Program-made: the position numbers and the translations under genes | Assembly: GCA_965153355.1 (NCBI GenBank) | Contig: OZ231126.1 | Coordinates: forward strand, 37,076,001 to 37,140,000 | Direction of reading: 5' to 3' | Length of the DNA: 64,000 nt | Origin: Flaccisagitta enflata | Taxonomy: Eukaryota | Shown here: piece after piece, positions 1-64,000 of the stretch | Position numbering within the stretch: the stretch's first letter is position 1 | Layout: each line of letters opens with the position of its first letter | The notes under the pieces: generated by a model | What the model saw: only the letters and a program-made list of their open reading frames with translations | Told to the model about the DNA's origin: nothing | Databases searched by the model: none

Positions 1-1505
1 GTTCATATTTGGTGGGAAGTTGTGCTAGGGTAAGGCGCTTTACATCCTATCCGATTTTTGTGATCCGACCAACCCAACCGGCCCAACCAGCTTACCGGCC
101 TAAAAGTGAAAAACGTGCATAACTTTGGCATTTTTCAACCGATTTGGCTGAAATTTGGTATGGAGTCTCTAAATGGAAGGCCTCAACATATGTATATGAT
201 TTATATGCATTTGAGCATGCTAACCGGCCAAACCGACCTACCACCCAACCAGCCAACCGGCCTAAAAGTGAAAAACTTGCGTAACTTTGTCATTTTTCAA
301 CTGATTTGGTTGAAACTTGGTATGGAGTCTCTAAATGGAAGGACTCAGCATATGCAAACTATTTATCCTGTTAAACCAGCCTACCACCCAACCAGCCTAC
401 TGGCCTAAAAGTGAAAAACGTGCATAACTTTGGCATTTTTCAACTGATTTGGCTGAAATTTGGTATGGAGTCTCTAAATGGAAGGCCTCAACATATGTAT
501 ATGATTTATATGCATTTGAGCATGCTAACCGCCAAACCGACCTACCACCCAACCAGCCAACCGGCCTTAAAGTGAAAAACTGCGTAACTTTGTCATTTTT
601 CAACTGATTTGGTTGAAACTTGGTATGGAGTCTCTAAATGGAAGGACTCAGCATATGCAAACTATTTATCCTGTTAAACCAGCTACCACCCAACCAGCCT
701 ATGCCTAAAAATGAAAAACGTGCATAACTTTGGCGTTTTTCAACCGATTTGGTTGAAATTTGGTATGGAGTCTCTAAATGGAAGGACTCAACAAATGTAT
801 GTGATTTATATGCATTTGAGCATGCTAACCGGCCAAACCGACCTACCACCCAACCAGCCAACCGGCACAAAAGTGAAAAACTTGCTTAACTTTGTCATTT
901 TTCAACTAATTTGGTTGAAACTTGGTATGGGGTCTCTAAATGGAAGAACTCAACATATGCGCACTATTTATCCTGTCAAACCAGCCTACCACCCAACCAG
1001 CCTACCAACCAAAAGGTGATAAATGTGCATATCTTTGGCGTTTTTCAACCAATTTGGTTGAAATTTAGTATGGAGTCTCTAAATGGAAGGACTCAACACA
1101 TGTATGTGATTTATTTATGTTTGAGCATGCTAACCGGCCAAACCAACCTACCACCCAACCAGCTTACCGGCCTTAAAGTAAAAACTTACATAAATTTGAC
1201 ATTTTTCAACCAAATTGGTTGAAACATGGTATGGAGTCTCTAAATGGAAGAACTCAACATACGCACACTATTTATCTAAACCAGCCTACCACCCAACCAC
1301 CCTACTAGCCTAAAAGTGAAAAACGTGCATAACTTTGTCATTTTTCAACGGATTTGCATGAAACTTTGTATGGCGGCTCTAAATGTAAAGTCTTATAGTT
1401 TTGGCGAACTTACAGGGTTAGCGATCTTTTGGTCATAGCGATCTTACGGAATTGGTGATCTTTAACCCCCTTCCGTCGCGGACCCAGATACTGTTCAGAT
1501 TTTTT
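1..1505 (+). mobile_element. Helentron/DINE-1-like non-autonomous element, cut by the left window edge, with an internal ~305-bp (~164+141) tandem array
   Basis: Closely similar to 22990-23860 but with more internal units; ends in the subterminal repeat TTCCGTCGCGGAC (1471-1483) then CCAGATACTGTTCAGA and a T-run. Family assignment is inferred from architecture. Confidence 0.7.
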
Positions 1506-2137
1506 CTCCAGATCTTTCACTTTCGCCTCCGCCACGGCCAGCTTCTTCCGTTCCTCCTCCAATTCATCCGTCAGAGCTCCCACTTGTCCTTTGGCCAGCT
1601 TCACTTCATCTTGAACATCTTTCAAGCTCTCCGTCAACTCATCAACAAGTTTCTCGTTGGCGCTTGCCTTCGACTTTTCCTGGGCCACTTCTTTTTTCAA
1701 ATTCTTCACCTGTTCCTCTCTCTCTTGCAGCTTTTTCTTTTCCTCCGCCAAATTCGCCGTTAAATTTCCCACGCGGTGGCGCGCCTCTTCAACGACTCTC
1801 CTGCCCTCAGCTAAATCCCTCTGCAGCCTCTCGATAGTATTGAGAGCCGTCTCCAGTTGCTTCCTCAGCGCCTGCTTCTCTAATGCTAATTTGGCTATTT
1901 TCTCCATGAATTTTCCCTGCTGATCCTGAAGATGTGTAACCTTCTCCTTCAATTGACCCAGCGTATTTTTGCATTCTTCATCCTTAGATGTGAGCGATGC
2001 TTCCAAAGCCGCCACCTTCTCCTGCAATGTACGTATCTCCTCGCTTGTCTTTGTCGCCTTCTGGATGAGCTTGCTTTTCTCTTCATTCAGGGCGACGATA
2101 AGTGCATTTGCCTCTTTGAGCTGTTTTTTGAGGGTTT
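1410..2137 (-). CDS. Exon 3 of an uncharacterised secreted coiled-coil protein; last ~30 codons come from the adjacent repeat
   Basis: Acceptor ccactcAG at 2139-2138, phase 1; G from exon 2 + AA = Glu, then TLKKQLKEANALIVALNEEK..., over 200 aa of heptad-like E/K/L/Q-rich sequence with varied codons. Confidence 0.7.
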
Positions 2138-2153
2138 CTGAGTGGGTAATGTG

Positions 2154-2315
2154 CAGCCCTGATTTTAGAGCGGGCCCGCGGGCCCGAGGCCCACGTTTTG
2201 GCTGTCGGGCCCGCAAGTTTTTCTTGCTGCGGGCCCCACCGGCCCGCTCTCATTTTGCTTGAAATTTTTTGTTATTGCTCAAGTGGAGACATTGATTTTT
2301 AATCACACTTATGCT

Positions 2316-2387
<72 letters not shown>

Positions 2388-2870
2388 GACAGAGAGACTC
2401 TTTTTTCTCTCTCTCTTTTCTTTTTCTCTTTCTTTTCTTCTTCTTTTTTTCTTTTTTTTCTTTTCTTTTTCCTTTTTTTTCTTTTTTCTTTTTTTCTTTT
2501 TTTATCTTTTTTTTCCTTTTCTTTTTTCTTTTTTTCTTTTTTCTTTTTTTTTTTTCCTTTTTTCTTTTTTCTTTTTTCTTTCTTTTCTTTTTTCTTTTTT
2601 TCTTTTCTTTTTTTCATATCATAATTTTTTCTTTTTTTCAGTTTCCTTTTTTTAAATTCTTTTTTTCTTTGATCTCTTTGTGTTGTGTATACATTCTTTT
2701 CCTTTCATAACCATACCATCTTTTATCATTCCTTTTATTTTCCCTCTCTCTCTCTCTCCCGACAGTAGTTCTGGCACATGTCGGGCCCGCTGTTTCTCTG
2801 TCGGGCACGCTAAAGTTGATGGGAGCGGGCCCGACTGGCCCGCTGAAGAAAATCACTAAGATCAGGGCTG
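2154..2870. mobile_element. hAT-type non-autonomous element
   Basis: Terminal inverted repeats CAGCCCTGAT / ATCAGGGCTG; perfect 8-bp target-site duplication GTAATGTG (2146-2153 and 2871-2878); subterminal GGGCCC motifs. Confidence 0.85.
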
Positions 2871-2886
2871 GTAATGTGACACTATA

Positions 2887-3946
2887 CAGACGGGACCCTA
2901 ATAAGAGTGGAGCAGGGACCCAAAGTGTTACATGCCCTCCTACAGCTCAGATCGTTCAATTATTTTTACCAATAAAGGCGGCTCTCGCCGTAGGAAAAAG
3001 GTCGTAAGTGCGAGGTTTTGAAATTTTTTGTGATTGTGTTTTGTCTGGTTTATTGCCTTTTTTTCTCTAGGCATCTTTTTGGTTTGTTCCACTCTCTACA
3101 TGTGTTTCTCTTTTTGAGACAGAGGCATCCAACCCCCATCCACACCCCAACCCCAACCCCCACACACAAGCATCTAGACCGCTTGTTTTTCCACTTTTCC
3201 ACTTGGACGAACCAACGAACCAACAGACTGATGGATGGATTGACAGACAAAGCCTCTCATAGAGTCCAGAGTTGAAATGAGAGAGAGACTGTGCTGCCAG
3301 GATGCACAATCATCACCTGGGATATTTCAAAGTTCAAATAAACTTCAATTAACTCAATTCCTCATTTTTGGAAAAAATGTGAAAAATGCGAAAAAATATA
3401 AAAAGATTTAAAAAATCATAGCTCCAAAACTATTGATCGCACAGAATTCTGCTTGGTGTCATCTGAAAGAGGAGAATTAGCTCTTTCTTAGCTGTTAATT
3501 TCATGCGTAGTCCCATTCTGCCCGAAAAATGCATCAACTTTCTCAAACGCCTCATAAAACAAAGGGAAATCCGTTTTCCTCTGCAGGACTCAAAAAGACC
3601 AAAGGGACTTCGTCTCTTCGACTTTTTTCCAAATCATTTGCCAACACGGTTGACACTTCAGGTGAATACAATTGTTGCCACCGTGGCGATTTTTCAATTT
3701 CCAATATAAACCCCCCCCCATAGGCTACTTTTAGACCAAAATTTGAGAAAAAAAAATATTTTTGGGCTTCGGGAGTGGTTTTAGGGGGTTCAAGGTGGAA
3801 ATTAAAAAATCGCCAATGTGGCGCCAGTTGTATTCACCTGAGGTGTCTATCGCAACTGTTAGTGAGGAAATTGATCGAACCGTGTGGGCTGTAGGGGGGC
3901 ATGTTACAGTTGGGTCTCTCCTCCGCTCTTATTAGGGTCCCGTCTG
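2887..3946. mobile_element. Tc1/mariner-like MITE, family CAGACGGGACCCTAATAAGAG, copy 1 (with internal extra sequence)
   Basis: TIRs CAGACGGGACCCTAATAAGAG / CTCTTATTAGGGTCCCGTCTG; left flank TA, right flank TT; same ends as 16643-17046 and 23937-24599. Confidence 0.8.
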
Positions 3947-4034
3947 TTGTTATTAGATTGACAAAGTGAAAATTCGAAATGTTATGAAAACAGTTTGTGT
4001 TATGATAGTCGCACTTACCACTTCCGCCACCTAC

Positions 4035-4179
4035 CGATGTCTTCAGACGAATCACCGCCGATTTCGATGTTCTCAACTGCCTTGAGCAACTTGTCCAGTT
4101 TTCCCGAGTTCTCAACAGTCTCCTTTTCCAGTCTTTGCAACCCTGGAATGATCTGCGACCCGGTTTCTGGCGGAGAGAT
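4035..4179 (-). CDS. Exon 2 of the uncharacterised secreted coiled-coil protein (ISPPETGSQ...GGDSSEDI)
   Basis: Acceptor cattttaacAG, 145 nt open (48 codons + 1 nt), donor G|GTAGGT; phases match both neighbours. Not in the ORF track. Confidence 0.7.
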
Positions 4180-4279
4180 CTGTTAAAATGTGATTATGTG
4201 AGGCAGATATTGTTCGTGATGACTTGGCTTACATGCCAACCACACAGTACGACTTTGACTGTATCTGCTTGAGACTGAC

Positions 4280-4453
4280 CGCCTTGATTTCCTCGTGAAG
4301 TAGTTTTATCTCCTTTGATAAGCAAACCGAATAACATCCTTCGCCGGGACCCTCTTGGTACGGCTGAAAGATATCGTTTAAGTTTCGTGCCGAGCTCCAA
4401 GGTAGCACGGAAAAGCAGAAAATAACGCCGATGAAATTACAGATTTTTATCAT
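4280..4453 (-). CDS. Exon 1 of the uncharacterised secreted coiled-coil protein (signal peptide MIKICNFIGVIFCFSVLPWSSA)
   Basis: ATG at 4453 (AAAATG), hydrophobic N-terminus ending S-S-A, CYSVC motif, 58 codons, phase-0 donor GCG|GTCAGT, 100-nt intron to exon 2. Confidence 0.65.
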
Positions 4454-5176
4454 TTTTAGGCCGATTCAAAATTTGTCTCAATGTTAAGGATTAAGAATGA
4501 TTCTTTCTGCCTGAATTATCGATAAGGCTTTTCTGCGTGGGTTTTCACTTGAAAGTGGTCGCCTTTTATCCAGCCCTGTAGGTTCACCTGTCTACTTCAC
4601 ACAAATTAAATCGTGAAAGAGGGCCGTTGATATGGAATTTTCTTTGATGGGGCGCTGAATTTCCTTTTTACGACCGAAACTAGACGAGTGACGACCCATG
4701 ACGTATTGATTGGATAGCTTTAAATTATGTTGCTGTTTCTCTCTTTCTCTGTATATGTATCCGCTATATAAGAATAAAACAATTTAACAAAGAATATTCT
4801 AAGAATGAAAAAAAAAATCTACATCTGTTATTACCTATTTTAATATTTTTAGAGTTTATGAAAAAATAATGATTATTTGAAAAAATGAATAACATTATTT
4901 TTGAGGAATTCTTATCTTAAGATTTTCAAAAATTTGAAATCATAGATTGTATAAGCAGATGACATAAAAAGAATCAAATGTGATGCATATTAGAGCAAAA
5001 TGAGGCTCAAGAAGAGTTAATCTAAAAACCAAGTTAATCAAGTTAATCTAAAAAGCACTCTGGCTAGAAGGGGTAGTTAGGTTTGAAAACCACTAAAGTC
5101 CGATTCTGCCTTGAGTGGTTAAGGAGCTTACTGCCCTCATTTTCAAATGAGGTTTCGGCCTTGAGTGCTCTCCTCG

Positions 5177-5190
5177 TATGTGTGTGTGTG

Positions 5191-5253
<63 letters not shown>

Positions 5254-5289
5254 TTGTCTCTTTCTCCCATTCTCCCATTCTCCCATTCT

Positions 5290-5353
<64 letters not shown>

Positions 5354-5670
5354 GTCTGTCTGTCTCTCTCTGTCTCTCTCTGTCTCTCTCTGTCTCTCTC
5401 TGTCTCTCTCTGTCTCTCTCTGTCTCTCTGTCTCTCTCTGTCTCTCTGTCTCTCTCTGTCTCTCTGTCTCTCTGTCTCTCTCTGTCTCTCTCTGTCTCTC
5501 TCTGGAGTACATATTGTTATTTAGAATCTAAGTTACAAGCCTTAAAGTTTTCTCATTATTTAGAATCTAAATAACAAGCCTTAAAGTTTTCTCATAACTG
5601 ATTGTCTATCTTTCTGTTTTTTTTCTTAAATACTCCTTGCTTATTTTCTATGTTCTCCCCATCTACTCTT

Positions 5671-5727
<57 letters not shown>

Positions 5728-6313
5728 TCTTTTTTTTCTCTTTCTTTTTTCTCTTTTTCTAACCTTGACATAATAGAAATTGTATGATTTTTTTTTTAGA
5801 TAACACAAATGAGAATATGTTTTAATAGGAAAAATATATTTGCATTTGCATTTGAAAAAAAATGTCTTTTTTGGCATTTGCTTCATAGATTTCTCAGAAA
5901 TTAGAAGAATTTTATTTTATTCAGCTAATATTAGCCTTGACCTCATTAGAATAAATCTATTTATATTCTTAATGTACCCAGGGCATCCTTTTTAAAAAAA
6001 AACATCTGAAAGAAATATTGTTATTTTTTTAAATTCTATATATTTTGATAAATTGTAGGTTTTTTGAGGGAGCAATTTTTATATCTTTCTTTAAAATTGT
6101 TTCCTGCAAACATATTGTTGACAAGCAGATTCAGTACATAAAAAATATCCATGATATTTGTGAGTTTTGAATAAAGAGTAAAAAAAAGAAAGTAAATGAT
6201 ATCAATGTTAGGACATGAAAGTTCATTTCATTAGCCATAACTTGAAAATGTAGGTATGTGTACATGGTAACTGTAACAGTTATGAATAACAGATATGAAA
6301 GGAGAGATATGAA

Positions 6314-6409
<96 letters not shown>

Positions 6410-6481
6410 GAGAGAGAGACAGAGAGAGAGAGAGAGACAGACAGAGAGAGAGAGACAGACAGAGAGAGAGAGACAGACAGA

Positions 6482-6543
<62 letters not shown>

Positions 6544-6552
6544 GAGAGAGAC

Positions 6553-6601
<49 letters not shown>

Positions 6602-7225
6602 GAGAGACAGACAGAGAGAGACAGACAGAGAGAGACAGACAGAGAGAGACAGACAGAGAGAGACAGACAGAGAGAGACAGACAGAGAGAGAGACAGAGTA
6701 AGAGAAAGAGAAAAAGAAAAAAAGAAAAAAAAAAAAGAAAAAAAAAAAAGAAAGAACAAAAAAGAAAGAACAAAAAGAAAGAAAGAACAAAAGAAAGAAC
6801 AAAAAAGAAAGAACAAAAAAGAAAGAACAAAAAGAAAGAACAAAAAAGAAAGAAAAAAAAGAAAGAAAAAGAAAGAAAAAAGAAAGAACAAAAAGAAAGA
6901 ACAAAAAAGAAAGAAACAAAAAGAAAGAACAAAAGAAAGAACAAAAAAGAAAGAACAAAAGAAAGAACAAAAGAAAGAACAAAAAAAGAAAGAACAAAAG
7001 AAAGAACAAAAAAGAAAGAACAAAAAAGAAAGAACAATAAAGAAAGAACAAAAAAGAAAGAAAGAACAAGAGAAAGAAAGAACACAAGAGAAAGAAAGAA
7101 CAAGAGAAAGAAAGAACAAGAGAAAGAAAGAACAAGAGAAAAAAAGAAAAAAAAAGAAAAAGATAAGACCAAAATGAAAAAGAGAGAGAGAGAGAGAGAG
7201 AGAGATGAAAAAGAGAGAGAGAGAT

Positions 7226-7281
<56 letters not shown>

Positions 7282-7532
7282 AAAAGAGAGAAAGAGAGAG
7301 AAAGATGAACTTTATTAGGAGATGAAAAAAAGATAGAAAGATAGAATATTCAAATAATGAGAAAATAAATTATTGCATTACTCAGATTCTAAATTACAAG
7401 CAGTGAGCCGATTCTAAGTAACGCGCCTTAGAAAATTCTAAATAACGCGCTGTTCCCCTCTCTCTGTCTCTCTCTGTCTCTCTTTCTCTCTCATTCTCTC
7501 ATTCTCTTATTCTCTCATACTCTCATACTCTC

Positions 7533-7622
<90 letters not shown>
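5177..7622. repeat. Compound microsatellite / low-complexity cluster ((CT)n, (CTGT)n, (GA)n, AAAG/AAC-rich, (TG)n)
   Basis: Directly visible; source of many spurious ORFs. Confidence 0.9.
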
Positions 7623-7624
<2 letters not shown>

Positions 7625-8742
7625 AAGCGCCTGAAAGCTAAATTATTCCAGTGGCCTGATGTCTAAAAATGATTTTCGCCTGAGAGCTAAAAAAAAATTT
7701 TAGCTTTGAGGCTAATTTAAAACTCAAAGTATTGGCATGGTTTGAAAATTTATATGCGCCTAACAGCTAAAAAGCATGCACCTGATGTCTAAAAAAGAGG
7801 GAGGCATTAAGAAACAGATATAAAAAGCAGTTCGACCAAGGGAGCAACAAATAAACAAGAGGACAAAATGTCTGATGATCAATAGTCCGCAATAAAAACA
7901 CATAGGAAATCATAAAATGCAGTAGATGGTAGAGCATGCACAAGCAATAGTAAATTTAAATAAAGTCAATTTGTAAATGGAATATATTACTAATTACTGT
8001 TTATTGATATAGAGTATGTTTTTTTGTAATGCATCATATCTCTGATCTTAAGCATCATAGCATGATGCGGATTGCACCATTGCATTGAACATGATAAACT
8101 ATATTTTTTTAGTTTTTTTGATATCATGATGCATCATGACGTATCTCTACCACAATGCCAATGAATACCCTGATATCTGCAACATCTTGAAAATGGCTGT
8201 CGGATTTTCTCTCTTTAAAATATGAGAAGGTTCAATTAATCAGATGATAAATATTCAAAAGAGGCTTTCCTGGGATTTTCTGCCATTAATACTTGCCCGT
8301 TTATAATGTATACTAATTGCTGTCCTTTGAGAGACTTCATAAAAAAAGCAGCTTCACTAAAGACAAAAAATTGCATGGTTACTTGAAATGCCCTCTAATG
8401 AAGCCCAACTGTACTGTATATCTAAAGAATAGTATCAGCAAATAAAACATGTGTAAAAAGTTGAAATTGAGATTTGTGTATTATTTGAAATGTAGCTTTC
8501 GACGTTTTCCATTCCCTTTTATCATTTTCTGCCTTATTCTTTTTTTAGAACTTAGGCCAATCACTGAGAGAAGGCCAATCACTGAGAGAAGTTTTAGAAG
8601 TTAGGCCACTTTTTCTGACAAAATCTTTAGAAATAAAATGCTTCAAAATTGGCTGAAAAGCTAAAGAAATATTTTAGCTCTCAGGCTAATCTGTCATGAG
8701 AAAATTTTAGCTGTTAGGCGCTTTAGCTGTGGGGAGATACAC

Positions 8743-8786
<44 letters not shown>

Positions 8787-8801
8787 TGTGTGTGTGTCTC
8801 T

Positions 8802-8886
<85 letters not shown>

Positions 8887-9041
8887 CTCGCTCTCTCTCG
8901 TTCTCGCGCTCTTCGCGCTTCGCTCTCTTCTCTCTGCGCTCTCTCTTGCTCTCTCTCGCTTTCTCTCGCGCTTCTCTCTCGCGTCTTCGCGCTCTTCGCG
9001 CTTCTCTCTTCGCGCTCTCTTCTCTCGCGTCTCTTCCTCTC

Positions 9042-9100
<59 letters not shown>

Positions 9101-9174
9101 CTTTCTCCCCCCTTCCTGTTTCTCTCTCTTTCTTCCTCTCTCGTGCTGCACTAAATGTACTTTAGGACGTCTGA

Positions 9175-9396
<222 letters not shown>

Positions 9397-9488
9397 TGAG
9401 TCTAAATAGGCTAAGATTTAGGACTGACTGGACTGTCTCTCGGCTATGTGTCCAATGACCTGATATGGTTCCGCTTTTCTTTGTATAG

Positions 9489-9566
9489 AACGCTGATGGA
9501 ACTTCTCAATCAAATGGATGGGTTCGACACGCTTGGCAAAGTGAAAATGATCATGGCCACAAACCG
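9489..9566 (+). CDS. PSMC6: Rpt4 internal exon ([26 protein letters not shown])
   Basis: tgtatAG acceptor, GTGGGT donor, phase 2 on both sides; continues the AAA domain. Confidence 0.95.
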
Positions 9567-9694
9567 GTGGGTATTTTGAATTTGATCTGGTTTTGTATCT
9601 CTTCTTCAATATACTTGCTGATCCTCCGAAACGGCTTGTGTAGTTATTCATTATCCTGCCTTTGTGTCTATGTATGTGATTAATGTCTATTCAG

Positions 9695-9843
9695 ACCCGA
9701 CACATTGGATCCTGCTTTGCTTCGGCCCGGACGGTTGGACCGAAAGATCGAAATTCCGCTTCCCAATGAGCAGTCGAGGATGGAAATTCTCAAAATCCAC
9801 GCCAATCCCATCGCGAAGCACGGCGATATCGACTGGGAAGCAG
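9695..9843 (+). CDS. PSMC6: Rpt4 internal exon ([23 protein letters not shown]...DIDWEA)
   Basis: ttcAG acceptor, G|GTAGGC donor; second region of homology / arginine finger. Confidence 0.95.
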
Positions 9844-10755
9844 GTAGGCGTCGTCCTGTTGTTCATTATCTGTTACGTATTATTTATGAGTGTGTCTTAT
9901 CCTTAAGTGTTAAGTTTTGCATACGTATGCGTTTTTGTGTGCGCGTATATGTTTTAATTGTTGGCACTGCTTTAGAGATCGTGCATGTTTTCTACCCTTT
10001 GCATCAAATTTTGTATGCGCGTCGGTTTTATGTCATATCTGATTTTTGCCTTTGCATCAAATTTTGTATGCGCGTCGGTTTTATGTCATATCTGATTTTT
10101 GTGCACATGTATCCATTTTAGTATGCGTGCATATCCATTTTATGTATGAGTGCATGTTTGAGTAAGTTCGTATGTTTTTGCGTTTGTTATTATGTTATTG
10201 TTCGCGTGCGTTTGTTTTAGTGCGCATTAGTGTAAATGTTTGTGTGCATAATATGCATTTTATGTGTGCGTAAGTGTTTTTGTGTGCTTGCGTGTTTGTT
10301 CTTGTTTGTGTGCGTGCATGTTTCTTCTTGTGTGTGTGCGTGCATGTTTTAGAGTGCACTGTTATTTGTTGTGTTTCTGTATGACGGTTTAGTGAGCAAG
10401 CATGTTTCCTGTGTTAGTATGTGTGCGTGCGTTTTGTTATTTTGTGTGCGTGCTGCGAACTTATATATTTCGTGTGTCCGTCCGTTTTGTGATTTTTGTG
10501 TTCGTGTCTTTGTGCGTACGTGCATATCTATTCTCTTTGCGTGCTTGTTAGTTCTGTGTGCTTTGGGAGTGTTTAGCGTACATGCGTGACTGTTCTGTGT
10601 GCGTGCATATTTGTTATGTGCGTGCATGCATGCTTTTTGATTGTGCGCGCGATTATGTTTCGTGTATTCGGCGTTTGTTGTTGCATGGGTGAAATTCCAT
10701 TATTTTCGACCTTCTTCCGTTTCTAACGATTTTCCGCTTGTTACTCCTCGAACAG

Positions 10756-10883
10756 TGGTAAAGCTTTCCGATGATTTTAACGGCGCCGATCTGCGTAACG
10801 TTTGCACCGAAGCTGGTATGTTCGCCATTCGGGCCGACAGAGACTTCGTCATCGAAGAGGATTTCATGAAGGCAGTCAGAAAG
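10756..10883 (+). CDS. PSMC6: Rpt4 penultimate exon ([43 protein letters not shown])
   Basis: aacAG acceptor phase 1; ends AAG|GCAAGT (GC donor). Confidence 0.95.
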
Positions 10884-11685
10884 GCAAGTTAAGAAAGTTG
10901 TTACGATTTTGATTTCCCATACACTGCTTTTAAAACAATTTTGTGCAAAAAATCACATAACAGTAGGTTTTACCACAGTTTTGTGTAGTATTGGGGTGCA
11001 ATAAGTCAATAACATATAAGTAGCATAAAAATAGCAAAAATCATTCCCGAGCGCTTTTTGAGTAATCTTCAAAATAGAACAAAAATTAGACCTATTTTCA
11101 ATGCCGATGCTACTGAGGTGTGTTGACTCAATTTCTGATTCCATAGGCCTATTGTTAATCCATGCTAAATTCCCTTTCATTTGATAGGTCGCACTCTATA
11201 CTTATGCAAAGAATCAAAATTTTCATTTTCAGGTGCGACAAAGCACCTCTATAACTGGCTGTGTCCGTTGGTCTGTCTGTAACGCATTCGTTCGACGATC
11301 CACACGTCGCACCTTATTGGCCTACCTGGCCTTGTTTAAATCACTATCACCGTTACAAAAAAGTAACAGTGGCTCTAAATCTGAAAACTTTATTACTATG
11401 TCAAACCACATAGTGCGACCTATCAAATGAAAGGATGTTTTGCTTAACATAACAATATGGAATAACAGGTCGCCCAAGGGCAATATGTGGTCAGCGATAC
11501 CCGTTGCCCTGCTTTGAGCAGCGGCGTAGGAGGAGGGGCGTCAGGGGCGTCAGCTGACGCCCCTAAAGTTGGACACAGATAGCAGTCGGACACAGATGGC
11601 AGTCTTAGACAATTGTTTAAAAAAAAAAAAAGGGAAAGAGGTTTAAAAAAGAAAAAAGAACAGATGTGATGGACTTTTAGGGCAT

Positions 11686-11716
11686 AGAAAGAAAGCAAGC
11701 AAGCAAGCAAGCAAGC

Positions 11717-11771
<55 letters not shown>

Positions 11772-12101
11772 GAAGGAAGGAAGGAAAGAAGGAAGGAAGG
11801 AAAGAAGGAAGGAAGGAAAGAAGGAAAGAAGGAAGGAAAGAAGGAAGGAAAGAAGGAAGGAAAGGAAGGAAGAAGGGAAAGAAAGAAGGAAGGAAAGAAA
11901 GAAGGAAGGAAAGAAGGAAGGAAGGAAAGAAGGAAGGAAGGAAAGAAGGAAGGAAGGAAAGAAGGAAGGAAGGAAAGAAGGAAGGAAGGAAAGAAGGAAG
12001 GAAGGAAAGAAGGAAGGAAGGAAAGAAGGAAGGAAGGAAAGAAGGAAGGAAGGAAAGAAGGAAGGAAGGAAAGAAGGAAGGAAAGAAGGAAGGAAAGAAA
12101 A
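11686..12101. repeat. (AAAG/AAGG)n microsatellite
   Basis: Directly visible. Confidence 0.95.
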
Positions 12102-13556
12102 GATTTGGGAGAAAAAAGAAAGATAGAAAGTAAATACAGGTTCGGACGGATTTGTAAATGCTATATGTCACTTTCCAAGGTAGACCCCCCTACAGCCCAA
12201 ACGGATCATCAAAAAGACTTGAAATTTGGCATGGACACTCACCTTAGGCCTAATCGTGGGGCCATCGAGGCGATTTTTGATCAGTTGACCCAAAGCCGCG
12301 GTATGGGGCAGGGGTGGGGTACCCCAGGGGGGGCAAAAATGTCAAAAAATTTTTTTTTGATTTTTTTCATTTTTTCGACCTGGTTACTTGTTTCGGTGTC
12401 TTTAGCACCAGAATAAAGCATCATTTTGGTTTTTACTTCGTTTGAATGCAATAATATGCTATATCAAACTTAATGAGTCATTTTTCAAATTTTTCCAGAT
12501 TTTTGACAAATTTCGAAGCTCGCAAATCAGGCGTTAAGGATAGCCAGTTCAGAACTCATCGGCCGCCTCCAGAAACAGTGCATTAGCTCTTTTTCTTCAG
12601 AAATTTACATGCAATTCTAAAACCTACATGAGGCTTTGTATGTCCGTCGGTCCACCTATTTGTGCGTTGGTCTGTGAGCATGAGTCAAAAAGCGGTAAAA
12701 CGAGCGTTTTTGATAGTTTCGTGTGTGCAGGGGAAGTGGGGTGGGTGTTGGACGCCCCTGCCCACCCGTGCGCAAAAATATTGTGACCCGGCGTCACATG
12801 TTATCCTATCATTAGTATCAAGCAGCTTGCCAATTGGTGAAAAAGAAAGTAAAGTGACCTTTGTCTCACCCAAACGCAAGAGCAAGTTAGGGTTTCAGTC
12901 GCATCCGGTCAAACTGGGACGGATATAGGATACACGGCTGTCGCAGGGGGGGGGGGGCAAGGACCACGCTTGAGGTAATTAGAGCATTTGGGCAGGAGCA
13001 GTGAGGCCAAAGACCGTAGAAACATTTATCATCATCGATGGACGGACCGACGGACTAAGATTTAGTCGCGAAGCACGCAACTTGAATTGTTCCACCGAAG
13101 TCATAGCAAACGGCTGCGCAGGGAAGCCTTCATGTTTCAGTAATTTTTAAGAGAACTTAATAAGTTGTCACAGTTACCTTGCGGTTACATATTAGAGAGC
13201 CAAATGCAAAACACAAAGCTGATGGGAAAATCCATTTTCAATTTTTTGTTTGTTTTTCCTTCAATATCAAAATCAAGAATTGTTAGAGATCGGTTATGAC
13301 GCTGAGCGATGTTGTGAAAAATTATTGTTGAAAAACGTCAAATTTCTGAGCGAAAGATAGTTTATTTACGAGATAAAAAGATGTGATAATCAAGCGATAA
13401 CCTATGATCAATATGAAATATGCACAAGGATGAAAGATTACATCATTTTGCATCAGGATAACATGAAAAACCGGAGAAAAAATGAAAAACGCGAACCAAG
13501 GAAATTGTCTAATAAACCCTCAGCTGAAAACCTCTAAATTAGATTTTGGTAAAATG

Positions 13557-13798
13557 CACCTTGATCTGGGGGCTGAGAAAAACCCGAGATGAATCTCAAT
13601 AGCTTAAATTACATGAAAAGCATACTTCTAGTTGCCCCAGTGAGATGAAATTTTACATGAAGAAAGCTGATGGTTTTGCAGAGCTTCAGTTAAAATTTCA
13701 GCTCACTGGCTTAACTAGAAGTATGCTTTTCATGTAAATTAAGCTATTGAAACATGCTAGATTCATCTCGGGTTTTTCTCAGCCCCCAGATCAAGGTG
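13557..13798. mobile_element. Palindromic MITE with CAC...GTG termini and 5-bp TSD (Transib-like)
   Basis: TIRs CACCTTGATCTGGGGGCTGAGAAAAACCCGAGATGAATCT and its reverse complement; AAATG duplicated at 13552-13556 and 13799-13803. Confidence 0.8.
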
Positions 13799-14141
13799 AA
13801 ATGACAGTTTTCTTCAAAACGCTCTCATTTGGAAACGGATTGAGCAACCAAGCTCTGCTTGGTCTTGAATGGAAGATTTTTTGTCATAGTTCATGGATCT
13901 GCTTTCATTATTTTATTGGATATGAATGGTTAGGTGTCCGTATATTTATTTCCAAGATAGTAAAAAAAATACCGGGACATCTTTTATTTGAGAAATACAA
14001 AATCATCGAGAAATGTATGAGAGCCAATTTAGCTGCAACAAAACCACGCTGGTCTTTGCAAGTAAAGTTCATTCATTCATTCATTCATTCATTCATTCAT
14101 TGAGACAGACTGATCAAGTTACGCTTCATTTTTCGTGACGA

Positions 14142-14191
<50 letters not shown>

Positions 14192-14495
14192 GAGCGACAG
14201 ATTTTGTTGCCTGCGACGTGTTTTGTGTGATAAAAAATCTATGATTTTCTTCCCCATAAATAAAAAAAAAGAAAAAAAATGCCCGCCTGTCCGCAATGAT
14301 ATCATGACCCCGCGTCACCCTTTTCTCCCCGTTGCCCTTCCCTCTCTCCGAACCCTTCGATTTTTGAAAAATTCCATTATATACAGGCCTGATTGTCATA
14401 TCACTGCGTCTGTTTCCCACAACCCACTCTAATCTTACGCTTTCAATGCAGGCGTCTATAAAAAGTTGAGTGGCTTTTGAATTATTTGCCCCCCC

Positions 14496-14532
<37 letters not shown>

Positions 14533-14678
14533 TTTTCTGCCCTGTTTGGTCAAAGAACTGTTTTCTTTCCTACCCCCATAGAGAATATGGTAAAACTTGA
14601 GTCAACATAGTATTAAATTGTATCAAATCAATAAAATCTCACCTTTTGGTACTACCTAGAGGGTTATATCTTCAGTAT

Positions 14679-14903
14679 TTTTAGTCGCGTGCTACGCGAC
14701 TCTACACCCCGCTTTGTCGGTCCGTCGGTCCGTCCGTTGGTCCGTCCCGTTGGTCGGTCTGTCCGTCCATCCCACTTTTACTTTTTTTGTTTTTTTTTAT
14801 GCGGTCTCTGGCCTCACTGCTCCTGCCCAAATGATGCATTGACCTCAATTACGGCCCCTGCCCACCCGCACGCGACTGGGGTAGCCGTGTATCCGGCCTT
14901 GTT
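14679..14903 (+). mobile_element. Short Helentron/DINE-like element
   Basis: 5' TTTTAGTCGCGTGCTACGCGACT palindrome, (GTCC/GTCG)n tract, GCCCCTGCCCACCCG core, 3' hairpin GCCGTGTATCCGGC then CTTGTT; several related copies in the window. Confidence 0.75.
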
Positions 14904-15886
14904 CTTTTTACTCCCTTGCAAAGCAAATCTGAAAGAAGATGTGTCCCTTGGTAGGAAGGTCTGAATGTAACACGAATTTTGAGAGGTCGCGAAATATACT
15001 GAAATAGTGATTTCAGAGCCTAATTGGCCAAGCCACATTGGAGCCCCAACCCTATCCCACCTTGCCCCAGCTCACCCACATTACTTCCTCTGCCCACCCC
15101 CAGCGACCACTTATTGGCTGTGTATCCGGCCTATTGCTTCTGTTCTAGCTTTTGATTTTTTTCCCCATTTCCAAATCCTTTGATTTTACTCCCCCTCTCT
15201 CCCCCCGGGGGGGGGGGGGAAGAGGAGAGATACCCAACTGAGTACACGTCTGTTTCATTGTCTGTTTCATCTTTCTCTATCTTTGTTGATGGTTACAAAT
15301 ATTTTTGCCGTTTGAAATACAACTTATGCTCTGAGTAGGAATTAAGACGGCCGATTGCAAAAGTCAAAATTGCGGAAAGCGAAATTCTTCGGTTTTGACA
15401 TTGTCCCTTCTAACGTGCATTAATCATGATTACAATAAGTTAGTTAGGTTATAATGAGTTTTCCTAGTACCTAAGACACTTTTCTAAGCAGCTAAGTTGA
15501 AAAAATGAGAAAAATCGAAAAAAAATTTTTTGACATTTTTGCCCCCCAGGGGTACCCCCACCCCTGCCCCATATCGCGGCTTTGGGGCAATATATCAAAA
15601 ATCGCCTCGATGGCCCCACGATTAGGCATAAGATGAGTATCCATGCCAAATTTCAGGTCTTTATGATGATCCGTTTGGGCTGTAGGGGGGTCTACCTTGG
15701 AAAGTGACATATAGCATTTACAAATCCGTCCGAACCTGTAAGGTGTTTTTTTCTTGTTTACTTTGAGAAATATGAAAGAAAGAAAAAAAAATAAAGTGGG
15801 AAAGAAAGTATAGTTGTTTTGTCTCATTGACAATGAGATATTGTGTTGGCACTAGCAGTAACAGATTTGAGTCACTTTGTTATGGA

Positions 15887-16640
15887 TTTTTGTCCCCGAC
15901 GAACAGTTTTCGTCGGTGACTATGTGATAGCAGTGATGCGTTGTCCGTTGTTCGTTTGTTCGTTCGTTTAAAACCTTCTCATATCTTCTGAACCAGACTT
16001 CAGAAGTTCATGAAACTTTACCAGTGGTATTTTTATGTCAATGGAAGCTTGTGTACCAATTTTCAGAAAAATTCATAAACTTTTACTACCCTTTGCCTAT
16101 TATTTTTGTAGTAATATTTAGCTGGGACTTAGGTGGTTTACATAGGTAGAGGGTAGTAAAAGTTTATGAATTTTTGTTTAATTTGGTATACAAGTGTAGG
16201 GTACTAAATAAACAACCCCTGCAAAATTCGAATTAAATCGGAAGTCTGGTTTATGAGATATAAGCTTATTTATGTAGTAGTATGTTGCTAGGACTTAGGC
16301 AATTTACATAGGCAAAGGGTAGTAAAGGTATGTGAATTTTTTTCTAATTTGGTACACAAGTAGAGGGTAGTAAATAAATAACCCCTGCAAAATTCGAATT
16401 AAATCTTAAGTCTGGTTTATGAGATATTAGCTTATTTATGTAGTAATATGTTACTATGACTTAGGCAGTTTACATAGGCAAAGGGTAGCAAAGTTATGTG
16501 AATTTTTTTTTAATTTGGTATACAAGTAAAGGATATTAATTGAACTGCCCCTGCAAAATTCGAATTAAATCTGAAGTCTGCTTTTTAAGATATAAGCTTA
16601 TTAATGTAGTAATATGTTACTAGGACTAAGGCGATTTGTA
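15887..16640 (+). repeat. Repeat element with 5' palindrome, (CGTT)n tract and ~166-bp tandem units (about 3)
   Basis: TTTTTGTCCCCGACGAACAGTTTTCGTCGGTGAC start; CCCCTGCAAAATTCGAATTAAATC recurs near 16216, 16382, 16548. Confidence 0.6.
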
Positions 16641-16642
16641 TA

Positions 16643-17046
16643 CAGACGGGACCCTAATAAGAGCGGAGGAGGGACCCAAACTTTTAGCATCACCCCCTAC
16701 AGCTCAAATGGCTCAAGCATTTCTCTCACTTGCTGTGGCAATTTACACCTTAGGTGAATACAATTGGCGCCACCGTGGCGATTTTTGAATTTCCACCTAG
16801 AACACCCTTAAATTTTGCAAAATCACCCTCTGGACCCTCAAAAAATTAAACCCATTTTTTTCTTCAATTTTGAAAATTTGGGGGTGTTCTAGGTGGAAAT
16901 TCAAAAATCGCCACGGTGGCGCCAATTGTATCCACCCAAGGTGTAATCCGCCATAGCAACTAAGTAAATTGCTTGAGCTATATAGGCTGTAGGGGGTGAT
17001 GCTAAAACTTTGGGTCCCTCCTCCGCTCTTATTAGGGTCCCGTCTG
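16643..17046. mobile_element. Tc1/mariner-like MITE, copy 2 (404 bp, almost fully palindromic)
   Basis: TIRs CAGACGGGACCCTAATAAGAGCGGAGGAGGGACCCAAA; TA TSD on both sides. Confidence 0.9.
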
Positions 17047-17133
17047 TAGAGGATTTGAGTTGATGAATTTGTTTACTTGCTCATTTATTACATTCTGATT
17101 TTTCTTTAGGTTTGCCATCATGGATTTCAAGAT

Positions 17134-17690
17134 TCATCTTCAACTACTGTCATCATCTTCAACTACTGTCATCATCTTCAACTCCTGTCATCATCTTCAA
17201 CTACTGTCATCATCTTCAACTACTGTCATCATCTTCAACTACTGTCATCATCTTCAACTACTGTCATCATCTTCAACTACTGTCATCATCTTCTACTACT
17301 GTCATCATCTTCTACTACTGTCATCATCTTCTACTACTGTCATCATCTTCTACTACTGTCATCATCTTCAACTACTGTCATCATCTTCAACTACTGTCAT
17401 CATCTTCAACTACTGTCATCATTTTCAACTACTGTCATCATCTTCAACTACTGTCATCATCTTCAACTACTGTCATCATCTTCAACTACTGTCATCATCT
17501 TCAACTACTGTCATCATCTTCAACTACTGTCCTCATCTTCAACTACTGTCATCATCTTCAACTACTGTCATCATTTTCAACTACTGTCATCATTTTCAAC
17601 TACTGTCATCATTTTCAACTACTGTCATCATTTTCAACTACTGTCATCATTTTCAACTACTGTCATCATCTTCATCTACTATCATCATCC
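17134..17690. repeat. 19-bp minisatellite (CATCATCTTCAACTACTGT), about 29 copies
   Basis: Directly visible tandem array without spacers. Confidence 0.95.
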
Positions 17691-18558
17691 TCGACTACTT
17701 AATTTTTTTTCAAATTTGGAAAAAAATTTTTGAAGTAAATTTTTGAAGTAAATTTTTGAAATTTTTTAAAAAAATTTTTTGGGAAAATTTCTTTGGAAAA
17801 TTTTTTTTTTTTTTGAAATTTTTTTTGAAATTTTTTTTAAAAATTTTTTTGGAAAATTTAAGAAAAAAAATTTTAGAAAAAAAAATTTAAGAAAAAAAAA
17901 TTTTTTTTTTTTTTTTTTTGAAAATTTTTTTTGAAAATTTTTTGAATATTTTTTTTCTTAGATTTTTGCTGTTATTATCATTCATTGTTGTCATTATCAT
18001 CATCCACTATTGTTATCATTATCAAGTTATGTCATCAAAACAATATTTTTTTTTCTTGAAATTGCTGCCTTGTTCTGTATCTCATCGAGTTGCGTTTACG
18101 CTACGAGAAAGCTTCAAAAATTACAGCTTTTTTTTAAAATTACAGCTTTTTTAAAAATTACAGCTTTTTTTTAAAATTACAGCTTTTTTAAAATTACAGC
18201 TTTTTTTTTAAATTACAGCTTTTTTTTAAACGTTTTTCCATCTCATGAAATTTCTTTTTTCTTAAGATTTTTTTAATTTTTCAAAAATTATTCATTATAA
18301 TCATAATTTTTTTTTACCTCTTTAAAATTTTTAAACAATCCTATGAAATCCAAAGGTTTTTTTTCTCTGTCTTGAAATATGCACCCCTCCCCTGCAATGA
18401 TTAAACTACATGTTATTTACCTACTTTTTTTTAACTGTGATATAGATAAAAGTAATAACATAGTGAGTCGGACACAGATTGGAGCCTGACGCCCCTGCCC
18501 ATTTTCCTGCCCTACGCCGCTGGCTTTGAGTGATTGTGAATGGGAGTGAGGGGAAGCA

Positions 18559-18997
18559 GGGCAGCGGCCCCGAAGGGGACGATGTCCTGTAGAACACAGG
18601 GGGAATTTGGATTTGAGGCCTGAGAGGCCAGGTTTGAGGCCTGAGAGGCTGGATTTGAAACCTGAGAGGCTAGATTTGAGACCTGAGAGGCTGGATTTGA
18701 GACCTAAGAGGCTGGATTTGAGACCAGAGAGGCTGGATTTGAGACCTGAGAGGCTGGATTTGAGGCCTGAGAGGCTGGATTTGAGGCCTGAGAGGCTGGA
18801 TTTGAGGCCTGAGAGGCTTGATTTGAGGCCTGGGAGGTCAGATTTGAGGCCTGAGAGGTCAGATTTGAGGCCTGAGAGGTAAGACTTGAGGTCTGAGGGG
18901 CCTGATGGGGGGGGCGGACGAACAAACGCACGAACGAACGAACGAACGAAAGTCCCCTGTGTTCTACAGGACATCGTCCCCTTCGGGGCCGCTGCCC
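18559..18997. mobile_element. Inverted-repeat element enclosing a 21-bp minisatellite (GAGGCCTGAGAGGCTGGATTT)
   Basis: 44-bp inverted repeats at 18559-18602 and 18954-18997; about 14 internal units; (CGAA)n tract. Confidence 0.8.
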
Positions 18998-19452
18998 AAA
19001 AAAATGAGTCAATATAAATCAGTAGAATCTGCTTTGAAAATGATTCCAATAACTCCATTTTTTTTTCTATTTTGAAGATAACTCCAAAAGCGCTCGGGGA
19101 ATGATTTTATTTTTCATTGTAACATGTTCCTACACCCCTATATCACACAAATTCCAGAGAAGCCCATTGACAGTGAAAAATCACATAACAATGGCATTGT
19201 TATGTGATTTTTCACAGATTTTTTTTAAAGCACAGTGCATATGGGTTCCTATCTAATTCCATGCTACAGCCTTTGGCTAATTCAGGTAATTCTCTAGATT
19301 CAATCAGAAGGCCGTTCCGGCAAAATACAATCTGTCCCTGCACCTGAGCAATAATCTGTCTCTACACCAATCGATTCCAGTGTTAGCCCTACACAACAAA
19401 AAGCGATTTTAAGCGTTCTCCTTATTCTTTTTCTTTTATTTCGCTCTTTCAG

Positions 19453-19503
19453 GTCGTTGACAACAAGAAACTGGAATCCAAACTTGACTACAAGCCCGTG
19501 TGA
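19453..19503 (+). CDS. PSMC6: Rpt4 terminal exon (VVDNKKLESKLDYKPV*)
   Basis: Strong pyrimidine tract + tttcAG; KKLESKLDYKPV is the known Rpt4 C-terminus; TGA at 19501-19503. Not in the ORF track. Confidence 0.95.
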   Translation, partial: VVDNKKLESKLDYKPV

Positions 19504-21278
19504 AGAAGTCGCGTGATAAACTCTGCCTCAAAAACTGATATTTCGTCTGAATTATTGCTCTGCGCGTGTTACATTCTCCTTTTGGTCGCGAACGATTTAG
19601 AAGTCGCGACATCAAGAGTAGCAATTGCATCATTCTTTACTTTCTCGCTTCCCCACAATCTTAAATTCTTTATTCGAACTGTGATTTATCGCAAATGGCA
19701 TCAATGATAAAACTGTGGACCATATTTTGAATCGACGTGTTCCTTTCCTTTTAAAAACCTCTTAATGACAGCAGGGGCGTTTTGGTATTTGTTTATGCCC
19801 ATGGGCATGAGATAGCTAATATTCGCAGGATAACTGAATCCAGGGCCGTTAAAAAAAGACGTAGTAAGGGTATTCGTATTTCTTTCATTTTATTACCAGA
19901 TCATATTGACTCATCGAAAAAACAGATGATTGATTCATTGTGAATCTGGCAACGAAATGGGACAGATTTTCTGTTTACAAGGCAAAAGGAATTTTCTGAG
20001 CTTTTCTGAGAGTTAGTCACTGTGGGATTGTGCAAAAACAGCTTAAACTTGAAGGTATTTGAGTATTTTAATTCTATTTGACAAACTTTATTTGAAACAA
20101 ATCGATTGATGCTTGTTCTTTCTAAAGATTATAGGTTGTTAGAGAAACCAAAATTATTTTTTGACTGTTCATAACTGCTATACTAACAATATTTCGAACA
20201 AAATCAAGGTAATTTTCCCATTGTGTGTTTTGTAAGAATATCGAAAGCATATCCATTGCTTGGGAGTATCATATTTAGCATCTGCCAAATGATGCTTCTT
20301 GGCAACACTTAACTGAGCGATATTGAAGAAAAAACAAAGGAAGGTTTTAGCAAAATTGATTTTGAATGTTTCTTCAGTATATTTGTTCAAAATATTCATA
20401 GTAAGTATTTTTGTATGTCAGAAAAAGAAATTTTGTTTCCATAGCAAATTCAGGGATATTAGCATGAGATTAAAAAAAATCTTTATTTTGATATCCAACA
20501 AAAATTTTGATACGTTACTCCAGTTTAAGCCATTAATGCACTAACCCGGCAGAAAAATTGGTCATTGAGAAACGATAAAACGCTGTGCCATTCTTGTGAA
20601 GTTGGGATCAGAAAGTCTGTCCGACGAAAAATGTTCAACGGGGCTACGCTAGCATTGCTATGTTGACGTTTTCTGCGGTTACGGTATGTGACGAAAAAGT
20701 AATATCACGAGGCCGTTCGAGCACACGAAACACAATTCAAATTTCACCACAAGTGTAAAATTATTGCCAGGATGATGTTGATCGTTTCACTAATTACACA
20801 ACGAAACCAGCGTAAACATGGGGGGGATGAGGAAGATGAAGGCTGGTTGAAAGGGGCATTGAAGATATTTATACAGCTAACAGAATCAACGCTTTGTATG
20901 CTGATCAATGTAGAGAAAATTTATCTGTACACTATCGGGGCTTGGCGGGCAGTATTATTTTCCCAAATTTATCCGTGCCAACTTTCCATGGGACACTTTG
21001 CTTTGTCAATTCCTTTGGCGTTTTTCTACACGGGTCTAGTGAAGAAATGGTGGATTCTCCGCAATCTGAATGCTAGTTACTGATTATTGGTTCTCTTGAT
21101 CGTATCGAATTGTACAGATGTTTTGCATTACCACGGAGGGTCGACTACCAAATTTTTGCAACCGACCCCCACGCATGGAAAGATGGACAATGGGTAGGAC
21201 AGTGGGGCGAAAGACCAGAATAAAAGAAAGAAAATAACAAAATTTGACTAAAAGCGTCTTTTCCCCCTCTTTCTTCCA

Positions 21279-22787
21279 TTACGAAATCTCATTTAAATAT
21301 TGGTTTTCACTATCCAAAGAGGTGAGCGTGGTTTGTAGGTCTCCGATGGCCATGTTCGAGTTCCTGTTGGCTTCGGTGATGGTGGTGGCGCTGGGGGCCC
21401 CACCGGCGCTGGTCATTAATACGGCCATGTTTTCAGACAAATTGGTAATGTCGTCGCCGTTGTTAAGGCGGGCATTCTCCGATGAGGACGCCGCGCCTTC
21501 GATCTTGATGGGCAGCTCGGCGTCGTTGGGCGCGGAAGCCGTTTGGCTGCCAGTAGGAGAGAGCGCCGAAGCCGTACTTTGCGGCGACATGGCGAGCAAC
21601 GGAACTGGTCCACGGGGTGACAGCGTAGAGATGGAAGAAGCGCCGCCCGGAGACATAGCGGCGATGGCAGAAAGCGGCGACAACGGCGCCGAGGTCGGCG
21701 TTTTGGAGCGGTGATGCGAATATCTACTCGGCAATTGATGAGGAGCGGGATAATGGGGAGGAAGGGGATGGTGTTGAGAAGGCGGTGGCGGATTGCCGTG
21801 AGGAGCGGAAGGTGGGTTGTTGTACGAATTGGAACCACCGTTATGCTGATACGAGTCGGCAGTGGGTGGTGGCGGGAAAATATTATTGTTGTTGGTAGGA
21901 TGACGATGACGCGGCTGGGAATGGTGATCCCCGGGATAAGGCACCTGGTGGTGAGGATTGTAAGGGGCAGTTGGATTGAAATGGTGATCGTTATGGTTGT
22001 TTTGGAACGACTGGGACGAGCCTTGATGGTGATGATGCTGTTGCTGCTGATGGTGATGTTGATTATTCTGCTGGTGTCGCTGGAGGTAATCAGGGAAGCC
22101 AGGATTGCTAGCTTGACGGTGACGAGGCAGCTGATGTTGCTGTTGATGGGCGTGAGGAATGGGGAGGTTGTTCGGGCCGCTCGCTGTGCCTCTGCTGCAA
22201 GGACGCGGTGAGAGTTGCTGCTGCTGCGATGACACGGTCGAGCATTGAATTTCCGCTCCGCCGAGGCAGGGGCTGCCACTTTGGTGGTAGGGAGAAGCGG
22301 ATGGCCCAAAGTTGTTCATAGGAGGCGGGGGACCGCCAGCATCGACGCAAGTGGGGTTGCCGCAATTGCAGCCAGTTTGGCTTTTCATCAAAAGATTGTT
22401 ATTGTTATGGCTGGGAGGGCCACCCATGGGAAGGCCTGGCTGGTTGGAGCTGCAGTTGGGACGTCCGCAGTTGCAATGATTGTCGGGGATAATAGGCGAT
22501 GGCATTGGAGGAAGGGATTGTTGTTGACTGGGTTGGTTGTGATGATGGTGTTGATTTGATGCGCCGCATCTTTGATGGTGATGTTGGTGATGTGCTGCAC
22601 CGGCGCGGTTACCGCATCTGCAGTTGTTAATGCCTCCAGCGTGACACCCAGAGTAATTGGGTGACATGATGGACTGGTTGGCGTCCCCATTGTCACAGGA
22701 AGATGCGTTGCAGTTACATCCGTTTCTACATCCCGTGTTGTTCTGATGTGGCGTTGGAGGTTGATGACTGCACATGCTGTTGACACC
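21279..22787 (-). CDS. GLI: Gli/Ci terminal exon
   Basis: ctaacAG acceptor phase 0; ends NMAIGDLQTTLTSLDSENQYLNEIS*, matching the conserved Gli/Ci C-terminal motif. Confidence 0.9.
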   Translation of the reverse strand, partial: GVNSMCSHQPPTPHQNNTGCRNGCNCNASSCDNGDANQSIMSPNYSGCHAGGINNCRCGNRAGAAHHQHHHQRCGASNQHHHHNQPSQQQSLPPMPSPIIPDNHCNCGRPNCSSNQPGLPMGGPPSHNNNNLLMKSQTGCNCGNPTCVDAGGPPPPMNNFGPSASPYHQSGSPCLGGAEIQCSTVSSQQQQLSPRPCSRGTASGPNNLPIPHAHQQQHQLPRHRQASNPGFPDYLQRHQQNNQHHHQQQQHHHHQGSSQSFQNNHNDHHFNPTAPYNPHHQVPYPGDHHSQPRHRHPTNNNNIFPPPPTADSYQHNGGSNSYNNPPSAPHGNPPPPSQHHPLPPHYPAPHQLPSRYSHHRSKTPTSAPLSPLSAIAAMSPGGASSISTLSPRGPVPLLAMSPQSTASALSPTGSQTASAPNDAELPIKIEGAASSSENARLNNGDDITNLSENMAVLMTSAGGAPSATTITEANRNSNMAIGDLQTTLTSLDSENQYLNEIS

Positions 22788-22850
22788 CTGTTAGACGAGA
22801 AAAATAAGAACTGGATTACTTAAAGGAGTTTATTTGAATACAATTTGTAC

Positions 22851-23860
22851 TTTTTGTCCGCGACGGAATATCATTCCGACGCGGACTAAAATTCAAGGCG
22901 GGTGGGTGTCGTCGTCGTCGTCGTCGTCGTCGTTGTTGTCGTCAGGGATTTTAAAAAATGGATAACTTTTTTATGCTTTGACCGATTTGGTTCATATTTG
23001 GTGGGAAGTTGTACTAGGGTAGGGCGCTTTACATCCTATCCGATTTTTGTGATCCGACCAACCCAACCAGCCCAACCAGCCTACCGGCCTAAAAGTGAAA
23101 AACGTGCATAACTTTGGCATTTTTCAACCGATTTGGTTGAAATTTGGTATGGAGTCTCTAAATGGAAGGACTCAACATATATATGTGATTTATATGCATT
23201 TGAGTATGCTAACCGGCCAAACCGACCTACCACCCAACCAGCCAACCGGCCTAAAAGTGAAAAATTGCATAACTTTGTCATTTTTCTACCAATTTGGTTG
23301 AAACTTGGTATGGGGTCTCTAAATGGAAGAACTCAACATATGCGCACTATTTATCCTGTCAAACCAGCCTACCACCCAACCAGCCTACCAGCCAAAAAGT
23401 GAAAAATGGGCATATCTTTGGCGTTTTTCAACCAATTTGGTTGAAATTTGGTATGGAGTCTCTAAATGGAAGGACTCAACACATATATGTGATTTATTTA
23501 TGTTTGAGCATGCTAACCGGCCAAACCAACCTACCACCAACCAGCTTACCGGCCTAAAAGTGAAAAATTTACATAAATTGGACATTTTTCAACCAAATTG
23601 GTTGAAACTTGGTATGGAGTCTCTAAATGGAAGAACTCAACATACGCACACTATTTATCCAAACCAGCCTACCACCCAACCACCCTACTAGCCTAAAAGT
23701 GAAACGGATTTGCATGAAACTTTGTATGGCGGCTCTAAATGTAAAGACTTATAGTTTTAGCGAACTTTTAGGGTTAGCGATCTTTTGGTCATGGCGATCT
23801 TATGGAATTGGTGATCTTTAACCCCCTTCCGTCGCGGACCCAGATACTGATCAGATTTTT
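22851..23860 (+). mobile_element. Complete Helentron/DINE-1-like element in the last Gli intron
   Basis: Subterminal inverted repeats GTCCGCGACGGAA (22856-22868) / TTCCGTCGCGGAC (23827-23839), adjacent partial inverted copy (22874-22886), (GTC)n, internal tandem units, T-run flanks. Confidence 0.75.
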
Positions 23861-23936
23861 CTATACAAACATAATAATGCGAGTTCTCAGTACCAACATG
23901 TCATTATAGCACTGACGGGAAATCATTGGTTATGTA

Positions 23937-24599
23937 CAGACGGGACCCTAATAAGAGCGGAAGAGGGACCCTTACAGCTCACATGGTTCAATCAACTTCT
24001 ACAATTGCAGTGACGGTTGACACCTTAAGTGGAAAGAAATGGCGCCACCATGGCGATTTTTCAATTTCCACCCTGAACCCCTTCAAACCACCCTCTAAGC
24101 CCAAAAAATCGAATCATTTTTTTTCTCAAATTTTGATATAAAATTGGTCTGTTGGGGGGGGGTTAAAGGTGAAAATTGAACAAGGTCATTAGACCCAAGT
24201 CGCGTGCGTCAGTATTTTCAGAAAGATTCCGCCAGATATACAAACAGACAGACAGACAGATATACAGATAGACAGACAGATAGATAGATAGACAGACAGA
24301 CAGACAAATTTTCAAAATGACCTCAGAATAAGTGATCTCTACCTCCCAGTACCTTCTCTAGAGTTAAAAAATGCTAAAACAAAATGCATTTAAAACGACT
24401 TTGTTACGGACCGATGGACCGACATAGTGGCTTATAGAGTCACGTAGCACGCGACTAAAAATCGTCACGGTGGCGCCAATTGTTTCCACCTAAGGTGTCA
24501 ACCGCCATTGCAAATGAGAAAATTGAATGAACCATGTGAGCTGTAGGGGGGGCATGTAACAATTGAGTCCCTCTTCCAATCTTATTTGGATCCCGTCTG
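23937..24599. mobile_element. Tc1/mariner-like MITE, copy 3, with nested insertion (~24180-24460)
   Basis: Same termini as copies 1-2; TA on both flanks. Confidence 0.8.
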
Positions 24600-24742
24600 T
24601 ACAGTAGTCAAATTCGGTCCAAATTTACTCATATTTTGCATATGTTATGTAATACATTTTCAGATAACTAAACACCTAGCGCACTTTGTAGTAAAATTGC
24701 GCTCTATCCAATAATTTAAGCCACGATTAAAACGCCTTGTAC

Positions 24743-24970
24743 CTGATTTTGTTGCATTTGCTGCTGAAATTGCTGTTGCTGCATGAGACGAATGTTCCTT
24801 TGACGTTGCTGCATGGTTTGTGGATAAGCCATGCTATTGTTGTTGCTGCCATTGCTGCCATGACTGAGGTTGTGGGCGTTGGCGTGAGAACGGTCAAAGT
24901 CGGGATTTCCAATTGGCGAGTTCGGGACTGAATGAGGATTGCCTATCGCTGCGTTGCAAGATGGCACCAT
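24743..24970 (-). CDS. GLI: Gli/Ci exon (MVPSCNAAIG...QQNQ)
   Basis: ttccAG / CAG|GTACAA, 228 nt, phase 0-0. Confidence 0.8.
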
Positions 24971-25087
24971 CTGGAAGCGACAAAAAACTGATTTTATTAT
25001 CTTATTTTCAAATTGGTCCTCTGGCAAGTGGCAACAAATCATCCAAAAGATCTAGCCAGCTTGATCGTCGTGAGGGCGCAATCATAC

Positions 25088-25238
25088 CGGTTGCGATGGC
25101 ATCATGTTGCTGTTGTTTGCGCAATTTCTTCCGTGACTCATATTTTTGTTGGAGTCGTTGTTGTTACTGTTGTTTTGCTTTCTTCGAGATTTTTCCTCCT
25201 TGACGAATCGCACCATATCATCCGGCAAAAGAAGATCA
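25088..25238 (-). CDS. GLI: Gli/Ci exon with conserved DLLLPDDMVRFV motif
   Basis: ttttcAG / CCG|GTATGA, 151 nt, phase 2-0; LPDD motif typical of Gli/Ci. Confidence 0.88.
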
Positions 25239-25350
25239 CTGAAAACGATGAATTGAGCAAGGTTGAAGATTGATTTATAGTCTTGGGCAATGGTTTATTC
25301 AATCGTCTTCTCACTCAATCAACTGAGATTGGTTAGTCCTCTTTACTCAC

Positions 25351-25796
25351 CTGTTGTCATCGCCAGTGTCGGATCCATTTTCACCGTTCATAAAAGAACT
25401 CATGAACGCGGTATTCCAGCTTGCTCCACCGGCTGCCATCGCTTGCATTTGCAGCATGAATTGCTGGGGCGTCATATTCATGGGGCCTTGACGTTGCATG
25501 TTGCCGCCGTTGTTGTTGTTATTATTGTTATGGTTGTCGATAAAACCGTTGTTGTTGTTGCTATTGTTGCGGTTATTTTGACACGGGTTGGTTCCATAAC
25601 AAGGAGAAATGGGAGCTTCCTCCTTTGGAATCATCACCGTGCTGTTGCTGCTGTTATTGTTGCCGCAAGACGAAGATCCATGCGGCGTGCTGCAGTTACT
25701 GGGACGAGACGTGTTTCTTGACGAGCCGAAGGCATTCTCTGACACGTTGTTGCCGGGAAGCGGAGTACTACAAACCATCTGACCATAGTGAGGACC
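25351..25796 (-). CDS. GLI: Gli/Ci exon (GPHYGQMVCSTP...GDDN)
   Basis: ctatcAG (alternative in-frame start at 25778) / AG|GTGAGT; phase 0-2. Confidence 0.8.
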
Positions 25797-25950
25797 CTGA
25801 TAGAATGTTTAAAACGATGCTTAATGACCAAATAATGCGCGACATATCACGAAGACATGTTCACATTGAGGAGAAGTTGGTTATAATGTCTCAGGGGCCT
25901 GAAGAGGCCTATACACCCTATACAAATTATAGGGGCCCCTCAATAGTCAT

Positions 25951-26098
25951 AACAAGGCCGGATACACGGCCATCAGTTGCGGACGGGTGGGCAGGGGTGG
26001 AAATGCGCGTTTTCTCACTTTTCGACTCGATGGTTACGGACCGACTGACGGACGGACGGACAAAGCCTCTTATAGAGTTGCGTGTCCGCAACTAAAAA
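25951..26098 (-). mobile_element. Short Helentron/DINE-like element
   Basis: Closely similar to the reverse complement of 28921-29087. Confidence 0.75.
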
Positions 26099-26429
26099 TA
26101 AAAAGGAAAGCAAAAGGAAAAAAGAAAAAAAGAACAGGAAAAAAAAAAAGCTAATAATACAAATGCTGAAAACTTTTTTCAAAATACTAAAACTTTTTTT
26201 TCTATTTTTGTTACACATCAAAGTACTTAGTTCCACACTTGGAGTTTCTTCTCCAAATAGAATGTATAGAGACTGAAAAGTAATCCATAAAAAAACTACA
26301 TATGCTATCATTTTGGCCGGCAGTCACGCAAAAACTAGGGGGGGGGGGGGGCCGGATTTTTGGATTGTATAGGGGCCAGAAATTTCTCTGCTGGCCCCTG
26401 AATTTGTCATTTCTACTAACGAGTCTTAC

Positions 26430-26671
26430 CTGATTTCTCATATTGTCACTGTTATTGTTGCCACACGAGTGTTGATCATGTTGCCTTCTCATCATCATCC
26501 TTTGGGATTCGTTATTGTTGTTGTGGTTATTGCTTTGTTGGTTGTGAGGTCCGTTGCGAGCGGCGCAATTGGCGCAGTTGGCGCAGGCGGGGCTCAACGG
26601 CTGATCGTGCTCAAAGTTTGAGTTATCGATCGAAAGAGGGCGCATGTGCGCTCCGCTTGATATTGAGCAAC
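26430..26671 (-). CDS. GLI: Gli/Ci exon (CSISSGAHMRPLSIDNS...NMRNQ)
   Basis: aattcAG / CAG|GTAAGA, 242 nt, phase 1-0. Confidence 0.8.
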
Positions 26672-26979
26672 CTGAATTATCATGGAAAGATGAAAAACAG
26701 ATCAATATAAACATCACTAGCCTGAGTTTTGTTTAAAATTTTTATTGAGAATAGAGCAATGATGATTGTTAATAGTCGCGGACTAGCGACTATAAAAGTG
26801 CCTTTGTCCGTCCCTCCGGTTAGCTCGAGTCAGAAAGTGAGAAAATGCGCGTTTTGGATGATGTAGTGGTGATTGTGATTGTGTGGAGGAGGGGGGGGGT
26901 TGTATACCCCTGCTCTCTCGCCCGACGATATTGTAACCGGGGGTTACTTGTTTTTTTTTCACGAGAACTCGGAACTCAC

Positions 26980-27128
26980 CCTGGCCTCCTGACGATACCA
27001 TGACGGAATTGGCAGCGTTAGCTCCTCCAAGTCCGGCTGTGTGAAGGGAGGTCGTGGAACTCCTCCTTGAGGACAGGCTGGAGGTTCCGGAAAACGGGTA
27101 CGGACTCTCGTTTGAGGAGCGTACGGAG
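26980..27128 (-). CDS. GLI: Gli/Ci exon with PKA-type site SRRSS
   Basis: gtgcAG / G|GTGAGT, 149 nt, phase 2-1. Confidence 0.88.
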
Positions 27129-27331
27129 CTGCACATCAAGAATAAATGGATTTGATTTTTTACGGATTTTTTTTTTTTGTTATTCTTGAATAAACAAGAC
27201 ATTATCATGAATAACTTATTAAATCGAGGAATTTGTCTTGTAAGGACAGATCATAAAGAAAGAACAAGAAGATTCTGACTACTACATGTACCTATGAATG
27301 AATTAATGATTGAACAACAACAACTTCATAC

Positions 27332-27467
27332 CTATAAAACGAAGATAGAGTGGAGTTGGAATCGCGCCTGTGTCTGAGTGAGTGACCTTTCCCTGAGTCG
27401 TTTGAGTCGGGCGAATGTCCGAAAGAATGCAAATAATCCAAAGATGTTGATGACGAGCTTGGCAAAT
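27332..27467 (-). CDS. GLI: Gli/Ci exon with first PKA site RRDSNSTLSSFY
   Basis: ctttcAG / AG|GTATGA, 136 nt, phase 1-2. Not in the ORF track. Confidence 0.9.
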
Positions 27468-27590
27468 CTGAAAGAAAAAGGCAAGATGGTGAGTTACTGA
27501 CTACAAGCTAGACGTAGACTTAACTAACTAGCGATGATCGCAGTGATTAGCAAGCAACGTCCAATCAAAGATCCATCATTATTTTCTCAC

Positions 27591-27891
27591 CATTAGTATT
27601 TGCCAAATCCGTGATAATCGTTGGCGGTTTATTCTTGTTGTTGTTGTTGCTTTTCTCCTTTTTCACGTCTCCATGACAACCTCTTCTGTTGTTAAAGTGA
27701 GAGTTGCCATGAAAGCCGTCACCGGCGTTCCCAGTCACGCCGCCACCGCAGCCGCCATCGCCGCCGCGAACACCGTAACCGGATGTGGGGTATCCTCCTT
27801 TAGCGGCCATTTTGGATTTGAGGCGGTGGTGGCTGTTGCCACGGCCACGACCCGCGTGGACGGCCAATGCAACGCCTTCTCCTTCGCCGCC
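27591..27891 (-). CDS. GLI: Gli/Ci exon (GGEGEGVALAV...ITDLANTN)
   Basis: tatcAG / G|GTGAGA, 301 nt, phase 0-1. Confidence 0.82.
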
Positions 27892-28071
27892 CTGATATAA
27901 ACCGAAAATAGAGTTTTTAGGTAAAATGTCTGAAAATTTTCTAAAACTATAAGTAAAATAAATGACAATGAGGTTTACTTTGTGATACTGAAAACAGCAC
28001 TTCATTTTAATTTCTTTGGCTAGCGCGCTAGTAACGCGTTTATGCAAGGTCAATTCTGAAAAATCACTTAC

Positions 28072-28429
28072 TTCAATCTCGATGGGTTCTGGGATGCCGA
28101 CGGATTCCTGGTCTTCGATCGGCGCTTTCACATCGACGACGCCGTCGTAAGGACCGGCAGAAGACGCCGGCCCATCCAACGGCATATCCGGCGTGTTGGG
28201 CGATGACGCCGACGAAGGCGAGGATCCGACAACCTCTTCGCGCAGTTTGGTGTCTTCACCGGCGCCAGCGCCTTCGACGCTCGGGCTGCCGGCGTCGGAA
28301 TCTTCGGCGTCGGCGCCATATTCGGGACTGGCGTCGTTGATACCGAGACCCTCGAAGTCATCGAGGGCGCCGGCGTCGGGGATGACGCCAACATTGCCAC
28401 CGGTGGATAACACGTTGATCTCCACCCCA
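28072..28429 (-). CDS. GLI: Gli/Ci exon (GVEINV...PEPIEIE)
   Basis: gtccAG / GAA|GTAAGT; junction with the previous exon rebuilds the conserved NDSGVE motif. Confidence 0.88.
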
Positions 28430-28764
28430 CTGGACAATCAATATGAAATAAAATTGCTTTTAAAAAGAATTTCGCATTGATAAAAAGTATAAGTTGAGGG
28501 TGAAGAAGATTAAGATATAAAGAGGGAAAAGAAAAAGAAAAAGAAAAAGAAAAAGAAAAAATAAAAGAAAAAAAAATGGAGAAGAAACGGCACAAAAACG
28601 GAAAAAGAAGATAAAGAGAAAAAAAAATCAACGACCAGAAAAAAAGAGGCAGAGCAACGTTGCAATAAACAGAAATAACAACATCAAAAACCGCCACCGC
28701 AACAACAACAAAAACAAGTATGACGGCAACAACAACAACAAAAAAACAAACAACAACAACAACC

Positions 28765-28840
<76 letters not shown>

Positions 28841-28920
28841 CCGACGACAACAAAAACAAAAGCAAGACCGATGACGACGACGACGACGACGATGACGTCT
28901 GGAATGCAATGAAGCCTTAT

Positions 28921-29087
28921 TTTTAGTTGCGGACACGCAACTCTATAAGAGGCTTTGTCCGTCCGTCCGTCCGTTGGTCGGTCGGTCGGTCGGTCGGTCC
29001 GTGGTGATCGAGTTGAAAAGTGGAAAAACGCGCATTTCTGCCCTTGCCCACCCGTCCGCAACTGATGGCCGTGTATCCGGCCTTGTT
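28921..29087 (+). mobile_element. Short Helentron/DINE-like element, about 10 nt from a Gli donor site
   Basis: TTTTAGTTGCGGACACGCAACT palindrome, (GTCC/GTCG)n, 3' GGCCGTGTATCCGGCC hairpin. Confidence 0.75.
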
Positions 29088-29097
29088 TTCTTCGTAC

Positions 29098-29275
29098 CTG
29101 TCATTGTGCGCGGTTTCGCTGGCGTTCGAGGGAGAGTTGGTCGGTGTGGAGGCGTTGTCTTCGGATCCTCGCGTGTCGCCGGAAGGAGAGCCGATATCGC
29201 CGGAAGCCGACATTCCGGCAGGACTTTGACCTCCGTCGAAAGACGAAGAGGGACCGGACATGTCGCCGCCGTAAC
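29098..29275 (-). CDS. GLI: Gli/Ci exon (YGGDMSGP...AHND)
   Basis: attcAG / AG|GTACGA, 178 nt, phase 1-2. Confidence 0.85.
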
Positions 29276-29527
29276 CTGAATATAATTAAGAGAATGAATG
29301 TCGTGAAACTATGATGCACAATTGCACATATTCTTTGATCCTTATACAGAACTACATATTTTGTCTATTTTTTTCGCGTTGTTTTTCTTACTCGATCGTT
29401 CTTTGTTACCATTTTGTCTGTCTGTCTGCTATTCTTTCATTCTTTCATTCTCACTTACTTTCTTTCTTTCTTTCTCCCTTACTTTCTTTCTATCTTGCTT
29501 TCTATCTTTATTTTCATTTTTTCTCAC

Positions 29528-29729
29528 CTTCGCCAGTCTCGACGCCCTCCATTTTGGTGGGTCCTCCTTTGCCCTCATTGTTGTTATTGTTGTTGCCTCC
29601 GAAGCCTTCGCCTTTGTGCTTCTTGTTGGCGTAGAATTCGGGGCCATGAACGGTTTTGACGTGTTTACGCAACGATGAGGGGTCCGTGTAACGCTTCGTA
29701 CAGCCAGGCGCCTTACAGACGTAGGGTTT
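29528..29729 (-). CDS. GLI: Gli/Ci exon, zinc finger 5 ([40 protein letters not shown])
   Basis: Diagnostic Gli ZF5; cgcAG / G|GTGAGA. This frame is not in the ORF track. Confidence 0.97.
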
Positions 29730-29819
29730 CTGCGGGGATGAGTAAGTTGGTTAATTCAAGTTTAACTTTAAACGTTGTGCAACCCAAATAGCGCTCATTC
29801 AAACAGACGCACACATTCA

Positions 29820-29931
<112 letters not shown>

Positions 29932-29991
29932 GAAAAAGAAAGAAAGAAAGATGGAAAGAAAGAAAGAAAGAGAGAAAGAAAGAAAGATGGA

Positions 29992-30027
<36 letters not shown>

Positions 30028-30113
30028 AAGAGAGAAAGAGAGAAAGAAAGAAAGGAAGAAAGCAAGCAAGAAAGAAAGCACTATGAAAAATATATTTGAT
30101 TCTCTTTTTTTCA

Positions 30114-30422
<309 letters not shown>

Positions 30423-30533
30423 TCAAAGAGTTTCAACGTCAAATAAGCCACCATGTCAAATGGTAGAACAAGGAATTTCAAAGATATCACAAGTCACGGT
30501 CGAACGATTTGTGCAAATGAAAGGAATCGGGGG

Positions 30534-30626
<93 letters not shown>

Positions 30627-30691
30627 TGGGAATGATGAATAAGCTGTAAAATCTGTTCGTACGTGAATGTGTTTATTTCTGTGTTCTTTAC

Positions 30692-30885
30692 CTTGAATGG
30701 TTTTTCTTCCCTGGAGCACTCTTCCCATCGGCAGATGAAGGACTTTTTGTTAGCGGCGATGTGGTCGTTGTTGATATGCTTAACGAGCTCGTCCTGAGTG
30801 TTGAACTCGAGTCGACATTCGCCCCAATGACAGTTGGTCTCGGTAAACTCGGGTTCCCCTTCCCCTTGTCCGTCACCGTCATCAC
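30692..30885 (-). CDS. GLI: Gli/Ci exon, ZF1 and start of ZF2
   Basis: [50 protein letters not shown]; aaacAG / AAG|GTAAAG. Confidence 0.97.
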
Positions 30886-31820
30886 CTGTTTGGGTTTTGA
30901 AAGACATGTAGACGGAGATGATTAACGTTCTTTTTGTCTCTTCTTGCGATTTTTTTCCGGTTATTTTCTTGCTTTTTTTTTTCGCTAACAATTTTACACC
31001 AAAACATGTCTACTTTTAGACATAACATAAAGCTCATTTGCATAAAATCGTATTCAGCATTTTCATTTAACGATCTTCGATTATAGTTTTCGGGACGCGG
31101 TGTAGTGAAATATGAATTTAAGTTGTCGGTCTTGGTGTTGTTGCATTTCAAAATCCTCAAATTTAAGAATGTGTACGAAAATATCGATCAATTACATAGG
31201 TAGAAAAACGGTTTCAAATATGGCTATAGATCTGAACAAGACCTAATCATCCGTACCATTTTTTGACTATTCATCGACAATGCCTTGGCTTATTTCAAAT
31301 TACCGATAATTCATCAGTTGGGGGATCAACCCCGAGTCCCCGACTAAAATACAGTGCGATGGGAGCATTAACGGCAGTACAAAGAGGGCCTCTCATTGCC
31401 TCATAATTCGAATGAGGTATTAAAAGTTTTTTTTTTTTTAAAGCTGTGGTTCAAGATATTGAGTGAATATAAAACTTTATGTGAATATAAAACTCTACAA
31501 CAAGTGATGTCAGACAAAACTGACAATTCAATTCTCATCATTATATGAGTGCAATAATTCTGTTGGGAGAAGGCTGAACTTCAGTCAAGCAAATTTGCTC
31601 TCTTTAGACTTAAAGGTTGGAGAGGGGTTGTACCTTTTTTTTTCTTTTTGGTCAACAGTTACAGCTAGAGGTACAAAACTATATTCACTCAAAGCTCTTG
31701 CCCATTAGCTTTTACAAAAACGATACTTGAAGCTACTTCATTTAAATAATGAAGCAGGAAATGACCCTCCATCTAAGGTCCTTATTGCTCCCATCGTACT
31801 GTATAACAGGACTTAATCCC

Positions 31821-31940
<120 letters not shown>

Positions 31941-31942
31941 AC

Positions 31943-33204
31943 CTTCGAATTCTCTTTTCATGTATTCGTTCTTGACTTGGTCGTGTTCCATCATGGTTGA
32001 CGAAGTGACGAGAGGCTCCTTGGCTCCTGAGGGGCTGTGTCCTTCGTTTTTGATTCCCATTCCGTGTTGGCCGACGAATAAGTTGTAAGGATTAGCACCG
32101 GGAGGAAGTCCGCCGCCGGGAGGAGTGTGACCGAGGCCAGGGAACCCGGGGAATCCCGGCACTCCCGTCGTACCGGGTCCCATCGGCCCGCCGGGACGCA
32201 AAAACGGATTCAGTAGACCCGGATGAATGTAAGGTGGACCCGGGACGCCTGGATGGCCCGCGGCCGCCGCTGCAGCAGCCGCTGAATGCGCGGCCGCGGC
32301 AGCCGCTGCGGCGGAAGAGACAGAGCCCGGAAGTGAGGTGGTAGCGGAAGGCGCCGAGGAAACGGCGGCGCTGGAACCCGGACGCATAAACGCCGCGGGG
32401 AAACCCGGATATCCGTGAGGCAGCGCCGCGTGCGGCTGATGTGGATGCAAATTGCCGGGAGACACGGTTCCGGCGGATAAATGCCCGTAAGAACCGGAAG
32501 CCGAACTGCCGGATCGACCGCCGACGCCGTAGAGACTAAGCGCCGTACCGAGTTCCAGCGACGTCGGCGAGGCGCGAGTGATCGACTCCAAGTCGAGAAA
32601 GTCCGACGAAGGCGAATGGGAAAGAGCGCGTTTCCGGTTGGGTTTCGAGGCGCTGCCGGACCGCGTCGGCGAAGATAGGCGAGTGTTTGAGCCACCCGTG
32701 CCGGGCACACCTGTGGCGCTGTGACTACCGCTGCCGCCACCACTGCCACCACCGCTTCCGCCGCCACTTCCGCCGGCGTGACCGCCCTGAAGCGAGGGCA
32801 AGGTGATGGAAGACACGGAAGAGATGGAAGGCGGACCCGAAGAGCCGCGAGTGGATCCGGCGATGCCGCTGCCACCGCCGCTGCCGGGCAGCTGAGAGAG
32901 ATAGTCTGGAGTCAGCGGCGACAAACCGCCGAGTCCGTTGCCGAAAGGCGGCGCTAAAGTCGGCGAAAACCCGCGCATTAACGGCGAAGAGGCCAACGAG
33001 CGATAATATTGTTCCAAGAGGGCGTGAGCGTGCGCGCGACTGTGGCCGCTAAGAGCGCTGCTGGATGCACCCGAAGCCATGCTATGATTCCCGCTGCCCG
33101 CCGGTGAGCCCCCGGGATTCAAACGAGCGTGGAGACCCATAGAAGCGGCGGCGGCGGCGGCGTAGTCAGCCGCCGTTGGAGAAGCGCCAGCTGCCGAGGA
33201 TAAC
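31943..33204 (-). CDS. GLI: Gli/Ci large N-terminal exon (repressor region, SUFU-binding SYGHLS)
   Basis: ctacAG phase 2 / G|GTAACA; RKRALSHSP and SGSYGHLSAG motifs. Confidence 0.93.
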
Positions 33205-33347
33205 CTGTAGAATCAAGAGAGGGGAGGGATAAAGGCTTGTTGAAACAGAGAGACTGACTTGTTTAGGAAACGAAGGGTACAGATGACAGAAACAACAACA
33301 ACGACAACAACAAAAACAACAACAGCAGCAGCAGCAGCAACAGCCGC

Positions 33348-33427
<80 letters not shown>

Positions 33428-34071
33428 CGTTATCCTTGGATTTTGGAGTGAAATATATGGGTATAGTGAGGGATATTGTTCCACCTATCATACGTACAAT
33501 CACGCCAATTTTACTTTCGTCTTTAATTTGTTTGGCTTGTCTGTGTAATGATTGTTTTTTTGTTTCTCAGTCCGTGTGCTTGCGCGTGCTTGCGCGTGCT
33601 TGGGTCATGTCTAACAAGTATTCATCTTTGCATCTTCTGGCTTGCCCATGGGACCATGATTGCGTGACGCACAAGACAAAAGAAAATTTCTCTCTCAATC
33701 TTAGATAAAAAAAAAGTAAGATCTTGTTAGGAGCAGAAATAAAACAAAATTGGCGTGACATAAACTTCTTCTCGTTTCATGATCAATTGGCATTCGATCG
33801 CTCCATTATTTATTTTCTCCTCACATGAAAGTAAAATCCTACTTTTTCCTCTCAAAGAATAGAAATAAATAAATGAAAAAACCTTGTGAAAGTTTTCTAT
33901 TTGTTCATCCAATATATAATTCCTTATCAGTAAATCAAACTTGATCCTTGCTGCTAACGGCCATCTCCGCGAATTTGTTTCACTTTCCCAAAAAAAATTC
34001 TCCCCACTGCAATTTTCGAACAAAACATTCGAGGTCGAAATCAATATTTTTTTCTCAAACATTTCTTTCTC

Positions 34072-34162
<91 letters not shown>

Positions 34163-34802
34163 AACTGTCTCTGCCTATATTTGTAACTTTTTTATTTATA
34201 TTTTTTTACTCTTGAAATGTACGCTCTCTGCTGTGCCCTTTTCGCCCTCCTGCGTATATGTAAATCGCTTACGGCATATGTTAGTTCGATTCAAAGTTCG
34301 CCAGTATAATTTAATGTAAATAAAGAAAGTCTCTCTTAGCTCCCCAACTTCTCAGTTACTATCGCAGGACGTTCGGTCTGTGTTTTTTGAAAGACGATCT
34401 TTTATGTTTAAATAATTTTCTCAGTTTTTCAGTGCGTCCTCGCGCTTCGATATGAGGTCATGTCCGTCTGTCTGTCTGTCTGTCTGTTGGTCGGTTGGTC
34501 GGGTAACGCAAACGTTAGAAATGTGCAAAACAGCTGATTCTTACATATTTATTCGTTCCTATCATCTCGCATGCCTTACCACATTCATTTTCATTCATTC
34601 ATTCATTCATTCATTCATTCATTCATTCATTCATTCATTAAAAACGTTGATTCACAAATTCTAAATCAAGCGAGGTGCACTTATTGGTCATAACTTGGCC
34701 TTGTTTGAGCTATAGACAGTGGATGTCCAATGTGCCCGAATCGTGTCATTGATGATTTAGTTTTATTCTGTATGTATGCCATTTTAATGTGTATGTGTGT
34801 GT

Positions 34803-34881
<79 letters not shown>

Positions 34882-36060
34882 CTTGCTTTGTGTTTGCCTG
34901 TTCCTCTACCTCTGTGCGTATATAGTATGTACTCATTCGTCATAACAGCTAGGCGTATGCCCCTTGTCAATCAAGTGCAAAACATGCGTGTGCGCGTTTA
35001 CATGCAAACTATACAGTAAACACTGACGGCAATTTGTCTTGTCGATGTTTTCGTGTTGAAATTCGTCAATCGATTACATGTTTTAAAACAAAATAAAACC
35101 CACAAGAAAAAAAAAGATTTATTTGAGGCGACGTCTCTCGAATTTCTCTCATTCACGATAGAAATGCTTCGAGCGCCGTCCTTTCTAAAACGGCTCCAGG
35201 ACCGAATGAGAAGGAAACAAAAAAACATTTAGGGGCTTCGTTGGAATGTCGTAGGGAGAAAGAGAGGGAATAAAGGGGGGGGGGAGATAGAAATCGCCCG
35301 ATATAAAATAGTACCCCGTGGCTGAGGGAGGTTCTTTTTCTCAATAGCGCATCCAGATACATGTATGACATTGCAGCCTCGTTGTGTGTTGGAAAGTACT
35401 TTTGTTAGTCGGATCACTCGGATGTATAAAATTTGTTTGTTGGTAATTCTTTGTAAGTTGCTTTTCGCCAAACCTGTAATTTCACCCATCCTTGCTTGTA
35501 CTGTGCAGTTTTAGTGTACAGAAAATCGTGTCCTGGCGGCCTAGCATACAACCAAGATGGGCATCGGGTGATAATTGCCTGCATGGGATGGCTGGACGCC
35601 GCGACGACACCTAAGTTTGGGAATTTCATTTATTCCGGAAAATTCCCGCGGTGCCTTACCATTGCGTAACGGACTGACGGACGGATGGTTACGATCTCTG
35701 TGATATAAAACCGTCGGGAAAATTCGAACCGGAAAAAAATGGGTTCAAATTCGGGGGTTGAACGATATTCGCGAGTGCCTCAAAATCCGACACAAATTTT
35801 GTATCCTTAGATAAACACTGTGTAGACAGCTAGCCTTCTTTACCACCACCACCACCACCACCAACTCCATCACCTCCACCCCATCGTCACTTTCTCCACC
35901 ATTTCCTTCACCACCTCCGCTTCCTCTTTTTTTCTTTCTCTCATCGTAAAGCCTAGTTCTATATTCCCTCAGCTTGTCCCAAGGCTTTGGTAGAAAACTG
36001 ATTACAACTCTGAATTGCATCCCCGACTAAATTCGCTGGGATTTTCTTTCTTTCTTTCCT

Positions 36061-36159
<99 letters not shown>

Positions 36160-36310
36160 GTTACCAAGATAGATGTTTTCAATCAACATCGAGTCTAATT
36201 CCTTCTTGGTTGATTTACTTTGGGAAGGGAAAAAGGGGGATAGCAACTTTTTTTTTCTCGCTAGGAAAGGGCGAGAGTTTCTGATTCTCTCCATTTACGA
36301 TTTCAGTAAT

Positions 36311-36485
36311 AACAAGGCCGGATACACGGCCAATACCAGTCGCGGACGGGTGGGCAGGGGCGGAAATGCGCGTTTTCACACTTTCCAACTCGATCACCAC
36401 GGACCAACCGACCGACCAACCGACCAACCGACCAACGGACGGACGGACAAAGCCTCTTATAGAGTCGCTTGTCCGCGACTAAAAA
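36311..36485 (-). mobile_element. Short Helentron/DINE-like element
   Basis: Same family as 25951-26098 and 28921-29087. Confidence 0.75.
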
Positions 36486-36582
36486 TCGGATAATTTTGTG
36501 ATGTGTCCGGTATTAGGATATTGGTTAAAGATTAGATTGTACGAATGAGAAGAGAGAGGCAGAAAACACGAGATTGTAGAAA

Positions 36583-36624
<42 letters not shown>

Positions 36625-37039
36625 GAAGCCCCAGCAGACCAACAGACAGTACGATAGTCAGATAGACAACGGATCGGACAAACTCGGTCCCTTTACAGTA
36701 ATTCCCATTTCACATCCTCGTAAAACAGCGTTAATGTGAATTACAAATGCTTCGTCAGTCGTAATGCCGTCTCAATCCGGCCTTTTCTTCCACGACGCTT
36801 GTAGTTGTACACAGACTTTTTCCCTCTTTTCTCTTCCTCTGTTTCTAGATAACCCAGAAACGCATTCCTACCAAACCTCGAAATTATCGAAAAGTAGTTT
36901 TTCACCTCGAGCTATATTGATATCAAAACTTTTATCGTCGCCCCTTCTTCTTCATTCTTAATTCTTTTCGCTTCTATACAAATTTCCTTTTCTTACAGAA
37001 TTTCTTCTCTCTTTTTTTATTATTTCTTCCTTACTTGCC

Positions 37040-37201
<162 letters not shown>

Positions 37202-37355
37202 GCTTTGTATCTCCAGGCATGCTGGGTGCAGCTTAACAAAAACTCAGAGAATCTCCCAAGAACAGATTTTCTTGGCGAAAGTGAGAGGCCTTCCAAATCT
37301 AGATGGATAGATGGAGAGGAAGATGGAGGAGGAGGTGGTAGAGCAAAAAATGAAA

Positions 37356-37442
<87 letters not shown>

Positions 37443-40112
37443 AACACATACAGATAGACAGAGACAGATACAGCGGCAGAAAACAATGTACAAACAAGTA
37501 TGATTAATTATGAAAATCAAAAACAAGTGAAGCGGGGTCACAACATCGTTGAGGACGGGTGGGCAGGGGCATCCAACAAAGGACGTAATACGGACAAGTA
37601 ACTGGGATAGACAGGAAGGGGCGAACGAAAGTCAAATGAAAGGACAGACTTAACATGCGGACAAACGAGTTATAAAGGGACCAAAACCTCGCGTTTCTTT
37701 TTTTTTTTTGGGTGAAATACAAGAGATTAATCTATTACAAAATCTTGAAAAGAAAGGAAAAGAGGGACAAAACCAAATGCGATGATAGTTGGCTCTGAAG
37801 AGAAATCAAAGTCGACGGCCAACAGGGTTAAGGTTTTCGACGACAGACGACAATCGAATGTCTTTGCCAATTTAACTAATTCCTTCACTCAGACAGAAAA
37901 AAAAAAAAGGAGAAAAGAATATTTAACTGTCACCTCCAATAAGCCACTCTTGTCTACCCATTTTATAAAAACCGATCAAGTGTTTTCAATCTCTAATCCA
38001 CGGGAAGGCAGAAAGAACATATTTGTATTAGAATTTGAATAATTTTTTTATCCATTTTTACATGGCTACAATAAAGGATCACAGCTGGTTTAAGATGCTC
38101 CTAATGGGCATACGAGGCACGTCTTCTTGTAGATAGTTTCGTGAGGACCGACTTGCCACAACTTCCAAGGTGAGGGTCAGTTTTTGAAAAAGGTTAACGA
38201 CTTCATGTAACGACTGAATATATGAATGCAGGATCAGGAAGGTGTACTGAACGGTGGAACGAATGAGATGAGCATTAAAATTACTCAAGAATTTCCTTTC
38301 ATCTTAGCACTAAGTGCTTTAGAGCGGGGGGATGAACTACATGTAGGAGAAGTAAAAGAGTTATGAGTGGTGGTAGTGGGGGTGGGGAGGAAGCAAACGA
38401 AGGGAAGCAAATAATTCAGGAACTGTGTCGGTTCTGCCTTTCTCGCCCGCCGGTTTTTTTTTCAACTACTTTTGTGTTGAACGATAACTGGATATAAGTC
38501 TTTACTTGAAAAACAAAGTAGAAGAAACACATTTTCGGGTTAAGAAGTGAAAAATTAGAAACAGAAAGAGGAAACTCAGTGAATGAAGATGAAGATAGAA
38601 ATAAACATGTTACTCGGGGTCACAATATCGTTTCGGACGGGTGGGCAGGGGCACACAACCCCCATCCACACCTTCCCCCACCCTTCACTGACTCACAATC
38701 ACAGACAAACACAAATAAAGTGTGAAGGGGTGTATATAGTTCGCTGACCTTTGATTGATTCCCACCCCCTTTCCTTGGATTTTCTTCCCCGCGACTCATC
38801 GCGTCGCGTTACCAATTCTTCCCCATAAACATTATGGCAATAAAACAGTGTATAATTTCAGATTGTTTCTTACCTACCAGATTTTATGATTTGTTATATT
38901 TTCCCCAAATTTTCTTCTTTTCTCTTTTTTTCTCGTTCCTTTTTCTACCCTATCTCCAAATTCCCCCCCCCCCCCCCGACGGACAAAGCCTCTTATAGAT
39001 TTGCGTGTCCGCAACTAGAAAGAGAAAATGAGGAAAGTGAAGTAAGTGAAGTAAGCCGAGCAGTGGAAGATGCGTGAAGGGTTTTATACAGTGCGGAAGA
39101 AGATTTAAGGAAGACCCAAGAAGAGATGATTGATAGCATGGATAGGGTAAAAATGAGGGTAGAAGCGGCGATGATTTGTTTACTAACGAAATGAGGATAA
39201 GGAGAGTGTGGGTGCTAGACACACAGAAACACACAGACACACACACAGACACACACACACACATACACACACACACATACACCTTCGGAAAAACATTCAC
39301 ACCGATATATACATGACAACTAGCACTTACACCCCGTTGTTGCAGATCCAACATTAATGGAAACCTGTACATCAATAAAAAGGTAATAAACTTGGGATTT
39401 CTCGTCTTTTTCAAGTCTCTTCTTTTCTGTTTCTTCTCACTCTTGCTGACATTTCAATCTAGCAAATCCCTCAATTACAAACTGAAATGCCATTTTTGAA
39501 GGCAAGCTTTGTCCAATCAGTCAAAAATCGCATTTCGTATATTTTAACCAGTTTTAACAACTTTTTTGCCAGTTATGATCATGTGGGCAGGCCTACAGCT
39601 TTCTCAAAACCATTGGTGCCCTTTATTTGTTGCTAGGATACAAATCAACACCTGGGCCAGTTTGAATAGTCTTCAACTAATTTAATATCGTGAAAATGTA
39701 AAAAACATGAAGAAAATAAGAAAAATCTTTTTTTAAATTAGAATAAAAAGCTAATGACTGTAGAGACTTATGCTTAGTGCTTAGCTGTGAATTTTTAAAA
39801 ATGTATCATCGAAGTTAGGAGATGGCAAAAAAATGCATAACTTAATTTCTCCCCAAGGTTTCCAATAATGGACACCTGATCTAGGTCCCTTCATGCATTT
39901 CTTTTTATTCCTTATATTGACAATATTAGAAATCTGCATAAGGCGGATACAATTCTTTAGTGCCTTGATATCCTTTACTGCGAGGTTCAACTGTATGGAG
40001 AAAAATGAGATTTAAACGTGAATTTGGGAAATTTTTGAGAAAAAAAATAAACCTATGTTTCTCAACTACGGCACGAAGTCTAAAGATACAGGCCTCTGAA
40101 TTACTGATAAGA

Positions 40113-40220
<108 letters not shown>

Positions 40221-40455
40221 TCCTTTTCATGAAATAATCATGAAATTCTCACATTCATACACGCTCCCCTCCGTTGCCTAGATTGGCTCCGTACCAGGAC
40301 CTTAACTGTACGCCGGCAGAATAAAGCTACTTGAGTAACGTTCAGAAAGAAGAATGAATGAGGGCATACAAAGAAAAAAAATAAAAAAAGAAGACAGAAA
40401 AATGATAGGCAAAAAGCAAAGGGAAGACAGAGAGGAAGAGAAAGAAAGAGAGGAA

Positions 40456-40539
<84 letters not shown>

Positions 40540-40771
40540 ATGTTTTTTGTCAAGAAAACTGCCTTTCTCTGTTGTCATAAGACGACTATTAGGTTCTGAG
40601 AAGATTTTCCAGTTTGATTTCAGTCTAGGTTTTACGTCACAAGAGTTATGACCCAACTTAAGGCGGAGGGCTCGAAGTGAAAAGTCAGCGCTTTGGCTTT
40701 TCTATTTAATTGAATTCATTGGCCGGGCTTTAGGGTTTACGTCTATGTGAGAAACATCGCTAAAGCAGCAA

Positions 40772-40813
<42 letters not shown>

Positions 40814-40999
40814 CCACATTACCCAAACAACAACAACCACATTAACCACAACAACCACATTAACCACAACAACCACAACAACAACAACCACTACAACAAC
40901 AACCACCACAACAACAACCACAACAATAACAACAACAACAACAACAACAACAACACTACGGGCTAACCCCCACCGCCGCCAACGTTGCTCGTTCATTAC

Positions 41000-41085
41000 C
41001 GGTTGTACTCGTACCAAAACGCCGGGTTTGACAGATTGTCGAGGGTAGGGGGAGGCCAGGCCATGGCAGCTCCGTTCATTCTGCC
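41000..41085 (-). CDS. Candidate upstream Gli exon (GRMNGAAMAWPPPTLDNLSNPAFWYEYNR)
   Basis: ttgtttttAG acceptor, open frame with ATG at 41079, CG|GTAATG donor whose phase 2 fits the 33204 exon; no recognised homology. Confidence 0.45.
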
Positions 41086-41186
41086 CTAAAAACAATCACC
41101 GACTTAATTCCAAGTCGGAAATCACGATAATCCTCACTTTCCCAGAGTCAATTGAATTTTTCATTAATTTGCTTCCGTTGGGAGAA

Positions 41187-41250
<64 letters not shown>

Positions 41251-41926
41251 TTCAAACGATGAAATTGAACTGCGTGGCGTTATTCTATATATCCGAGTCT
41301 TTTGTTTGTGGAAAGGAAGACGCGTTTTATTCCTTTATTACGACTGAAGTCGAATTGCACGCACACTTTTTGTTATGGCGTCTTTTGTTCATGAAGTTCA
41401 TAATCCGATTTGTTTGTTGCTTATGATAAAATTGAACACCCGGTGGCGAAACGGAGAACCACTTTTTCCGCCGTAGTCACATCCTTTGAGTTGAAACGTC
41501 ATTTCCTTGTTGTGGTTTGATGTCTGGCACTGTTCTATGTTTTTTACTTCCGAGTGACCTGGCGTGGTCCCGCGAATATGACCTTGTAGCGTCGCGCGTT
41601 TTCAAATTCTGTCCTTCTAGTGTTGTGCTCTTCCAAATAGTGTTCTGCTATAGCGTAGTGTTGTTTCAAGTTTAGTCCATCTACCGTCGTGTTCCCTCTA
41701 GTTTGGGTTTCCGCCACCGGCGGCGCTGCCAGAGCGCTATCCACGCCGCGCCACCTCTTCATCGAAAAGATATAAGATCTGAGACAAGACCAACGAAGAA
41801 GAAAACGAAGCCAAAATTAAAAGATGAATAATTTGGTTGTGTGAAGGGCGGCAGAAGCGACATAGCCCGACCGACAGTCGGAGTGTTACTCTTACTTCTG
41901 GTCAATTTGTTTAAAAGGCGGCAAGA

Positions 41927-42037
<111 letters not shown>

Positions 42038-42376
42038 CCTTCTTTTTAGCTTTTCCCCCTTTATAGCGTTTTTTCTTGGCGAGGTTCGTCCTTCCTTTGA
42101 TCCAGGAGTCGCCGGCCCAAAAGAAGAAAGAAGTAAGAGAGAGAGAGAGAGAGAGAAAAGTTACGTTGCCATGTAAAAAATCGTCCTAAAAGTTTATTTT
42201 TTTTTCTTCATCCAGATAAATAACTAATTCATGATGCGACGGCTAGATAGAGCAATCGTGAAAGATAACGATGCGATGACGATGAGGAAAACGATGAAAT
42301 GGCGATGATATCGTTAATGTAGCTATTGCTCCTGCTGTAAACGCCTTTATTTTTGTAGATTATTTTGCTGCTGTTT

Positions 42377-42446
<70 letters not shown>

Positions 42447-44234
42447 ACTCTCTGGGCGTGTCCTTCTTGTCAGAGATGATGACCTCAATGACCCCAATTC
42501 GTTGTTACGTAATTCCCCGCGCGGTTGCGCTGCTGCTCTACGCGTGATGTTCTTCTTCCTGTTCGTTCATAAAATTTGCGCAGCAGGAAGCTGAGAATGC
42601 TGAGAGGGTGAGAACATCATTGTCGTTATCGGTGTCGTCTGCTTACTAGTTGGCGTTTTTGCGCTAAAACAACTCGTTGTTATTGGCGTCTATTCTACTG
42701 TTTGGATTCCTTTACTCATATAAATTTGGTGCATTTGCGCGTTAATATGAGTGGAGCATAAAAAGGCGAGAGAGTGAGCAATTGATAGATAGAGAGAGAG
42801 ACGAGTGGGAGAGAGAGAGAGAGAGCACACACACGTGGAGACCATACGCAGGGCGTCAGTCAAAATTTCGAATTCTCTTTTTTTCGAAAAAGAAAAAGAA
42901 TCTTCCTATTTTTTTTTTCTGTTCTGCCGATATTTTTCGATTCTGAACTTTAAACTTGAACACACAGAGGACTGGGAGGCCTCAACCGTAAAAAGAGCAA
43001 AAGAGCAGAAAAGAGAGAATGAGAGAGAGAAATGTAGATGTCTCAGTCTTCTTCTCTTTAATTTTCTGCTTCTTTTTTTTTTTACGTTTTTATTTCTGTG
43101 AATAAAGATACCATGATGTTCAAGAAATGAGCGATGATCACAGACTTTCCATCATGTGTTTCTACGTTCCTTGTATTCGCTTTTATGGCGTAAAGCTCGC
43201 TGTATTGACGATCATACTCTCATGAGATATCGAGATACATTCCTTCAAATTGAGCTGATACTTTTTCCTCACACGTAACGAATCCTATACGTGTAACTCG
43301 GTTTCCTTTTCTTATTCGTTGACGAAATGGCTATATTGAGCAAAATATAACCGTAATAGCTCAGACGCCCGAGTTAACTGTCGTTTTCACACACTCTACA
43401 GTCTATCTTTCTGTTATCGAAGAGTTTTAAGCCACAGACTAGTTTTCTCAATATCGTTCGATCGAAATCTCTTTTTTTCCTCGGCTTTTTTTAAAGAGAA
43501 AAAATATTGTTCTTTCGAGAGTTTGAAAAAAAAATGAGTGAATTAAAGTGCTTAATTTTTTTCCTCTGACTTTTTTTTTAGATTGTTTCGGATGACGATG
43601 ATGGGGCCTTTAATGATAAATATATTCAACATTAGATGTATAGAAAGCGCATTAATGTAAATCCACGGCGCATCGTCGTTTCTATGCTATTGATGTGTAA
43701 AGAGTGGAATCAAAAAGAATGTTGCTCTTCTTGGTGTTGTTGGCGTTGTTCCTTTTTTACCGTTAACCTTTTTTCCGGTTGTCGTTTTTTTTTTAAAGTT
43801 GTTGCAGGTCACGAGATGTCATTGTATCCAACGTTTCAATCTCTTTACTTTCCGTCTTTCAAAGGGTATCCATTAAAGTTCATACTTCTTCCGTTTCGTT
43901 CTTTCTTTCGGTGTATTTTCTGCAGATCTTTTTTCTTTTTCATCTAAATCTGCTCGCTGAAATATACAATTCTTTTTTGCTTAATTCAACTCAACTTTTT
44001 TTTTTTAGCTTGTTGATTAAATCCAGAATTTTTTCTCTTCTTTCCTCTCCATCGCATAGGTTTAACTAATTCAAATCCCGAAATACGATCAGAATAACAG
44101 AGAGAGAAAGAGAAAGCGAGAAAGAGAGTAAAGGGGAAACTAGCCAGAGAGAGAGAAAAAAACTTTGCCTGATGAACTTCTAAATGCTGCTTTTTTTCGC
44201 TGCGATCGCGTGGACGGCTGACACTCTCTGAAGC

Positions 44235-44281
<47 letters not shown>

Positions 44282-44788
44282 GGCACACAGAGGCATAGAC
44301 ACAGAGGCAGATACAGACAGACAGACAGACAGGCAGATAGGCATACAGAATAAAATGAACAGCATGAAGGAAGGCAAGCCGGATGGGAAGGGACAGACAA
44401 ATTGGCCCAAATGACAGACTAATTGGAGAGAGAGAGAGAGAGAGAGAGAGAAAGAAAGGAAGATATACAGACATACAGAGAGAAAGATATAGATACAGAG
44501 AAATATATACACAGGGAGAAAGAAGGAAAAAAAGCTGCCGCTGTGTACGGGGTTTCAGGGATCGCGAGGCCGGGAAGTTTTTGAAGGAGAGAAAACGAAG
44601 TTGGGAGGCCAGAGAAAGCAGATAGAGGAGGCGGGGAGACGGGCTTGGGCAACCAGAGGCGGATGTGGGAAGAGGAAAACCAACGACCACAGCGATGGCT
44701 AGGAAGAGAGAAGGAATGAGAAGAAATCAAGGCTCAAGTAGAAAGTAATGAATGTCTGAGAGGAGGTAAGAACGAAAAGAGGGGAGAG

Positions 44789-44830
<42 letters not shown>

Positions 44831-44925
44831 CGAGGAGAAAGGGGGTTTTGGAGCTGAGTAGAATCCACATGGTTTAAGGTGAAAAGCGACTCTGCTCCAT
44901 CAATCAATCGATCAATCAGTCAATA

Positions 44926-45001
<76 letters not shown>

Positions 45002-45351
45002 AATTAACGTACCGTAAAAATTGATGAATGTAACAGTGAAGCAATCGGTATCAATCAATCTCGCTGACACAGAAATCAAAAGCAAGGAATTATCCTTTAT
45101 GCGATAACTGTGAGTGAGCGCAAATGAGCAGATTTGGTACGTCAATTCGCGACTAGAAATTCAGAGAGGAATATCATCGATCTTGTCATCGCTCATGGAC
45201 TGTGTCATGGGCGTTTCGGACGCCACGTCTATTCACTTCTGTTATTCAGAGGGATGGAAACCAATTTCACACTGAAATAAGTAGATCATGCTATTAGCTC
45301 GGTCTTACCGAAAATACCCAGACAGATGTGGTGAATTTGGGATCTCAAAAA

Positions 45352-45726
45352 CATCCATGGACATTGGGCCATTAGGATGGGCTCAATTTGAGCATTCGCA
45401 CAAAAAATCATTTCCAAGCACTTGTCATGTTCTATTTCCATAATAAAAAGCCCCATCTACTTGGAAATCGATTTGAAATTGATCTAGGCACCGCATTATC
45501 AATGCTGTTATTGTTTGGAATTGATTGCCGTAGTTGTGAGAGAAATTTCTTCAATAGTCATTCTATACAACTACAGCATTGACGTTGATGATGCTGCGCC
45601 AAGATCAAGTCCAAATCGATTTTTTAGGTAGAATAGGCTCTATTTTTGCAACCATCAAAAGTGTTTGGAAATGATCTTTTATTCCTAAGCTCAAATTGTG
45701 TCCATTCTATTACCCATGCATGAATG
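45352..45726. mobile_element. Degenerate MITE-like inverted-repeat element
   Basis: CAATTTGAGC...ATCATTTCCAA mirrored by TTGGAAATGAT...GCTCAAATTG; boundaries approximate. Confidence 0.45.
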
Positions 45727-46582
45727 AAAAACCAAGTTTTGGTGTTTGCATATTTATATTTTCAAGTTTGCTTTGAGTTGGCATGCATTGCACTTACAAA
45801 CTCGGCATCATACTCCTTAATGGTTCAATTTCTGCCATTCATAAGATCAGTGCTTCAGTATGTCCTAGTTCCTAGATACAGTACAGCAGACTTTCCACAG
45901 CTTCAGGTCCGATGATTCAAGGGAGGAAGGATATTCTGAGCGTTACAGTACATTTCATGAACGCCTCATGGTTCAAAGTGGAAGGTAGAAATGTTTGGGT
46001 AACAGACTGAAGAACGAGAGAAAAGTCTAAAGGGAAAACAAGGGAGATGGAGAGAGAATAGAAAAGGCGAGAAGAGAAACAGAAGAGGCAGCCAGACAGA
46101 TAGAAACGCATAGTCCATGGACAAGAGAGAAGGAGGAGCAGATGAAATTGAATGAAAAAAAAAATGAAGAAAAAAATAACAAGAGCAAACGGTAAATAGA
46201 CGGAGGCAGAATGGATATAAAGTGAAAGTGAAACGAGGGGAAAATGCGTCATGAACACTCATTTTGGGAAGCCACTCGGCCTTTAGAAAACTTGAGGAAT
46301 GTTGAAGAAGCATTAGAAAGGACTTTTCAAGAGAAAAAAAAAGACTCAACGAATTGAAGAAGAAGAAGAAGAAGAAGAAGAAGAAAAAAAAAGACGATCT
46401 GAATAAGAAAAGAAGCAGAAAAGGGGAGAGAGTGAAAAAAAAAATAGCAGAAAAGAGTGAAATCGAGAACAGGGAAGAATAACAAAGGAGTGGAGGGATA
46501 CACAAAATCGAAAGCAAGAAAATGTAAGACAAAAATGGAGAAAAAGATATTTAAGTGACACAAGAAAAGAAATGCTAACGCT

Positions 46583-46677
<95 letters not shown>

Positions 46678-46952
46678 AGATAGGGTCTTATTTGCGGCAG
46701 TAGTGCATGGAACAACTTTGTTTCAAACCGGCAAACTGACGGAGAGACCAGAAAGAAGCAGACAGAGTCGCGTGCACGCGACTTAAATTGTGCGAGTTCT
46801 TTTTTCTAGCTGGGCCAGCGCAGAAACCCTTTCCATAATGATCTTAGCGATAGGGGGGTCAGAAATGTTTATGAAAACAATAGCGCTGTAGGGCGCCTCA
46901 CTCCAAGTAGAGGGGATGCAAAACTGGCTCAGAACCACTATCTGACTCTCTC

Positions 46953-46956
46953 CTTT

Positions 46957-47019
<63 letters not shown>

Positions 47020-47020
47020 C

Positions 47021-47052
<32 letters not shown>

Positions 47053-47104
47053 TCATTCTTTCTTTATTTCTTTCCGTCTTTCCTTCTTTCCTCCTTTCCT
47101 TTTT

Positions 47105-47172
<68 letters not shown>

Positions 47173-47220
47173 TCCTTCTTTCCTCCTTTCCTATTTTCTT
47201 TCTTTCTTTCTTTTTTTCCT

Positions 47221-47268
<48 letters not shown>

Positions 47269-47398
47269 TTTTTCCTTTCTTTCTTTCTTTCTTTCTTTTT
47301 TTCTTTCATTCTTTCTTTCTTTCCTTCCTTTCTTTCCTCCTTTCTTCTTTCCTCCTTTCCTCTTTCTTTCTTTCTTTCTTTTTCTTTCTTTCTTTTCT

Positions 47399-47446
<48 letters not shown>

Positions 47447-47499
47447 TTTTCTTTCTCTTCTTTCCTATTTTCTTTTCTTTCCTTCTTTTTCTTTCTTTT

Positions 47500-47539
<40 letters not shown>

Positions 47540-47668
47540 TTCTTTCTTTCTTTCTTTCTTCCTTTCTTTCTTTCTTCCTTTCTTTCTTTCTTTTTTTCCT
47601 TCTTTCTTTTTTTCTTTCTTTCTGTCTTTCCTTCTGTCTTTCCTTCTTTCCTTCTTTCCTTCTTTCCT

Positions 47669-47764
<96 letters not shown>

Positions 47765-47768
47765 TTTT

Positions 47769-47839
<71 letters not shown>

Positions 47840-47863
47840 CTCTTTCTTTTTTTCTTCCTTCTT

Positions 47864-47895
<32 letters not shown>

Positions 47896-47918
47896 ACTCT
47901 CACTCTCACTCTTACTCT

Positions 47919-47992
<74 letters not shown>
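46953..47992. repeat. ~1-kb (TTTC)n/(CT)n microsatellite
   Basis: Directly visible. Confidence 0.95.
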
Positions 47993-47994
<2 letters not shown>

Positions 47995-48194
47995 TTTTTT
48001 TACTAGGTAGTATCACAACCAAAAACTGCGCCCGAATATAGTTAAATAGGACGACTGGTTGAGAGTAAGGGATAAAGAGGGGACACAAAGGGTGAGGAAG
48101 GGGAGGAAAAGGAGGAAGAGGAGGGGGACAAGTAAGAGGAGGATAAAGAGTGACAGAACGAAGAGGAGACAACGGGGGGCGCAGAACAGGAAAT

Positions 48195-48273
<79 letters not shown>

Positions 48274-49031
48274 CGAGAGAGCGACAGAGAGTGAGCATGA
48301 AACTCTAATTTCAAAGGACAGGGTTAGGCGAAGGCTAATCAACAAACATGTTTGTGTATTTCTGCTCGTGTACACCCCCGCTGATGCTAGTATCCACTTA
48401 ATTAATGCACGCTCTGTCTTTGTTTCCATAAGTGCAGAACCGTGGTCCCGCACCACGTCGTGTTTCCGTCCTTAATCTTTGACAGGTAAGGGCAACGTGT
48501 TTTTGAAGGGCCTTAAATTGAGATCATTGGCATTGTACGTCGAAAGCACTTGCAAATATATGAGACCAACTTTTCAAAGTTGGGGTCAGAAGTAAGTGCT
48601 TGTAAGAAACTGACGATAAGGTAATTTAGATCGTTTGAAGCCTACCTGCTCATCATTGGAAAAAAGTCGAATTACGTAATTCGACTTTTTGAAACGTAGG
48701 GGAGAAATAAAGTTTTCCATTTTCGGTTTGGGGCAATTTTAGGAAGTTGTGCCATTTTGGGGCTGGGAGTATACATTTTTTGATATTCACAGCTAAGAAA
48801 GAGCTAATTTTTCTCTTTCAAATGGCGCCAACAAGAAGTCTCTACGATTAATAGTTTAGGAGTTATGAATTTTTGAATCTTTTTTTATTTTTTTGCATTT
48901 TCGCGAAAATTGATATTTTTCATTGATCTCAATTTTTGGGGTCTATGTAACATGAGAAAAGTGTCAAGATGTTACACAAAGTGACTCCAAGTTTTTTTAC
49001 GCTAGCTTGCGCATTTTACTCAGAGAGAGAG

Positions 49032-49544
49032 TGTTAAGTTGCCTCAGTTGGGAATTTTCCATAGTCTTGCGTAACCCTTTGTTAAAGACGTGTTAGGCTA
49101 TTATTGGTTATATGATTTCTTAGTAGTCACTGCATGATTGGCTAGAAAGCCGGGAGTCACGAGAATTTATAGATGTGTTATGAGATAAATCACTGCGCAG
49201 AGCGAGACTCTCTGCCTCTAGTTAGTTCACATTTAGTCTTCGCAGAAGAAAGACTTACAAATAAGACGTTCTCTTTTTAAAGTAAAAGCAAGGACGTATA
49301 AGGCTCAAGAATTGGGCTATTTTCTTTGGATTAAACAATCAAACCTACTACTTTTGGAAAGAATCCGTTTTCTCATTGTAATCTCATTTATTACAAATCC
49401 TTTTACAATTATGCGCCTTACAACCGTCTAATTAAGCGTTCACCTTCTAAGAGAAAAAAGATAGACAGTGATAGTCACCAACAACAGATCTGAAAGTCGA
49501 CCAGCTAACTACAGTCCTTTGCTCATAAAGCTGACAATCATTCA
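49032..49544 (+). repeat. 5' LTR
   Basis: Direct repeat of 55678-56190. Confidence 0.97.
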
Positions 49545-50191
49545 TGGTCCCTCTATTACCGGATCGACCGACGGATCAACCAACCATTTTGTGAAATTTC
49601 ACTCTCCATTCTTAAATCTCGGAACGCTGAAAAGGAAAAGAAAATCAGGATTCTCTCTCTCTTGACTTGGAAGTCAAACAAAGCCAACTCCTGTGACCGA
49701 CCAACCAACCGACAAAGCGGAGTGTAGAGTCGCGTGCACATGACTAAAAAATCATTTGTCTCATTCGGAAAAATAGATCCCTTTGATGATAAGAACGGAA
49801 ATTTGAAGAAATCCTTCGAACGAAAGTGTTTATTAAAAAATAAACAGAAAAGAAACAATAAAGAATAAAGATCCCTCAAGATAAGGGGGGAAATTCGACG
49901 AAAAGAAAAGTTTCTGGAATTGAAACCAAAAAGTTTAACGTTGTGAAAAAAGAGAAAAAGTGTTTTCTACTCTCAACAGTGAGTTGAATTGTGGTTGTTG
50001 TTATTGAATCAAGACTGTCGTTGGAGGACATCAGATAGGGGAGGGGGGCAGCAGAGTCGGGGAGAGGTGAAGACCGATTTGTCTAGAACCTAAACTTATC
50101 TTTTGTTCTCCGATGAGCGTTAACAGCAGCCACAAAAATTGATACACAAAATAATACTGGAACTGCATTTGCGCTTTTTGGTACTGTAAAC

Positions 50192-53100
50192 ATGGATGAA
50201 GCCACTGCCAAAGGCAGGATCAATGCTTTCATTGAAAAAGCTAAAAGGGACAAATTTGAAGGTTTTGATGCATTTGATTTGAAAAGATCACAAAGGAGAG
50301 CAATAAGAACACAGCTTACAAAACACTCCAACCATTTGCAAAATGCATTAAGTGATGCCAATCCATGCCCAGATAGAATTGAAATTGGGACAGAAAAGGT
50401 AACAAAGGCATTTGAAGACCTGACAGAATTGGATGAATACATTCTATCTTTCATCAGCCAATATGATGATGATGATGCGGTGGTTGAAGCTGACACATTT
50501 TTGGCTGACAGTTGGTATGTCAACACGGAAAGAGTATTGGCTGCAGCAAGAAAGGCCATCAGAGATTTGACACCTCCAGCCCCACTTGCAGCCCCAACTG
50601 CAGCACCTGCAGCACACCTGTCTGAACTGAGACTACCTAAAGTGGAATTACCAACTTTTGAAGGAAGTTCCTCAAGTGGTTACCATAGCTGGGTTACCCA
50701 ATTTGACAACTTGATTCACAACAAATCTATGCCCAATCATCAAAAGTTGCTGTATTTGAAAACATGTTGCACTCATGAAGCAAAGAAAATTGCAGATGGA
50801 TACTCAGTCACAGATGACAACTATGACAAGTTGTATGGGGTGTTCAAGAAAAGATTTGGAAAACCCCGCATGATCAAACAAAGCTACGCTGAAAAAATCA
50901 TCAAAATGAAAAAGTTTGGCACACATGAGTTGAGAGCAACTCTGAATACGTTGGAGAGTTCTATCAAGTGTCTTGAGGAATTTCACACTGACACAGAAGC
51001 AATAAGTGTTATTGTCGTTCCTATGGTGGAAATGAACATGTCAGATGACATAAAAACAAAATGGCTTGAACACATCTCGGAAGATGATGATCACAGCACC
51101 ACGAAATTACTTGAATTCCTTCAAGACAGAGTTGATTGCCTCCCAATAAGTGCAACCAAACCGTCTGATGGCAAAAATCACAGCAAAGAGGGGCACAAAC
51201 AGAATGACGCTCCCAAAACCACGTCTTCAATGACAACCCGCACTGAAAGTGCAAGACACTGTTGGTTTTGTAACAAAAACAACCATGACACAGAAGTGTG
51301 CAGTTTCTTAGGTAAGAAACAGAAGAAAGAAAGATTTGAGTTTCTGATGAAGAACAGATTGTGCTTCAAATGCGCCCGGAAGGGTCATCAAGGTGAAAAA
51401 TGTGAAGAATCAGTAACTTGCAGGAAGTGCCAGAGCACTGATCACCCAACAGTTTTGCACCATGAGGAGAAGCCAAAACCAATTTCCAAACAAACAGAGA
51501 CCCCTCGAGGTGAGGACGGTCCAAAAACTACGGCAAACAACGCCTCAACGAAGGGTTTTAATGGAAGCTCTATTCTGAAGTCGTTCAAAGCGACTGCTGT
51601 TGGAGACACAGCCAAAAGACCCATCCGAGCGATGCTTGATGATGGGTCACAAAACACTTGGATCACTCAACAGGTTGTTGATGAATTGAACCTTCCAATA
51701 GTTGGAAAGAAAACATTTTCGGTTGCTGTGGCTTTCTCAGCAACACTTGAACCCCCAAAAGAGTTTTCTGTGGCAAAGGTCACTTTGAAAACCACAAGAG
51801 GGAACAATTTCACCATGGACGCTTTGGTCCGGGACGGACCACTGTGTATAGAAATGGATGCCGTTCCATTCGACCCAACAAAAGAATTTTCTCACTTGAA
51901 AAACATCCACTTCGCCGACTGCTTCCCAAGAGAAGAAGAGCAAGTGGAAATACTGATTGGCGCAGACTATGCTGAAGCCATAAAAACAGGAGCCCGTGCA
52001 AAGGGCAAGATCACAGCCCCTGTAGGAGTCCAAACAATCTTTGGTTGGATTCTGTGCGGAGCCTGCCCAAACTTTGAGGGCAAAAGGACCTCTTGCCAAA
52101 AGGTCACCACAAGACCCTTCAAAGGGATTGAATCAGAGCTCAAGCAGTTCTATGAGGCTGAATGCTTAGGCACACAAACACACAAGGAACCGATGGTTCA
52201 TGAAGTTGAAGAAAATGACTTCAGGAAAGAAGTTCAACAGAACATCATATATGATGATGTCAAGAAACAATACCAAGCCACAATTCCATACAAGGAAACT
52301 GTCAAACAACTGGGTGATAATGAAAAGATCGCCAAAATCCTGCATCAAAAGCAGATGCAAAAACTGGACAAAAACCCTACTCTGAAAGAGCAGGTAAAAG
52401 CCGTCTTTGATGATCAGGAAAGACAAGGCATCATTGAAGAGGTCACTTCTGAGAAAGATGACCCAAACACACAGAAACACTTCCTCCCTTGGCACTCTGT
52501 CATAAGAGAAGGTCACTCTACAACCCCGATCAGAAATGTGATGAATGCGTCAAAAGAAGACAAGAATGGCCTGTCTTTAAACAAATGCCAATATGCAGGA
52601 CCCAACCTGCTCCCTGAGGTTATTGGATTGCTGTTACAATTCAGGAACAACCCAATCGCTGTGATAGCAGATATCAGCAAGATGTTCTTTAGAATCACCA
52701 TACCTGATCAACAGAAAGATTTGCATCGTTTCTTTGCATTTGAAAAATTGATGAGACAATGCACACTACTCTTTGGAGAAGCATCATCACCTTACTTGTC
52801 CGGTGAAACCATCCTTGAACATGCAAACAGGATGGAAAAGATGGAAAAGTTCCTTTTGGCAGTCAAAGCAGTCAGAGACCAGCTTTACATTGATGACACC
52901 ATCACTGGAACCTGGGAGATACAAGTTGCTATTCAATTGTTAGAGGAATTGATACAATTCTTTGATGGAATGTGCATGAAAGTACAGAAAATCAACAGCA
53001 ACTGCCAAGCTGTTCTGGATGCAATGGATCCCTCACTGTTGGAAAACAAAGTCCATACCTCAGTCCTTGGAATTGAATGGAACACCAACAATGACACTTT

Positions 53101-55021
53101 GGCACCAAAAGCCGTTACTGACAGAAAATGTCAAACAAAGAGAGATGTTCTTGCTATGCTGGCAAGCATCTACGACCCATTGGGGTTAAAGGCGCCGTTG
53201 ACGTGCCGTGGAAAAATACTCATGCAATCATTGTGGCAATTGCAACTTGGATGGGATGACAAAATCCCAAATGACGTCATGAAACATGTGGACTTGTGGC
53301 AGGAAGCCAGCAAAATCAGCCCAACTGTCCAAAGATTTTGGGGAAAAATCAAATCTGTGGACATCTTCTGTGATGCAAGTGAAGAAAGTTTTGCAGCTGC
53401 AGCTTACGGTACCAGCCCAGATGAAAATGGGGCCAGTGTCAATGTACACCTCATGATGGCCAAAACAAGAGTGAAAAGCATCAAAGAGACCACCATTCCA
53501 AGATTGGAACTGCAAGGTGCGGTCCTTGCCGCTAACATGCACACATACATAACCAAATACCTTGGCCCACTGCCCACCACTTTCTGGACCGATTCCACCA
53601 TCGTTTTGAACTGGATTCACACTGAAGCATCACAATACAAAGTCTTTGTTGGAAACAGGGTCAAGTTGATCCAAGACAACACAAAACAAAATCACACAAG
53701 CTGTGATAAGCATTGGAAATGGGTACCTGGGACCCAAAACCCAGCTGACATACCTTCAAGAGGTATTTGGCCTCTGTCTGAGAAACAAAATGAACTCTGG
53801 CTTCATGGCCCTGAGTTTCTGAAGTCGGGTGAATACCCAGATCAGCCAATCCACAAAAAGGAACAATGTGAATTGAAGAAAACCGCCGTCAATATCATCC
53901 CCACTGTCACTGATGATGTTAAACCAATTGTGAAGATGGAAAGATTCAGCAACATCAACCGGCTGCTGAACACCATGGTTTATGTTTTTCGCTTCATCAA
54001 CCGAAAAACAGGGGCCAGTGAAGGTCCCCCCACTGCAGATGAAAGAGAGGTAGCCCTCCAAAATTTGATCAAGATGGATCAAAAACAGCATTTCAACAAA
54101 GACATACACAACTTGCAACAAGGAGCTTTGCACAAAGACAGCAAGTTGAAAGGACTCAACCCTATCCTGATGGATGGAATTTTGATGATGAGAGGAAGAG
54201 TTCAAACTGAACCAGAATTGATCATTCTTCATCATGAGTCACACTTGGCAAAACTTTTGATCCCCCATACCCATCATGAAAACCTGCACTCAGGTGCCTC
54301 TCACACTTTGAATGAGTTGCGCCAAAAATACTGGATCATCAAAGGATTTGCAACAGTAAAGTCTCAATTGAGAACATGTGTCACATGCAAAAAAGCAAAC
54401 ACAAGATTGGCTGGGCAGCAAATGGCTCCCCTGCCAGAATGGAGAACGACGCCATCACCACCGTTTACACACACTGGAATGGACTACGCTGGTCCATTGT
54501 ACGTCACAAAAACTGGCGCACAAAAAAGATACATTCTGTTGTTCACCTGCGGCGTCACACGTGCAGTACACCTGGAACTCACACAATCACTGGATACAAA
54601 AGACTTTCTTCTTGCCTTTGAGTGCTTCAGGGCAAGGAGAGGAACACCTTCCGTTCTCTACTCCGATAATGGCACATCGTTTGTGGCCGCATCGAAAGCA
54701 ATCCCACACATAAAATGGGAATTCATCACACCTCTTGCCCCTTGGCATGGAGCCATATGGGAACGTTTGGTTCGCTCCATCAAAGCCCCACTGAGAAAGG
54801 TTGTTGGAGGAGCAAGGTTGAAGGAGGTGGAGTTGAGAGTCGTCCTCACCAAGATTGAAGGAGTCATCAATTCTCGCCCCCTGACTGTCTTAAAGGGCGA
54901 TGAAACACGCCAAATCACACCAGCTGAACTGATCAACGGAAGACCACTCGGTAAAATCGACATCCCTTACGTTCAACTGGACGCAACGCGACGCTTGCAC
55001 ACTTACTTTGTTCAATTGTAA
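50192..55021 (+). CDS. BEL/Pao gag-pol polyprotein (Gag, three zinc knuckles, protease, RT, RNase H, integrase core)
   Basis: LPKVELPTFEG; CWFC/CFKC/CRKC knuckles; MLDDGSQ; ADISKMF and YIDD; FCDASE; DYAGP, SDNGT, WERLVR; domain order typical of BEL/Pao. Confidence 0.95.
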   Translation: MDEATAKGRINAFIEKAKRDKFEGFDAFDLKRSQRRAIRTQLTKHSNHLQNALSDANPCPDRIEIGTEKVTKAFEDLTELDEYILSFISQYDDDDAVVEADTFLADSWYVNTERVLAAARKAIRDLTPPAPLAAPTAAPAAHLSELRLPKVELPTFEGSSSSGYHSWVTQFDNLIHNKSMPNHQKLLYLKTCCTHEAKKIADGYSVTDDNYDKLYGVFKKRFGKPRMIKQSYAEKIIKMKKFGTHELRATLNTLESSIKCLEEFHTDTEAISVIVVPMVEMNMSDDIKTKWLEHISEDDDHSTTKLLEFLQDRVDCLPISATKPSDGKNHSKEGHKQNDAPKTTSSMTTRTESARHCWFCNKNNHDTEVCSFLGKKQKKERFEFLMKNRLCFKCARKGHQGEKCEESVTCRKCQSTDHPTVLHHEEKPKPISKQTETPRGEDGPKTTANNASTKGFNGSSILKSFKATAVGDTAKRPIRAMLDDGSQNTWITQQVVDELNLPIVGKKTFSVAVAFSATLEPPKEFSVAKVTLKTTRGNNFTMDALVRDGPLCIEMDAVPFDPTKEFSHLKNIHFADCFPREEEQVEILIGADYAEAIKTGARAKGKITAPVGVQTIFGWILCGACPNFEGKRTSCQKVTTRPFKGIESELKQFYEAECLGTQTHKEPMVHEVEENDFRKEVQQNIIYDDVKKQYQATIPYKETVKQLGDNEKIAKILHQKQMQKLDKNPTLKEQVKAVFDDQERQGIIEEVTSEKDDPNTQKHFLPWHSVIREGHSTTPIRNVMNASKEDKNGLSLNKCQYAGPNLLPEVIGLLLQFRNNPIAVIADISKMFFRITIPDQQKDLHRFFAFEKLMRQCTLLFGEASSPYLSGETILEHANRMEKMEKFLLAVKAVRDQLYIDDTITGTWEIQVAIQLLEELIQFFDGMCMKVQKINSNCQAVLDAMDPSLLENKVHTSVLGIEWNTNNDTLAPKAVTDRKCQTKRDVLAMLASIYDPLGLKAPLTCRGKILMQSLWQLQLGWDDKIPNDVMKHVDLWQEASKISPTVQRFWGKIKSVDIFCDASEESFAAAAYGTSPDENGASVNVHLMMAKTRVKSIKETTIPRLELQGAVLAANMHTYITKYLGPLPTTFWTDSTIVLNWIHTEASQYKVFVGNRVKLIQDNTKQNHTSCDKHWKWVPGTQNPADIPSRGIWPLSEKQNELWLHGPEFLKSGEYPDQPIHKKEQCELKKTAVNIIPTVTDDVKPIVKMERFSNINRLLNTMVYVFRFINRKTGASEGPPTADEREVALQNLIKMDQKQHFNKDIHNLQQGALHKDSKLKGLNPILMDGILMMRGRVQTEPELIILHHESHLAKLLIPHTHHENLHSGASHTLNELRQKYWIIKGFATVKSQLRTCVTCKKANTRLAGQQMAPLPEWRTTPSPPFTHTGMDYAGPLYVTKTGAQKRYILLFTCGVTRAVHLELTQSLDTKDFLLAFECFRARRGTPSVLYSDNGTSFVAASKAIPHIKWEFITPLAPWHGAIWERLVRSIKAPLRKVVGGARLKEVELRVVLTKIEGVINSRPLTVLKGDETRQITPAELINGRPLGKIDIPYVQLDATRRLHTYFVQL

Positions 55022-55196
55022 ATCGCGAAGTAGTATTTCTTTCGAATGAAAATCCTTGAGTTGAAATCTATCGATTTTAGCTTTTACGTTGCTTGTCGCT
55101 ATGACTAATTCTTATATGTAAGCTCTAAATCAAGGGATATCCATTTAAGGATGGATTTAAGCCCAGGATTTCACTTCGCGAATCAGTCGAGTGTGC

Positions 55197-55517
55197 TTGC
55201 AACACCTTGAAAGAACGAAGGAACAATTTTGGGAACAATGGCAGAAATGCTACCTGCCCTCGCTTCAGTCTCGCACAAAATGGCAGACACGCTGCCCAAA
55301 CGTCAAGGAAGGAGATATCGTTCTTCTTCTGAAGGAAAACGTCAAGAGACATACTTGGCCACTTGCGAGAGTTTTGGAAACCGTCGTCGGACGTGACAAT
55401 CTTGTTCGCACCGTGAAAGTGATTTGCGACGGAAAAGAAATTGTGCGCCCGATACAACACATTGTACCCCTTGAGGTACCATCTGACGAAAACGAGCACA
55501 TTGGATCAAGAGATTGA
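55197..55517 (+). CDS. Detached C-terminal segment of the BEL/Pao polyprotein (DUF5641-like)
   Basis: LQHLERTKEQFWEQWQKCYLPSLQSRTKW...GDIVLL...WPLARV...GRDNLVRTVKV...RPIQHIVPLE is the usual BEL/Pao post-integrase domain; in a different frame because of a 202-nt insert. Confidence 0.85.
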   Translation: MQHLERTKEQFWEQWQKCYLPSLQSRTKWQTRCPNVKEGDIVLLLKENVKRHTWPLARVLETVVGRDNLVRTVKVICDGKEIVRPIQHIVPLEVPSDENEHIGSRD

Positions 55518-55677
55518 TACAATGTTTAAAAATCTCAATGACAACGACCAGATACAACGTCGAGCTGTGACTGCTGACTACGCAACACTGCTTACTGTGA
55601 ATAATGTTCATATTTCGACTCTGACCTGGATTTCTACCTGTTTAGAAAATTATTGCGAACAATAATTTTGGGGCCAG

Positions 55678-56190
55678 TGTTAAGTTGCCTCAGTTGGGAA
55701 TTTTCCATAGTCTTGCGTAACCCTTTGTTAAAGACGTGTTAGGCTATTATTGGTTATATGATTTCTTAGTAGTCACTGCATGATTGGCTAGAAAGCCGGG
55801 AGTCACGAGAATTTATAGATGTGTTATGAGATAAATCACTGCGCAGAGCGAGACTCTCTGCCTCTAGTTAGTTCACATTTAGTCTTCGCAGAAGAAAGAC
55901 TTACAAATAAGACGTTCTCTTTTTAAAGTAAAAGCAAGGACGTATAAGGCTCAAGAATTGGGCTATTTTCTTTGGATTAAACAATCAAACCTACTACTTT
56001 TGGAAAGAATCCGTTTTCTCATTGTAATCTCATTTATTACAAATCCTTTTACAATTATGCGCCTTACAACCGTCTAATTAAGCGTTCACCTTCTAAGAGA
56101 AAAAAGATAGACAGTGATAGTCACCAACAACAGATCTGAAAGTCGACCAGCTAACTACAGTCCTTTGCTCATAAAGCTGACAATCATTCA
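55678..56190 (+). repeat. 3' LTR
   Basis: Direct repeat of 49032-49544. Confidence 0.97.
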
Positions 56191-56246
<56 letters not shown>

Positions 56247-56296
56247 ATAGAGAGAGTGGGAAGAGATAGAGAGAGTGGGAAGAGAGAGAGAGAGTG

Positions 56297-56362
<66 letters not shown>

Positions 56363-56368
56363 AAGAGA

Positions 56369-56471
<103 letters not shown>

Positions 56472-57085
56472 TCAAAGACAGAGGAAGACTGAGAGATAAA
56501 AAAGACAACTGTAGATTGAATAACAAAAACACACAGGCAATCAATCAAACAGCATGAGATGCACTCACAGAGGATCATGCAGTGAAAAAAGAAACTCCCA
56601 TTTACGACTTTTTTCCGGTCGGCGATTAGCCGCCTTTATTGGTAGATCGATGATCCATCAATGCATTAGGCATTTTCTGGTGGTTTGAACAAGATAGAGT
56701 GCAGACTTATCTGGACCGAACATCGCAACAGCATTATTCTAGGAAGATTAAATTCCGCTATTGACGGATTCGCTAAAACAGAAATCGCAAAAACTTTTGG
56801 TGAAACTCACAAACGTTGTTCTCCTTTTTCATTCAATCTCTTTCTCGATTTCTCTTTTTATTTCAGTCTCTCGCGAACAAACAGAGAAAACCAAATATAC
56901 TAAAATTGATATGATTCAAGATCAAATTTATTCAAACATATCCTGCTTATTCTCTGCCTGCCACAGCGTCTGGCTCCTGTGTTTCCTGGCGGGGCTTCGA
57001 CAGAGAGAATGTCTAAGCCGTATGCATGCATCTTATGGCATGTACGTGTCAGTGTATGTCGAGATATGACTCTTAAAATGTGTGT

Positions 57086-57185
<100 letters not shown>

Positions 57186-58199
57186 GTGTTCATGTTCAAA
57201 CATGTGTGCGTGTCAAACTTTCTCTCTGCCTCCGTAATATGGGCGCCTCACAAAAGCAATAAACGCCGTTTCATCAGGCCATAACAATGGTCAACTTCAA
57301 GTTTTTTCCTCTTTTGCCATGTAATCATGTTCCAGTTCTCCTCCCATCTCTCAAGTTTCGCATGGATGGAGAAACGGAGAAACTCAGATCAAAGGAAATC
57401 GGCCGAGAGATCGGCGGAAATCGGGGAAAAAGAAATGACGAGAGAGATCATAAAAAAGAGAGCACGTGATCTAGGATCACAATTGTGATTCTAGATCACA
57501 ATTGAACAGACATAGAACAGACTCAAAGGGAAAAATCACCGGAAGGTAATGAGAGAGAGAGAGTTTAAGCAATAACGGCACATTTGAGACTTGCACGGGA
57601 TTATTTATATTTCTCTCACTATCTTCATCCAGTCTATCAAATCCCACCACTACAAATCTTACTATTTGTGAATTAGAATCAATATAGGCATCACCTCACG
57701 ATATATATGTAAATGATCTTTCATCCCTCACTCCACTTCATAACCCTCCAACACTAATTTTCCTCAGATATAGTTTCTAGTTCACGGCATCTTTATTTGA
57801 AGTGTTTCTTTTTTTTTTTCTTGCCGCCATGAGTATAAGTAAAGGTCAATTTTGTAACAGGTGAATGCATGTAAGACATACTTAAAATGTGTAGAAACCC
57901 CTTTTAAAACTTCAAAATATTCATTTCTGCATCAGGTATACTATGTGAAAGTTGTTTAGAACTGAAATTATAGTAATTACAAATGGCAATGAATGTAATG
58001 ATTATGAAAATTTCTAGACGAAATACTCCTTTATTCATGTTCAAGTAACCATAAACGGAAAAAGTGCATGTAAGCCATTGATTTGTAGGCTTAGAGAGTG
58101 TTCACGCACACCCATAAACATTTTTTTTTCGTAGTCATAGGGCATAATAAAAGGCACTTAACCAACAGAGAGTAAAAATTAATTATAATACTCGAGGCT

Positions 58200-58246
<47 letters not shown>

Positions 58247-58255
58247 CCAGAGTCC

Positions 58256-58310
<55 letters not shown>

Positions 58311-59795
58311 AAGACAGACATACAGGCCGACAGACACAGTAAGAAAGAGAAAAGGACAGACAGAGAGACAGATTGACAGACAACCATAGACTGTCACCAA
58401 TTGTCACACAGTCATGACTATCACACAGGTACAGACACTGACAGAAAGACAGATAGACAGACACAGGGATAGAGAAAGAGAGAGCGCACACAGTCATACA
58501 CACACAAATATATCTGGCGATGTTTTACGAGTGTATCCTTTGGGTCGCGGACGTTTTTAACCAAATGTTCCGATGTTAACCCAGTTATCTCGCAACAACG
58601 CATAATATTTTAATCGCGTTCAATAAAACTTTTATTAGTCTCCTTATTCTGGAGATCATAAAACATATCAAGCATCAAACATAACTTTTCGTCGATGCTT
58701 GGCAATCATCAGCCGAGACGACATTGCGCGTCCTTCTCCCCCCCCCCCTCCTCCTTTTTTTCCTCTAAATTTCCCCTCATTTTTATTCTGTCCGGCTTTC
58801 GGTTTATCATAGACGACACTTAATTTTATATACATTCACGGAATTTTATTACAAGCATCTAAAAAAAAGTGGTATCTCGTTTAATTTTAGGGGACAGCGG
58901 CCTTGGAAAAGTTAGTGACCTATATTGGATATGATACATTTTCATTCAAACCAGATTCATAAAACTATATGATAAACGTGAGAAATGAGAACCTATATGC
59001 ATGGACGTAACCCCAACACATAATTAAACAACCATCTTCAAACTTGATCTCAACCACCTCTAAAGTTTAAAGTTTCAAAATCATGGAAAAAATTCATGAA
59101 AATCGCAAAGGTACTTTTGAACAAACGCTCCCAAAAACGATTCAATTTTTACAGCTAGCCGGCTTCTCTCAATGAAGGAAAAAAGGTTTTCTCTCCCTCT
59201 CTCTTTCTCGTATCGCTGTCAATCGACAAATTGTAAATTCCTTATGTGCCTCGTAAAGAATCTCATTCTATACATACATATGCAAAGTCATTGACCTTTC
59301 AACTCATGGGTCATGAGAACTGACCTGAGGGGGGGGGGGCGGCGACAGCTAGCTTCTTTTTTAAAGAATCTTATAAATCTTCATCAAAGGATTGTTTTTG
59401 ACATTTTTAGAAGGCTATGTAATTGCGATTGTCGAGCAAAAGATAAAAATCTTTGGGAATTTTCATAATGTCGATTTACCAATTATGATTCAATATCACA
59501 TCTTTTTTCTTCTACCCACAACTCTCAGAAGTGCTTTTGTGAGAGAAAAGGACCTACAAAGTTCAGGCACTTAATCATCACGCATCACCATCCCACAATG
59601 CAAGACATCCCACAATGAAAGCCATCCCACAATGCAAGCCATCCACGTTTGTATCTCGATGGAAATGAACTTCTACCCAGCGACAGTAATGTTCTTTTGC
59701 GCTGATGAACCAACGACACAAATCATCCCTGATTATCGATCTTCTCTTGAACCAACGACACAAATCATCCCTGATTATCGAACTTCTCTTCTTAT

Positions 59796-59995
59796 AACAA
59801 GCCCGGATACACGGCTACCCAAGTCGCGTGCCGGTGGGCAGGGGCAGTGATGAAATAGACCAGCTAGGCAGTTGGGCAGGAGCTATAATCCCAAAACCAC
59901 CCGTAAACGCCGAAAAAGCAAAGTGTTACCGACGGACGGACGGACGGACCGACGGACAGAGCGGGTAGTAGAGTCGCGTGCACGCGACTAAAAAA
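59796..59995 (-). mobile_element. Short Helentron/DINE-like element
   Basis: Reverse-complement relative of 14679-14903 (AGTCGCGTGCACGCGACTAAAA end, CCGGATACACGGC hairpin). Confidence 0.75.
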
Positions 59996-61046
59996 GAGAT
60001 CTAGGGAGGTACTCAAGTGCGCATCATCTCTCTTCAGTCCTCGATCATCGACACTCACTCATCTGCGCAGGAGGGGGTTTACACTACAAGACATGCATAA
60101 TCTTTCTTCGTCTGACCAACGACACTCGCCGCTGAGAAAGAAGGGGCTACTTTTTGCTTGCGTGCGTATCTTTGTCTATGTGTCTGTCAGTACACTACTT
60201 CAAGATGCTCTCTTAACTGTGAAGTGTAAAGAGTAGAAGGTTCATCATACTCATCAGATGATCCGATCCTTCTCTTCACACTTTAAACGCCTTTCTTGTC
60301 CTTTGACTCTTTTTTCCCGGTCGAAGTTCGAAGGTTGAATCGCTTTCAATAAATAAGGGGCGAATAGAAATGGGGGTGGGATGTTGATTTGGGGATAAGG
60401 GAAGGGGGTGACTTGGGGATAAGGCCGTAAGGGGTGCGTGATCGGAGGTCGCATAACGCGTCTCGTTCGATTCACGAAAGCGTTGATGGTTTTCCACCGC
60501 GCTGTCAATGACCAACAACTGGTGACGTGGCGATGACAACCGCGGGTCCGCAGCAACAACAAAATCAACCTACATATTTGGTTTGCTATATGGTCGGCAT
60601 CAGATAGAAATCTTCATTTCTGTGTGAAAGCGAGACGTTTCAACCATTTCACACGGACCCTTAAGCCATCAATTTCTACCAAACGGTCATGCTTTGAATA
60701 ATGAATACTCTCATAAAATTGAATGACAGAACTCCAGGTGGATGGAATATTTTCAAAACTTTTTTTCTGTCTCCTCCTAAGATTGAATGTCGAGACGGAC
60801 ACTGAAAACTTCAGAAAAGCAATGACTGCAGTAGTATTAGCATAATACTTGAAATGACTAAGCCCGACTAAGATGTTTTGTGAGTGTGTGTTTCTGCGTG
60901 TGAGTGTGATTTGCATTCTAAAAGGTAAGTACAGAGCTTGAAATCTCTCTCCGTTTTATTTAGTTGGTTCGTCGTAAAAAGAAGATTTAACGGGCATCAA
61001 GACAAATAGCCAATTGGTTAGATGCAGAGAAGACAAGATAATTAGA

Positions 61047-61186
<140 letters not shown>

Positions 61187-61443
61187 GCGTTTACAGGGGG
61201 TGTTCTCATCCATGTTATGGGAAAGCCTTAATGGTCATACAGCCTCTGCAGTTATGTTCATTCAAATCCATGTCACATGGACCATGTATGCGTGTTATGT
61301 GCCCAATCTTATCAACTTATTCTTTTCTTGTTTTTCGTCGTGTTTTGTCAATCAACTCTTACAGACGAACATTACGCGGTTGATATCACAAATTGTGCTT
61401 TTCACATCAAGTCCAATAAAGTCTTATGCGCTGAAATTATTCA

Positions 61444-61534
<91 letters not shown>

Positions 61535-61874
61535 TTGTGTAAAACTACGATCAAAGAAATTTTGCCGCCTATCGGAAAGTAATTTTGGTATCTAGTGGGA
61601 GGGTTGCGCTGGGACAACGAAAGGTGTAATAATAATGAAGAAGCACCCTTGAATTCTGAACGAGCATTACTTTCTGTATCTGTTTCACTATCTCTCTGTT
61701 TCACGGTCTCTCACAAAAATCTCTCTTTATTCTCATACGCGATTCAGTACGTTGGTCTATCCGTTGGTCCGTCCATCGCGTCGGTCTTTCTTTCTTTCGA
61801 TAACGTTTTTAGTCGCGTGCCCGCGACTCTGTATCCCGCTATGTCCGTCTGTCTATCAGTCGGTCAGTTGATCC

Positions 61875-62037
<163 letters not shown>

Positions 62038-62067
62038 TCTGTCTGTTTGTGTGTCTGTCTTTCTATG

Positions 62068-62172
<105 letters not shown>

Positions 62173-62799
62173 CATACACACACACTGACCCACCCGGAGA
62201 AGTCCGAGAAGATGATCCCTTCACAAACAACGATGATCTCAGTCTTAGATAGGGAATGATGAGAGAATACGGGAGGATAAAAAGTTTTAGGTTGCGTGCG
62301 GTAAGTAAACCCGTCATCGCTACGGCCTGACGGTCATCGCGACCATCGGCGCAATCGTATATTTGTTATCATTATCATTATTATCATCGTGATTATTACG
62401 ACGATACTGTAAGGTAAAACCCGGTAATTTTCAAAGATTCTCGGCCTCGTAATGATCTTTTTTTTTCTTTCTTTCGGTTTATCGTCCGTCATCAGTGGAC
62501 GTAATCATTGCTGGCATCATCGTCATTGTCATCGTAAGCCCAGCTCGGATCATAGTCGTTGCGTCATCGATGCATCGTTGTCAGTGTGACAGTATCCACT
62601 TGTCAGTGTCATTGTCATCGTAATCCCAGCTCGGATCATCGTCATTATGTCATCGCCGTTAACGCTTCGTCATTGTCATTAACAATGCATCTATATAGCA
62701 AAAACAGATAACAGATAAAACATTCTTTGGCATCCGTTATTGCAGGGATCAACTGTTTAACAGATGATAAAAGCAACAAATACAACAAATACATGAATT

Positions 62800-63324
<525 letters not shown>

Positions 63325-63325
<1 letters not shown>

Positions 63326-64000
63326 GCCCTAGGCCTCCCTTACGAATCCCATCTGGGACGCTTCGCCCCCCAACTAACGGCTGAGGCGATATTGTCGAGG
63401 GTGATAATCGAATTTGACGGGTTGCTAAACCCCGCTTGACCCGCCAAAGAAGAGCTGAGAGGGGTTCAACCGGAGGGGGCGGAGAAGGAGGAGGAAGTTG
63501 GGGGAGTGGGGGGAGTAAGAGCAAGGGTGGGGGGCATGAAAGAGGGAGAGGAAGACGAAGACGAAGAGGATGATACAAAACTTGAACGAGAGGATTAAGT
63601 GAAAAGGGAAAGAGGACTTGAAAGGTTTGACACCCCTTAAATGTCTGCGCTGGAGGAGTGTGTGGAGAATAGGCAAATAAGAAGCGCGAGGATCGAGGGG
63701 GATCGAGGGTTGGGGGAAAGGCGAGAAGATAACGGAGGTTGGAAAAGGAAAAGGGTCAGGGGCCCCTGACTCAGGGGAAGGGCAGTAAGATAACAGAGGC
63801 TTAGGATGGTGAGGGGCTGGGCAGTCCTAGAGCACAGGGGGTGAGAAGGCTGTAGAAAGGGGTTATGGAAGGAGGGGGCAAGGTCTGTGAGGTGGCGCGG
63901 GTAGAGGAGGGTTGGGGAAGACGGCGGGGGTTGGGAAAACAACAATTGAGAGAGGCCAAAGAGGCCACGAAGGGTCAAGGTGAGTAAACAATCTGTAAGA
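63325..64000 (-). mobile_element. Possible 3' end of a non-LTR retrotransposon ending in the (GAT)n tract
   Basis: Abrupt switch to C/T-rich unique sequence on - that runs into (GAT)n; frame at the window edge begins LTDCL. No RT domain visible. Confidence 0.35.

Follow-up and report, generated by a model that had tools for sequence, protein, structure and literature searches.

The window analysed here is a 64,000-nt stretch of Flaccisagitta enflata DNA (contig OZ231126.1, positions 37,076,001 to 37,140,000 of the forward strand). Close to its left end lie three exons of a minus-strand gene encoding a coiled-coil protein with a signal-like N-terminus, the third of which runs up to the edge of a mobile element, and the last exons of a proteasomal ATPase gene lie to the right on the plus strand.

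4280 to 4453, minus strand: coding part of exon 1 (174 nt), encoding the signal peptide, C40-x3-C44 and then a short helix.
4180 to 4279, minus strand: intron 1 (100 nt, GT-AG, phase 0), at the same position in relatives.
4035 to 4179, minus strand: exon 2 (145 nt), encoding a linker and a short stretch of helix; RNA contigs connect its 3' end with exon 3.
2138 to 4034, minus strand: intron 2 (1,897 nt, GT-AG, phase 1), containing microsatellites and dispersed repeats.
1500 to 2137, minus strand: gene-derived part of exon 3, residues 107-319, coiled coil, cut at an A-run where the element starts.
2137 to 1410, minus strand: exon 3 as originally predicted (728 nt, including the element-derived end).
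1410 to 1499, minus strand: residues 320-348 and stop codon of that prediction, a read-through into the mobile element and not gene sequence.
9270-9395, 9489-9566, 9695-9843, 10756-10883 and 19453-19503, plus strand: last five exons of PSMC6/Rpt4, the presumed host gene.

The minus-strand gene had been proposed as a hidden three-exon unit with a 348-residue ORF, a signal-like N-terminus, a CxxxC motif and a long coiled coil. Splicing of the three exons in silico gave 348 codons and a stop codon with no internal stop, an in-frame stop was located 12 nt 5' of the ATG, and the 957 gene-derived coding nt contained neither stop nor frameshift. The GT-AG borders, the phases of 0 and 1, the open frame and RNA for the junction 4035^2137 confirmed that a hidden spliced gene is present. 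Hydropathy analysis bore out the signal-like N-terminus (best 11-mer Kyte-Doolittle value of 2.81) and by this measure alone indicated no membrane segment after it; cleavage would occur after about residue 22. The CxxxC motif corresponds to C40-x3-C44 of exon 1, which is conserved and present as C-x3-C in the homologue P0013, and the coiled coil to a hydrophobic period of 3.5 residues seen in both exon 3 and P0013. Pfam matches of exon 3 (crescentin, ATG16, tropomyosin and others) were dismissed as generic coiled coil.

The junction 4035^2137 was present in contigs of runs X1 and X2, two of the four runs examined and both from one study. In these contigs the match to the window ended at 2138 and was followed by a 30-nt string unique to 4036-4065, and read depth over 2139-2310 was zero in all four runs. 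The gene is transcribed in the sampled populations. Splicing of the first intron (junction 4280^4179) is indicated by colinearity with P0013 as well as by read-through proteins from the genomic sequence of relatives (P0004, P0031, P0058, P0077 and P0112), which break at the same places. Ten differences were found between RNA and window, none producing a stop; four of the ten were synonymous compared with 21% expected in a test for selection (P=0.14). Raw reads from run X24, of which about 6 in 100 were sampled, matched only at the element end and at less than 90% identity. Separately, run X5 contained a 34-nt piece at 1524-1557 with four mismatches, probably derived from another organism.

The position of the gene relative to PSMC6 was consistent with the earlier remark that no upstream PSMC6 exon is visible in 1-9269, as none of the 75 plus-strand frames scanned in 1422-9267 matched the proteasome-ATPase model, and the 42-aa exon at 9271 matched it with an E value of 1e-14 in the same scan. 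Roughly the first 55% of the ATPase model has no counterpart in the window, and PSMC6 has another intron of 8,569 nt. The gene is therefore likely nested antisense in a long PSMC6 intron, of which the downstream host exons are present and the upstream ones presumed.

Residues 1-319 are colinear with P0013, an unnamed protein of 654 aa, at 38% identity (E 1e-55). Over residues 107-319 the exon 3 product aligned without gaps at 32% identity and in a single register, with 66 of 211 positions identical as against 22.7 +/- 6.9 at other coiled-coil offsets. P0013 consists of a signal peptide, the C-x3-C motif, a coiled coil of approximately 390 aa and, at the C-terminus, a head of discoidin/F5-8C/CBM32 fold. 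Two further relatives, P0023 and P0036, are full-length with a complete N-terminal motif, and their short stalks are far exceeded by the 390-aa stalk of P0013. In P0023 the motif common to the family is combined with a C-type lectin domain (Pfam Lectin_C, E 5.7e-9), and in P0036 with a discoidin-like head, such that all three proteins end in a globular head. Exon borders in relatives near P0013 residues 401, 460, 498-505, 558 and 612 give at least four borders beyond the original model. A complete gene of three exons and 348 residues is thus contradicted both by these borders and by an end and stop codon contributed by an inserted mobile element; the remaining ~335 codons should lie to the left of the window. 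When the final 100 residues of the gene-derived part were used as a protein query, none of 26 candidates matched, and a word-index search with P0005 residues 20-160 returned that protein alone among 1,700 candidates. No description of this stalk-and-head family was found in a literature search that took in few subscription papers and no supplements.

The sequence into which exon 3 runs is part of a dispersed repeat, two copies of which were recognized.

1 to 1505, no strand assigned: right part of a non-autonomous Helentron-type (HINE/DINE-1-like) element.
82 to 1385, no strand assigned: central tandem array (143/162-bp units, 305-bp higher-order period, 4.3 copies, 91% match).
1408 to 1447, minus strand: donor-like sites within the element (GTAAGA at 1447, GTAAGT at 1413).
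1471 to 1483, plus strand: 13-bp subterminal inverted repeat (subTIR), its partner known from the second copy at 22856-22868.
22851 to 23861, no strand assigned: second, complete copy in an intron of a Gli-like gene, in the order T-run, subTIR, hairpin, array, subTIR, T-run.

The two subTIRs of the second copy (22856-22868 and 23827-23839) are 13 bp long and 100% complementary. This copy alone showed an inverted repeat by the 5' subTIR (22851-22891, 19-nt arms, 89%, -17.2 kcal/mol), and it carries a trinucleotide run near its far end; judged from it, the first copy should extend some 139 nt beyond the window's left edge. T-runs lie at both ends of the second copy and at the right end of the window copy. 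HINE/DINE-1 elements are non-autonomous Helentrons with subTIRs of 11-13 bp; their published features (PMC4067079, PMC7492417) are matched here by the 13-bp subTIRs, the inverted repeat beside one subTIR, a microsatellite, the array of 140-160-bp units and the T-run flanks. The element differs from them in its 3' stem-loop, which is weak (hairpins of -2.2 and -2.5 kcal/mol). For this element no autonomous partner and no empty site was seen.

Several observations place the right edge of the element within the predicted coding sequence. Positions 1499-1410 belong to a repeat stretch identical to 23745-23861 at 109 of 117 nt (93%), and homology between the copies stops at the T-run 1500-1505. Among RNA-library contigs the element end at 1503-1505 was joined to at least seven different flanks, and a copy from run X1 with another flank differed from the window copy's end at only one of 111 nt. 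Homology to P0013 ends at residue 319, in the same place as this edge. Residues 320-348 and the stop codon, the 3' end of the original prediction, are accordingly dispersed repeat, and the 348-residue product is, as read from the sequence, a gene-transposon chimera. It is extremely unlikely that this product stands alone as a coiled-coil protein without a head, the element having supplied a functional end that became fixed by exonisation, even though the frame stays open to the stop at 1412-1410: the near-identity of this end to the second copy and to the X1 copy marks it as recent and unselected, P0013 and both full-length short-stalk relatives finish in a globular head, and the exon 3-element joint was absent from all contigs.

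Both the P0013 match and the heptad register reach the element's edge, which fits coding sequence; exon 3 is most likely interrupted by the element. A young Helentron-type element would have inserted into the exon 3 A-run at 1500-1505 in this haplotype, and transcripts from the allele would continue for 29 codons into the element before the stop, yielding a headless rod or decayed mRNA. No RNA-library contig extended from the coding side past 1504, such that the contigs showed no empty site and no read-through. A metagenome scan with exon 3 for an empty-site allele reduced 596 pattern matches to one locus, at 35% over 57 residues, which was taken as generic coiled coil. A weak candidate donor, GTGAAA at 1520, could put the element just inside an intron, leaving the gene intact with exon 3 ending there and a full-length headed protein produced. 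The phase of this GT is 0, the gene is transcribed with an undamaged frame, and genomic fragments from relatives are silent on an intron between P0013 residues 325 and 401; however, it is a weak donor, and the seven codons past 1520, up to the element's edge, keep the heptad register and match P0013 at three of seven positions; we consider an intact gene unlikely.

Removal of an exonic element through its own splice sites, with a donor at 1447 or 1413 and an acceptor near the far end, would instead create a new intron, leaving a footprint of 27-39 codons in a full-length protein. Helitron-derived introners have been reported and make up about 1% of classified cases (PMC12130899). The element has two consensus donors with the frame open as far as both, and the second copy, which serves as reference since the far end at this locus lies outside the window, carries CTGAC and TTTTAG 30 nt away from its far end, with a tail free of stops in both required phases. 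Against this, the retained pieces of 82 or 116 nt are not multiples of three unless T/A letters are added, an open run of 29 codons occurs in 15% of shuffles, and no joint or loose end was seen at 1447 or 1413 in contigs. Moreover, the second copy sits in the same orientation at 98 nt above the acceptor of the Gli-like gene, which suggests that the element's own acceptor is weak. Such splicing is very unlikely, as is its wider form, in which the element acts as intron generator in a gene that still works and belongs to a marine-arthropod family so far undescribed, with a disulfide-locked stalk and interchangeable lectin heads.

The guess of a lectin-type head beyond the window's left edge is supported by the homologue P0013, which has a head of discoidin/CBM32 fold; the fibrinogen and C1q heads suggested were found in none of the relatives scanned. 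All fold comparisons were made with the head of P0013, the window gene's own being absent from the window. Profile searches matched the P0013 head to CBM32 and muskelin discoidin chains. Its model (pLDDT 95.6, pTM 0.89) gave 2v72 as the best Foldseek match (E 1.2e-9, TM 0.76/0.82), and structural comparison with this CBM32 gave a Z of 18.2 (rmsd 1.9, 132 aligned), compared with 15.4-15.5 (rmsd 2.5-2.6, 136 aligned) for the F-type beta-sandwiches 1k12 and 3cqo. The eight best structural matches were all carbohydrate-binding modules or sugar enzymes, and non-lectin domains were also close (muskelin Z 17.0, SUN2 15.1, factor V C2 14.5); sequence identity to the listed matches was at most 21-22%. 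The head scores under the Pfam gathering thresholds (20.5 vs 28.2 bits for PF00754, 21.4 vs 27.8 for PF22633), and PF00754 matched at E<=0.01 in 7 of 42 family rows; P0025, a three-domain krill protein, scored above gathering at 38.4 bits. A family-specific cysteine pair is conserved in 40 and 41 of the 42 rows. The hydrophobic-hydrophobic-D-G motif of F-type calcium binding was found in none of these rows. A His and an Arg have roles in the CBM32 galactose site; at the columns presumed to correspond, equated without superposition, 17 of 42 rows have His and 24 have Arg, and P0013 has Thr and Ser. The F-type lectin fucose-binding motif, HX24RXDX4(R/K) (PMC5712786), is absent from P0013, and a relaxed pattern occurred in two of 42 rows. 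Sugar binding by P0013 is therefore unproven and, given the Thr and Ser in place of His/Arg, may be lost or altered. As relatives swap heads and the 3' half is outside the window, the head of this gene could differ from that of P0013.

Three copies of P0013 30-140, the sole number tried, gave a complex score of 0.32 (best control 0.02), barely at a mark passed by 21 of 30 solved pairs and none of 23 single chains from microbes, and by 17 of 29 pairs (7 of 16 from animals) and none of 30 single chains from eukaryotes. Contacts shared between runs were at least 43%, pLDDT was at least 54, and the confident contacts involved residues 95-140, not the cysteines. At the mark, the model supports a homo-oligomer. 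We favour a product that is secreted and oligomeric, a lectin-like protein of stalk-and-head form whose gene is disrupted in this haplotype. The locus would hold the 5' half of the coding sequence for a ~650-aa protein, whose signal peptide would be cleaved off; chains would assemble in parallel via the long coiled coil, a trimer being favoured, and the N-terminal C-x3-C would probably lock them through inter-chain disulfides. The rod may then display a cluster of C-terminal discoidin/F5-8C/CBM32-fold heads which bind a repeated surface ligand by avidity; this ligand would be a glycan or a lipid borne by microbes, cuticle or matrix. As a whole, the explanation of the locus as the 5' half of such a stalk-and-head gene, disrupted by the element and antisense in a PSMC6 intron, is reasonably probable.

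It is somewhat unlikely that the protein is instead an extracellular rod with a structural or adhesive role in matrix, cuticle or secretion, its head binding protein or lipid rather than sugar, as in coagulation-factor C2, neuropilin and SUN domains. The lack of the F-type motif and the family His/Arg pair in P0013, the near-equal closeness of its fold to the non-lectin domains and a stalk much longer than those of P0023 and P0036 point towards it; the carbohydrate-related best structural matches and the C-type lectin head of the sister protein P0023 point away. This alternative concerns the ligand only and is compatible with disruption by the element.

The locus provides a handle on an unnamed secreted-protein family from marine animals with a conserved N-terminal cysteine motif and variable stalk length, in which heads that are discoidin-like or C-type lectin form a compact case of domain shuffling, and its product may serve in recognition or in the matrix. 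It also illustrates an annotation trap, in that a young element supplies a plausible C-terminus and stop and the disrupted allele resembles a complete short gene. Stalked lectin-like proteins, HINE insertions and nested genes were already known separately, and the overall architecture is familiar.

An x3 spacing of cysteines is found in fibrinogen and TSP1. Paired cysteines adjoining a coiled coil form disulfide rings or inter-chain bonds in fibrinogen and thrombospondin (PMC5713436, PMC3575656), and paired cysteines beside the coiled coil in the present family resemble these in arrangement and not by sequence homology, with other heads and a ring that is presumed here. The P0013 head has the same beta-sandwich fold as CBM32, F5-8 type C, discoidin and F-type lectin domains (2v72, 4zxe, 1k12, 3cqo), and differs in its low identity, sub-gathering Pfam scores, lack of the fucose motif and family-specific cysteine pair. 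Collectins and ficolins similarly combine a Cys-bearing N-terminus, a stalk and clustered heads. However, no collagen Gly-X-Y run was found in P0013, P0023 or P0036, the window's stalk is a heptad coiled coil and the P0013 head is different; were the element an intron generator, the family would be a collagen-free counterpart of collectins. In bivalve C1qDC proteins, single-domain FReDs and secretory C-type lectins an N-terminal coiled coil is thought to oligomerise the protein in place of collagen (PMC8878817). The present family shares with these invertebrate lectins the signal peptide, coiled coil and C-terminal recognition head, which in P0023 is likewise a C-type lectin, but is distinguished by the discoidin/CBM32-fold head and ~390-aa stalk of the closest relatives and by a family-specific N-terminal C-x3-C common to different heads.

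The predicted exon positions (minus strand, 4453-4280, 4179-4035 and 2137-1410) were borne out, with GT-AG borders, phases 0 and 1, and 348 codons plus a stop; an in-frame stop lies 12 nt ahead of the ATG. Hydropathy shows a hydrophobic N-terminus with no membrane segment after it, supporting the original prediction of a signal-like N-terminus, and a hydrophobic period of 3.5 residues in exon 3 likewise supports the predicted coiled coil. Four of 24 listed sequencing runs were aligned to 1395-2310. Contigs from runs X1 and X2, marine metatranscriptomes of one study, track exon 3 to 2138 and continue for 30 further letters whose sole match in the window is 4036-4065, the end of exon 2. As RNA depth in these four runs is also zero across the 172 intron bases covered, the proposed junction 4035^2137 is shown. 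Run X5, from a second study, gave two exact contigs spanning 1644-2016. The gene is real, expressed and unnamed. A TATA-like GATAAAA is present at 4564-4570 on the minus strand, ~110 nt upstream of the ATG.

When exon 1 alone was used as query, two clusters were found among four candidates, one of them including the main homologue P0013, an unnamed protein of 654 aa. Residues 1-319 of the model are 38% identical to P0013 (E 1e-55), and exon 3 aligns in a single register, where 66 of 211 positions are identical; other offsets give 22.7 +/- 6.9. Five genomic read-through proteins of relatives (P0004, P0031, P0058, P0077 and P0112) cease to align where exons 1 and 2 end, indicating that both intron positions are conserved. 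Other fragments place more exon borders near P0013 residues 401, 460, 500, 558 and 612, so the gene must have more exons than the three proposed. No C-terminal family query could be placed convincingly in the window.

The predicted C-terminus and stop also proved not to be the gene's own. Residues 319-348 match 23858-23769 at 93%, and window 1-1504 matches 22990-23860 at ~90%, the match stopping at a T-run (1500-1505) where homology to P0013 also stops. Residues 320-348 and the stop are thus read-through into a mobile element. A second, complete copy (22851-23861) has a T-run at each end and a perfect 13-bp subterminal inverted repeat with a hairpin adjoining the left one; its centre is an array of 143/162-bp units, and it also holds a microsatellite. 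These features are as published for HINE/DINE-1 non-autonomous Helentrons in PMC4067079 and PMC7492417, although the 3' stem-loop is weak and neither an empty site nor an autonomous partner turned up. By comparison with this copy, the far end of the interrupting element should lie ~139 nt left of the window. The element end is deep in X1 and X2, where the flanks joined to it at 1503-1505 are of at least seven kinds and a copy was seen that differs at 1/111 nt; the element is therefore a young multi-copy family. Copies of a separate dispersed repeat family, which carries inverted arms internally, were seen at 2866-2967, 3646-3947, 16639-17051 and 23935-24600, several of them intronic. Two further features of the window are as follows.

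~21282-33212, minus strand: Gli/cubitus interruptus-like zinc-finger gene, convergent with PSMC6, C2H2 Pfam matches in 3 of 3 frames scanned, presumably Gli
50117-55514, plus strand: BEL/Pao LTR retrotransposon with one frame of 1,633 codons (Peptidase_A17, DUF1759, protease, RT, integrase zinc domain), then a break and a DUF5641 frame

The second element copy sits in an intron of the Gli-like gene, ~60 nt above the acceptor, and is without both donor-like GTs present in the copy at 1-1505.

The 957 gene-derived coding bases contain no stops or frameshifts. Because heptad register and P0013 matches continue up to the element's edge, exonic insertion is the best reading, with a weak donor at 1520 counting against certainty; such an insertion would leave a chain without its head, or lead to decay of the transcript. 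That the element instead splices itself out, through its own donors and a far-end acceptor, is very improbable. It does hold two consensus donors (1447 and 1413), a possible acceptor with a stop-free tail lies 30 nt from the far end of the second copy, and PMC12130899 reports introners derived from helitrons, but 82 or 116 nt would be retained, an open run of this kind occurs in 15% of shuffles, and the four runs over 1395-2310 contain no RNA joint at 1447 or 1413. The same runs hold no contig crossing 1504 from the coding side, and no empty-site allele was found by metagenome scan with exon 3 or protein search with the last 100 gene-derived residues, which likewise leaves the exonic reading less than certain. 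Most likely, a recent Helentron-type insertion has disrupted the gene here.

The PSMC6 exon at 9270 begins mid-codon, at position 212 of a 379-position proteasome-ATPase model. Of 118 plus-strand frames of at least 20 codons in 1-9269, 41 were dropped (low-complexity or wholly within the element) and two microsatellite-rich ones left out; none of the 75 scanned matches a model of this kind, in agreement with the claim that no upstream PSMC6 exon lies there, and known PSMC6 motifs are absent too. Together the five final PSMC6 exons read as an open frame, and a long intron is nothing unusual in this gene, whose last one (10884-19452, plus strand, GC-AG) measures 8,569 nt ahead of the last exon at 19453-19503. 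The gene is quite likely nested antisense in a PSMC6 intron; alternatively, PSMC6 in the window may be a truncated copy or an assembly join. By eye, the last PSMC6 intron holds a minisatellite of ~21-bp units at 17137-17695 (plus strand).

A HMMER search with P0013 against 1.84 billion representatives returned 101 hits, and 86 of 102 proteins (hits plus P0013) have a domain resembling the final 150 residues of P0013. The head model, built from 42 rows (pLDDT 95.6), resembles CBM32/F5-8C/discoidin structures, with 2v72 at E 1.2e-9 (Z 18.2, rmsd 1.9, 132 aligned), followed by Z scores of 17.0 for muskelin, 15.4 for eel fucolectin, 15.1 for SUN2 and 14.5 for factor V C2. Profile and Atlas searches concur, with Pfam scores under gathering, and the modelled head clearly has a CBM32/F5-8C/discoidin fold. 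P0013 has Thr and Ser at positions occupied by His in 17/42 and Arg in 24/42 rows, which we take to be the CBM32 sugar ligands. An F-type lectin was considered and rejected, the fucose motif, as defined in PMC5712786, being absent from P0013 and present in loose form in 2/42 rows. In P0021, P0025, P0059, P0092 and P0107, from marine animals, the same discoidin-like domain, which mostly escapes Pfam, is joined with C-type lectin, trypsin, Cys-rich and further domains.

Apart from the window, five clusters carry the N-terminal C-x3-C motif, and three of these are long enough to reveal the head.

P0013: 390-aa stalk, discoidin-like head
P0036: short stalk, head of the P0013 kind
P0023: ~140-aa stalk, C-type lectin domain

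Of ten clusters checked, three carry names, in each case those of uncharacterised proteins from northern krill, which share the head only. A literature search of partial coverage gave no description of a C-x3-C stalk-and-head family. P0005 and P0011, of one cluster with P0013, differ from it solely at the N-terminus, with an acidic non-signal leader versus a signal peptide; the switch falls just ahead of the Cys motif and may reflect an alternative first exon or an assembly chimera.

Complex prediction for three copies of P0013 30-140, without alignment input, scored 0.32 against 0.02 for the best control, exactly at the mark reached by 21/30 solved pairs and 0/23 single chains from microbes, and by 17/29 pairs (animals 7/16) and 0/30 single chains from eukaryotes. 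Runs had at least 43% of contacts in common, with pLDDT of at least 54, and the cysteines fall outside the confident interface. What this model supports is limited to self-association of the stalk. The signal peptide would be cut near residue 22, chains would come together through the coiled coil and clustered heads would bind a repeated ligand. The paired cysteines may lock the chains, by analogy with those next to coiled coils in fibrinogen and thrombospondins (PMC5713436 and PMC3575656). Signal, cysteine pair, coiled-coil stalk and lectin-fold head make up a familiar design, with heads swapped among relatives, and coiled coils in place of collagen are described for secreted invertebrate lectins in PMC8878817.
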